Assembly (NCBI GenBank): GCA_964451445.1
Contig: CAYVIG010000001.1
Coordinates: 1 to 47,062 of the forward strand
DNA length: 47,062 bases
Direction: 5' to 3'
Source: an uncultured Dehalococcoidia bacterium
Lineage (GTDB): Bacteria > Chloroflexota > Dehalococcoidia > Lucifugimonadales > UBA3495
Positions within the stretch are counted from its first letter, which is position 1. Every line of letters starts with the position of its first letter. Positions 1 to 47,062 of this stretch are shown piece after piece. A program made the position numbers and the translations under genes. The notes below the pieces were generated by a model. That model did not search any database, had not been told where the DNA came from, and was given only the letters and a program-made list of their open reading frames with translations.

Positions 1-118
1 ACTTCTTAGAAGCAGAATTGTAATTAATTACTAATTCTCCATATTCTAAATCACCATGACTAGGTGCTCCAGCAGCGTCTCCTTTTTTCCTAAGAAGAAT
101 TTTGTTATTTCGAGCCAT
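1..118 (-). CDS. Tail fibre, N-terminal 39 codons. The rest of the gene appears to be 44322..47062 across the window junction.
   Basis: ATG at 116-118 lies 9 nt after AAGGAG. It translates MARNNKILLRKKGDAAGAPSHGDLEYGELVINYNSASKK, paralogous to the N-terminus of the 134..1186 product. The ORF runs off the left edge. Confidence 0.65.
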   Translation of the reverse strand, partial: MARNNKILLRKKGDAAGAPSHGDLEYGELVINYNSASKK

Positions 119-133
119 ATGTTTTTCTCCTTA

Positions 134-1186
134 CTAGTATGTGCCACCATCAACGGTTGCTGAATGAATTGAACCTAATCTTAATGCAGATAATGTATAC
201 CCAGTTCCACCAGTGTCAACTGTTGTAGTAGGTGCTGCTTGGTTGCCATGATACAAAATAAACTCAGCTCCTGTTGAACCATTCTGGTCCCAGCTTAAAC
301 CACAATACTTTGTTCCACTAGCAACATACTTACCATAGAATCCAATATCTACTGCATTCCCTGAGTTGTTACTTGCATATTGAACCAAAGGGTCTTCGAC
401 TGTTACAGTAGCCACATTTGTAGTTACAGTATCGCCTTGAACAATTAAATCTCCAGTGATTGTTACATCGTCTGGAAGACCAATCGTTACAGTGTTGCCT
501 GTGACTGCAGTGGTTACTTCATTGGCAGTGCCAAGAATAGATAGTGTCTCACCTAAAGATACATCATCAGTTGCACTTCCATCGCTAATAGTCACATCTG
601 AATTGACGAGTTTTCCATTTGCAATAGAACCTGCTAACATAGCATTAGTAACACCAGTATCAGCTATCTTCATACCACTTGCACTTCTGTCAAGAGAAGA
701 ACCATTTAATTTAACTCTCAATGCATTTGAACTGATTTCTACACCATGTCCAGCTACATCATCGTTAAGCATAGTTCCATGAACTGCGTCACTTGCAATT
801 GTAAGAACACCACTACTGTTTAACGTAGCATCTCCACTCATAGATACGTTATCCCATGAATTAGAACCATCCCATAATATCATTTGCCCTGATTGCTCAG
901 AAGATATTGTAGTATCGGCTAATTCGGATAATGCATCTTTAGCAGCAACTGAATCATCAACATATTTTTTAATACTTTGTTGTGTAGCCAACGAAGTTGC
1001 ACTATCACTACTCATATTATCTTGGTCAAGAATAGGTGCTCCTATCCAAGATTTAGTCGAAGCAGCTGTCGCTATGTAGAACTTACCATTATCTGTACTA
1101 AATAGGGGTTCACCAGCCAACATACTACTAGAAGGAGCAGAACTATCTGAACCTCTTCTAATTTGTATTGCATTATTACGTGCCAT
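134..1186 (-). CDS. Tail fibre / receptor-binding protein (350 aa)
   Basis: ORF track. The N-terminus MARNNAIQIRRGSDSS..LAGEPLF fits the basic R-R-G ... L-x-GE anchor pattern common at phage fibre N-termini. Composition is Ser/Thr/Gly/Asn/Val-rich (beta-type). It lies at the distal end of the structural operon. Confidence 0.7.
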   Translation of the reverse strand: MARNNAIQIRRGSDSSAPSSSMLAGEPLFSTDNGKFYIATAASTKSWIGAPILDQDNMSSDSATSLATQQSIKKYVDDSVAAKDALSELADTTISSEQSGQMILWDGSNSWDNVSMSGDATLNSSGVLTIASDAVHGTMLNDDVAGHGVEISSNALRVKLNGSSLDRSASGMKIADTGVTNAMLAGSIANGKLVNSDVTISDGSATDDVSLGETLSILGTANEVTTAVTGNTVTIGLPDDVTITGDLIVQGDTVTTNVATVTVEDPLVQYASNNSGNAVDIGFYGKYVASGTKYCGLSWDQNGSTGAEFILYHGNQAAPTTTVDTGGTGYTLSALRLGSIHSATVDGGTY

Positions 1187-1207
1187 AGTTACTTCCTTAT
1201 TTGGTTG

Positions 1208-1531
1208 TTAATAGGAACCGCCATCGACAGTTCCAGAAACACTAGAGACTAACTCATTCCAAGAGTCTTCATCTCTAACGTAAAATTTATCATCATCTGA
1301 GTCATACCATAAATCTCCTTCTGTTGGAGAGCCAGGAGCAGAATCTGTAACTGCAACAATAGCCGTTACCTTTTCTACTGCATCCTGTACATTCTTAATG
1401 TTTGGAAAAGTTGTTAAACTTATTGGTATTGCACTCGCTTTAATATTAAAAGAATCAGAGGTTTTAGACGCATTTTGCGTTCCTACTGATTTTGCCGAAG
1501 CATTACTTGTTACTTTAGCGGTTATTGCCAT
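1208..1531 (-). CDS. Small fibre-associated protein (107 aa)
   Basis: ORF track. Contains GDLWYDSDDDKFYVRDEDSWNEL, a fibre-type GDLW.D...Y...W motif. It ends TVDGGSY, nearly the same as the C-terminus TVDGGTY of the 350-aa fibre. Confidence 0.6.
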   Translation of the reverse strand: MAITAKVTSNASAKSVGTQNASKTSDSFNIKASAIPISLTTFPNIKNVQDAVEKVTAIVAVTDSAPGSPTEGDLWYDSDDDKFYVRDEDSWNELVSSVSGTVDGGSY

Positions 1532-1986
1532 TATGCCACCGTCGCAGTAAATGTATCAAATTCTTTAGATGTTGCACTTGGAGAAACAACTATATCACCT
1601 TGCATATGTCTTGTATATTGGTCTCCACTTCCTGCGCTAGGGTCATATTCAATCAAATCCCATAAACCCTCGAAATCATCAGTAAAATGTCTAGTAGCAG
1701 CTTCAGGTAGTGTCAATGTTACCGTACCTGCGCTTCTATCAGCCACTAGGTTAAAATGTATTGAAGTTACACCTGAGCTTACCCAATCATCGTTTGAAGC
1801 ATAAGTACCATGAGTACCTTGTGACTTACTTGGACCAGTAAACTGTGACCTAGCTTTATCTTTCACGATAACAGCTGAGTATTTCATTGTTGCACCCATT
1901 GTATGTGTACTATCCATAGTAACGACCATTTTAAATCCTGCTCCTTGCATGATTTGAACATCTTTATATTGTTCGTTAGTTATCAT
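1531..1986 (-). CDS. Hypothetical virion protein (151 aa)
   Basis: ORF track. Shares a 1-nt start/stop overlap with both neighbours, indicating translational coupling within the tail module. No motif recognised. Confidence 0.7.
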   Translation of the reverse strand: MITNEQYKDVQIMQGAGFKMVVTMDSTHTMGATMKYSAVIVKDKARSQFTGPSKSQGTHGTYASNDDWVSSGVTSIHFNLVADRSAGTVTLTLPEAATRHFTDDFEGLWDLIEYDPSAGSGDQYTRHMQGDIVVSPSATSKEFDTFTATVA

Positions 1987-2225
1987 TAATAAAGGTGTAA
2001 TACGTTTGCTGAACTAGATTTCGTACAAGCTATTGGATATATATGTCCTCTTAACATATATACCGAAACATCAGTACCATCAACTGTTAATGTAATCGCA
2101 CTTGCAGTTGCTCCACTTAGCATAACTGCTCGGCATTCATCCATAGCGTTGGTAGTAGATGCTACAACTTTAATGTACGGTGAAACACTTTCATTCACCG
2201 AATAATCTTGTAATGATTTAGCCAT
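1986..2225 (-). CDS. Hypothetical protein (79 aa)
   Basis: ORF track. Coupled to the downstream gene and fills the gap in the operon. Confidence 0.6.
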   Translation of the reverse strand: MAKSLQDYSVNESVSPYIKVVASTTNAMDECRAVMLSGATASAITLTVDGTDVSVYMLRGHIYPIACTKSSSANVLHLY

Positions 2226-2234
2226 CTTAACTCC

Positions 2235-2732
2235 TTATGTAAATATTCCATATTCTACTGCGACAACCTCGCCGCCAGTATCATCTTTTATTTTCCAAGT
2301 ACCATTTTTTGATGCTGGGAAAAATATTGCTTGACCAGATGATAGTCTACACACCTCAACACTTCCACCTATCGCATACACTATTACTTTGCTAGTTGTT
2401 TCTGCCGTGCTAGACAATCCACTGTCAAATTTAAAACCAGTATGTTTTATCCAAAGACCCTCTGCACCAGAGTCTACAACTATATCAGTTCCTGTAGCAC
2501 CATTAGATGAAATATGGGTATGAGTACCAGCATTCCAATGGTTACTTGCAAAAGCACTCCCTGCCCATGCGGTATCAGATTTTCCACCACCTAAAGACCT
2601 GCCTACATTTTTATCAACATAATCATCATCGACATTAGTTGTGTTGGCATTAGCGTGGTCTGAGCTATATGTAGTAGAATGAGTACCATCTTGTATTGGA
2701 GTTATGCTTACTGCATAATCTATTCTTGCCAT
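2235..2732 (-). CDS. Hypothetical virion protein (165 aa)
   Basis: ORF track. SD (GGAG) lies upstream. Composition is Gly/Ser/Thr-rich (beta-type). No motif recognised. Confidence 0.7.
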   Translation of the reverse strand: MARIDYAVSITPIQDGTHSTTYSSDHANANTTNVDDDYVDKNVGRSLGGGKSDTAWAGSAFASNHWNAGTHTHISSNGATGTDIVVDSGAEGLWIKHTGFKFDSGLSSTAETTSKVIVYAIGGSVEVCRLSSGQAIFFPASKNGTWKIKDDTGGEVVAVEYGIFT

Positions 2733-2741
2733 AATTTACTC

Positions 2742-3197
2742 CTATTTCACTGCGTAGGGACTGACCGCCTGCGCAACAAATGCTTTATTTTTATTACTTT
2801 CATTGTCAGCCAATTTATTATAAAATTCTCTCATAAAATACTCTTTAGCCTTCAAATCGCCATTTCTTTCAGAAAGCTCTGCTTTTACATAATCAACCAC
2901 TGCAAGTGACAACATTCTATTTAAATTAACATGAGAACCTTCTGTCGGTGAAGCAACTGATGTTAATGATGTGTTAGCCTCAGGGTCTTCTACTACAAAT
3001 GGGTCTTTTATTGCAGTATATTCAATTCTTAAACCATTAGTTATACTTTCATCTGGGTATATTAACGAATGCCAACCCGAAGTAGAAACTCTTCCTTCTG
3101 TGTCTATATCTTTCGCAGGTGTTCTTCTAAATCTTAACAATCTAACAGTTTTGCCTTTGTGAGTGTATACGTAATTTTTACCAGTATCGAAACTCAT
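2742..3197 (-). CDS. Hypothetical virion protein; candidate head-tail adaptor by position only (151 aa)
   Basis: ORF track. TAATG overlap with the upstream 92-aa ORF. Lies between the capsid module and the fibres. Confidence 0.6.
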   Translation of the reverse strand: MSFDTGKNYVYTHKGKTVRLLRFRRTPAKDIDTEGRVSTSGWHSLIYPDESITNGLRIEYTAIKDPFVVEDPEANTSLTSVASPTEGSHVNLNRMLSLAVVDYVKAELSERNGDLKAKEYFMREFYNKLADNESNKNKAFVAQAVSPYAVK

Positions 3198-3475
3198 TAT
3201 GGATTTGTATCCTCTGTCATCATAGGTTCATGGACTAATCTCTTTATAGATTTATACTTATTGTCATCCTCAGTATCTAAAACGCTTACAGACTTTAGTG
3301 AAATTAAATCAGCGGGTAATGTGTAATCTCTTGTATTTTTTACAATATTTTGTTTATCAACCTTTAAACCCTCTTCAGACGTTGATTGAATCTTCATTAT
3401 TGCATCTTTTATGAAAGCAGTTACTAGCTTAGTATCTCTAGAATTTGCTCTTTCCATAATTTCTAATATAGTCAT
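3197..3475 (-). CDS. Hypothetical protein; candidate head-tail connector by position only (92 aa)
   Basis: ORF track. 1-nt overlaps with both neighbours. Confidence 0.6.
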   Translation of the reverse strand: MTILEIMERANSRDTKLVTAFIKDAIMKIQSTSEEGLKVDKQNIVKNTRDYTLPADLISLKSVSVLDTEDDNKYKSIKRLVHEPMMTEDTNP

Positions 3476-5847
3476 TATGTAGATGCTCCTTGCTCTTGTC
3501 TTTGACCTTGTTGTTTTTGAGGAGGAGCCGTTACTGAGCCTGTGATAGCTGATAATTCACTTACTGCTCGTTGGTAATAATCCCTACTAGAACCAATGGA
3601 TTGTTGACTTTTACTAGCATAAATTTGCGATGCCTGTAGCTTTGTACCAGACTCTTCTAAATATGATTTTGCCTTTGCCATATCTAGTTGAAATTTACCG
3701 CTTTTAGCCTGAATTAAACTGGAATAATTGTTAATGTCTAAAGTAAACTGTTGTATATCTTTATTTAAATCTGCAGTCCCCTTTTGTAAAGATGCTTGAT
3801 ATTTTTGAAGTGAAGTACCAAACTCTTGCACATCTTTTTGTAACTCAGATTGGTATTTAGTAATACCGCTATTAACTCTTTGAGATTCTTTTTGAACTTC
3901 AGATTGATACTTTGATACTTCAGTTTGAACCCTTGCACTTTCCTTTGAAAGCTCTGCTTGATATTTCTGAATATCTGAATTAAAAGATTGTACTGACTTC
4001 TGCAGTTCTGCATTGTATTTGGCAATCTCACTTTGAATACGTTGAGCTTCTTTACCTAATTCTTTTTCGTATTTAGTTATATCAATACCTTTTATAGCAG
4101 CCTGACCTTGTATCTCTGCATTATAATTCTCTATTTGCGTTTCAAAGACTTTAAAATCTTTTTCTATTTGTTGTTGGTATCTCTCTACACCTGAACGAAC
4201 TCTTGATACTTCTTTTTGCACTTCAGTATTATATAATTCAACATCTGACTTAACTCTATTGCTTTCTTTATTAATTGCTGATGTAAACTTTTCAGTCTCT
4301 GATTGTACTCTCTGAGCCTCTTTCGATAATTCTTTTTCATATTTATCTAATTGAGAACCCATTCTCGATTGTTCACGTTGAACTGCTTGTTGATACTTTT
4401 CCATCTGAGATTGCATACGGTTACGTTCTTTTTGAACCTCAGCGTTATATTTGCCAATATCATTTTGATATTTGTTCATATTCTGACCAACTTTAGATGA
4501 AAAATCTTCTAATTTAACCTTTTCTTTAGATATAGAAGTATTAGCTCTATTTATTTCTACACTAGCAGTATTGATTATTGCTCCTGTCATCTCTACATCT
4601 TCATCATCTATCCACTCTTGAGCATTATTTGAAGTAACACTTCCATCAATCAATTGTTCAGCTTTTGTCAACGCATCATCTAATTTTGTAGAATCAAATA
4701 CGTGACTTATTTCAGATATACTTGGCAAACTCTGAGAAACATTAAAGTCGCTTGGAAGAACACCTCCTGGAGAAAAGTCCCCTGGAAGATTAGATGTTAC
4801 ATTTATAGCCCCTGGTAAAGAGACTGCTACGCTGAAAGATGATGGTAAACTCTGCGTTATACTTATATCTGAAGGTAGAGAAGCTGCCGTGCTTATACTT
4901 GTTGGCAATGATTTAGTAGGCGTTATTCCTGATGGTAATGACGTAGACATCGCAATGCTACTTGGAAGAGTTCTATTAAATGCAAATGTAGGTAAGGAAG
5001 AAGATACATTAATCGCGCTAGGAAGAGATTGTGCTGAAGTAAAATCTGAAGGAAGACTTCCACTAAAACTAAAAGTAGGTAAGGTTTCTCCAACTACAAG
5101 ACTTAATGTTTTTGATGGTATATTAACATTTGTTGAATCATCAGTAGCTTTTGTTGGGTCGTATGAAGGTATTGCAGTTCTATATGAAGATAATAAACCA
5201 GAAGCACCTACGACTGCATCTACTTCAGCTTTACATAAATCTCTATAAACACTACTTAATCTTAAAAAGTCTAAAGAACCTGCATAGAATATTGCTACGT
5301 TCTCATACTCTGTTAATATCCAACTATCAGTATTCTCATCAATTACTGGAGGAGCTGAATATACAATAACTCCTTTATCCCCTTGTTCTGAATCCACTGT
5401 AACAGAATTGCCATCTAAATCCGTATATGCGTGTTGGTACGAATTTCCTTCTCCCTTATGTTCATTATAGTCAGGGTCAGGTTTAATATAAATCTTTCCT
5501 CCTAATTTGTAAAATTTAGGAAACATCTCAGTAGCTCTTAATAAACTACCTGCTTCATCAAATATGTGTATGTTTTTATCAGGAGCCTCTGCAGCCACTC
5601 TCTTTTTACCACTATCCATACGATAAACCGCTAATATCTTATCATATGCAATACTTGAACCTTGTCCTATTTTACTATTTCCATCACTATCAAAACCTGT
5701 TATTTCAGTTTCTGATGCAACAGTCCATAAGAATTTCTCAGGCAGAGCCGCTAGAATAAATTTAGCACCTGCGTTTATATATTCTACAAGGAATCTAGCT
5801 TTTGAGCTATTTCCTGTTATATTATTTACTTTTTCCCAAATTTTCAT
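3475..5847 (-). CDS. Fibrous virion protein built from repeats (790 aa): N-terminal globular part, 13 x 10-aa xLPx repeats, 15 x 18-aa helical repeats
   Basis: ORF track. The repeats were read directly from the translation (see repeat features). Lies immediately downstream of the major capsid gene. Confidence 0.85.
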   Translation of the reverse strand: MKIWEKVNNITGNSSKARFLVEYINAGAKFILAALPEKFLWTVASETEITGFDSDGNSKIGQGSSIAYDKILAVYRMDSGKKRVAAEAPDKNIHIFDEAGSLLRATEMFPKFYKLGGKIYIKPDPDYNEHKGEGNSYQHAYTDLDGNSVTVDSEQGDKGVIVYSAPPVIDENTDSWILTEYENVAIFYAGSLDFLRLSSVYRDLCKAEVDAVVGASGLLSSYRTAIPSYDPTKATDDSTNVNIPSKTLSLVVGETLPTFSFSGSLPSDFTSAQSLPSAINVSSSLPTFAFNRTLPSSIAMSTSLPSGITPTKSLPTSISTAASLPSDISITQSLPSSFSVAVSLPGAINVTSNLPGDFSPGGVLPSDFNVSQSLPSISEISHVFDSTKLDDALTKAEQLIDGSVTSNNAQEWIDDEDVEMTGAIINTASVEINRANTSISKEKVKLEDFSSKVGQNMNKYQNDIGKYNAEVQKERNRMQSQMEKYQQAVQREQSRMGSQLDKYEKELSKEAQRVQSETEKFTSAINKESNRVKSDVELYNTEVQKEVSRVRSGVERYQQQIEKDFKVFETQIENYNAEIQGQAAIKGIDITKYEKELGKEAQRIQSEIAKYNAELQKSVQSFNSDIQKYQAELSKESARVQTEVSKYQSEVQKESQRVNSGITKYQSELQKDVQEFGTSLQKYQASLQKGTADLNKDIQQFTLDINNYSSLIQAKSGKFQLDMAKAKSYLEESGTKLQASQIYASKSQQSIGSSRDYYQRAVSELSAITGSVTAPPQKQQGQRQEQGAST
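3643..4452 (-). repeat. 15 exactly phased 18-residue (54-nt) repeats, consensus K-Y-x-x-E-[VL]-Q-K-E-x-x-R-V-x-S-x-[IV]-x, residues 466-735 of the 790-aa protein
   Basis: [KRNQL]-[YF] dipeptides start at residues 466, 484, 502, 520, 538, 556, 574, 592, 610, 628, 646, 664, 682, 700 and 718. Every spacing is exactly 18. Confidence 0.9.
4708..5091 (-). repeat. 13 tandem ~10-residue repeats containing S/T-L-P-S/G/T, residues ~253-380 of the 790-aa protein
   Basis: L-P occurs at residues 256, 265, 275, 285, 294, 304, 314, 324, 334, 344, 354, 364 and 374. Confidence 0.9.
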
Positions 5848-5928
5848 TTCTTTTCCTTAAATACGGGTCAGGGATGTAAGTAGAAAGGAGGCGAAAATCT
5901 CACACCCCTTCACCGTATATTTCTAGAA

Positions 5929-7500
5929 TTACTTCCAGACTGCGTGTGATTCGGGCATTTGCCACTCAAAACCAGCTTCTGTAAGAATCATATCAACACG
6001 TTTGTCAGTACCAGTATTCTCTAGTGATTGCACTCCTACATAAACCGATGTATCACGGTTGATGCCATTTCCTACTAGAGGTCTGTACTTAACATTACTC
6101 ATGTTAATACCAAGAATCTTAACTGCGCTTCTATCAAGAGCAATATTCCGAACTACACTCATATCACCTATTGGTGTGCTGATGGATGTCATATCAAGTC
6201 CCATAACTTTCTTACGACCAGTAACAGCTAAGTCAGCTCTAAATTGACCACCGACTTCGATGTTATTTTTGAAATATCCACCTAGTTTATGTAACCAGTT
6301 GTACACTTCAGTGTCGCAAAAATATACAGTTGCTTTAGATTGATTGTAACGAGGGTCAACATATTTGCTCATGTCATCAAGAAAACTATCAACAGTTTTA
6401 GTTGAAGACCATGAAAATAAGTTACCATAATTAGCAATATAATCTACTGCACCTTGAGTATGAGATACACCACTTGCATCGGTATACTGTGAGCCGAATA
6501 ACCCTGATTGCTCGATTTCCCATTTATGTTCAATGAGCTTATCTCTCCAAACACGTGCCCATTCATTGGGTTCGTATTTAAGGACAGTTGCACGAGCAGT
6601 ATTAGTCATACCAAATTCAGACCTAAAAATCTGAGTTTGTCCATAACCAGTACTGTAAGGATTATCTTTCCAAGTTTTACCCATCAAAGATGAACCTTCC
6701 TCGTAAGAATTACCTACAACATAGCTTCTCTTAGCTTCTAAATCGCTAGAGATTTCTTTGTCATAAGCTTGTAGTTGAGGTGCGTTACTGGCAAAGGAAC
6801 AAAATCCTCCGCTAGCAGCTCTAACTACTTTAGCTTCTACGAGTTTAGCCTCTACGCAATCTGCTAGGACTTGCGAACCAACAGTGTTTGCAGTTTGAGA
6901 AATATCTTTTTGGTCTCCCACGCTAACAATCTTTGCTAATACGTAGTCGTTGATATCTGTTCCACCTGCATTGGTAGAGGATAGGTTTATCTGAATTATT
7001 TGATTTGGTAACAAAAACTCAGGGGCTGTTCCAGCAGCACCGATAGCAATAGCACCATTAGATTGACCTGATATGTTCTGAAGGTTACCTGCTGATTCAT
7101 AATCAGTAGCCATCCAAACCTTAACTGTATCGCCTAATGCGATGGAGTAAGGGGATGAGCCTTTAACAGCTAAGAATCTTCCATTATCAAATTGGTCGTT
7201 GCCAGCATTATCTCTCTGTCCAACAACATATGAATAACGTTTCATCCATGACTGTCTTTTTTCGGTAAACTTGAACGAAGGGTCATCAGTTGGCTTTTTC
7301 GCAACTTTGGATACCAAGCGGAAAAATGGTGTCTGGTCTATTGCCAGTTCACTAAATCTCTCAGCGAAATTATACTTCCTCCGAAGGTCGCCTGTTGAAA
7401 GCGATGAGCCTTGAAATACGCCATATCCCTCATCTAATCCACTAGAATGTTTTACATATAATGGATGGTTTGCAGGATAGGCTGCGTCTGATTGTGCCAT
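5929..7500 (-). CDS. Major capsid protein (523 aa)
   Basis: ORF track. Gene order is TerL - portal - scaffold - this ORF. The N-terminal segment ..KKPTDDPSFKFTEKR.. resembles the D-P-x-F-x-[WF]-x-E motif of HK97-fold capsid proteins of podovirus lineages. An 81-nt gap follows, as is typical after a highly expressed capsid gene. Confidence 0.75.
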   Translation of the reverse strand: MAQSDAAYPANHPLYVKHSSGLDEGYGVFQGSSLSTGDLRRKYNFAERFSELAIDQTPFFRLVSKVAKKPTDDPSFKFTEKRQSWMKRYSYVVGQRDNAGNDQFDNGRFLAVKGSSPYSIALGDTVKVWMATDYESAGNLQNISGQSNGAIAIGAAGTAPEFLLPNQIIQINLSSTNAGGTDINDYVLAKIVSVGDQKDISQTANTVGSQVLADCVEAKLVEAKVVRAASGGFCSFASNAPQLQAYDKEISSDLEAKRSYVVGNSYEEGSSLMGKTWKDNPYSTGYGQTQIFRSEFGMTNTARATVLKYEPNEWARVWRDKLIEHKWEIEQSGLFGSQYTDASGVSHTQGAVDYIANYGNLFSWSSTKTVDSFLDDMSKYVDPRYNQSKATVYFCDTEVYNWLHKLGGYFKNNIEVGGQFRADLAVTGRKKVMGLDMTSISTPIGDMSVVRNIALDRSAVKILGINMSNVKYRPLVGNGINRDTSVYVGVQSLENTGTDKRVDMILTEAGFEWQMPESHAVWK

Positions 7501-7547
7501 AGTTCTATCTCCTATGTGTGTCTACTATGGCGGCTAGTTCGACCTAA

Positions 7548-8438
7548 TTAGCCAAGTAGACGGTTAATTGATTCACCGCCTAATAGCTGGTCAAACACTT
7601 TATCGTCTGGAGATTCTTCTTCAGGAGGTGCTCCTCCTGCAGATGCTAACGATTGAGGTCGTGATTGAGTACTACGTACTTGTTTTGCCACTTCCTCTTG
7701 TGCGTTTCGATGGATGTTTTGTTCTCGATTTTCTCGGTTCTTTAGATAATAAATGTCTTCTAAGTCTAGTTTTTTCTCTTTAGCGAATCCCACTAAATCT
7801 TCCCATTCTTCTGGGGTCATTTCGTGTTTTTCTCTAAACGTACTTTCTTTACTTAATCTCTGATTTTCAGCAGATTGTTTAGATGCATAATCAGACAACC
7901 TTCTTTGCACCAGCCCATCTATTGTTGCATTAAGAACTTTAGCAGAATCGGAACTTGCATTCTCAAACGCTTCGTTACCATCAAAGACAAAATCTTCGTC
8001 TAACTGTAACTGCTCTTTCATACTATTAGGGGTGTTACCACCACCCTCAAAATAACTTCTCACATGAGAAATTAAATTAGGGTCTTCTTTCATTGCGTCT
8101 AGAATAGGTAGATACGGCTCCAATTCGGTAAGGCGACCATTAAGACGCTTCGCCTCCCTACTAGATGCCGAGTACCTTTGCTGTAAAACGTCTGCTTTGT
8201 TATCAGAGGCGTTTTCTTCAGCTCCTTCTGCAGGGCTCTGTGCTTGTTTGTTATCACTCGCACTTGCGGAGGTTGTCTGCTCTGGGTTTTCATCGTATAT
8301 AGCACCATTTGTTTGATAGTCTAAAGCATCAAAAAATGCTGAAGAATCATCACTGGTGTCTACTGATGTATCATCTAAATTCATGATGTCTACGTCAGGG
8401 GACTCTTTTTGAGTGTTACCTGTTTGTGCATCTGCCAT
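7548..8438 (-). CDS. Scaffolding protein candidate (296 aa)
   Basis: ORF track. Lies between portal and capsid genes. Very acidic, low-complexity N-terminus and a charged, helix-prone remainder. Confidence 0.55.
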   Translation of the reverse strand: MADAQTGNTQKESPDVDIMNLDDTSVDTSDDSSAFFDALDYQTNGAIYDENPEQTTSASASDNKQAQSPAEGAEENASDNKADVLQQRYSASSREAKRLNGRLTELEPYLPILDAMKEDPNLISHVRSYFEGGGNTPNSMKEQLQLDEDFVFDGNEAFENASSDSAKVLNATIDGLVQRRLSDYASKQSAENQRLSKESTFREKHEMTPEEWEDLVGFAKEKKLDLEDIYYLKNRENREQNIHRNAQEEVAKQVRSTQSRPQSLASAGGAPPEEESPDDKVFDQLLGGESINRLLG

Positions 8439-8491
8439 AAAATTACTCCTTTACTTAATTTAAAATATTTTACCTGTTATATACAATAACA

Positions 8492-10762
8492 TTATTCTGT
8501 TTTATTTTCTTTTTTTTGGCTATCTTTTGCCTTATCTATCTCTCTGCGCATATCTTTCCTAAAGCCATCCATTTCAGCTTTCATCATACCTCTAAATAGC
8601 TTTTGCTGTCCTTCCGACTCTACAACGCCTTTTCTGACTTCCATTTCTCCAGATTTAATCTTATCCTTAATACCAGCTTGTACTAATTGACGTTCTAATG
8701 TTTCGATTGTTCCCTCTTTATCTTTTAAGGCTTCTTCCATTTGCGAGACTTGTGATGATAATTGTGAATATAATGACTTTCTCTTAGCTACTTGTTTTTT
8801 ACCTCTAATATCAGTTTCGGCTAACATAGCGATGTCATCTATTAAACCTGCCTGGAACCATCTAAAATATTCTTCTAATAAAGCCCACCTATTAAGTGGC
8901 ATAGAAGCTCCCGCTATAACCCTAACATCAAACTTTGAAGTTTCATAATCCATCCATCTACCTACGGCTTCCCCATAGTCGTTATAAATAGGTATGTTTA
9001 TTTCGACATCTTTCTCTTGAGCCTGTTCTATGGATTGACCAGCTTCTGGTTGTACTAGTCTAAATACTTTATTAGCAGTATAAGTCTTTTGTGCAACTTC
9101 CTTAAATACTCGACCTAAATGCTCTAAACAAGGCTCTACAATATTTGTCATCCAAGCCTTAATTCTCCTTGTACCGTACTCATCATTAGCTAATAAACCT
9201 CTATACGTTTCAGGTTGTTCTTTAGTATTCCCCATCATAGACGAATGAATACCACTAATATACTCCATATCCCCTTTACCTTCTTGGGTGATTGTATAAA
9301 AAGCATTGTTAATAGCTGCTGGCTGTACAGGTGTTGGAGGCTCAAAGCCTTGCCTATATTTTAATAAAGCACCTGGAGCAGATGAGTATTTTTCCCATTC
9401 TTCTTCAGGGACTGAACCCTCTTGATACATCCATCTCAGATTAGAAGCAAGATTTGCATTGTGAATCATAATCTGATGAGCTTTATTCACTTCTTGTTGT
9501 TTTCCTATAAGAGGAACAACTGCTGACATTGGATATGGTGTTCCAGTATACATATATGGGAATGGCACTAATGGATAATCAGGAATAGGCAATATATACT
9601 CATAAAGAAACATTTCTTCACCTACACTACAAGTTAATTGTATTCTAGATTGAAAAAATCTATTAGCTTCTAGAACTTGACTTGCAACAGCATCGTTTTC
9701 CATTAAAATTTTATACTCTTCCTCACTAACAATGCTAGTTTCAGTTCGAGAGGCTGCTTCTTGCATTTGTGAAGTCAATTGCATTTCCATTTGTTGTATA
9801 GACTCTTGAGCTTCCTTTTGAAACTTATCTTTTTCTAACTGTGCTCTTTCTTGAATTATTTCACCAGTTTGAACAGCTTCATCTAATTCAGTACTCTTTT
9901 CTTGAACTTGAACTGCTATTTCAGCTTGAAATTCTTGAAGTTGTACTTGTACATCCTGCTTGATTTGTTCCATTTCCTCTTTTGAAGGAGGAACTTTCAT
10001 AAGAACATTGTAGAAAGGAACTTTTATTTTTTTATAGCACTCATAGAAAGGAAGAACTTCATCATCTGAGCCATCTTCCTTGTATGTAGACTCAACATCT
10101 TCTGCTATAACGCTATCTCTATCTCCGAAATCAGTTCTTGAGAAGGACATCATATCGTGTTGACCAGCTGCTTTTTCAATTTTCGCTTTATAATCTGGAA
10201 GAAGAAGCTTTAATTGTGTTTTAGACATATTCTTCCTAATAATCATAAATGATGCATCTCTAAATAAGAAATCTCTACTCATTGGGTCTACAAATACATC
10301 AAAAGGCTCTACTCTTCTAAACACTACCTCACCTTTGCCCATATCAGCATTTTGGTCAACATCCATCATAAAGTAACCAACTCCCTTAGTGAGAGAGTCT
10401 AGTATAACATTGCTATATAAAGATTTTCCATTAGAATGATACCAACAATACTCAGCTACATCTGAATGAACTTGAGCAATATCTGAATCACTACCCTCAG
10501 CTCCGACTGCTTTCCATTTAGGGTTATTAGCAGTAACAAAATACTTCATTATCTCAATAACTGGAGTTATTCTATTTACAATAAAATCAGGCATACCTGA
10601 ATCTCTTAAGGCATCCTTTTCCTCAGTTGATAATTGTTCGTTTAAATAAAAATCATACCCTTGCTGTGCAACATGTTGCCATTTATCTCTTTGAGCAGTA
10701 TTTGCTCTTTTCCATAATTGGTGGTTTTCTTGAGCTTTTACTTTATTACTTTTTCTTGCCAT
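8492..10762 (-). CDS. Portal protein (756 aa)
   Basis: ORF track. Size and position (downstream of TerL, upstream of scaffold/capsid). Q/E-rich coiled segments and a basic C-terminal tail. No specific motif verified by eye. Confidence 0.7.
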   Translation of the reverse strand: MARKSNKVKAQENHQLWKRANTAQRDKWQHVAQQGYDFYLNEQLSTEEKDALRDSGMPDFIVNRITPVIEIMKYFVTANNPKWKAVGAEGSDSDIAQVHSDVAEYCWYHSNGKSLYSNVILDSLTKGVGYFMMDVDQNADMGKGEVVFRRVEPFDVFVDPMSRDFLFRDASFMIIRKNMSKTQLKLLLPDYKAKIEKAAGQHDMMSFSRTDFGDRDSVIAEDVESTYKEDGSDDEVLPFYECYKKIKVPFYNVLMKVPPSKEEMEQIKQDVQVQLQEFQAEIAVQVQEKSTELDEAVQTGEIIQERAQLEKDKFQKEAQESIQQMEMQLTSQMQEAASRTETSIVSEEEYKILMENDAVASQVLEANRFFQSRIQLTCSVGEEMFLYEYILPIPDYPLVPFPYMYTGTPYPMSAVVPLIGKQQEVNKAHQIMIHNANLASNLRWMYQEGSVPEEEWEKYSSAPGALLKYRQGFEPPTPVQPAAINNAFYTITQEGKGDMEYISGIHSSMMGNTKEQPETYRGLLANDEYGTRRIKAWMTNIVEPCLEHLGRVFKEVAQKTYTANKVFRLVQPEAGQSIEQAQEKDVEINIPIYNDYGEAVGRWMDYETSKFDVRVIAGASMPLNRWALLEEYFRWFQAGLIDDIAMLAETDIRGKKQVAKRKSLYSQLSSQVSQMEEALKDKEGTIETLERQLVQAGIKDKIKSGEMEVRKGVVESEGQQKLFRGMMKAEMDGFRKDMRREIDKAKDSQKKENKTE

Positions 10763-11250
10763 TATGTTAAATATTTCCTACAAGCATCAACAAAATGCTC
10801 AGGATTCCCTTTCCCTTGCTCTGTGTTATAATATTTTTTCCAGTAATTTGCCATTCCTTCAATCGAGTTAGGCATACGCTTTGGTACTCTCCAATATTTT
10901 AACCTACAATGAATAATAGATGCAGCTATATTCTTTTCTAATATCTCTTCCCATAATTTCTCATCAAAATTTTGCCAATGCTTTAAATCAACATAACTAG
11001 CCTCTGCACACTTTTGCATTAATTTCGGGCGATGCTTAAGATAGTGAGCTAGGTTATCTACAGCGGTCGCGGCTTCGACCTGCCAGAACGACCTCGCGGG
11101 ACCGTCTCCCATTTGCCTTAAATACTCATATCTACTTTCAACAATTCCAGTAGCCACTACTAACCTAACCGCATCATCAGAAGCATATTTACTACCTAAA
11201 GATGAGCAAGTCTGTTTTACAAGTGACTCAACTTGTTTTATACTAATCAT
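10762..11250 (-). CDS. Lysozyme-like / lytic-transglycosylase-like protein (162 aa)
   Basis: ORF track. ..ATGIVESRYEYLRQMGDGPARSFWQVE.. resembles the SLT catalytic E-S ... G-x-x-G-x-x-Q block. The assignment is by eye only. Confidence 0.45.
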   Translation of the reverse strand: MISIKQVESLVKQTCSSLGSKYASDDAVRLVVATGIVESRYEYLRQMGDGPARSFWQVEAATAVDNLAHYLKHRPKLMQKCAEASYVDLKHWQNFDEKLWEEILEKNIAASIIHCRLKYWRVPKRMPNSIEGMANYWKKYYNTEQGKGNPEHFVDACRKYLT

Positions 11251-11330
11251 GAGTTATTTATCTCCTTCACGTGCAAACCATAAAAGAACACGAAACTTTA
11301 TCTTAAGATAACAGTTCTTTATTGCGACAA

Positions 11331-12902
11331 TCATGCGACTATCCAAGCCTTTGCCTTACGTTTAGGCTTATACCACTCTTTTTCTTTATTCTGAGCATAA
11401 TTTGGTGGAAATGCGTGCAGATTTGCGTAATAAAGTGATTCAATCGTGTCATCATGAGCCATTCTCGGACCGAAAGTAACGATTTCGTTGATTAAATCAA
11501 ACATATTCTCCCTTAAATGCACAGTTCCCATACTGAATCTACCACTTAAACCGCTATATATTCTATTTCTTTTCTGCGTTCCACCAGGTTTTTGAGGTAT
11601 AACAGATATATCGAACCTATTTATACGTCTTCTCTCATCATTTAATGCTTGAAAGATAGAACGATTCATAGCCACATCTTCAACAGTAGCTGATGCACAT
11701 TGGTATTTTTTGTATAAATCTATAATAAAATCAACAACTCCCTTCTTTCCTCTGAGAGTTCCATCTGGTCTTTTTGCTCCAATAGTGGGTATACTTCTAT
11801 GCCGTTCGTATTCCAATACATAAAGATTGTTATCAATATCGATAGCAATAACCATAATAACAGAAAAATCACTTTCTTTAGTATCAATATCTGTCGCTGG
11901 GTCGCAGCCAATGAACGTGTTAACTGGAGTAGCCTCGCCACCAATGACAATGTAATTGACTCCCTCTTCATTTTTATAATACCCTTCCCAGTCTTTGATA
12001 TGAGAACGCAACCATACCGAATCTTCGGCTGATTGAACTTCCATCATATATTCTTGATAGAACTTTGAGGGTGTGCCAGAGTCTTGGTAGAATTTCTTTT
12101 TTTCGTCTAGCTTTGTAATAGGAAACCATGATGCCCATAGTGGTGTACCGTCTTTTTGTATTGCTTTATAGGTAATTACTCTCCAAGAGAACTCATCTTT
12201 AGATTTTTTACCCTTTTTGAAACGTTCATAATTGATGATGAGATTATTAATAAAACTATCATAGTGAACTGGAGTGCCATTAACACGAAGACGACCAGTA
12301 TGAGGCTCAAGGGCAGGATAAACAACAGCGGTAACGAGATTAGCATTTTTAGCCCGTGCTTCCTGTGTAATCGTATTTTGTTCGTGTTCAAAATCGTCAA
12401 GTATGATAAGGTCGTATCTTCTATGAAGCTTTGCACCCCCTCTAATGCCTGCAACATTTGATTTTGAAATGAGTTTACATCCATTGGCTAACTCTATGTC
12501 TTCTTCTGTCCATTTCTTTCCTTTCAGAGAACCAAAATAATATTTAATACTCTCATTGTACTCTAAATGATACTTAATATAATCCATATTGCCCACAGAA
12601 AGTTTCTGCGTTGCAGCAACCCATGCGTAAAAGTGCATATCGTCTTGAGGACAAAATACAAAATCTTTTATAATAGATGCTTTAGTTAAAACAGTTTTCC
12701 CATGACCTCTAGGCAGAATAATAGCAAGTTGCTTTGCATCATGGTCATCAATTGCATCAGCCATTTCATAATGAAAGTGCGGCGTTTCACTTCGCAGGAA
12801 ATCATCTGGTAAGAATAATTTCCCAAATGCAATTAAGTCACTTTTTGCTAGTCTTAGTGCGTTTTCCGCTTGGCTCATCTTCTGGCTGTTTATATTTGCC
12901 AT
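11331..12902 (-). CDS. terL: Terminase large subunit (523 aa)
   Basis: Walker A is LPRGHGKTV and Walker B is YDLIILDDFEHE. RNase-H-like nuclease Asp motifs are IGCDPATD, SDFSVIMVIAID and AHDDTIESL. GAGGA SD precedes the ATG at 12902. Confidence 0.92.
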   Translation of the reverse strand: MANINSQKMSQAENALRLAKSDLIAFGKLFLPDDFLRSETPHFHYEMADAIDDHDAKQLAIILPRGHGKTVLTKASIIKDFVFCPQDDMHFYAWVAATQKLSVGNMDYIKYHLEYNESIKYYFGSLKGKKWTEEDIELANGCKLISKSNVAGIRGGAKLHRRYDLIILDDFEHEQNTITQEARAKNANLVTAVVYPALEPHTGRLRVNGTPVHYDSFINNLIINYERFKKGKKSKDEFSWRVITYKAIQKDGTPLWASWFPITKLDEKKKFYQDSGTPSKFYQEYMMEVQSAEDSVWLRSHIKDWEGYYKNEEGVNYIVIGGEATPVNTFIGCDPATDIDTKESDFSVIMVIAIDIDNNLYVLEYERHRSIPTIGAKRPDGTLRGKKGVVDFIIDLYKKYQCASATVEDVAMNRSIFQALNDERRRINRFDISVIPQKPGGTQKRNRIYSGLSGRFSMGTVHLRENMFDLINEIVTFGPRMAHDDTIESLYYANLHAFPPNYAQNKEKEWYKPKRKAKAWIVA

Positions 12903-13080
12903 CTAGATATTCCTCAAATTTATCCATATTTTTATTAAATAAAATATAATCACCTAGTATCCTATCTACGTCATCTAACCTTTGAGATAACAAAGAAGTG
13001 TGCTGAATTAAGCCTTGTATAGCTCTTACTATATCAGACTTAGTTAAGCTCTTTCTTCCAGGCATTTTTATATTACTCAT
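12838..13080 (-). CDS. Hypothetical protein (80 aa); candidate small terminase subunit by position only
   Basis: ORF track. Lies directly upstream of terL and overlaps it by 65 nt. Helical N-terminal part and basic C-terminal tail. Confidence 0.55.
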   Translation of the reverse strand: MSNIKMPGRKSLTKSDIVRAIQGLIQHTSLLSQRLDDVDRILGDYILFNKNMDKFEEYLDGKYKQPEDEPSGKRTKTSKK

Positions 13081-13211
13081 CCTTGTCCTCTTTTCTTTTT
13101 TACATAATATTTCTTGCTATTCTTCATACCGAACTTAGAGCCTCTCCCCTGCCCTTGTCTTGTTTTCTTAACACCCTTTCTAGGGGTATAATCCTCAACT
13201 ATTCTATTCAT
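13077..13211 (-). CDS. Small highly basic protein (44 aa), not in the ORF track
   Basis: My translation: MNRIVEDYTPRKGVKKTRQGQGRGSKFGMKNSKKYYVKKKRGQG. Its stop overlaps the next start (ATGA at 13077-13080). Its ATG overlaps the end of the upstream ORF by 8 nt. It fills an otherwise empty 123-nt gap. Confidence 0.45.
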   Translation of the reverse strand: MNRIVEDYTPRKGVKKTRQGQGRGSKFGMKNSKKYYVKKKRGQG

Positions 13212-13389
13212 TTGTCATCTTCTCTGGAACATCCATTCCTTTGATAATTGAAATCATTCTTTCAATATATCGAACATGACGAGATGATAGAACATAAAGG
13301 TTGCTAGGCAACTCACGAGAATATTGTTTTAAATCTCTAATTGCAACGTCTAAAGGAAGCTTTGTTCCTGGGTCTAGTTTTCCCAACAC
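13204..13389 (-). CDS. Hypothetical protein (61 aa)
   Basis: ORF track. Overlaps the upstream phosphoesterase gene by 16 nt and lies within the operon. Confidence 0.55.
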   Translation of the reverse strand: MLGKLDPGTKLPLDVAIRDLKQYSRELPSNLYVLSSRHVRYIERMISIIKGMDVPEKMTNE

Positions 13390-14252
13390 TTTATCCCATC
13401 TTCACTAAATTCCATAGTAATCCATCCAGTTCTAACTATTGGATACATTGAATACCTAGCGTACTCAGCGTACCTTAAGAAAGAACCTCCTCGAACATAC
13501 CATCTCCTATGTAAACTCTCCTCGCCTCCTTCAATGCGTAGAGAATCTATTGGTTTAGCATAGAGTTGATGATTGTGACCTAAGAAGAATACATCTCCTT
13601 GAGAATAGACAGCTGCTAACTTATCTAATTCTAAATCACCATTTTTAGCACCACTCTTGCCATGAGCACTTACAAGATTCCAAGCCTTTCCTCTTACGAC
13701 TATCTGAGAATATCCTGGCATCCTAAAGTAAGGTACGTTCATTTCATTTGCGATTATTTTACAAATGTCTAAGTCTAAAATATTAAAACTTCTTAAGAAA
13801 TCGTGATTACCACCTCTAATAAACAAGCATTTATCTTTTATGGTTCTTACTAAATCTATAAATGTTAGATATTGTTCATCAGGTGGAATCTCCTGCCCTC
13901 TCTGACTAATCTTGTAATTAGGTGGTATTAGTTCTAATAAGTCACCATTACCAAACCAAACAGCATTATCATCTTCATAAATAGCTTTTACTGCTTGTTG
14001 AAATTTTTCTAAATCAAATTCATTTGCACCAACATGAACATCAGTTAACCCATGAACCCTAACTACTTTATCTGATTCGTAGCGAAATACACTGCCAGGG
14101 CTAACTTCTTTATATTCTTTAATCTCAGATTCAAGTGGTACAGAAAAGTACCTTTTACAAGACTTGCATCGATATTGTTGTGCATTACCCTTTTTATACT
14201 TTTTTACGCCATCTTTTTTAACATATAGGCTAGAACATCTAGGACATACCAT
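13374..14252 (-). CDS. Zn-ribbon-fused calcineurin-like metallophosphoesterase (292 aa)
   Basis: N-terminal CPRC-x22-CKSC zinc ribbon. The metallophosphoesterase motifs occur in canonical order: TDVHVG (DxH), GNGDLLE (GD), GGNHD (GNHD/E), AHGK (H), GHNH (GHxH). Confidence 0.85.
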   Translation of the reverse strand: MVCPRCSSLYVKKDGVKKYKKGNAQQYRCKSCKRYFSVPLESEIKEYKEVSPGSVFRYESDKVVRVHGLTDVHVGANEFDLEKFQQAVKAIYEDDNAVWFGNGDLLELIPPNYKISQRGQEIPPDEQYLTFIDLVRTIKDKCLFIRGGNHDFLRSFNILDLDICKIIANEMNVPYFRMPGYSQIVVRGKAWNLVSAHGKSGAKNGDLELDKLAAVYSQGDVFFLGHNHQLYAKPIDSLRIEGGEESLHRRWYVRGGSFLRYAEYARYSMYPIVRTGWITMEFSEDGIKCWEN

Positions 14253-15028
14253 TATTTAGAATCCTTTCCTGAACCTATCATCTTTCTTTCTACATTCTCA
14301 ATCTGTTCAGGAGTAAAGCCACTAAATAGCCCTACAACGCCACTTTCTACTTTTCTAACTCCACCACCTAGAGTACCTATTGCCTTACCCATTTCTTTTA
14401 ATGATTGCAAAGCAATATTCTCATCAGCAGATGTTTCAGCTAATAATTTTAAACTTCTAAAGATGTATTCATGGTCTACGCCCATCTCTTTTGCTACATC
14501 CATTACACTTTTTTCAACTTCTTTCATAACTCTATCCTGTTTTAGTAATACGGCTGCTTTATTCTTGGCTTTATCGTGACTAAGCTCTCCATAAGCATCC
14601 ATGTATGATTTAACAGCCCCCATCCCAACGGCAACATTGGTAGCAAAAATCTTCTCCTTTTTAGTAACTTTCTCACGTTCTTTTACACGAGAGTTAGTAT
14701 TTTTAATATTCTTGCTGAATGTATACCTATTAGGATGAGAGCTGAAGTCTGTGTCCATTTTGGTATTTTTGTGCATGAGAAAAGTTCCCACAACAGTTCT
14801 AACCCACCCCGTTGCATATTTATAATTTTTACTATCTGAGGGATGTTTGATATTTCTTGAAACTTTTAATAATTGGACAACCTTTCCATCGTCTGATAAG
14901 ACCCAATCATCTTGATTGCCTTCTCGCCATTTATAAACTAAATCTTCTTCTGAGTCTGTTGCCTTTTTCCATTCATCAATATCATCATAGACAAAATGCT
15001 CAACTCCTTTAATTTTTCTCGATTGCAT
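14252..15028 (-). CDS. Hypothetical protein (258 aa); C-terminal half resembles a small-terminase-type DNA-binding region
   Basis: ORF track. ..ATNVAVGMGAVKSYMDAYGELSHDKAKNKAAVLLKQDRVMKEVE.. resembles the HTH stretch of Terminase_2-type small subunits. The resemblance is weak and judged by eye. Confidence 0.35.
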   Translation of the reverse strand: MQSRKIKGVEHFVYDDIDEWKKATDSEEDLVYKWREGNQDDWVLSDDGKVVQLLKVSRNIKHPSDSKNYKYATGWVRTVVGTFLMHKNTKMDTDFSSHPNRYTFSKNIKNTNSRVKEREKVTKKEKIFATNVAVGMGAVKSYMDAYGELSHDKAKNKAAVLLKQDRVMKEVEKSVMDVAKEMGVDHEYIFRSLKLLAETSADENIALQSLKEMGKAIGTLGGGVRKVESGVVGLFSGFTPEQIENVERKMIGSGKDSK

Positions 15029-15218
15029 CTTTCGGGATGGTTTTATCCTGTATTTGTAACCACAAAGAATCTATTAACCCAGCAACAGGCGTTGGTATAT
15101 GATATACTATGCCATCAACTTCAATAGGGCAGAGTTCTTCGGTATTAGCCAAAGATTCAAGCATTTTCTCTTGCTCTTCTTTTGATAGGTTAACTAACCA
15201 ATCGATGGAGGTAGGCAT
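15009..15218 (-). CDS. Hypothetical acidic protein (69 aa)
   Basis: ORF track. 20-nt overlap with the downstream gene. Confidence 0.55.
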   Translation of the reverse strand: MPTSIDWLVNLSKEEQEKMLESLANTEELCPIEVDGIVYHIPTPVAGLIDSLWLQIQDKTIPKDAIEKN

Positions 15219-15232
15219 TATGAATAGTCTTT

Positions 15233-15451
15233 TTATTTCTTAGCTGCAACTGTTTTCTTCTCTTTCTTTCTTTTCTTTATATTACTTTCTTTTCTTTCTT
15301 TCTCTTCTTTTACAATTTCAGCTGCCATTTGCTTGGCTAATTTTAAGACAGTATCCCTTTTTTCTTTGGCAGATTTAGCCTCTGTTCGGGCTACGCCAGT
15401 TGATGCCTCATTTCCAGATAATTGCTTAGATGTTATATATCCGTCGCTCAT
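15233..15451 (-). CDS. Hypothetical Lys-rich protein (72 aa); first gene of the leftward arm
   Basis: ORF track. Borders the divergent control region. Confidence 0.55.
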   Translation of the reverse strand: MSDGYITSKQLSGNEASTGVARTEAKSAKEKRDTVLKLAKQMAAEIVKEEKERKESNIKKRKKEKKTVAAKK

Positions 15452-15631
15452 ATACCAAACTTAAAGCTATACCCAGGTGATTTACAAGAAAAATTGTAGC
15501 ATTTTGAACTGCGCTCTTATTCTCTTATAGTACCCCTTTAAAAGGGTTTTTCCTATCTGACTTTTACGTTAATTTCTATTTATTTATCCCTGTTGAAAGT
15601 TTTAATTGTTAACTTAAACGAAGGAGAAGAT

Positions 15632-15874
15632 ATGAGCTTTCGAATACAATCAGGTAGGCAGTATCCTGACAACATCAATATGTCAAATGTTAAGAGTGTG
15701 TCACCAGAGTTCTTAGAGACTCTTGAAGCACTTATGATTAGTAAGCTATCTAAGGAAGGCTCAGCCTCCGAAGTAACAAGCTTATACGCTGCTATGTCTA
15801 GCAACGCTAGTGTTCAAGTAGAGTTGGAAGAGCTAAAGCAACAACTCAAAGCACTTAAGAAGGCTAGAAAGTAA
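15632..15874 (+). CDS. Hypothetical early protein (80 aa)
   Basis: The ORF track frame 15593..15874 begins at a TTG. I prefer the ATG at 15632, which lies 5 nt after AAGGAG. Confidence 0.65.
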   Translation: MSFRIQSGRQYPDNINMSNVKSVSPEFLETLEALMISKLSKEGSASEVTSLYAAMSSNASVQVELEELKQQLKALKKARK

Positions 15875-16143
15875 TTAATGCATCCTCTAACAGCAGAGGG
15901 AAACCCAACCGATTGGAGCATCCTCTTGCATTAGTGTGATACGTTTGTGTTGAGTGGGATTAGTTTCCCACTTAGCACTGTTACTGTACTTATTTACCTT
16001 ATCCAGTGTAATAATACAACAATAGTAAGGATTTGTCGTTATTATCGTACTCTTACCCAGAGATTAGATAAAGACAGGCATAACGCTATATAAACTACTT
16101 ATTCTTACATAACTTGGGTTAAAACATGAAAAGGAGGCATCTT

Positions 16144-16377
16144 ATGTTGAAATACACTAGTAAGAACATTACAATAGATGACTTAGCTCATAATCCTGCA
16201 CCTGTTTGGAGTCTGTTTCATAAGACTACTAGGGAGTGGCATAATGAGTTGATGGATAAGAATGATGGCAAAGACTTAGTAGAGCTTAGAGACCGTGAAA
16301 TGGTTAATGAGTTCTATCTAATCAAACGGGACACGTGGCATGTACTTGAACCTCTTATCAAATTATTAGAGAGGTAG
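16144..16377 (+). CDS. Hypothetical early protein (77 aa)
   Basis: ORF track frame 16126..16377. I prefer the ATG at 16144, which lies 7 nt after AAGGAGG. Confidence 0.65.
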   Translation: MLKYTSKNITIDDLAHNPAPVWSLFHKTTREWHNELMDKNDGKDLVELRDREMVNEFYLIKRDTWHVLEPLIKLLER

Positions 16378-16388
16378 TATCTAATTGC

Positions 16389-16414
16389 GGGCAGATGACA
16401 CCTGTTGTCTGCCC
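16389..16414 (+). terminator. Intrinsic-terminator-like hairpin after the second early gene
   Basis: GGGCAGAUGAC-acct-GUUGUCUGCCC forms an 11-bp stem (2 G.U pairs) with a GC-rich base and a tetraloop. It is followed by an interrupted U tract, UAUCCAUUUAAUUU. Confidence 0.55.
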
Positions 16415-16852
16415 TATCCATTTAATTTAAAGAGTGAACTGATTGACTAGTGATGCATAGCTAGTTATGATGTTATCTTGTGAAACCTGTGGACTTCTAC
16501 TCAACAAGGGTATGCAGGTAAACTGTTGTTGTTGTGATTTGTCTTCTCTCTAATGAGGTCGATAATGATGTAACCATCAAACAGTTGTAGTGGGTGAATA
16601 TAACAAAGATGAGAATCTCTTGTTGCGGTGTTATCATGGTAAAAGAGTTTATAGTCTCTAGCCCTGATATATTAATGGTGTAGTGCCTAACACAATGTAA
16701 GTAGTTAGCTATCTATTTATGAGTGTTGTACCGACAGGTATTTAATATAACATCGATAGGTCGAAAGACCAGTCAAACTATCCCTACTTGCAGGTATTCT
16801 CAAAGCCTGTCACACACTCTTTATTTAACTTAAACCAATAGGGAGTATTATC

Positions 16853-16990
16853 ATGGACAATAGAAGAATTTCAAACTTTCGCCCAGTGGGTGAGAATATT
16901 ATTAAGGCAGATGCTGTATTATCTGCTTGGAAGAATTATTGTAGAGAATCAAGAATTTATAGAATACTAGAGTTTTTTGGACTCAGATAA
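16853..16990 (+). CDS. Small hypothetical protein (45 aa), not in the ORF track
   Basis: ATG at 16853 follows GGGAG. It translates MDNRRISNFRPVGENIIKADAVLSAWKNYCRESRIYRILEFFGLR. The stop lies 9 nt before the parB-like start. Confidence 0.4.
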   Translation: MDNRRISNFRPVGENIIKADAVLSAWKNYCRESRIYRILEFFGLR

Positions 16991-16999
16991 GGAGTTAGA

Positions 17000-17764
17000 A
17001 TGGCAAGTATCAAAAGAAGCAAAGACTACGAAATGTTTCATTTAATGGAAGAGAACAGAGACCAGAGTAAATATCACTCTCATACTGCTAATCTTCTTAA
17101 ATCAATGGAAGTAGTTGGTAATGTAACTGACCTCATACCAATAGTAGTTAAACCACTAGATAAGAAATATGCTGATAAGGAACATCCTGATGGCAAATAT
17201 CCTATCTGGAATGGTCAGTTTAGGTTTGTTAGTATCAAACTTAAGAATGATTGGGTGTATTATGTGGTTGACGAGAAAGATAGACTCAAAGCTGAGCACT
17301 TACATTGGATTAATGTATCCAAGAGCTGGACATACGATGATTATATGAATTATTATTGTAAGCTAGGCTTTAAAGAATACGCTGTGTATGCTGGTTTTAA
17401 GAAAAGAAGTGGATGGAGTCATAATTCGGTTATGACATTACTAGCAGGTAATACTAAAGGTATTGCATCTGCTTTCAAAGCTGGTACATTTGTGATGCTT
17501 AGAAGTGTGGCTGAAGCAAACGCTATCATTGAGATGATTAATGAGTTTAGTACTATATTTAAATATTATAAGCAAAGAGGCTTTATTGTTGCGATGCTTA
17601 GAATAATTGAGAATGTACCTGACTATAATCATGACCAGATGATGCGTAAGATGGATTATTTAAGTGAGCGTCTTGTTCGTTGTCCAGATACAGAATCTTA
17701 CATTCGGTTGTTAGAGAAGTTATATAACTTTAAGACAACTGGTGCATATGTAAGGTTTATTTGA
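17000..17764 (+). CDS. ParB/Srx-fold N-terminal-domain protein (254 aa)
   Basis: ENRD ... LLKSMEVVGNVTDLIPIVV ... YPIWNGQFRFVSIK fits the ParB N-domain pattern (NPR ... L..SI...G...PI.V ... Y.i.dGhhR..A). AAGGAG SD. Confidence 0.6.
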   Translation: MASIKRSKDYEMFHLMEENRDQSKYHSHTANLLKSMEVVGNVTDLIPIVVKPLDKKYADKEHPDGKYPIWNGQFRFVSIKLKNDWVYYVVDEKDRLKAEHLHWINVSKSWTYDDYMNYYCKLGFKEYAVYAGFKKRSGWSHNSVMTLLAGNTKGIASAFKAGTFVMLRSVAEANAIIEMINEFSTIFKYYKQRGFIVAMLRIIENVPDYNHDQMMRKMDYLSERLVRCPDTESYIRLLEKLYNFKTTGAYVRFI

Positions 17765-17774
17765 CCATCAAAGA

Positions 17775-17842
17775 GAGAATAGGTTCTGACAGTATAATGT
17801 GATTAATTAGTAAGGTCTGACTGTACTTACTAGCCTATTCTC
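17775..17842 (+). promoter_or_regulatory. 9-bp inverted repeat GAGAATAGG / CCTATTCTC bracketing a sigma70-like promoter candidate
   Basis: Arms are at 17775-17783 and 17834-17842, with 50 nt between them. The loop holds cTGACA (17786-91), a 16-nt spacer and TAGTAA (17808-13). It also holds an internal 7-bp hairpin, TAGTAAG..CTTACTA. Confidence 0.4.
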
Positions 17843-17862
17843 AAATTTAAAGGAGTGTGATT

Positions 17863-18048
17863 ATGTCAGTTGATATAACCAAAGAGAAGTTCGATGAGTA
17901 TAAGAGAGTGCAGATGAGTGGTGAGTTTAATATGTTTGACCCACAAGCTAGAGCAATGACCGATTTGACTAAGGATGAATGGGTTACTATAATGCGAGAA
18001 TATGGAAAATTAAATGATGCTTGGGGTAAAGATGAAGATGACGGATGA
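17863..18048 (+). CDS. Hypothetical protein (61 aa)
   Basis: The ORF track frame begins at GTG 17857. I prefer the ATG at 17863, 7 nt after AGGAG. Confidence 0.65.
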   Translation: MSVDITKEKFDEYKRVQMSGEFNMFDPQARAMTDLTKDEWVTIMREYGKLNDAWGKDEDDG

Positions 18049-18283
18049 TGTTCCAAAGGTTGTAGACTATGATTATTGTGGTGACAAGGTAGTTAATGAT
18101 TTAGTCTTTAGACATATTGAAAGAGCAATAGAGTCTAATAAGAAATATAAAGACGGTGGTATTCATAACAGACATGAGAGTTTAGAACAATGGGTTCAAG
18201 AAGCTCTTGAGGAAGCTATGGATATGTCTGTGTATTTATGTAGAATGTTAGATGTATTAAAAACAATAAAAGCAAAGGAGTAA
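18014..18283 (+). CDS. Hypothetical protein (up to 89 aa; start uncertain)
   Basis: ORF track. Alternative in-frame ATGs at 18032 and 18038 would reduce the overlap with the upstream gene. Confidence 0.6.
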   Translation: MMLGVKMKMTDDVPKVVDYDYCGDKVVNDLVFRHIERAIESNKKYKDGGIHNRHESLEQWVQEALEEAMDMSVYLCRMLDVLKTIKAKE

Positions 18284-18286
18284 AAC

Positions 18287-18922
18287 ATGGGATTCGATGT
18301 ATATGGAGTTAATCCTAAAATAGTACAAGAGTATCCACCAAGATATGAAGAAATAATGAAAGAATATGGTAGTGATGGATGGTTAGACTGGACTAAAGAT
18401 ATACCTGATGATGTAAAGAATGAATATTTTGATATTAAATCAGAGTATGAAGAACATAATGTTGGATATTATTTCAGAAACAATGTATGGTGGTGGAGAC
18501 CATTATGGTCATTTGTATGTGCGTCATGTAATGATTTCTTAAGCGATAAAGATATGGAAGGTGGTTCTTATAATGACGGCAGAAAGATTGCTAAGTATAA
18601 AGCTATTAAAATAGGTAAGAGATTATCTGAATTATTAGCAGATGGTACTGTAGATGCAACGGAAAAAGATTATACAGTTAGAGCGGCTGAAGCAAATATA
18701 CATAATGCAGGTGTACAAAAAGAGTTAGATAAAATAACTAAAGAGTGTAAAAAGAAACACGGTGATAATTTAGTACCTAGAGATTACCCAGAGCCTTATA
18801 AGACTCAATGGAATGATGCTTATGCTAAGAAATCATGGTCATCCGATTATCCATTCAATAAAGAGAATATAAGCAATTTTGCTAAGTTCTGCCTTAATTC
18901 AGGAGGGTTTGAGATATGTTAA
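18287..18922 (+). CDS. Hypothetical protein (211 aa)
   Basis: ORF track. AAGGAG SD. No motif recognised. Confidence 0.75.
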   Translation: MGFDVYGVNPKIVQEYPPRYEEIMKEYGSDGWLDWTKDIPDDVKNEYFDIKSEYEEHNVGYYFRNNVWWWRPLWSFVCASCNDFLSDKDMEGGSYNDGRKIAKYKAIKIGKRLSELLADGTVDATEKDYTVRAAEANIHNAGVQKELDKITKECKKKHGDNLVPRDYPEPYKTQWNDAYAKKSWSSDYPFNKENISNFAKFCLNSGGFEIC

Positions 18923-19155
18923 GACCTGGAATATATAGTACTCAGAAAAATAGTATATTGAAACACTTACGAAATCATGGAGAGCTAACGCCATTAGATG
19001 CTTTAGAGCAGTATGGTTGCTTTAGATTAGCAGCTGTTATACATACTTTAAGGCAAGAGGGTCATAAAATAAGAACAAAGAAAATGACCCGCAAAGGTAA
19101 GACATTCGCTTCCTACAAATTAGAGGCTTCGGTCTCTAGTACTAATGCAAGATAA
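18916..19155 (+). CDS. Winged-helix / HTH DNA-binding protein candidate (79 aa)
   Basis: ..LTPLDALEQYGCFRLAAVIHTLRQEGHKIRT.. fits the pattern of small phage HTH proteins (T..eA....G..RLaarI..Lr..G..I). GGAGGG SD. Confidence 0.5.
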   Translation: MLRPGIYSTQKNSILKHLRNHGELTPLDALEQYGCFRLAAVIHTLRQEGHKIRTKKMTRKGKTFASYKLEASVSSTNAR

Positions 19156-19177
19156 ACTCTGCAATTAGATGGATGCA

Positions 19178-19208
19178 AGGAGGGATGGGTCTCGGTTCTG
19201 TCCCTCCT
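19178..19208 (+). terminator. GC-rich hairpin after the HTH gene (terminator candidate)
   Basis: AGGAGGGA - 15 nt - TCCCTCCT forms a perfect 8-bp stem. The downstream AAUCUUU is only weakly U-rich. Confidence 0.4.
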
Positions 19209-19214
19209 AATCTT

Positions 19215-19306
19215 TAAGGCTTATCTTGATATTCACACGTAAAATAGTTAAATAGATAACAATAAAAGTTGTTGTTTTTTGATTAATGTTTATAGGATAA
19301 GCCTTA
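19215..19306 (+). promoter_or_regulatory. 11-bp inverted repeat TAAGGCTTATC / GATAAGCCTTA bracketing a sigma70-like promoter candidate
   Basis: Arms are at 19215-19225 and 19296-19306, with 70 nt between them. The loop holds TTGATA (19226-31), a 17-nt spacer and TAAATA (19249-54). Confidence 0.4.
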
Positions 19307-19389
19307 TGTCATTATGTCATTGAAGCTTTAAGTCTTTTATCTAAGTACATATATAAGTAAATTTATAACCTAATAAGGGGTGTTATATT

Positions 19390-20127
19390 ATGATTAATAT
19401 TGAAGAAATGTATCATGAATACCTACTGGAAGAAGGGAAGGGTCACAAACAGAAATATGAAAAGTATGATGGATGGTTTAGTGCCTCATCAGCTGGTTCT
19501 TGTCATCGTAAACAGTGGTATAAGATAAATAATTATGAAGAAGCAGAGCATGCAATTAGACCATTAAGAGTAATGAGACTTGGTACATTAGTACATAAGG
19601 ACATTGAAAAGGCTATTGAATTTTATGAAAAGAAATATCCTGACTTATTTGGTGATAAAAAAATAAAATTTTATTCAGAACATAGAATAGAGTTACCAGA
19701 TATTAATGTAGTAGGTCATTTAGATATAGCAGTTCACGCTAATAAACTATATGTATATGATTTAAAAACTGCACATAGCTTTAAATGGAAGAAAGTATTT
19801 GGAAGAAACGTAGACCCTAAGCCATCAGTCAACTATCAATTACAATTAGGCACTTATGCTCTAGGTATGATAAATGAAATAGATAATTATGTTAGAGGTG
19901 ATGAATCCTTAGAGATTGGTTTAATATGGTATAAAAAAGATGATAGCATGATGAAGGTACAAATAATAGATAATGCATGGGTAGATAATGCTTTATTCTA
20001 TTGGGTTGAATTAAATGAAGCCTTAGAAAATGATAAAGTACCTGAAGTTGGTGATTATAATACACCAGTTAGTAATTGGGAATGTAAATATTGTCCCTAT
20101 CATAAAATACATTGTGAAGGAGTATAA
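19390..20127 (+). CDS. Cas4-like PD-(D/E)XK exonuclease with Fe-S cysteines (245 aa)
   Basis: GHLDIAV ... VYDLKT gives the D ... D-x-K nuclease core. One N-terminal Cys (SAGSCHRKQWY) and a C-terminal C-x2-C-x5-C (CKYCPYHKIHC) match the Cas4/AddB-type cluster. Confidence 0.75.
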   Translation: MINIEEMYHEYLLEEGKGHKQKYEKYDGWFSASSAGSCHRKQWYKINNYEEAEHAIRPLRVMRLGTLVHKDIEKAIEFYEKKYPDLFGDKKIKFYSEHRIELPDINVVGHLDIAVHANKLYVYDLKTAHSFKWKKVFGRNVDPKPSVNYQLQLGTYALGMINEIDNYVRGDESLEIGLIWYKKDDSMMKVQIIDNAWVDNALFYWVELNEALENDKVPEVGDYNTPVSNWECKYCPYHKIHCEGV

Positions 20128-20128
20128 A

Positions 20129-20398
20129 ATGGGAGTACCAGACACTGTTGATATTGAATGGGGTTATAGATTTCATGAAAACTGTCCTATCGATGTTAAT
20201 AAGCGTAATAAAATAGCAAAAATAATGAAAAATAAGGGCTATGAGCCTAAAGAAATAGAATTTCGGACTACAGGTATGAGATATGCTTACTGGAAGCCTG
20301 TATCGTGTATTTCTGAAATAAGTAAAGTAGCTCCAATTGATGAAGACGGTTTCGGTGATAGTGATTGTGGAGATTTATATTATTATCAATGGACATAA
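20129..20398 (+). CDS. Hypothetical protein (89 aa)
   Basis: The ORF track frame 20030..20398 overlaps the nuclease gene. I prefer the ATG at 20129, just after the nuclease stop and after GAAGGAG. Confidence 0.65.
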   Translation: MGVPDTVDIEWGYRFHENCPIDVNKRNKIAKIMKNKGYEPKEIEFRTTGMRYAYWKPVSCISEISKVAPIDEDGFGDSDCGDLYYYQWT

Positions 20399-20413
20399 AA
20401 TAAAGGAGGCTAT

Positions 20414-20986
20414 ATGCCAGAAAAGAAAAGCACATTTGATAAGCTTAACAGTATAAATGTAAATAGTTATACTGAAAAGAAAGGTCAATTTACCTATTTA
20501 AGTTGGGCATGGGCAGTTAGAGAGTTACTACAAGTATACCCTCATGCTACATGGACTATACATGAATGGGGAATAGAAGGTAGTCGTCAGCCATATATGC
20601 AGACTGAAGCAGGTTGTTTTGTTCAGGTTACTGTAGTGGTAGATGGTGTCGAAAGAACACAAGTACATCCTGTATTAGATAATCGTAATCAAACAATAGA
20701 AAATCCTAATGCGTTTCAAATTAATACATCCATTCAAAGATGTTTAGCTAAAGCAATAGCACTACATGGATTAGGATTGTATATCTTCGCAGGTGAAGAC
20801 CTTCCACAAACAACTCCACTTACCAAAGAACAAGCCAAAGCGTTACTAGATATTGCTAGTAAAATAAGCGATGATAAAGCATCTGAAGTAGCAAATGGAA
20901 TAGACAATGAAGTCGTTCATGCTGATAACTATGCTGTCACTCTTAAGTCTTTAGAAAGAAGGGCAAAGAGTAATGCAACTGCATGA
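20414..20986 (+). CDS. Rad52-like single-strand annealing protein (Sak/DUF1071 type, 190 aa)
   Basis: ..FTYLSWAWAVRELLQVYP.. and ..RCLAKAIALHGLGLYIFAGEDLP.. match the hallmark blocks of Sak/Rad52-family phage recombinases. AAGGAGG SD. Confidence 0.7.
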   Translation: MPEKKSTFDKLNSINVNSYTEKKGQFTYLSWAWAVRELLQVYPHATWTIHEWGIEGSRQPYMQTEAGCFVQVTVVVDGVERTQVHPVLDNRNQTIENPNAFQINTSIQRCLAKAIALHGLGLYIFAGEDLPQTTPLTKEQAKALLDIASKISDDKASEVANGIDNEVVHADNYAVTLKSLERRAKSNATA

Positions 20987-21209
20987 TGATGGAATATTAG
21001 AAGTTGGTAATTCATATACTGTTGGAACTAACGACGGAAGAGAAATTCCCGAAGTTCGATTTACAGGCATGAAATTACTGAATGGTAAACCAATGATGGT
21101 CTTTAGGACTGTCAGTAATAAAAAAGTATCTATAAATCCTAGTTTCTATACTTTTATTCTGGAAACAGATAAAGAGTTAGAACCAGTTTATGTAGATGAT
21201 GATTATTAA
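20973..21209 (+). CDS. Hypothetical protein (78 aa)
   Basis: ORF track. Lies within the operon. Confidence 0.6.
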   Translation: MQLHDDGILEVGNSYTVGTNDGREIPEVRFTGMKLLNGKPMMVFRTVSNKKVSINPSFYTFILETDKELEPVYVDDDY

Positions 21210-21224
21210 AGGAGTAAAATAGTA

Positions 21225-21500
21225 ATGGGAAAATTAACCATAGCAGAAGCTGAAAAGCTTAAAAAAGAAGGTGTTCTTACTGAAGGAACAATAAGAGAGA
21301 TGCAAGAATCTGGTTTAGTTAGTAGTCGTCAGCGTAATACACGCAGATATATGAAGACTGCTAATGGTAATTGGGTATGCCCTCAATTATACTTTCAAGG
21401 ATTAAATGGTAACGGATATAGCAAGAAAATGACAGAGTTCCGTGACAAGTTTAATTCTTTAGTTAGTGAGTACACCACTATTAGAACAAATAGCAAATAG
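21225..21500 (+). CDS. Hypothetical protein (91 aa)
   Basis: ORF track. AAGGAG SD. Confidence 0.65.
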   Translation: MGKLTIAEAEKLKKEGVLTEGTIREMQESGLVSSRQRNTRRYMKTANGNWVCPQLYFQGLNGNGYSKKMTEFRDKFNSLVSEYTTIRTNSK

Positions 21501-21508
21501 GAGTAAAA

Positions 21509-22084
21509 GTGAAGAATCTAGAAGGAACAGTAATAGGTAAAGGAGATGAACGCTCGCTGCCTATAATACCTGGAACATACCCAGCTCATGTATGTAATGT
21601 TGGAATTAACGAGTATAACGATAGTTTCGTTTACAATGTAACATTCCGAATAGCCCCGCAAGTAGAAACAGTACAAATTAATAAGATGACCAGAGAAAAT
21701 GGTGAACTTGTTCAAGTGCTTGATGCTGAAGGCAATCCACAGAAAATCACTGCTAGTTACTTAACAAGTAAAGAGTTTAGAGGTGATGGTGTATGGTTAA
21801 CGCCAGACCCTGGTGATGAGAAGTGGAAAAATAGAAAGTACAAAGCATACTTTGAATCTCTTGGAGTAGTATTTGAATCAGATGATAATGGCGATACAGT
21901 ACTAGGTCAAGTTGAAGAAGATGATGTACTTGGTCTTCCATGTCTTATTAAGATTGCTCAAGATGAGTATACTGATAAGAAAACTGGAGAACCAAAACAA
22001 GCATGGAAAGTGTTTAACGTTTATCCATGGGCTAGCGGTGAGAAGATAGATGTCGATGAAATCAAATCTGACGTACCGTTCTAA
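21509..22084 (+). CDS. ssDNA-binding-protein-like protein (191 aa)
   Basis: GTG start after AGGAG. The acidic C-terminal tail ends ..DVDEIKSDVPF, resembling the SSB C-terminal D-[DI]-[IV]-P-F tip. Sits next to the annealing-protein gene. The OB fold was not verified. Confidence 0.45.
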   Translation: MKNLEGTVIGKGDERSLPIIPGTYPAHVCNVGINEYNDSFVYNVTFRIAPQVETVQINKMTRENGELVQVLDAEGNPQKITASYLTSKEFRGDGVWLTPDPGDEKWKNRKYKAYFESLGVVFESDDNGDTVLGQVEEDDVLGLPCLIKIAQDEYTDKKTGEPKQAWKVFNVYPWASGEKIDVDEIKSDVPF

Positions 22085-22092
22085 ATAGGTAT

Positions 22093-22163
22093 ATAGGCTA
22101 GGTATTGCCAGTTACGGCTACAAATACTAGTATTGGTAGAGTAATGCTATGGCTCTAGCCTAT
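22093..22163 (+). promoter_or_regulatory. 9-bp inverted repeat ATAGGCTAG / CTAGCCTAT bracketing a sigma70-like promoter candidate
   Basis: Arms are at 22093-22101 and 22155-22163, with 53 nt between them. The loop holds TTGCCA (22105-10), a 17-nt spacer and TAGTAT (22128-33). The geometry matches the 17775-17842 element, and the right arm shares TAGCCTATT with it. Confidence 0.4.
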
Positions 22164-22386
22164 TTATTCTTATATTATACAGAGCGGTTGGTAACTCTGG
22201 ATAATCGATTCACCCCCTTTCCGCAACTACCACAGAGTATTAGCCGCTCAAAGCATTGGGGGACAGAAGTGCTTTTAGTTTGTAGGTAAAGGTATGTGAC
22301 TACTGGCTAATAAAGACATGGCACGTGAAGTGAAAGGTTGGCTCGGTGTTAGCTACCGTGTCCCTTAAATTTTTAAAGGAGTTAAA

Positions 22387-22791
22387 ATGTTATTTAATCT
22401 CAAACAAATAAGAGAAGCCGTTGATTACACTATTGGAGATGATGGCTTCAGAAGTCAAGAAGTAGTAGACATCCTAATATTAATGAAGAAGGAGGAATCT
22501 ATGCAGTCAAAAGAAGTGATGAATAGGTTAAATAATCCTCCTGTCGTAGATGGCAGAGATAAACCTATTGATTTAAATGATATGCCTAATGATATGGATG
22601 AAGAATTAGTTAAAGTTGCAATACATGGTATTGTAGAATCTGTCCTTACATCATATCAAGATAGAGATATTCATAAAAAATCTGTTCGTCATAATATAGC
22701 TAATGAAGTATTCAAATTAATTATAAATGAACAATTTGGATTAAAATTAGGTAATGTATTAAAAAGAATAGAAGGTAAAAAAGATGAGTAA
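22387..22791 (+). CDS. Hypothetical protein (134 aa)
   Basis: ORF track. AAGGAG SD. Confidence 0.75.
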   Translation: MLFNLKQIREAVDYTIGDDGFRSQEVVDILILMKKEESMQSKEVMNRLNNPPVVDGRDKPIDLNDMPNDMDEELVKVAIHGIVESVLTSYQDRDIHKKSVRHNIANEVFKLIINEQFGLKLGNVLKRIEGKKDE

Positions 22792-23041
22792 TCAAGGTAT
22801 AGCAACTATCAAATTATCAGAATCAGAAATACAATTAGTTCTTAATAGTTTAAGAATGTCAATATCAACTTTAGTGCCTTGTGTTGACAGTGGCGAATGG
22901 AAAGTACCTTATGAACAACTGGAAAAAGACTTTGTAAATATTCTAAAGCAATTAAGAGAATATAAAAGAGGTGTTCAAAATGACCAGAAAACGGAATCCA
23001 CTAGCGACCAAGAACCGCAACATTGCGAAACTTGCGACTAA
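22784..23041 (+). CDS. Hypothetical protein (85 aa)
   Basis: ORF track. 8-nt overlap with the upstream gene. Confidence 0.6.
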   Translation: MSNQGIATIKLSESEIQLVLNSLRMSISTLVPCVDSGEWKVPYEQLEKDFVNILKQLREYKRGVQNDQKTESTSDQEPQHCETCD

Positions 23042-23279
23042 AGCATTAAAAAATAAGTTTAGAGTAAAACCTGCGAAAGGGTATAAGTATATTAAAGACT
23101 TTACCCCTGGCTCTATATTTCAAACACAATCAGGTTTAAAAGGTATACTCATCGAGTGTACAGTAAATGCAAGAGTAATAATTGTTGATGCACCCTCCGT
23201 ACAAGAAGAAGATGTGAATTATTATTTAGGCAAACATATCATAGGAGCTGAAACAGAAGTCAAGGAGGTGTCTATATGA
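22980..23279 (+). CDS. Hypothetical basic protein (99 aa)
   Basis: The ORF track frame begins at GTG 22971. I prefer the ATG at 22980 after AGAGG. It overlaps the upstream ORF by 62 nt. Confidence 0.6.
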   Translation: MTRKRNPLATKNRNIAKLATKALKNKFRVKPAKGYKYIKDFTPGSIFQTQSGLKGILIECTVNARVIIVDAPSVQEEDVNYYLGKHIIGAETEVKEVSI

Positions 23280-23407
23280 TTGAAGGATTAGTTAAAATAG
23301 CAGGAAGTTTATTTGTTGGAGGTATAGGATTACTAATAATCTTATTGTGTTCAGTAATAGGCTTCGTATTAATTAAAGAGTTAATTGAATATATGAAAGA
23401 GAGGTAA
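23276..23407 (+). CDS. Small single-pass membrane protein (43 aa), not in the ORF track
   Basis: ATGA overlap with the previous stop, and AAGGAGG lies 7 nt upstream. It translates MIEGLVKIAGSLFVGGIGLLIILLCSVIGFVLIKELIEYMKER: a hydrophobic core with a charged C-terminus. Confidence 0.6.
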   Translation: MIEGLVKIAGSLFVGGIGLLIILLCSVIGFVLIKELIEYMKER

Positions 23408-23410
23408 CTC

Positions 23411-23608
23411 ATGGGAAAAATGGGATGGTTACACCATTTAGTACAAATAGCACACACTGATAAAGATGAAAAGAAAGAATTAGAAAAGTATTTAGGAGAA
23501 GATTGTAACTTTAGAAATCCAAAATTAGCTGCAGACCAATTCTTAAAAGCATATGCTGATTTAGAAAGAGATGCAAACAAAGTTAAAGAGTTATTTAAAG
23601 ATGAGTAA
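23411..23608 (+). CDS. Hypothetical protein (65 aa)
   Basis: ORF track. AGAGG SD. Confidence 0.6.
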   Translation: MGKMGWLHHLVQIAHTDKDEKKELEKYLGEDCNFRNPKLAADQFLKAYADLERDANKVKELFKDE

Positions 23609-24017
23609 ATGTCCGTCATGTGGATATGAATACACTCCAGGTGATAAGAAACCAGAGATAAGAAGAAAACTATTTTCTAAAGGTAAAAAAGCTAGAAAAA
23701 TGTTAACAAAGGCAGGTGAGAGTATTATGAAATATGTCCCATCTGATAATAAAGACTATAAGTTTTATGCTTTCCTACATTATATATCTACTATCAATGA
23801 TGAAATTATAATCCATACTACAAAGATATATTTAAACCATGAAGAGTATAAAAAAGGTAAAGGCTTTGCATACTTAAGAGCTATGATTCAGAACGCAGAT
23901 AAAGATTATAAGGTAAAAATGCGTGCAGAGTTAAAATTATTAGGTAAAACACCTAAAAATATTAAGAATAAAAGGAAGGAGTTAGGTTATGCTAACAGAG
24001 ACAATGTTTCCAGTTAA
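23601..24017 (+). CDS. Hypothetical protein with N-terminal CxxC motif (138 aa)
   Basis: ORF track frame 23571..24017. I prefer the ATG at 23601 (MSKCPSCGYEY..), which overlaps the upstream stop by 8 nt. Confidence 0.6.
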   Translation: MSKCPSCGYEYTPGDKKPEIRRKLFSKGKKARKMLTKAGESIMKYVPSDNKDYKFYAFLHYISTINDEIIIHTTKIYLNHEEYKKGKGFAYLRAMIQNADKDYKVKMRAELKLLGKTPKNIKNKRKELGYANRDNVSS

Positions 24018-24780
24018 GGAAGTACCAGCTATTGTAACAGGAAATGAATGGTCAGATACGTTTGGTGATAAAGCAACAAACACTGGTCATAAGTTTATAG
24101 TAAGAGAAGATACTGGTGATATTCTAAGTTGTATGACAGATGAATATAAGCTAGTTACAAATAATCAGATAATGAATGTAGCTGAACCAATATTAAAAAG
24201 TGTTAAGGGCAGATTAAGAGAAGCTAAAGTATTACAAGATGGTAAGAAGACAATATGGAAATACGTTATTGGTAATGTTAAAGTTCCTATATCTGACGGT
24301 GATGAAGTTTCACCTGAGATAGTTATTAAAAATTCATACGATGGTAGTTGGGAATTAGGAATAATGGCAGGTGCTTTTAGATTAGTATGTGAAAATGGTA
24401 TGGTAGTAGGAATCGTTCTCGATAAGAAATCTAATAGACATAGTATATATAATCCTAATCTTGGCAATCTTGAAGAAATGATTGTTAATACGATTGAGAA
24501 TACTTCTGAAGTCTTTAAACAGGACTTTACAATGTTGAAAGATACTAAGGTTGATTATGCTCATGTTAAAAAGCTAATAGATTTAGTTCCAACTAATGTT
24601 ATGGATGGCTTTGTACAATATTTGTGTGCTCATAAGCCTCATACGTATTGGGATTTATTCAATGCAGCTACATATGTTAATACACATCATATGAACAGAA
24701 ACAACACAACTACACACAAGTTTGAACAGCAGATTTATCCAACGATTAGCAATTGGGCTAAGTCTGTTGCAAATGCTTAA
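23989..24780 (+). CDS. DUF932-like protein (263 aa)
   Basis: ..IKNSYDGSWELGIMAGAFRLVCENGMVVG.. matches the N-S-x-D-G-S ... R-x-VC-x-NG core of the DUF932 (phage/plasmid-like) family. GGAAGGAG SD. Confidence 0.55.
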   Translation: MLTETMFPVKEVPAIVTGNEWSDTFGDKATNTGHKFIVREDTGDILSCMTDEYKLVTNNQIMNVAEPILKSVKGRLREAKVLQDGKKTIWKYVIGNVKVPISDGDEVSPEIVIKNSYDGSWELGIMAGAFRLVCENGMVVGIVLDKKSNRHSIYNPNLGNLEEMIVNTIENTSEVFKQDFTMLKDTKVDYAHVKKLIDLVPTNVMDGFVQYLCAHKPHTYWDLFNAATYVNTHHMNRNNTTTHKFEQQIYPTISNWAKSVANA

Positions 24781-25634
24781 TGTCTGATAGTAGATGGAAG
24801 GATTGTCCCGTCGTAATTCCGTATTATGGCGGGAAATTCGAGTTAAGTAGACAACTTGTACCAAGACTTCCTAAACACTCAAGATATGTAGAGATGTTTG
24901 CAGGTGGTTTATCTATGTTCTTTCGCAAAGCTAGAGCCGATTGGACTGTCGTTAATGACAAAGATAATAATCTTGTAAATCTGTATATGTCTATCGCTGA
25001 GAAGTTTGATGAATTTTGTGAATGTATTCGTTGGTATGTTAAAAGCAGAACACAACATCAGTTGCTTAAGAAATATATCATAGACATATCAAGTGAAGTT
25101 GATATAAGTAATATACCTGATGTAAAAAGAGCTGCTAGATATTACTATCTGGTTAAGTGCTCATTTAATAATAATCCTCAAGGTACATTTAGCAAGAACT
25201 CTGGAGATTGGAATCCGTCTACATTTATTGAAGACCTAAAATTGTCTAGAAGACATTTGGATGGTATAGTAATTGAGAACTTGGATTTTAGAACTCTTGT
25301 AGAAAAGTATATCCCTTCAAGTGATGATTTATGGTATATAGACCCACCATATTTTGTCGCAGCTAAGCGTAAGGATTACTACATACACACCTTGCAACAT
25401 GATGACCATTTGGATTTATTAAATATATGTGATAGAATCAATGATGCTGGAGGTAAGTTTATGGTAAGTTATGATGATAATGATAATGTACATGAACTAT
25501 ACAAGCAATACAATATAGAAGCTATCCCAGTCATCTACGCAGGACAAACCACCAAGCGAGAATATAAGAATGAATTAGTAATAACTAATTATTCTCAGCC
25601 AACAATCCAAGAAAACCTATTTGATGGAGACTAA
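24780..25634 (+). CDS. dam: N6-adenine DNA methyltransferase, Dam (D12) class (284 aa)
   Basis: N-terminal YYGGK ... YVEMFAGGLSMFF is the AdoMet motif. The catalytic DPPY occurs in WYIDPPYF. TAATG coupling to the upstream gene. Confidence 0.88.
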   Translation: MSDSRWKDCPVVIPYYGGKFELSRQLVPRLPKHSRYVEMFAGGLSMFFRKARADWTVVNDKDNNLVNLYMSIAEKFDEFCECIRWYVKSRTQHQLLKKYIIDISSEVDISNIPDVKRAARYYYLVKCSFNNNPQGTFSKNSGDWNPSTFIEDLKLSRRHLDGIVIENLDFRTLVEKYIPSSDDLWYIDPPYFVAAKRKDYYIHTLQHDDHLDLLNICDRINDAGGKFMVSYDDNDNVHELYKQYNIEAIPVIYAGQTTKREYKNELVITNYSQPTIQENLFDGD

Positions 25635-25635
25635 T

Positions 25636-26946
25636 ATGAAAAAAATAGAAGATATTAAGATGCCGCCATCAGATATAGATGCAGAAGAAGGTCTGCTTGC
25701 TGAAGTAATAGAAGCAGGGTTCGAAGGTTATGATGAAGCAGAAAAGACGATTCAAGATGATGATGCTTTCTATGACCCAAAATGTAAACATCTATGGAAG
25801 GCTCTTAGAAGACTAAGAAGAAACGAAGAAGAGTATCATATAGTTACAATAAAAGATGAAGCAAAGAAAAAGAATAATACTATAACGGCATATTGGCTTA
25901 CAGGTTTAATAGGTAATAGCGTAGGTGCTTCCTTTATTCCTGGTCATGCAAAGATAGTTTGGGAAAAACATATACAACGGCAAGTTAATAGAACTGCTAA
26001 TAAGTTATTGAACTCAAGCTATTTGCCTATTGAGAAAACTAAACAGATATTAGAAGAACATGGCAGATATGTTGATACATTGAGAGCATTACTGCCTACT
26101 AGAAATGTAGACATAGGTTCGATTGCTAAAGAGACAGTAGATAAGATTATTAAGGGAAACTCATTAATATCTTATAATTTTAAAGCATTAGATGAATTTG
26201 CTGGTGGAATGACACGTGGCGAGATAACAGTCGTTGGTGGCAGACCAGGACATGGCAAAACAACTCTAATTGTTAATCTAATACAAAAGCTAATTGAAGA
26301 TGGTAGAAAAGTATTGCTCATAAATAGAGAAATGAATAATACTGAAATGATGAGAAAGCTAATTGTATTAGAGTCTGGCAATTTAACATATGATGGCATA
26401 AGAGAAAATGAGATAAGCGAAGACTATAAGAAAGAATTAGCAAATGGGATTATACCTAACATTGAAAAGAAATATAAAAAGCTTAAAATGTTTGATAATC
26501 TTAAAAGCCTAGAAGATGCAGTAGGAGAGATTACTAAGTTTAAACCTGATGTTGTAGTAGATGATTATATTCAATTAATTCAAATGCCTAGTCAATTGGA
26601 ACGTAGATTTCAACTTGAGAACATTATGAATGAATATAAGTGGCTATGTAAGAAGGAAAATTGCAGTGCAATATTAGTATCTCAACTTAATAGAGAAATA
26701 GAAAGAAGATTTGACCCTAAACCTAAACTTTCTGATTTTGCTGAAAGTGGTGTAATAGAACAAACAGCTGAGGCTGCTATATTTGTTTATTATCCATATC
26801 AGTATGATGATGAGAAGTTCAGTCCTTATTCAGTTAATATTATATCTGCTAAAGCAAGGTATGGTTTGACTGGAGAAAGCACTGTTGGATTTAATGGTAA
26901 TAAATGTAAATTCTATAACTCAGAAGCAGATGCGATGAATGTATAA
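25636..26946 (+). CDS. dnaB: DnaB-type replicative helicase (436 aa)
   Basis: N-terminal DAEEGLLAEVI pattern. Walker A is GGRPGHGKTTL and Walker B is DVVVDDYIQLI. SQLNREIE is also present. The ATG at 25636 (after GGAGA) is preferred over the track start at 25621. Confidence 0.85.
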   Translation: MKKIEDIKMPPSDIDAEEGLLAEVIEAGFEGYDEAEKTIQDDDAFYDPKCKHLWKALRRLRRNEEEYHIVTIKDEAKKKNNTITAYWLTGLIGNSVGASFIPGHAKIVWEKHIQRQVNRTANKLLNSSYLPIEKTKQILEEHGRYVDTLRALLPTRNVDIGSIAKETVDKIIKGNSLISYNFKALDEFAGGMTRGEITVVGGRPGHGKTTLIVNLIQKLIEDGRKVLLINREMNNTEMMRKLIVLESGNLTYDGIRENEISEDYKKELANGIIPNIEKKYKKLKMFDNLKSLEDAVGEITKFKPDVVVDDYIQLIQMPSQLERRFQLENIMNEYKWLCKKENCSAILVSQLNREIERRFDPKPKLSDFAESGVIEQTAEAAIFVYYPYQYDDEKFSPYSVNIISAKARYGLTGESTVGFNGNKCKFYNSEADAMNV

Positions 26947-27155
26947 TGAAACCTATCAGTTGTCATCGTTGTTATTTTTATGATGATGGCAGCTGCACTT
27001 GGTTTAATACATATGGAAAAGAAAAGGAGTCGAAGCTCATACCAGAGAACGTACTCAACAAAGGATGCAAATACTATATAACAAGTAAAGTTAAACATTT
27101 AATAGAAGTGTTTGACGGAGAGATAATATATGAAGAAAGCTTATTTAGGTATTGA
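26946..27155 (+). CDS. Hypothetical Cys-rich protein (69 aa)
   Basis: ORF track. TAATG coupling to dnaB. Confidence 0.55.
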   Translation: MKPISCHRCYFYDDGSCTWFNTYGKEKESKLIPENVLNKGCKYYITSKVKHLIEVFDGEIIYEESLFRY

Positions 27156-27597
27156 CCCAGGGATTAGTGGTGCATTATGTATTATGTGGGGAGATGGAAC
27201 TATTGATGCATATAAATGCCCTAATACTGTTCGTAAAATGTCAGACCTAGTTAGAAGCGTGACCAGTCATTGTGCAGTAGAGAATTATAAATTAATAGCA
27301 GGCATAGAAAGAGTTTGGACACTCCCAAGAGATGGGAGAAAAGGTGCGTTTACGTTTGGAATGAATTATGGTATGTGGTTAGGTGTATTAAGTTCTAATG
27401 GTGTTGAACCTAAATTAATATTGCCTAAAGAATGGCAATCAATGTTAAAGAGATATAAGATACCTAAAGACTATCAAGATAAGAAACGTAAACTTAAATC
27501 GATAGCACAAAAGTTTGTTAAGTTTAAAGTAACACTATCAACATCAGATGCTATCTTAATTGCTAAATATTTGAAGGAGTTACCTGATGCTAAATAA
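27130..27597 (+). CDS. RuvC-like Holliday-junction resolvase (155 aa)
   Basis: N-terminal KAYLGIDPGISGAL gives the first catalytic Asp. GIERVW gives the Glu. The C-terminal STSDAILIAKY gives the last Asp. This is the typical phage RuvC-fold layout. Confidence 0.75.
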   Translation: MKKAYLGIDPGISGALCIMWGDGTIDAYKCPNTVRKMSDLVRSVTSHCAVENYKLIAGIERVWTLPRDGRKGAFTFGMNYGMWLGVLSSNGVEPKLILPKEWQSMLKRYKIPKDYQDKKRKLKSIAQKFVKFKVTLSTSDAILIAKYLKELPDAK

Positions 27598-27775
27598 ATA
27601 TGAGACACTAACAAAAGATGAGAAAGATATAATATTTAACAATGCAGAGAAGAACTACAATAAATTATTAGAATCAAATACTTGGGAAGATGTATTAGAC
27701 ATACTTTGGTCTCAAGTAGAGTTTTTGAGGTATTATTCTATGGATGAAGAAACTAGAAGAAACCTGCCTCAATAG
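27587..27775 (+). CDS. Hypothetical protein (62 aa); last gene of the rightward arm
   Basis: ORF track. GGAG SD. Its 3' end overlaps the 3' end of the convergent 1020-aa gene by 23 nt. Confidence 0.6.
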   Translation: MLNKYETLTKDEKDIIFNNAEKNYNKLLESNTWEDVLDILWSQVEFLRYYSMDEETRRNLPQ

Positions 27776-30700
27776 CTTCCCTCAATTTAAGTGGCTCCAT
27801 TACACGTTTGTCAAGTGCCCTGCCGCGCTTACCTTTCCTTCGATTAAGTACTTGTTTTGGAGTCGCTTGACCTCTTAGATAGTCCAAAGAACCATATACT
27901 TTTCTAGCCTCAGCAACAGATAATCTTCTTCCTTCTCTATGACCTATGTCTGGTTGTCTTCTTGCACTCATAGAATGCTGTCTCTTTGACCATCCTCTTG
28001 GATATGAGCCTTCTTTACCTATTGCAGATGCTATATTTCTAGGCAATACTTCTTTTAATGTTGCATCTAGATATGTTCTCATTTCTTTAACATCTGGGTC
28101 AGGATGAAAACCCAATTCACCCTTTAATGCCGTAAACCAATCTCTTTTACCCATCATCGGAATTGTATAATTATGCCACCTTGAACCAACTGAAGATACA
28201 AGTGACATCATCTTATACTTTTGTTCTCTTTTAAATTCATCATTACCTTGAACTACCTGAGCTCTATCAAAAAAACTATTTTCACCTAAGTCCCACATTC
28301 CGACAGCTTCACCTATATTAGCAGCCCATACTAAGTTAGGACCAGCGAATGACCATGCACCTTGCCCGTATGTAGCTTTCTTTACTTCTTCCATTTCTTT
28401 TGGGTTATCCCTATCTGCGCTAAAAAATGTAATAAGTTTTTTCATTTCTTCAATAACATCATTCTGAGCTAGCTGGTTAAAATTAACATCAGATACGATA
28501 CTTAAACCTCTAACAAAATTATAAAGTAAACCCATTCTATATATTTTAAACATCTCATGACTTGTAAAGTCTCCTGCTCTCATGGATACGCCAGCATCTT
28601 TAACCCACTTAGCCATTAAATCAAACATAGACATTCTATAATGCATAAATTGACCAATAGCTTGACCTGCTGGAGCCGCGAACTTACCTTTAGAACCACC
28701 AAAAGGTTTAGCCTTCGCCCATTTTGCGTATTCAAAGTGTAAATCACTAGTTAAATTATACGCCATCTTACCAGCAGTATTTTCTCGCCATTGTTTTATC
28801 ATATCATCTTTGAGGTTCTCCATCTTTATTGGATTCTTTTTTCTAGTAGCATTTATTTGCTCTAAAACATAACCTTTAGGAAGAGTCTCTAAATTGGAAT
28901 GAACAAGACCAAAGGATATTTTAAACGTACTACCTCTGTTCCAATCTTCAGCTAATTTATGGAATCTTCCAGTTGCACCAGCTATTGTACCTGCAACGTC
29001 TGCAGCTTTTTTAGATACTGCCTTAACACCAGGAGCCGCCCTAACCAATTCACCATACGAATCAAGCTGATAGCCTTTTGGAACTGTTGACCCAGCAACA
29101 GCACCTCTTGTAGCCTCTTCTCTTGACATTCCTAATCTTTCAGAATTTCCAAAAATACCCTCAGATTCCATATACCAATTCAATCCATATTTAGCAGCTT
29201 GGCGTTTAACCATAGTTTGATTATCAACATTTTCTCTATACCACTGTTTAGACTGCTTTCTCGCTTTCCAACCATATTCAACATATTCATACATCCTTTG
29301 TGAAGCATTTCTTAAAGCAGACCTAACATTTCCACCCATAAGCCTAAAATAAGTAACTGAAGTAAGAACTCTACTTAAATCATTTATAACTGCATCTGAA
29401 TGTCCATCTACTTGTGTAAGACTATTTTTTACTTCTTGCATTTGACGTATAAGAGCATCTGACATATCCATTATGTCTTGATTGCCTTTGGCACTTGCAC
29501 GAGCGTGCATATCTAATAAACTAACAGTTTGTTGCATAAAATTATTTTCAAGATGAGTGTGAAAATTAAAAGCAGATGCGTCATATATATATTTTTTCAT
29601 AAAATAAGCAGGGTCTATACTATATCTAGGGTCAAAAATTCCTCCTCTACTTTCAACTCTATCTACTGATTTTTGAAATGCTTCAAAATCTTTAGTAAGA
29701 ATACCATCTTTTCCTAAAAGAGGTCTATCTTTTTGCTTTGTATCTCTCATAGCCACCTGAATCTGTCTCAATAATCTAGTAGCTCCTAATACATACAGTG
29801 GCATATATTTTCTCTGGGATATTTGTCCCATCTCGGCTTTTGAAAATCCATATGCTGACATCATTTCAAAGTCTTCCATAGCTTTATAAGTCTTAGGCTT
29901 ACCTTCAATGTCTATATTCCTTTGAAACTCAATATTTCTTATCATCTCTTGAGCTTTTTCCACAACGCTAGTTAAATCTCTATAATTACCCTCTCTGCCA
30001 TCTATTAACTTTGCAGTCTGCATAACTTTTTGTAGACCTCTACCTAATATATTTGCCCCACTTTCCCTAACTTCTTTTATATTTTTATCTATTTCTCTCC
30101 ATCTCTGCATATCTTGCTTTGAATATCCATGCTCTGGCTTTGTTAACTGCTCAACATCTAAACCATTCATTAATTCATGAAAGTGTCTAAAAGTTTTAGC
30201 AGAACCTGACAATCTAAATTCTGATAGTTCTCCTTCGAGCTCATTAATTTTTTTAGCTCTTTCCTTAGTAAAAGGAAGTGAAACTTCTTTATCTAATTCA
30301 TATTCAAGTCGTCTAAGTTTTTTAACATCACCACCATGATTTTTAGCTAGTTTATCCCAATTCTTTATAACTGTAGATATTTTAGCGTTGTTACCTAGTT
30401 GATTGGCTCTAAAAAAAGAAGCTTCATCAGATAATGTATGTTGAAATTTATCTAATTGTGGAAATCTACGTGAAATTGCTTTAGGTATTTTTATAAAGTC
30501 AAACAACCATCTAGTGCCTTTGCCTTGTTTTTCTATATCCCTAGACATACCCTTTCTGCGTATATCAAACTTTCTAGCATCTTTAATCGTGATGTCGTTA
30601 ACTTCAAAATCTAACTCTTTACCAGTGGCTTTTCTAAACAGCCATCTCATAGTCTCAGTGTCATTAGCATATCCTGCTTCTATTAGATTTTTATCTGTTT

Positions 30701-30815
30701 GATAATCTTTAACAACAGTGTCCATTTTCTCTAATAGTTTAGTCCGTTGACTTTCAGTTAAAGCACCCATAGCTTTACCGGTTCTATAATCCTTATGACA
30801 AGTTAACCAACTCAT
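27753..30815 (-). CDS. Large virion/ejection-type protein of unknown function (1020 aa)
   Basis: ORF track. TAATG coupling to the giant ORF. No motif recognised. Confidence 0.9.
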   Translation of the reverse strand: MSWLTCHKDYRTGKAMGALTESQRTKLLEKMDTVVKDYQTDKNLIEAGYANDTETMRWLFRKATGKELDFEVNDITIKDARKFDIRRKGMSRDIEKQGKGTRWLFDFIKIPKAISRRFPQLDKFQHTLSDEASFFRANQLGNNAKISTVIKNWDKLAKNHGGDVKKLRRLEYELDKEVSLPFTKERAKKINELEGELSEFRLSGSAKTFRHFHELMNGLDVEQLTKPEHGYSKQDMQRWREIDKNIKEVRESGANILGRGLQKVMQTAKLIDGREGNYRDLTSVVEKAQEMIRNIEFQRNIDIEGKPKTYKAMEDFEMMSAYGFSKAEMGQISQRKYMPLYVLGATRLLRQIQVAMRDTKQKDRPLLGKDGILTKDFEAFQKSVDRVESRGGIFDPRYSIDPAYFMKKYIYDASAFNFHTHLENNFMQQTVSLLDMHARASAKGNQDIMDMSDALIRQMQEVKNSLTQVDGHSDAVINDLSRVLTSVTYFRLMGGNVRSALRNASQRMYEYVEYGWKARKQSKQWYRENVDNQTMVKRQAAKYGLNWYMESEGIFGNSERLGMSREEATRGAVAGSTVPKGYQLDSYGELVRAAPGVKAVSKKAADVAGTIAGATGRFHKLAEDWNRGSTFKISFGLVHSNLETLPKGYVLEQINATRKKNPIKMENLKDDMIKQWRENTAGKMAYNLTSDLHFEYAKWAKAKPFGGSKGKFAAPAGQAIGQFMHYRMSMFDLMAKWVKDAGVSMRAGDFTSHEMFKIYRMGLLYNFVRGLSIVSDVNFNQLAQNDVIEEMKKLITFFSADRDNPKEMEEVKKATYGQGAWSFAGPNLVWAANIGEAVGMWDLGENSFFDRAQVVQGNDEFKREQKYKMMSLVSSVGSRWHNYTIPMMGKRDWFTALKGELGFHPDPDVKEMRTYLDATLKEVLPRNIASAIGKEGSYPRGWSKRQHSMSARRQPDIGHREGRRLSVAEARKVYGSLDYLRGQATPKQVLNRRKGKRGRALDKRVMEPLKLREAIEAGFF

Positions 30816-33800
30816 TATCTAATACACTCGCTCTTTCTTTTCCAATGGTCAAGAGGTTTTTCCTTAACTATACCATCTCTACCATAGTTTCTATTTAAAT
30901 TTTTAGCATTATCCCAATATCTTGCTATTTTATTTGTTGGTATATTACCAAAGTTCCTGCTTTTACCATCATGAAATTTCTGGGAGTTAAAAAATATTTG
31001 ATTAGCTGGTATATGTTTTTTAAGCTTTAACGCTGCTCTATACATAGATATTGGGTCTATCATTCCTCCTTCACCTTGAGTATACCCTATCAAAACATTA
31101 GCTGCGTCTTTTTCAGACTTATTCATCTCTCTAAATTTTTCATGCACAGTTTGATTTAAATAGTCTGAGTTGAACAAGTAATGATTTTTAACATCAATAT
31201 CTGAGCCCACCATACCGTCCATAGCTAATCTATAATCACCCATAGGCTCTACAAGTTTTCTATATCCCAATTTTTGCTGATACATAATATTCTTTAATAT
31301 ATCTGCCGCATATTTCTGAGTTATCGGACCATCTGTATATCCAGTTTGATTCACTATATCTTTTAAGTATTCTATTGCAAGTTGCTCCATCCTACCAAAG
31401 TCTTTCATGTATACCTTTTCCATGTGTGCCATTTTCTGAACATTCGAACCTGTCACTGGAAATGAAAGGATAATATTTTTAGACGATTCAGGTGTCAACA
31501 TCTTTTGAAATAATGCATGGATTCTTAATAGCTCAGATGAACTCTTATCAGTAGCTCTTTGACCAAATTTATCCATAATAAGATAATGTAGTTGAGCCTT
31601 TCTTTCAGAGCCAACAAGAGAATGTTGTCTTGGATGTAAGTATAACTTAGCTCTACCCGTATGATTAGGTAGCATTCTAGCGTCTATATCTTTTAATCTA
31701 TCCCCTAACTCTCTAACCATAGCATCATATACCTTATATTCCCCCCGAGGCATAACTTCCTTTATAGCACCATCTCTATATATAGTTGGTAAACCAGTAA
31801 ACGCTTCATGATTTATATAAGCACCAGTCTGGTCTTCACTACTATATTCGTATCTTCTTCCGTGCCTATGAAATTTCATATTTTTACCTAAAGCATTAAA
31901 ATTATTTTTACCTGGAGCTATTACTTCAACAATCTTATCTCCTTTTATAACAACAATAGGGTCACGAGTGTTATTTGTGTATTTACCTGCGGGTAGAAAT
32001 GATGCCTCAGTATTGGCAAATGGGTAAGCAGCCTTATCAAAGAACATCTCGCCTTTTGTATTCTGCCAATCTCTACCTGCTCCCATAATATGTTGCAAAT
32101 CAGTTAACGCCTCTGTTAGCTTTATTTTTTCGCTTTCTAATCCTTTAAATTCTGAATAATCTTCTACTAATTCAGGCTTATATCGTAATCTCATATCCTG
32201 TATCTTGTTTTCAACAGCATCCAATCTTCTTCGAATACCTATTACATCAGCTGCTCTCATTTCATTCTTTACATAGTTCTTAAAGGCATTATTTATATTT
32301 TTATTATACTGTTGTTGGTATGCCTGCTCTGACGTTAAACCTGGAACATCATATGCCTCACCTTCCTCAATAAGACGTAAAAGCTTTCCAACATCTGATT
32401 GAAAAGGGTCTATGTCTCTAAATTTTCTAGCATTTAAGTTCTGCATTCTTCTCATACCTAAGTCAAATGGACTTTGAGTTCTAGTGTTAAAATAACCCCT
32501 AGCTGAAGTTAAGCCAGTTTCCATATCTATACCTGAGCCCATGTAAGCTTTATTCTTATCTTTATGGAAAGCATATTGTAATTTATCATAAGCTGTAGCA
32601 AATTCTTGTAAACCAGCGTGTCTAGAGTATCCACCACCATCTATATCTTGCCCTCTATTTAACTGTATGTATGAGCCAAGAGGTCTTATAAAGTTTCTTT
32701 CTACTGCTTCTACTATATTATTAAACTCAGCAGGTCTTAAGTTATTAATCTCATTATCACCAACTTGACTACCACTTATCTTTTCTAATTTAAACAGTCC
32801 GTCTTCACCAAACCATATGTCTCTCATAGAATCTTGAACAAATTCCTTATTATTCCAATTTCTAGGAGTATCCTTATATACGTCTATAAAAGCTTTTACA
32901 TACTTAGTAATTGTATCTGATGTATTCAAATAGTTAGACTGTCCTCTTTTAAGTTTAAGATGGTACTGGTTTTTACCTATACTAATCTCACCAATAGCAC
33001 CTTCTCCAAACATATTATTCATATATGTCATTATTTGATGCATTTTAACAAACCTAGAACGAACTATACCAGTTTCAATTATGTTACCTTTATGCTCAAC
33101 AGCATCTTGGAATGATTCAAATTCTTTTTTAATCTTATTATGTATATCTTTATTAGACGCTAATGTTGTGTGACCTGCTAGTCTAGAAGCTTCACCCCAT
33201 ACTCCCTCTGGAGCCGATAAATAATTTGAAGACTTATCAAAGTCAAAGTCGGCATCAAGTATAGTTAAAGCATCAACAGAATTAGTTTCAGCGACATTAC
33301 CCTCTCCTTTAGACACACCTTGAACTTTCTCAATTACGATGTCACCTGCCATGTTTCTTGGTTGTCTAGATTTTAATCCAGCTAACCACACTTCTTGTCC
33401 ATCTTTGCCATGTAAATTTTCTAATTTATGTATATATTCGGCTACAGTAAGACCTTCAAGCTCTCTTATGCCTAAAGTTTCTTGAACTTTTGCTTCAGCT
33501 AATTCATACTTTCTAGTCATTTCTGATACTAAGCTTTCAGTCGTAACCTTATCTGTCATACTTTCAGCCATATCATAGACAACAACAGGTTCACCTCTTA
33601 ATTTTTTATCCCTACTTACTTGAAATCCATCTATATATAAAACATTACCGTTTTTACCTCTATCAACAAATATACCCTCAGAGCCTGATTCAACTCTAAC
33701 AACTAACGCATGAGTATCATTCGTATTTGAATTGTGAGTATCTCCACTTGCAGCTAATGATTTTTTATCAAATATTTTTAATGGTTTACCTGCACTATAA

Positions 33801-36800
33801 TTTGAAACTCTTCCACCTCCAAAAACTTCCTGTACCAATCGGTCTGTTCCACCTATATTTCTTCTCATTCTAACAGGTAGGTCTAAGTCACCAGCTTCAG
33901 CAGTCATCACATCAGAAGAACCGTCTCTTATCCTTGACGCTGATATATTCCCACCATCTAAATATGAACTAATAACACTTCTTTCTAATATAGGTATCAT
34001 CCATTCTGAAGCCATTATTCCATTGTTTTGTATAATATAATCTAAACCTGTGTTGACAAGATATTGGTCTCCAACTTCTTGAGAATACCCTAATACTTTT
34101 CTAGCAACAGCAGTAGCATTGATAGGGTCTTGCCATAATAAATCCATATTCTTTTCAAATGTACTCATCCTTCTATTGATTTGAGTCCAATCAGTAGCTG
34201 ATGCTTGACCATCAGTATTCCAGTGTATCGATGTGTTTGCACCAAAGACAGCATCATGTTCTCTAGAGGCTTGTCTGATATTGATACTTTCTAGAGGTAT
34301 TCTTTGAACGTAATTATCAGCATAATTAAGTGTAATTTGATTTGCAACCTTACTTAACGTTTCTAGACCTAAATTTTCACTAGTCATAGAATTGACAGGC
34401 ATATAATTTTCAACTATCTCACCATCTCTGTTCTTAGTCTCATTCCTTTTATTAGCTGATTTAAAAGTTATTCCATGTATACTTCTTGCACTAAACACAG
34501 GGTCTAATGTTGGATTATACTGAATAGATGTTTTCAGTAAGAAAGATGATATATCCCCAGTGTCTCTATTTATATCATTATGTGCAAATATTGGCTTTAT
34601 AGCTCCTGCTTTTATATGCCTACCTCCATGTGAGTCGTATTCTATCATGCTATCTTTAACACCTATTAATGACATAAGAGATTCAAAAGCATCTCTGCTA
34701 ACATAAGTTATAGCGTCTACATTAGTTCTGCCGGCTTCTAAGGTTTCCTTCATAGCATCAATCTGTTCTTGCGTATACTTCCTATCAAGACCTTCTTCAT
34801 ATCTTCGAGCTGATGTTTCTGCATGGTCAAAAGGGTTAAATTCACCAGCTCGTTCAAAGCTCATTTCATCATCAATAGATAATATTTTAAAAGGGGAAGT
34901 TCCATCTTCACCAAAAACTCTCTTAACAGCTTCAAATGCTATTGCGTGTCTATCTGAATCCGTTCTTTGTTTACGCATAAGAGCATAATGAAAAGCAATA
35001 TTTTCTGGTGTACCTACAAAGCCAGTCTTAGGTTCAAACATTTTTAAACGCTTCCAATCTGATTTCAAGTCAGAAGCTGAAAGAGTCTCTAGTAAATACG
35101 CTTCAACTTTAGTTGGACTATCAGAAACAGCTCTTATAATAGTGATAGCCTCTGCTATCTTAGAATCCCTTTTATCGCCTAAGTCAAATATTTCTTCAAG
35201 CTTTCTAGATATTCTTGTGTTACTCATATCAACAACAGCTTCTAAATCTTTTCTAAACTCAGAATTTCTATCCATAAAAGAATCTCTTATAGCCCCAACA
35301 GATGAGTCATTAACCTTTATAAGTATATCTGTTCCCTCATCTAAACTGACAAGAGAGAACTCTTCATGTTCTTTTGCTAATACATCTTTATTTTTCTCTA
35401 AATCTCGTGTTGTACCTTCTTGGTAAAATTCTTTTTTAGCTTCGACAGAGTTTACACCCATACTTCCTCTTGATATATCTGATTCTATCTCAGCTCTTAA
35501 ATTTTTGTCTATAAAATTATATCGTCTACCATCTCTACCTATCGCACTATTACTCATAATAAACATATTACCAGCTAGACCTGGAACGTATCTCTCAATA
35601 CCTAAAAAACCACCTTTCTCTGTATTAGGTACAGACATTTTCGAAAGTTCCCATCCCCCTTGATTGTATTCTAAAGTTCTAACAATCTTACTTGTAAATG
35701 CATTAGATAAAACTTGACCTAAATCGGTGTTGAGGTCTTGCATTAACTGTCCTCGTTCAGATGCTTTAAGTGTGCCTTCTGATATTGCTATCTCCATTCT
35801 TCCTATAATATCTTGCTTTATTGTATCAAAGAAGAAATCAACCATCTCCTCTGGAGTTAAATCTCTTCTGTTTTTTAACTCTACCAATCTAGCTTTATCA
35901 CGTCTTAATTTATCAAGAACTGCTTGAGGTACTTCTCTATTTAAAGCTCTATAATTAGTTTCTATACTATTTAAAGCTGAATCAAGTATATGTATTCCTG
36001 AGTTTTCAGTTTGTAACCTCTCCATCAGGGCTCTTTCAAGTTTTACAAAATCAGCTGTATCATATAGATATTTTGAAAGAAATCTATTTGGACTTATTTT
36101 GTTTTCTTGTTCTATATTTACCTTATCTGACGGTAATTCTTTATTAGATATTTGACCTTCTATTATATCTTCTACATCTTTCCTATCAGGTTTTAAGTTC
36201 CACTCTCTTACTTCTCTAAACATTTTTGCTAAGATAGTCTGATAATCTCCATGAGGTGTATCAGGGGATGCGTTTTCAATAGCTTCAAGTATATTCTCAT
36301 ACTCTGGTTTTAATTTTCTTATCGCTCTAACAGCATTTATATTATTGTCATTTAATGCGATAGTCATTTGTTCGGTTAAGGATTTAACAGTAGCTCCGCT
36401 TTTTGTATACATATCATGCAATTCTTTATCAACTACCTTACCATCGCTATCAATTAGAGATTCTGCCATACCTCTAACTCTATTTATCAAATCAGAACCT
36501 TCTACAATCATAGTATGAGCATCTTCCATCCCTGCTAAGTTCTTTTCTCTTCTAGATTCCATCTCAGCGACTCTTAAAGCAGACCAAATAACCTCTTCCT
36601 TGTCTTTCATGGAGTCTTTAGAATCCATCCTTATCATTTTAGAGCCACTATTTATAACTGCTTCATGTATATCTTGATAAAATTCTCTTAATAATTGTAC
36701 TTCGCCTGGGTCTTTCCCTTTTGCTTCCATTTGACTAAAATAATATTCCATATCAACAGGGTCTCTTAATCGACCAATGCTTTCTGTAAAATCCCTATTT

Positions 36801-39800
36801 TTAGATAGGCTTAAAATACCACGCTTTATTTCTCTTGAAGCTCCTGGTATATCTAATTTAGAAATTGCCTTGTCAACAAGTTTGGCTTCAACGTATTGTA
36901 AAGCATCTGCGTTCTTAAAGGCATCACCAAACATACCCTCTGCTAAATCTTTAATTTCAGTTGCTTGCTCAATAGATATTTCATTATCTCTATCAGTGCC
37001 AGATTTCTGTTGATTACCTAATTTATTAATTCTGCTAAAGTTAGCGACAAATTCTGATAGCTCTGATAATTCACTATCATTTAACTTACCTTTGTTCTCG
37101 CTATTACCATCTAGCTTTGTTTTCCCAGTTGTAAATATTTGGTCAACCTTATCTTGTAACTCTTTAACTTTTTCTGGTGATTGATTTGTAGATACTTTAT
37201 CAGGGCTTCCTGTCATAAACTCCATAACATTCTCTGCTTGAGTCCATTTACGACTTACATCATAAGCAGCGTGCCAAACATCGTGACCTAATATTAAGTC
37301 ATCCTGTGTACCTGATTCTTTTCTAGCTTCCCTTGTAGAGCTTTCACCGTATACTATACGATGATGGTCATCAACTCTTTCACGGTGAATCTTAACTGCT
37401 GAATCCCAATCTCCAGAACTAGCATCAAACTTTCCTTCAGCTCCTATATTTTGTTCAACAATCCACCTGTTTCTTCTACCCCATTCAACAACTTGATTCC
37501 AAGTTAGTATAACATTTTGCTTTTGTTGAGAGTCAGCGTTCTTGGTATCAGAAGATTTGTATGGCATTTTAATAGTTTTAGGGACAACTATTCTTCCATC
37601 ATCTAATGTTTGATATTTAATACCTAAAGCGTCAGCTATATTAGTAAACCAACCAACGATATTATTATGAGCATATCTTGTTGTCTCAATAGAAGCCTCT
37701 GCCTGCAAATTTTCTAATAATCTATGTACATTATTTTCTCCCCTCATAGTAGCTCTTTTACCTTGAATAGGAGTATTAGCCAGCTCTTTAACGAACTCAA
37801 CAGCTTCCTTTGGTGTCATCTCTCGAAGCACTGTCTCGCCAGACTGGAATCCATCTAAATGTTTTACCATAGACATGGCTATTGAATATTGTTCCCTTAT
37901 TAATGCTTTCTCTTTTTTTGAATACTTTTTACTAGTTAAAGCTTCATGGATAGCCGCATCAAATGCTTGAGCATCAGGGTTGTCTGATTTAACTTTATTA
38001 GGGTCAAGCTCATTGTCTCTTAATCTCTCAAACATCCTTCTGTAATCAGGGTGAGCCTCTGTCATATTTATTAATAGACTGTCTCTATATTTTTCAGGGA
38101 CTTCTATATTTCGAAAGTATTGTTCACCTACTCTTTGTCTTTGTTTTCTACTTAATCCAAACCGTTGTAAAGCAGCTGTTGTTTCGGCTAAATAACCATT
38201 TTTACCTTCAATGTACTCATTAATTTTTGTTCCCCTTCTAGCTCCATACCATTTTTGAGAACCAATTGGGTCTTGCCTTCTAAAGCTTCTACCTTGTCTT
38301 GTAAAAATTGCACCCATAACTATATTAGCTGAAATATCTTCCCATCCCTCACCAAAAGAAGTTCCAAGAGTATGTTTAACTCTATCTGTAACATTAGCAC
38401 CATGCGTTGTTTTCCACACTTCATGAACTGTCTGTAAATTCATAGTGAAAGCACCAGCTCCCATTCTAGGTAGGGAATGACCTAATTCTTTCATAGTCTC
38501 TTTACCTAGTAAGAATGGAGCATTATTGCGAAAGGCTCTTCTTACTTGAGCCAACACTAACGGAAGTTCTTTCTCTGGTATATGTGTCCACCAATCAGTT
38601 TTACCTATATGTTTATCTAAAGCAGGTATTTTATAATGTTTTAAAGAACCTTCACTTGAATTGTTGATAAGCTTTAAGGTAGCCCTCATTTCTCTAGGCT
38701 TCATATTTTTTATAGGCTTTAGACTTCTCATAAGACCACCAACAACCGTATTTATCTTACCTTTGTTCTTGTTCCAAGGTCTAGGTATTGTTAACAATGG
38801 CTTTGTAGTACCCTTACCAAAATGCCTAACAGGTCCTAAGAAACCTAAATAAGCACCATGTTTTAATCCTTCGTTAACCAAATGTCCCCACCCTGCGTCT
38901 TTATAGTATCCTTCAGGTCCAAAGAATGTTAAATCTTTATTAGAATCTGCATATTGCTGAGCATCTCCCCATAAAGCATCAGCATATTGACTAGCTAATG
39001 TAGAGCCAATCCCATATGTCGCCCCTAATAAAGCATCATAGCTATAAGCGGCTAGTAAATCTCCAGTCATTCCAGGTATTCTACCAATAGTTCCTTCTAG
39101 TAATGCATGAACATTTCCTGGTTTATTATACTTGACAGTTTCAAGGGCGATACTTGCAATATCATCAGCTGCGTCATCTGCTACGCCTGATACTTTAGAT
39201 AGAGTTTCTTTTATTTCAGCTTTAGCTACTTTGTCATATAATTCATTATGCTTTCTTAATCCAATGCCAGCAGCTCTACCTTTTCTACCAATAGATGTCT
39301 TAGCTACTTTTATAACCTCTGCAGCTGCGTCATCTGCTAACTTAGTTGAGGACTTTCCTGTGAGCTTAGCAGCTCCTTCTATTAATTCTTTTTGAGCTAC
39401 TTTCGATAGTCTAGGAGTTACTCCAAGAAGTCTAGTTGCACCTCCAACGGCTTTAGCTCCTACATAACCAACGCCTTTAACAAGTTTAGCAGCTGCTCCA
39501 AAAGGAATTAACATACCAAGACCAGCTCCAACAGCGTGTCCTGCCATAGCTCTTGGAGTTAAATCCCAAAACTCTTCATCCTCATCCCCAATAAGAGACT
39601 TCTTCATAGTGCCCTTATCGTACCCACCTAAATGTTCCCAAAGAGATGGTGCTACTGCAGCAGTACTAGCTAATCCCCATATAAATTGATTGGAAAATGT
39701 ACCACCTTTTTCTGTTTGGTCAGCATCCATCCTTACACGATTTAAGGCAGATGCTCTTACTCTCTCAGCGTCTTCAACCTCTGATATATTTCTTATCACA

Positions 39801-39907
39801 TTGACAGACTTAGATGGAGAGTTATATCGTACTTGCTCTTCGTCTAGAGAAGCATTTAAATCTCTAATAAATTGTCTTTTATCTACAAATAATGAATCTT
39901 GAGGCAT
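30815..39907 (-). CDS. Giant protein (3030 aa) with a two-barrel (beta-like plus beta-prime-like) RNA-polymerase core in residues ~1760-2225; candidate virion-packaged RNAP
   Basis: The ORF is uninterrupted for 9.09 kb. Motifs were read from the translation (see the two motif features). The RNAP call rests on motif matches by eye. The CDS itself is essentially certain. Confidence 0.65.
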   Translation of the reverse strand: MPQDSLFVDKRQFIRDLNASLDEEQVRYNSPSKSVNVIRNISEVEDAERVRASALNRVRMDADQTEKGGTFSNQFIWGLASTAAVAPSLWEHLGGYDKGTMKKSLIGDEDEEFWDLTPRAMAGHAVGAGLGMLIPFGAAAKLVKGVGYVGAKAVGGATRLLGVTPRLSKVAQKELIEGAAKLTGKSSTKLADDAAAEVIKVAKTSIGRKGRAAGIGLRKHNELYDKVAKAEIKETLSKVSGVADDAADDIASIALETVKYNKPGNVHALLEGTIGRIPGMTGDLLAAYSYDALLGATYGIGSTLASQYADALWGDAQQYADSNKDLTFFGPEGYYKDAGWGHLVNEGLKHGAYLGFLGPVRHFGKGTTKPLLTIPRPWNKNKGKINTVVGGLMRSLKPIKNMKPREMRATLKLINNSSEGSLKHYKIPALDKHIGKTDWWTHIPEKELPLVLAQVRRAFRNNAPFLLGKETMKELGHSLPRMGAGAFTMNLQTVHEVWKTTHGANVTDRVKHTLGTSFGEGWEDISANIVMGAIFTRQGRSFRRQDPIGSQKWYGARRGTKINEYIEGKNGYLAETTAALQRFGLSRKQRQRVGEQYFRNIEVPEKYRDSLLINMTEAHPDYRRMFERLRDNELDPNKVKSDNPDAQAFDAAIHEALTSKKYSKKEKALIREQYSIAMSMVKHLDGFQSGETVLREMTPKEAVEFVKELANTPIQGKRATMRGENNVHRLLENLQAEASIETTRYAHNNIVGWFTNIADALGIKYQTLDDGRIVVPKTIKMPYKSSDTKNADSQQKQNVILTWNQVVEWGRRNRWIVEQNIGAEGKFDASSGDWDSAVKIHRERVDDHHRIVYGESSTREARKESGTQDDLILGHDVWHAAYDVSRKWTQAENVMEFMTGSPDKVSTNQSPEKVKELQDKVDQIFTTGKTKLDGNSENKGKLNDSELSELSEFVANFSRINKLGNQQKSGTDRDNEISIEQATEIKDLAEGMFGDAFKNADALQYVEAKLVDKAISKLDIPGASREIKRGILSLSKNRDFTESIGRLRDPVDMEYYFSQMEAKGKDPGEVQLLREFYQDIHEAVINSGSKMIRMDSKDSMKDKEEVIWSALRVAEMESRREKNLAGMEDAHTMIVEGSDLINRVRGMAESLIDSDGKVVDKELHDMYTKSGATVKSLTEQMTIALNDNNINAVRAIRKLKPEYENILEAIENASPDTPHGDYQTILAKMFREVREWNLKPDRKDVEDIIEGQISNKELPSDKVNIEQENKISPNRFLSKYLYDTADFVKLERALMERLQTENSGIHILDSALNSIETNYRALNREVPQAVLDKLRRDKARLVELKNRRDLTPEEMVDFFFDTIKQDIIGRMEIAISEGTLKASERGQLMQDLNTDLGQVLSNAFTSKIVRTLEYNQGGWELSKMSVPNTEKGGFLGIERYVPGLAGNMFIMSNSAIGRDGRRYNFIDKNLRAEIESDISRGSMGVNSVEAKKEFYQEGTTRDLEKNKDVLAKEHEEFSLVSLDEGTDILIKVNDSSVGAIRDSFMDRNSEFRKDLEAVVDMSNTRISRKLEEIFDLGDKRDSKIAEAITIIRAVSDSPTKVEAYLLETLSASDLKSDWKRLKMFEPKTGFVGTPENIAFHYALMRKQRTDSDRHAIAFEAVKRVFGEDGTSPFKILSIDDEMSFERAGEFNPFDHAETSARRYEEGLDRKYTQEQIDAMKETLEAGRTNVDAITYVSRDAFESLMSLIGVKDSMIEYDSHGGRHIKAGAIKPIFAHNDINRDTGDISSFLLKTSIQYNPTLDPVFSARSIHGITFKSANKRNETKNRDGEIVENYMPVNSMTSENLGLETLSKVANQITLNYADNYVQRIPLESINIRQASREHDAVFGANTSIHWNTDGQASATDWTQINRRMSTFEKNMDLLWQDPINATAVARKVLGYSQEVGDQYLVNTGLDYIIQNNGIMASEWMIPILERSVISSYLDGGNISASRIRDGSSDVMTAEAGDLDLPVRMRRNIGGTDRLVQEVFGGGRVSNYSAGKPLKIFDKKSLAASGDTHNSNTNDTHALVVRVESGSEGIFVDRGKNGNVLYIDGFQVSRDKKLRGEPVVVYDMAESMTDKVTTESLVSEMTRKYELAEAKVQETLGIRELEGLTVAEYIHKLENLHGKDGQEVWLAGLKSRQPRNMAGDIVIEKVQGVSKGEGNVAETNSVDALTILDADFDFDKSSNYLSAPEGVWGEASRLAGHTTLASNKDIHNKIKKEFESFQDAVEHKGNIIETGIVRSRFVKMHQIMTYMNNMFGEGAIGEISIGKNQYHLKLKRGQSNYLNTSDTITKYVKAFIDVYKDTPRNWNNKEFVQDSMRDIWFGEDGLFKLEKISGSQVGDNEINNLRPAEFNNIVEAVERNFIRPLGSYIQLNRGQDIDGGGYSRHAGLQEFATAYDKLQYAFHKDKNKAYMGSGIDMETGLTSARGYFNTRTQSPFDLGMRRMQNLNARKFRDIDPFQSDVGKLLRLIEEGEAYDVPGLTSEQAYQQQYNKNINNAFKNYVKNEMRAADVIGIRRRLDAVENKIQDMRLRYKPELVEDYSEFKGLESEKIKLTEALTDLQHIMGAGRDWQNTKGEMFFDKAAYPFANTEASFLPAGKYTNNTRDPIVVIKGDKIVEVIAPGKNNFNALGKNMKFHRHGRRYEYSSEDQTGAYINHEAFTGLPTIYRDGAIKEVMPRGEYKVYDAMVRELGDRLKDIDARMLPNHTGRAKLYLHPRQHSLVGSERKAQLHYLIMDKFGQRATDKSSSELLRIHALFQKMLTPESSKNIILSFPVTGSNVQKMAHMEKVYMKDFGRMEQLAIEYLKDIVNQTGYTDGPITQKYAADILKNIMYQQKLGYRKLVEPMGDYRLAMDGMVGSDIDVKNHYLFNSDYLNQTVHEKFREMNKSEKDAANVLIGYTQGEGGMIDPISMYRAALKLKKHIPANQIFFNSQKFHDGKSRNFGNIPTNKIARYWDNAKNLNRNYGRDGIVKEKPLDHWKRKSECIR
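33236..33367 (-). other. Beta-prime-like catalytic barrel motif with the metal-binding Asp triad, residues 2181-2224
   Basis: RQPRNMAGDIVIEKV, then about 20 residues later ILDADFDFD. Compare bacterial beta-prime: NRAPTLHRLGIQAFEPV ... YNADFDGD. The spacing from R to the first Asp is 39 residues here versus 35. Confidence 0.65.
34481..34627 (-). other. Beta-subunit-like catalytic barrel motif, residues 1761-1809
   Basis: GGRHIKAGAIKP, then about 25 residues later YNPTLDPVFSARS. Compare bacterial beta: GRHGNKGVISKI ... NPLGVPSRMN. Confidence 0.55.
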
Positions 39908-39908
39908 A

Positions 39909-41147
39909 TTATCTTGGAGGGTATGCGGCTTTTGATTGTTTATCTTTTTGGTTATTCAAATCTTGACTTACATCAGAAAATACGCTAACTATATTTCTTG
40001 TTGCACTATTACCGCTCTTATAAACATCAGAAACTTTCTTTCTATCGTATTCAAAGTTAGCATTATCTAAAGCCTTGAATGTATCTAGTATTCTACTCGC
40101 GTCTAATGACTTAGATTGTTCACTTACAAACATTAATCTTCTTTGGGTTTCATCATAATTATTAATATCTCCAGTTGTTTCTAACATATTATTTAATGTT
40201 AAAATTAAATCCTTTTTATCCTCGACTCCTTTAGCACCTTTTATAGCATCCGCTGTTAAATTTAACTCATTTCTAAGAAAACTTCTATATTCGTTACTCT
40301 TTTGAAATGCCATAGCAGACGCTTTAGCCTGTAAGTCTTTCATTGAATGAGGTGCATATTCATGTATAATACCTTCATATCTTTCCCATGTCTTTTCAGT
40401 TGTAGGCGAACCTCTAAAAATATGACCTTCCGTTTTACCTTCACTAAAATCTGCCCTTTTCATATTTTTCAACTCTGAAATCTTAGAAGCATCTGTTTTG
40501 GCAAGGTTTCTTAAGCTTCTGCCTGTTAAGCCTCCTCCACCACCTCGATATTGCAAGTAATCCATATAACCAGGATTTATATCATGAGCAGCTGCAATAC
40601 TTTCGGCAGATTTTTGATAGACTTCAGTTAGTGCTAAATTATAAAAATAATTATCTATTTTATTAGCCCTTACTCCTCTAGCTTCACCAATTTTTTTTGC
40701 ATGAGAAATCATTCCAGACCTTTCGGATTCAGCTCTGCTTCTATCCTTAGACGCTTCTACTCTATATCCTCTATTCCAACCTTTATTTAAATCCCCCATA
40801 TTCTTATCCCAAAAACCCTGACCTGACCAATCCCACGGGTCTAAGCCTTCTCCTAGTACTGAATGCAATCCTTCTGTTGAGGCTGCTTGAGTTGAAGAAA
40901 ATAGCTCTTCAGCTTCTCCCATTAAAAGACCAGGCTCTAAATAACTCTCAATATTACCATACAATCCTTTTATGCCAGATAAAGTACCCTCACCTTGAAC
41001 AACTTCCTCTTGTAAAATTTGATTTGTTCTTTGCTCAACGGTAGGAGACGCAGGTGATACTTTACTAGAATCAACAGGTTCTTCTTTAGGTCTATATTTA
41101 TTTAAATATTTACTTCTTAAATTCTTCTTTTTCTTGTCACCGTTCAT
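39909..41147 (-). CDS. Virion/ejection-type protein of unknown function (412 aa)
   Basis: ORF track. Its stop lies 1 nt before the giant ORF's start. Confidence 0.85.
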   Translation of the reverse strand: MNGDKKKKNLRSKYLNKYRPKEEPVDSSKVSPASPTVEQRTNQILQEEVVQGEGTLSGIKGLYGNIESYLEPGLLMGEAEELFSSTQAASTEGLHSVLGEGLDPWDWSGQGFWDKNMGDLNKGWNRGYRVEASKDRSRAESERSGMISHAKKIGEARGVRANKIDNYFYNLALTEVYQKSAESIAAAHDINPGYMDYLQYRGGGGGLTGRSLRNLAKTDASKISELKNMKRADFSEGKTEGHIFRGSPTTEKTWERYEGIIHEYAPHSMKDLQAKASAMAFQKSNEYRSFLRNELNLTADAIKGAKGVEDKKDLILTLNNMLETTGDINNYDETQRRLMFVSEQSKSLDASRILDTFKALDNANFEYDRKKVSDVYKSGNSATRNIVSVFSDVSQDLNNQKDKQSKAAYPPR

Positions 41148-42511
41148 CTTATATCCAATACTCCCATCTCAAGATGGTCTAAAAATTCTTTAAATGCATC
41201 AGCTGACCTTTGATTGAAATTTTGGCTACTTTCATCCGATGCGTCATACATGACATCCATCCAATCATCCCATTCTTTTTCATTCTTAACATTAATTATT
41301 AAACGCTGTTGCCTTCCTGCTCCAGTGTCATATATTTCATGGTCTAAATCAATAGACCCTTCAGCCGCAGCTTGGTCAAATATGCCTACAAAATTAGGAT
41401 ATTGGAGAGACCATGAGTCAATCTTTTCTTCTTGAGGGTAAGTTGAATCAAAATGTAGCTTCAATCTATCCTTTGCAATCTGACCTGTCTCATCACCTGT
41501 CGTAACTAGTCTTTTTAAACTTTTATATTGTGTATCCATTCCTAAATAACTAAATATTTCTTGTGCTACACTAATATCAGATTTTGACCTTCCCTTTTTA
41601 TCCCACTTTATAAATCCTTCAATAATACTTCTGTCTGTTGCTTGTGGATTACCCCACATATCATACATAGCTTGTTCGTATTGAGATAAAACAGCTGGAG
41701 CAACGCCTGCCTTTGACTCTAAAAATTTCTTTTCCATTTCAAACGTAGAATCTGTTTTTTCAAGACCTCTTTCAGTATCCATATATAATGCAGAATATAT
41801 AGGTGTAGTATATTTTTGATATATTATATCTTCTTCAGTTGCATATTGTTCAGTTTTTGATTCATCAGCATACTTACCTGTAACTCTTTTATCCTTTAAA
41901 TAATCTTGATACTTATCAGCTGACATAATTCGTTTATTAGCGGCTAGCCCTGACCTCACGCCTCTTCCAAACCCTTCCCAGTCTATACCTTCGAGACCTT
42001 TATATTCGCCTTTTGCATCTTGTATAATTGTTTCTTCCATCATATCAATATCGTGGACAGTTAAAACACCAGGACTTGCATCCCCCTTATAATCTAAATT
42101 TTCTGCAAAAGCAGCGCCTCTTTGAACACTAGTTCTATACGCAGAGTACAAATCTCCTCCATAATCTATACCATGAACACCAATAGCATCTTCTAAATTA
42201 GCAACTCTTTCAGCTTGTTTGTCATATGTAAGAGTACCTGATTTTGGTGCATAAAAGCCTTCGGAATCTTTCTTTAAATCTGACTCTGAGTATTGACTAA
42301 GTAAAGCTTTGTTATGTGTATATACATCTCTTTCTTTCTGCTCTCTATATGCTCTATCGTCTCTTAGTTGTTGTCTCTTAGTGGCAGCAGACTCTCTTAT
42401 ATTTTGCATAGCTATACGTTCTTTGCTACGAGTCTCTTCTCTTTCAATCCTAGAAAGCGTATCTAAGACGCTTGATAAATCTGCTAATGCTCCTAATCGT
42501 TGATTTGCCAT
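41144..42511 (-). CDS. Virion/ejection-type protein of unknown function (455 aa)
   Basis: ORF track. ATGA overlap with the downstream gene. Confidence 0.85.
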   Translation of the reverse strand: MANQRLGALADLSSVLDTLSRIEREETRSKERIAMQNIRESAATKRQQLRDDRAYREQKERDVYTHNKALLSQYSESDLKKDSEGFYAPKSGTLTYDKQAERVANLEDAIGVHGIDYGGDLYSAYRTSVQRGAAFAENLDYKGDASPGVLTVHDIDMMEETIIQDAKGEYKGLEGIDWEGFGRGVRSGLAANKRIMSADKYQDYLKDKRVTGKYADESKTEQYATEEDIIYQKYTTPIYSALYMDTERGLEKTDSTFEMEKKFLESKAGVAPAVLSQYEQAMYDMWGNPQATDRSIIEGFIKWDKKGRSKSDISVAQEIFSYLGMDTQYKSLKRLVTTGDETGQIAKDRLKLHFDSTYPQEEKIDSWSLQYPNFVGIFDQAAAEGSIDLDHEIYDTGAGRQQRLIINVKNEKEWDDWMDVMYDASDESSQNFNQRSADAFKEFLDHLEMGVLDIR

Positions 42512-43056
42512 TATAATTGACTTATTTGTGATTCAATCTCATCCATCTGTCTTCTCATATCAGCTGTGGATGCGAAAGCATTCGAATATGCTCCTATTTT
42601 TTGATTTTCATATTGTGTGTCTATATTTTCTTTACCTGCTTTATAGCCTTGCCAAACAGATGTTTGCATTTGGTCTGATGTCGCTTGGTCTCTATAACTA
42701 TTTGAGAAAGAACCTCCCCCATCATGTATTTTGCCCATCTCAGTCTTCAATCCTTCTGTCATCTGCGATGTCATCATATCTTTTTGAACTTGCTTTCTAT
42801 CATCTGCTAACTCCAACTCACCTTCAAGAGATTGACCTATGCCAACAGCACTGTAAGCAGTTTGACCCTTTTGTTCCTTCATTTGTTTCTTTAAAAGCTT
42901 GTCTGCGTCATCTTGTTTTTTTCTATCCCAAAGAGACATCCCAAGACCCGCGACAGCCACTGCCGCCTGAATCCAATCACTCTCATCATCATCAGAAGGC
43001 GACTTCTCTTTTTTAGTCCTGTGTGGTCGCATTCTTTTATAATGTCTTACAATCAT
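42511..43056 (-). CDS. Protein with one predicted transmembrane helix (181 aa)
   Basis: ORF track. WIQAAVAVAGLGMSLW is a hydrophobic segment between a basic/acidic N-terminus and a Q/K/E/D-rich remainder. 1-nt overlaps on both sides. Confidence 0.8.
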   Translation of the reverse strand: MIVRHYKRMRPHRTKKEKSPSDDDESDWIQAAVAVAGLGMSLWDRKKQDDADKLLKKQMKEQKGQTAYSAVGIGQSLEGELELADDRKQVQKDMMTSQMTEGLKTEMGKIHDGGGSFSNSYRDQATSDQMQTSVWQGYKAGKENIDTQYENQKIGAYSNAFASTADMRRQMDEIESQISQL

Positions 43057-44255
43057 TATTTTCTTTTTCCAGTAACGCTAACTGCTAACCCACCTGGTGA
43101 GTAATCATATTCTAAATCAGTGGGTTTTAACAGTTCTGATAATCTATCTTGCTCGGTAAATAATTCTTCTAATGTCATATCTTGCCCGGAGCCTAATTGA
43201 TTTCTCATTAAATTTTGTCTTTGAGAGGCTAGTGGGTCTTCAGGTCCTCCCATCATATCTTGTTGAATAGTACTTTCAGACATTGGCATCTCATCTATAT
43301 TAAGCTCATCTGGTTGCAGTTCTTCGTAAGGCAACTCAGGTCTCATACCTCTCTTATCATTAGAAGCCCATAAATCTTCTAAGCTAAAACCCTCATCAAA
43401 TACGCCTTCTTCTACACCTTGTGCAATTTTTAGACGTTGGTCACGTAATGGGTCTTTAGGACCTGCTCCAAATGAAGCTGGGTCAGTAAACCTTGCATCA
43501 ACACGAGCCTGGTCTACTGGAAACTGTTCTCTCATAGCTTGTTTTTCCCATTGTTCTTGAGAAATTTCTCTTCTTGCATGAGTATCTTTAATTAAGCCTC
43601 CATATTCTTCTTTACTTAATGGAGAAGTTGCCTCAGCTGCCTTCATTTGCTTGTACGTTTCTTCATTGTAAGGCTTCTTGCCATACTCTGGGGGTTCAGT
43701 TAAATCTATTTCACCTCTTAACTTCTTACTAAAAGCTTGAAAGTCTTCTCCTTTATCCATAGCAGATAATCCTTGACCACCTTCTCCCTTATATTGATAT
43801 GCTTGGAGTTCTTTAGTTGCTCCCCCATATAAATCACCTATTTTCTTATCACCTAAAAACGATTCCAAAGTACCAGTCTGAGCTTTTTCTCCTATATTCA
43901 TTAATTCGGAACCAGAATATTCCCACATACCATCGCCAGCTTTATACTTTTTATCTAAATCAACATTCTGTATACCAAAACCACGTAGTAGCTTATCTCC
44001 AAAACTAGCCTTCTCCATTTCTACGCCAGCTGCTTTAGCTCCTTGCTCAACCTTACCCCATGATTCGGTGTTCTGTTTAAAGCCAGCAGCTAAACTACCA
44101 AGAGATGATAGAATTGCCATTCTAGAAGCAGAATCCTCTTGTCTTTTTTTAGTGCCTAATCTATGAGCATACTGCGCACCTCTACTCGCCCCCCTACCCA
44201 TTGAAGTCTGGGCAGTTTGTCTACCCATCGCTATTTTACCTATGCCATTCGCCAT
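43056..44255 (-). CDS. Virion/ejection-type protein of unknown function (399 aa)
   Basis: ORF track. First gene after the long fibre gene. Confidence 0.85.
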   Translation of the reverse strand: MANGIGKIAMGRQTAQTSMGRGASRGAQYAHRLGTKKRQEDSASRMAILSSLGSLAAGFKQNTESWGKVEQGAKAAGVEMEKASFGDKLLRGFGIQNVDLDKKYKAGDGMWEYSGSELMNIGEKAQTGTLESFLGDKKIGDLYGGATKELQAYQYKGEGGQGLSAMDKGEDFQAFSKKLRGEIDLTEPPEYGKKPYNEETYKQMKAAEATSPLSKEEYGGLIKDTHARREISQEQWEKQAMREQFPVDQARVDARFTDPASFGAGPKDPLRDQRLKIAQGVEEGVFDEGFSLEDLWASNDKRGMRPELPYEELQPDELNIDEMPMSESTIQQDMMGGPEDPLASQRQNLMRNQLGSGQDMTLEELFTEQDRLSELLKPTDLEYDYSPGGLAVSVTGKRK

Positions 44256-44321
44256 AATTGACCTAATTTACTGCTTTTTCCCTATTAATAATAAGATGTT
44301 TCATCATCAATCTCTACTGTT

Positions 44322-47062
44322 TTATCCACAATGATATGTACATCCTACAAACTGTTTCTTATATGTTTGACTATTATGTTCAAAATCTGTTCCTCCACTA
44401 AAGTCGCAATCCTGTGTTATTTTAGCTACTGTATAGTTATGAAGCAAGTCATCATCTTGCTTTTGACCTAAACCAGCTGCCGTGCTGGTAGTAATATAAT
44501 CTCCATTTTCTAAATTTCCATTAAGATTTGTTACCCATATTCCACCTTCACCAAGTGAGTTAATAATAACCCTCTCATCATCTGTTGGTATATCATATAC
44601 TGATACAAATGTACCTTGTTGATATTCTCTTTCATTGTCTTCATGGGAAGATATAACTCCAAATACTCTTTTATCATTATTAGAATCAGATAATTCAATC
44701 ACAGGTAACGATTCGTTTATACTAGCAGATGTTCCATTATCAGATATATTATTATATTTACCATCAGCTCTTACAATATAACCTATCATAGCACCATATT
44801 GAGCTGCTGTCATTCCACTATTGCCTATACATCTATGTTGACCTGTAAAATCTATTTGCCCAACATTACTTGACCCCATATATCCTGAGCCTGTTACTTG
44901 GTTTCCATAATTATTGTATTTTTGAAAATAAAGATTATTACTAGAATTATTTTGCATTGTCCATCTACTATCTTCATCAGTGCCAACTTCATCAGAGAAT
45001 ATAAGTTTTTTATATAAATGAGCATTTCCAGTACATACAAACGCATCATCAGCGTCAGCTTGTGAATTACTTGACATAGATGAAGGCAATGTTTCTGTAT
45101 TCGGTCCGAGTCTAGAATAAATTCCATTTCCTACCCAATGCATACCCGTATGGTTTAAATAACTTGCTTGTTTATACTCCCTAACATACATATGTGTAGT
45201 TTTAGTTGCGTTACCAAGACCGCCCTCATCATGCTCTCCTTTTACTTGTACTTTAAATGATGTAGCGTTCCCACTTGTATAATGTAAATACTTAACAATA
45301 GTGCTTCCTGAATTGCTAAAACTATGTGAGTCAAATGCTAATTGATACCATGTTCCACCAGAATACCCTAACACTTTAACATAAGTGGTACTATCACCTT
45401 GCATTGCATAAAATTCAATTCTTACTTGACACTGTCTACCTTTAACATGATTCCATGTTCCATAATTACCATCATCCCAACTCGCAGACTGCTCATCGTT
45501 GTCCCACGAATGCTCTTGGTCTGTACCGTGGTTAATTATAGTATTGTATCCAGGATTATCATCAGGGGGATTATCGTTATCATCAATAACAACTCTTGTG
45601 TAGTCATTTGAATCAATAAGAGAGATAGAATTAGCACTACCATCCATTACAATCCTATCTCCACTAGCTGCGGTTCTCACCGTTCTACCTGTTATTGTAC
45701 CCGCAACAATATCATCTGCATTAAGAGTACCTCTAATTGTCATTGTACCAGCTGAGCCATCCCATTTTACATGATTAGTACCATCTCCAATAGCTAAATC
45801 ATAATTGCTACTACCATCGTGACCTATAAATATTCCTGTTGTGTTATCCGCTATGCTAGTTTTACCATTTGTATATAATTTTCCACCAGTTCCTAATATT
45901 ATAGAATTTGTAACAGAAATACTTTGAGTAAATATATCATTAGCATCTACTTGATTAGCACCAACTGTTCCATGAACTATTAAATTACCATCTACAACTT
46001 GAGCAATAGATTCCCAAGAATCTCCATCCCAATATTTAGTAGTAGAAAAAGTATTTGCTTTAGACAATGTAACTGTATCTCTATCAACCTTAGTGTCACC
46101 TGCATTAGAGATTGCAGTATTTGCATCACTATCTGACCATGAGTTACCCGTTACTGTATAATAATAATGACGACTTCCACGAGTTCCCGGAGCCCCATTT
46201 GAACCAGGTGCCCCATCATCACCCGCAGGTCCTTGTGGACCAGTGTTACCCGTCTGACCTGTTTGCCCAGTCTGTCCAGTCTCTCCAGTCTCTCCTTGTG
46301 CTCCCGTATCTCCACTAAATTTACTTGGAGATGCCCAAGCAGTATCTATTGCATAGCTTCCTGAACCATTTGTTTGTTTCCATACTGATGTACTAGCATA
46401 TGTAAATTGTCCAGAAGATGGTGTAGATGGAGTATTAGACCATCCACTAGGAGGAGTCATTACTGCACTACTATTAACTGAGCCATTTGAAGGAGTAGAT
46501 GGAGCTGAACTACCATTCTTATATACATAAAATTGTTTGTATACATGACCATCTGAGCCAGGAGAGCCATTATTCCCAGGTGCTCCATCGTTCCCTTGTT
46601 GTCCTGTAGCTCCCTGGTCTGCTAATAAATCCCAATAACTTGAGCCTGAACTAGGAGTATTGCCTGTTGTTGATTGCAAAGCTATATAACTAGCACTCTG
46701 ATATACTACTGCATCATTCTTAACATAGGCTACACCAGCGTTATAAGTACCTTTCCATGTTATACCTGCTCCAACACTATCTCCATTTGTTAATATTAAT
46801 TGTCCTTTAACGTAAAGATTAGAGCCATCCCACGTTAATTTATCTCCGAGAGAAAATTTCCCAACTGTACTTCCACCAGACGCAGCTGCTCCTAGCCATA
46901 CATATTGATTGCTACTATTGTATCCACCACTACCTATACCAATAAAAGATGTATTTCCTACATTTTTTAAATAATTAGAACCAATTTCCCACCCCGCGTC
47001 ATTATCTCCTATAAATCCACTAGTAGCAGTAATCTTTCCTGTTAAATATACATCTTTACTGA
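44322..47062 (-). CDS. Long tail fibre with two collagen-like G-X-Y tracts (5' end off the right edge; >= 913 codons in the window)
   Basis: The reading frame stays open from 46679 to 47062, so the TTG start in the ORF track is an artefact. That extension translates ..GITWKGTYNAGVAYVKNDAVVYQSASYIALQSTTGNTPSSGSSYWDLLA, a classic fibre W-x-G-x-[WY] ... Y-W-x-L-[LI]-A repeat. G-X-Y tracts follow. Confidence 0.85.
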   Translation of the reverse strand, partial: SKDVYLTGKITATSGFIGDNDAGWEIGSNYLKNVGNTSFIGIGSGGYNSSNQYVWLGAAASGGSTVGKFSLGDKLTWDGSNLYVKGQLILTNGDSVGAGITWKGTYNAGVAYVKNDAVVYQSASYIALQSTTGNTPSSGSSYWDLLADQGATGQQGNDGAPGNNGSPGSDGHVYKQFYVYKNGSSAPSTPSNGSVNSSAVMTPPSGWSNTPSTPSSGQFTYASTSVWKQTNGSGSYAIDTAWASPSKFSGDTGAQGETGETGQTGQTGQTGNTGPQGPAGDDGAPGSNGAPGTRGSRHYYYTVTGNSWSDSDANTAISNAGDTKVDRDTVTLSKANTFSTTKYWDGDSWESIAQVVDGNLIVHGTVGANQVDANDIFTQSISVTNSIILGTGGKLYTNGKTSIADNTTGIFIGHDGSSNYDLAIGDGTNHVKWDGSAGTMTIRGTLNADDIVAGTITGRTVRTAASGDRIVMDGSANSISLIDSNDYTRVVIDDNDNPPDDNPGYNTIINHGTDQEHSWDNDEQSASWDDGNYGTWNHVKGRQCQVRIEFYAMQGDSTTYVKVLGYSGGTWYQLAFDSHSFSNSGSTIVKYLHYTSGNATSFKVQVKGEHDEGGLGNATKTTHMYVREYKQASYLNHTGMHWVGNGIYSRLGPNTETLPSSMSSNSQADADDAFVCTGNAHLYKKLIFSDEVGTDEDSRWTMQNNSSNNLYFQKYNNYGNQVTGSGYMGSSNVGQIDFTGQHRCIGNSGMTAAQYGAMIGYIVRADGKYNNISDNGTSASINESLPVIELSDSNNDKRVFGVISSHEDNEREYQQGTFVSVYDIPTDDERVIINSLGEGGIWVTNLNGNLENGDYITTSTAAGLGQKQDDDLLHNYTVAKITQDCDFSGGTDFEHNSQTYKKQFVGCTYHCG
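46176..46313 (-). repeat. Collagen-like tract, 15 G-X-Y triplets plus a closing Gly (GDTGAQGETGETGQTGQTGQTGNTGPQGPAGDDGAPGSNGAPGTRG)
   Basis: Read from the translation. It includes near-identical 9-nt DNA units (GGxCAGACx x3, GGAGAGACT x2). Confidence 0.9.
46548..46613 (-). repeat. Collagen-like tract, 7 G-X-Y triplets plus a closing Gly (GATGQQGNDGAPGNNGSPGSDG)
   Basis: Read from the translation. Confidence 0.85.

What the first reader, a model, noticed from the sequence alone, without database searches (positions are those of the whole stretch)
30815..39907. 3030-aa ORF carries both double-psi beta-barrel signatures of a cellular-type RNA polymerase: candidate single-polypeptide, virion-delivered RNAP
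SEEN: one uninterrupted 9.09-kb ORF takes up about 19% of the window. Residues 1761-1809 (nt 34481-34627) read GGRHIKAGAIKP, then about 25 residues later YNPTLDPVFSARS. Residues 2181-2224 (nt 33236-33367) read RQPRNMAGDIVIEKV, then about 20 residues later ILDADFDFD.

ESTABLISHED: the bacterial RNAP beta subunit carries GDKxxGRHGNKGVISKI ... NPLGVPSRMN in its catalytic barrel. Beta-prime carries NRAPTLHRLGIQAFEPV ... NADFDGD, whose three Asp hold the catalytic Mg. The order here (beta-like first, beta-prime-like about 450 residues later) and all three Asp (D2220, D2222, D2224; nt 33236-33250) are conserved. Single-polypeptide two-barrel RNAPs are known: SPbeta YonO, the virion RNAP gp66 of the crAss-like Cellulophaga phage phi14:2, and eukaryotic QDE-1-type RdRPs.

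INFERENCE: the gene closes a translationally coupled operon of ejection-type proteins in the late arm. I recognise no other RNAP gene. The protein is therefore probably packaged and injected to transcribe the rightward early arm. About 2400 residues outside the two motifs match nothing I recognise. The genome also differs from classic crAss-like phages: it appears to be only about 47 kb and has strong SD sites. This may be a distinct lineage of giant RNAP-fusion proteins.
Basis: partly seen in the sequence, partly recalled or inferred. Interest (0 to 1): 0.9.

Follow-up and report, generated by a model that had tools for sequence, protein, structure and literature searches.

The report
Giant crAss-type virion RNA polymerase gene
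A 3030-residue gene in a 47-kb uncultured podophage encodes a single-chain 'two-barrel' RNA polymerase of the kind that crAss-like phages inject into their hosts, in an unrelated phage lineage, and it and its neighbour carry conserved terminal cysteines that suggest the injected proteins are chained together.

Summary
In detail: one 3030-codon ORF (30815-39907, minus strand) carries all four quoted motifs at the stated coordinates.

- Pfam, PHROGs, PDB sequence searches and GenBank phages find nothing.
- A profile search finds about 90 clusters, mostly about 3000 residues long. K1771, P1772, K1792, K1820, R2181, P2183 and D2220/D2222/D2224-K2225 are invariant in them.
- An AlphaFold2 model of residues 1620-2800 (pLDDT 78, pTM 0.79) has phi14:2 gp66, the crAss-like virion RNAP, as its top PDB match (Foldseek E 2e-8). 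QDE-1 and cellular and viral RNAP large subunits follow.
- The gene is penultimate in the late operon. It is followed by a 1020-aa partner and a convergent early arm, as in phi14:2 (gp66, then gp65).
- TerL, portal and capsid genes are not crAss-type, and Shine-Dalgarno sites are common.

Verdict: a new, sequence-distinct variant of the crAss-type virion RNAP outside Crassvirales. Packaging and activity are inferred, not shown.

Unexpected extra: the RNAP has a single Cys, 3 residues from its C-terminus. The partner has a single Cys at residue 6. This holds in more than 50 relatives and in three crAss-like genomes (gp67-gp66-gp65), suggesting head-to-tail tethering of ejected proteins.

The parts
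30815..39907 (-). 3030-aa ORF: giant single-polypeptide two-barrel RNA polymerase (candidate virion RNAP)
   Evidence: uninterrupted ORF. (family of about 90 clusters). (fold).
31508..35050 (-). RNAP core, aa 1620-2800, modelled by AlphaFold2. Holds both DPBB barrels, the connector and downstream helical elements.
   Evidence: pLDDT 78.2, pTM 0.79; top PDB hit 6vr4_A, E 2.1e-8. BFVD hits down to E 9e-29.
34409..34621 (-). Beta-like DPBB barrel (aa about 1763-1833) with invariant K1771, P1772, K1792, F1815, S1817, K1820
   Evidence: Strands E144-214 of the model. Invariant columns. hhalign to the gp66 family aligns K1771 with gp66 K1012 and K1792 with K1027, P 1.1e-4.
33221..33391 (-). Beta-prime-like DPBB barrel (aa about 2173-2229) with R2181-x-P2183 and the Q/L-D-A-D-F-D-x-D-K motif
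   Evidence: Strands E554-610 of the model. Invariant R2181, P2183, G2203, N2209, D2212, D2218, D2220, D2222, D2224, K2225. hhalign aligns DADFDFDKS with gp66 GSDFDIDKM, P 8e-4.
33236..33250 (-). Catalytic Asp triad D2220/D2222/D2224 (DFDFD)
   Evidence: coordinates. D[FY]DxD at the equivalent place in almost all family members; all three Asp are retained even in the variants DSDNDFD and DADHDWD.
35048..38647 (-). All-alpha N-terminal region (aa 421-1620) with no recognisable fold. Contains the invariant motif S-x-P-R-M-x-x-G-x-x-x-M-N at aa 478-490 (nt 38438-38500).
   Evidence: model pLDDT 70, pTM 0.51, almost entirely helical; no significant PDB match (best E 0.02). R481, G485, M489 invariant.
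39413..39559 (-). Glycine-zipper, membrane-like segment (aa 117-165). It is the only TM-like stretch among the late proteins.
   Evidence: Kyte-Doolittle 19-residue mean of 1.63 at aa 125-143; highest of all late proteins. G123, G127 and G131 are 96-100% conserved.
30824..30826 (-). Codon of C3028, the only cysteine in the 3030-aa protein, 3 residues from the C-terminus
   Evidence: Exactly one C-terminal Cys in 33/33 full-length relatives and in about 52 IMG/VR loci.
27753..30815 (-). 1020-aa downstream partner gene (TAATG overlap with the RNAP stop). It is the last gene of the late operon. It occupies the same position as phi14:2 gp65, the 'RNAP-associated' virion protein. Its single Cys is at residue 6 (nt 30798-30800).
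   Evidence: Syntenic orthologues in L001, L005, L007, L008, L009. C6 invariant in a 26-sequence alignment. No Pfam or PDB match.
39909..44255 (-). Four upstream, tightly packed, cysteine-free genes (412, 455, 181 and 399 aa). They are candidate co-packaged or ejection proteins with no family match.
   Evidence: Conserved order and similarity in L001.

Best explanation
The ORF encodes a giant single-chain DNA-dependent RNA polymerase of the two-barrel (double-psi beta-barrel) class. It is a remote structural homologue of the virion RNAP gp66 of crAss-like phage phi14:2.

The catalytic core is roughly aa 1620-2800. It has a beta-like barrel that supplies conserved lysines (K1771, K1792, K1820). 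About 450 residues later comes a beta-prime-like barrel whose D2220-x-D2222-x-D2224 loop binds the catalytic Mg2+.

The core is preceded by about 1600 residues of all-helical sequence of unknown fold, which begins with a glycine-zipper, membrane-like segment.

Inferred steps:
1. The protein is made late, as the penultimate product of the structural operon.
2. It is packaged in the capsid with the neighbouring cysteine-free proteins and the 1020-aa partner.
3. It is threaded, partly unfolded, through the short tail at infection.
4. It transcribes the convergent early arm (about 15.6-27.8 kb), which has replication and recombination genes but no RNAP of its own.

Shown here: the ORF, the motif conservation, the predicted RNAP fold and the synteny. 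Not shown: catalytic activity, template preference, packaging and early-gene specificity.
For: 1. Fold. The AF2 model of aa 1620-2800 (pLDDT 78.2, pTM 0.79) has 6vr4_A (phi14:2 gp66) as top PDB hit (E 2.1e-8, probability 1.0). QDE-1 and many RNAP largest subunits follow. BFVD matches include crAss-like phage proteins.

2. Conservation. A profile search of 1.84 billion representatives finds 90 clusters, 42 with E at or below 1e-30, mostly 2950-3200 aa. The densest invariant residues of the whole protein are the Asp triad plus K2225, R2181/P2183 and the three Lys of the first barrel.

3. Motif style. It is crAss-type (DFDxDK with a non-Gly fourth residue, as in gp66 DFDIDK) rather than the cellular DFDGD.

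4. Co-linear weak profile-profile matches to the gp66 family at both barrels (P 1.1e-4 and 8e-4).

5. Similar lengths after the Asp motif: 806 aa here, 815 aa in gp66.

6. Synteny. As in phi14:2 (gp67, gp66, gp65, then a convergent arm), the gene lies at the distal end of the late operon. One more large protein follows, then a convergent DnaB-containing arm. This holds in the window and in L001, L005, L007 and L009.

7. No other RNAP was detected among ORFs of 100 aa or more.

8. Cargo-like traits. The six-gene block is almost free of Cys: 2 Cys in 5497 aa against 32 expected, P 6e-12. Its terminal-Cys signature is shared with gp65, gp66 and gp67, which the phi14:2 record annotates from MS/MS proteomics, two of them as virion structural proteins.
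Against: - No sequence method alone links it to any RNAP. Pfam, PHROGs, phmmer and hmmsearch against PDB, BLASTP against gp66 and tblastn against GenBank phages are all negative. Full-core hhalign is weak (P 0.013).
- The fold evidence rests on a predicted model.
- The N-terminal 1600 aa shows no similarity to the gp66 N-terminal domains.
- Packaging is inferred from context only.
- No conserved early-promoter motif was found in the early-arm intergenic regions. Sigma-70-like sites are no more frequent than in shuffles. So nothing here shows which polymerase reads the early arm.
Confidence: 0.78

Rival explanations
1. It is a structural or ejection protein, for example part of a trans-envelope channel or internal core. 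It only retains an RNAP-derived scaffold and no longer polymerises RNA.
For: - About 60% of the protein lies outside the RNAP core, is helical and has an N-terminal membrane-like glycine zipper.
- It sits among putative ejection genes.
- gp66 itself crystallised with its DFDID loop in a conformation that cannot support catalysis.
Against: - The three Asp, K2225, R2181/P2183 and the three Lys of the first barrel are invariant across relatives as low as 19% identical. They are the most conserved positions of the whole protein.
- That pattern is what is expected of an active site, not of a scaffold.
Confidence: 0.08
2. It is an active two-barrel RNAP but is not injected. It acts inside the cell after late expression, for example in late transcription, replication priming or RNA-templated synthesis like QDE-1.
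For: - The genome has a DnaB-type helicase but no recognisable primase or DNA polymerase.
- QDE-1-type enzymes also use RNA templates (PMC9508822 abstract).
- Non-virion two-barrel RNAPs exist in phages: P23-45 gp64 and the AR9/PhiKZ nvRNAPs.
Against: - Known non-virion phage RNAPs are encoded with early or middle genes. This gene is translationally coupled inside the late structural operon next to the tail fibres.
- Its size, near-total Cys depletion and terminal-Cys signature match the phi14:2 proteins gp65, gp66 and gp67, whose annotation rests on MS/MS proteomics.
- A late-made, non-packaged polymerase could not start the infection cycle.
Confidence: 0.1
3. The motif matches and the fold hit are artefacts: chance short motifs plus an over-confident model. 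The protein has nothing to do with RNAPs.
For: - All sequence-only database searches are negative.
- The same QDADFDLDK string occurs by chance in Wza.
- The alignment depth for AF2 was only 37 sequences.
Against: - The model was built without templates. Even so, its only significant PDB hit among 350,542 chains is a virion RNAP, and the following hits are almost all RNAPs. BFVD gives the same picture.
- Both barrels are found in the correct order, with family-wide invariant catalytic residues.
- Independent synteny with phi14:2 agrees.
Confidence: 0.03

Closest known systems
Virion RNA polymerase gp66 of crAss-like Cellulophaga phage phi14:2 (PDB 6VR4) and its Crassvirales orthologues
   Same: - Single polypeptide with the beta-like barrel first and the beta-prime-like barrel second.
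- DFDxDK motif with a non-Gly fourth residue.
- Best structural match.
- About 810 residues after the Asp motif.
- Encoded at the distal end of the late operon, followed by one large 'RNAP-associated' protein and a convergent arm.
- Conserved C-terminal cysteine in an otherwise Cys-free chain.
   Different: - No sequence-level similarity by BLASTP, phmmer or hmmsearch.
- 850 residues longer, all of them at the N-terminus, which shows no fold similarity to gp66.
- About 100 extra residues between the barrels.
- No N-terminal Cys3 and no gp67-like upstream partner.
- The partner lacks the HExxH zincin motif of gp65.
- The genome is 47 kb rather than about 100 kb.
- TerL, portal and capsid genes are in other PHROG families.
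- Shine-Dalgarno sites are frequent.
QDE-1 / RDR-type eukaryotic RNA-silencing polymerases
   Same: Single-chain two-barrel architecture. Second-best fold class in PDB (7y7p_B probability 0.97; RDR2 7w82).
   Different: About 1000 aa cellular enzymes with no virion context. The Foldseek E-value is only 1e-2 and sequence identity is 9%.
Thermus phage P23-45 gp96, a virion two-barrel RNAP fused to the tape-measure protein
   Same: A two-barrel RNAP embedded in a giant virion protein whose other part is thought to help passage through the envelope.
   Different: In gp96 the RNAP is N-terminal and fused to a siphovirus tape measure. Here it is the C-terminal half of a podovirus cargo protein. gp96 was not among the listed fold matches.
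N4-like (Schitoviridae) 3500-aa virion RNAP
   Same: A giant polymerase of about 3000-3500 aa that is packaged in a podovirus capsid and ejected to transcribe early genes. This is a functional analogy.
   Different: The N4 enzyme is a T7-like single-subunit (right-hand) polymerase. The protein here has the unrelated two-barrel fold.

Membership tests
Two-barrel (DPBB) RNA polymerase superfamily | Two double-psi beta-barrels forming one active site, with the beta-like barrel N-terminal to the beta-prime-like barrel in single-chain members | tested here: met
   The template-free AF2 model has beta-rich modules at aa about 1763-1833 and 2173-2229. Foldseek top hits are RNAPs (6vr4_A E 2.1e-8, QDE-1, Pol I/II/III). 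This rests on a predicted structure, not an experimental one.
Two-barrel (DPBB) RNA polymerase superfamily | DxDxD Mg-binding motif in the beta-prime-like barrel | tested here: met
   D2220, D2222 and D2224 are invariant in 28/28 full-length relatives and are present in IMG/VR loci.
Two-barrel (DPBB) RNA polymerase superfamily | Conserved basic residues (two Lys in beta) in the beta-like barrel facing the active site | tested here: inconclusive
   K1771, K1792 and K1820 are invariant. hhalign pairs K1771 and K1792 with gp66 K1012 and K1027.
Two-barrel (DPBB) RNA polymerase superfamily | Bridge helix and trigger loop downstream of the second barrel | tested here: inconclusive
   Long helices follow the second barrel (model H653-681, H704-727, H774-799). 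They were not assigned by superposition.
Two-barrel (DPBB) RNA polymerase superfamily | Template-dependent RNA synthesis | not testable with these tools
   Needs biochemistry.
crAss-like phage virion RNAP (phi14:2 gp66 family) | Detectable sequence homology to gp66 orthologues | tested here: not met
   BLASTP against gp66 is not significant. phmmer and hmmsearch against PDB, which includes 6VR4, give no hit. Only weak, motif-centred hhalign matches were found (P 0.013 for the full core; 1.1e-4 and 8e-4 for sub-windows).
crAss-like phage virion RNAP (phi14:2 gp66 family) | Closest fold is gp66; DFDxD with non-Gly at position 4, followed by Lys | tested here: met
   (6vr4_A top hit). DFDFDK here against DFDIDK in gp66.
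crAss-like phage virion RNAP (phi14:2 gp66 family) | Encoded in the cargo module at the end of the structural operon, next to an RNAP-associated virion protein | tested here: met
   Window order is ...412, 3030, 1020, then a convergent arm. phi14:2 order is gp67, gp66, gp65, then a convergent arm. The order is conserved in L001, L005, L007 and L009.
crAss-like phage virion RNAP (phi14:2 gp66 family) | Physically present in virions and ejected into the host | not testable with these tools
   The phage is uncultured. Only indirect signs are available: Cys depletion, terminal-Cys signature and synteny.
Order Crassvirales (as the genome's taxon) | crAss-type TerL, portal and major capsid protein | tested here: not met
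   The window's TerL, portal and MCP hit phrog_38, phrog_156 (P22-like portal) and phrog_1328 / Pfam SU10_MCP. Those of phi14:2 hit phrog_6681, 6547 and 11589. There is no tblastn similarity between the two phages. The best GenBank TerL matches are 25% identity or less, to Roseobacter and Lentibacter podophages.
N4-like virion RNAP (T7-like single-subunit polymerase) | Right-hand T7-type polymerase domain | tested here: not met
   No Pfam RNA_pol match. The fold is two-barrel.

The most novel reading that the evidence does not exclude
The RNAP and its downstream partner are covalently tethered head to tail. The link would be a disulfide (or another Cys-mediated bond) between the single cysteine at the RNAP C-terminus and the single cysteine at the partner N-terminus. 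In crAss-like phages the chain would be gp67-gp66-gp65.

All other cysteines have been purged, so the cargo would leave the capsid as one unfolded, polyprotein-like thread in gene order. The tether would then be cut by the reducing cytoplasm, releasing or activating the polymerase.

This would be a previously undescribed principle of protein ejection, shared by Crassvirales and this unrelated podophage lineage.
Probability: 0.35. Interest if true: 0.85.

Novelty: new variant of a known kind. Interest (0 to 1): 0.7.

Why it matters
- Virion-packaged two-barrel RNAPs have so far been tied to Crassvirales (about 100-kb Bacteroidota phages) and to one Thermus siphovirus. This result shows the same enzyme class in a 47-60 kb podophage lineage with different head and packaging genes and with Shine-Dalgarno-rich genes. 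The family is invisible to Pfam and PHROGs. It recurs in 56 IMG/VR contigs and about 90 protein clusters, at least one of them from a Tara Oceans metagenome.
- It widens the known distribution of the phage lineage from which eukaryotic RNAi polymerases were proposed to derive.
- It provides a diverse alignment that pinpoints catalytic residues.
- The conserved junction cysteines give a directly testable hypothesis for how very large cargo proteins are organised and ejected. Cultured crAss-like phages such as phi14:2 and crAss001 could be used to test it now.

Tried and rejected
- Pfam, PHROGs, phmmer against PDB and tblastn against 50,697 GenBank phages, using the protein or its core: no hits.
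- Family HMM against PDB sequences: only a chance 18-residue match to Wza (QDADFDLDK), rejected as coincidence.
- BLASTP against gp66: not significant.
- Full-core hhalign against a 35-sequence gp66-family alignment: weak (P 0.013). Motif-centred sub-windows were better, but the windows were chosen by eye, so these P-values are optimistic.
- The word-indexed homologue search found only 1 relative with the protein and 7 with the alignment. The exhaustive HMM search was needed.
- N-terminal region aa 421-1620: the model is moderately confident, but there was no meaningful PDB match and no similarity to the gp66 N-terminus.
- The 1020-aa partner: no Pfam, PHROG or PDB-profile match and no HExxH, so it cannot be called a gp65 homologue.
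- Search for a shared early-promoter motif in six early-arm intergenic regions: nothing convincing. Sigma-70 and terminator scans are at background level.
- No tRNA or Rfam match.
- Exact-sequence look-up of the window protein in public assemblies: not on record.
- Literature searches found no prior description of this family or of the terminal-cysteine pattern in the held library. The library lacks many subscription papers, including the final Nature version of Drobysheva et al..

Full report
**Observation.** The window holds one uninterrupted 3030-codon ORF on the minus strand, 30815-39907. The upstream 412-aa gene ends 1 nt before the ATG of this ORF. The ORF's stop overlaps the start of a further 1020-aa gene as TAATG. 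The gene is therefore penultimate in the operon, not last.

**Genome context.** A 953-codon tail-fibre frame reads continuously across the window ends, so the 47,062 bp look like a complete circular assembly. The minus-strand late operon runs in this order:
- TerS
- a metallophosphatase
- TerL (phrog_38)
- a P22-like portal (phrog_156)
- an SU10-type capsid protein
- two collagen/Mtd_N-type fibres
- four small unknown proteins
- the 3030-aa gene
- the 1020-aa gene

It converges on a plus-strand arm (about 15.6-27.8 kb) that encodes a PD-(D/E)XK nuclease, Sak, DUF932, a Dam-type methylase and DnaB. No other RNAP, DNA polymerase or primase was recognised.

**Sequence searches.** The protein has no Pfam, PHROG or PDB-sequence match, and no tblastn match in 50,697 GenBank phage records. 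The word-indexed search found one relative (P0001, 34% identity, 3059 aa) on a syntenic 59.8-kb viral contig.

An exhaustive HMM search with aa 1600-2600 plus P0001 found 90 clusters, 42 of them at E of 1e-30 or lower. Most full-length members are 2950-3200 aa. IMG/VR holds 56 loci on contigs of 15-83 kb, and one relative is from a Tara Oceans metagenome.

In an alignment of 28 full-length members, the invariant residues concentrate at the two proposed barrels:
- K1771, P1772, K1792, F1815, S1817 and K1820
- R2181, P2183, G2203, N2209, D2212, D2218, D2220, D2222, D2224 and K2225

**Fold.** AlphaFold2 was run without templates on a 37-sequence alignment. It gave a confident model of aa 1620-2800 (mean pLDDT 78.2, pTM 0.79).
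- Against 350,542 PDB chains, the only hit below E 1e-3 is 6VR4, the virion RNAP gp66 of crAss-like phage phi14:2 (E 2.1e-8, probability 1.0).
- It is followed by Pol III RPC1, QDE-1 (probability 0.97), Pol I/II largest subunits, RDR2, and the AR9, PhiKZ and ASFV RNAPs.
- BFVD gives E down to 9e-29 for unnamed UniProt viral proteins (accessions A0A516...) and 1e-9 to 1e-5 for proteins of uncultured crAss-like phages.

By eye and by hhalign, both barrels align co-linearly with the gp66 family:
- IKP...LKTS...FKSANK with PLKG...YLKYS...GVKVG
- RQPRN...DADFDFDKS with YRIPN...GSDFDIDKM

The sub-window P-values are 1.1e-4 and 8e-4.

As in gp66, the fourth motif residue is not Gly, and about 810 residues follow the motif. 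Full-length sequence methods do not connect the two families. This is therefore a separate, fold-level relative, not a gp66 orthologue.

**Rest of the protein.** A model of aa 421-1620 is almost entirely helical (pLDDT 70). It has no significant PDB match and no resemblance to the gp66 N-terminus. Residues 117-165 form a glycine-zipper hydrophobic segment. It is the only membrane-like stretch in any late protein, and its glycines are conserved. For crAss001, the cargo protein gp45 has a predicted N-terminal transmembrane helix and is proposed to exit first and contribute to channel formation. By analogy, the N-terminus here may take part in envelope penetration. This is inference.

**Relation to Crassvirales.** The module layout matches phi14:2. 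There, the order is gp67 (virion protein), gp66 (RNAP), gp65 (RNAP-associated virion protein) and then a convergent arm.

The head and packaging genes, however, belong to different PHROG families. There is no tblastn similarity to phi14:2. The nearest GenBank TerL proteins are 25% identical or less. Shine-Dalgarno motifs precede 18 of 35 genes.

On the packaging and head genes tested, the phage is not a crassvirus. It carries a crAss-type RNAP cargo module in a different podophage backbone.

**Unexpected finding: junction cysteines.**
- The 3030-aa protein has exactly one cysteine, C3028, 3 residues from the C-terminus. The 1020-aa partner has exactly one, C6. The four upstream proteins have none.
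- At the Cys frequency of the other late proteins, 32 Cys would be expected in this six-gene block. Two are observed (P 6e-12).
- All 33 full-length relatives have one Cys, 0-6 residues from the C-terminus.
- In IMG/VR loci, about 52 of 52 RNAP ORFs follow the same rule. About 47 of 47 downstream ORFs have one Cys at position 3-13. C6 is invariant in a 26-sequence alignment.
- The same logic holds in crAss-like phages. In phi14:2, gp67 has its single Cys as the last residue, gp66 has only C3 and C2179, and gp65 has only C3. Two divergent crAss-like contigs repeat this pattern, and a Cys-richer one keeps the terminal positions.
- Natural fusions behave as predicted. An RNAP with a C-terminal zincin fusion keeps only Cys3.
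- The preprint on gp66 notes that the three proteins are a single polyprotein in some phages.
- The held literature does not mention these cysteines.

The simplest reading is a head-to-tail disulfide tether that mimics a polyprotein for ordered ejection and is cleaved in the reducing cytoplasm. This is a hypothesis, not a result.

**Verdict.** The gene encodes a new, sequence-distinct variant of the crAss-type single-chain two-barrel RNAP, almost certainly a packaged cargo protein, in a non-crass 47-kb phage. Activity, packaging and promoter specificity remain to be shown. No early promoter motif was found.

Noticed in passing
window 30824-30826 (C3028 of the RNAP) and 30798-30800 (C6 of the 1020-aa partner); also L001, L005, L007-L065; phi14:2 L003/L004/L006; L066-L068: Junction-cysteine rule. 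The RNAP has a single Cys at its C-terminus, and the next large gene product has a single Cys at residues 3-13. All neighbouring cargo-like proteins are Cys-free. The rule holds in more than 50 relatives. It is mirrored in crAss-like phages: gp67 has a C-terminal Cys, gp66 has Cys3 plus a C-terminal Cys, and gp65 has Cys3. This suggests head-to-tail tethering of ejected proteins.
   Followed up: partly
window 44325-47062 joined to 1-130; and 134-1186: A 953-codon tail-fibre frame is continuous across the window ends, which implies a complete circular 47,062-bp assembly. This fibre and the next one (350 aa) share the N-terminal MARNN-I--R-G motif (Mtd_N-like).
   Followed up: partly
window 39413-39559 (aa 117-165 of the RNAP protein): A conserved glycine-zipper hydrophobic segment (G123, G127, G131). 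It is the only membrane-like stretch in any late protein. It recalls the predicted N-terminal TM helix of crAss001 cargo protein gp45.
   Followed up: partly
window 38438-38500 (aa 470-490): An invariant motif E...S-x-P-R-M-x-x-G-x-x-x-M-N in the otherwise poorly conserved N-terminal half. Its function is unknown.
   Followed up: no
proteins P0072, P0077, P0080, P0086: A more distant subfamily with MPAPRTGPHD...RD[FY]DTDK and GQKPVGLSS...NKTHYFYD motifs. Where the C-terminus is present, it again has a single Cys 1-2 residues from the end. This may be a second giant-RNAP family bridging to other lineages.
   Followed up: no
window 15.6-27.8 kb (plus-strand arm): The replication arm has DnaB, Sak, a PD-(D/E)XK nuclease, DUF932 and a Dam-type methylase, but no recognisable DNA polymerase or primase. 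Unusually long non-coding stretches lie at 15875-16125, 16378-16852 and 22085-22386. They have no tRNA or Rfam match and no shared promoter motif.
   Followed up: partly
window 3475-5847 (790-aa protein): Apolipoprotein-like helical repeats, with DNA-level periodicity in multiples of 54 nt (D1/D2 repeat families). The gene lies directly downstream of the capsid gene. It could be a decoration, scaffold or internal protein.
   Followed up: no
window 13374-14252: A calcineurin-like metallophosphatase / 'DNA repair exonuclease' gene sits between TerS and TerL. phi14:2 also carries a metallophosphatase inside its structural block (gp75).
   Followed up: no
PDB Wza chains 26gs_O, 9xgv_C, 9r60_A: The family HMM's only PDB sequence 'hit' is an 18-residue string in the Wza exporter (KDVIKQQDADFDLDKMVN) that mimics the catalytic motif. 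It shows that the bare motif can occur by chance.
   Followed up: yes
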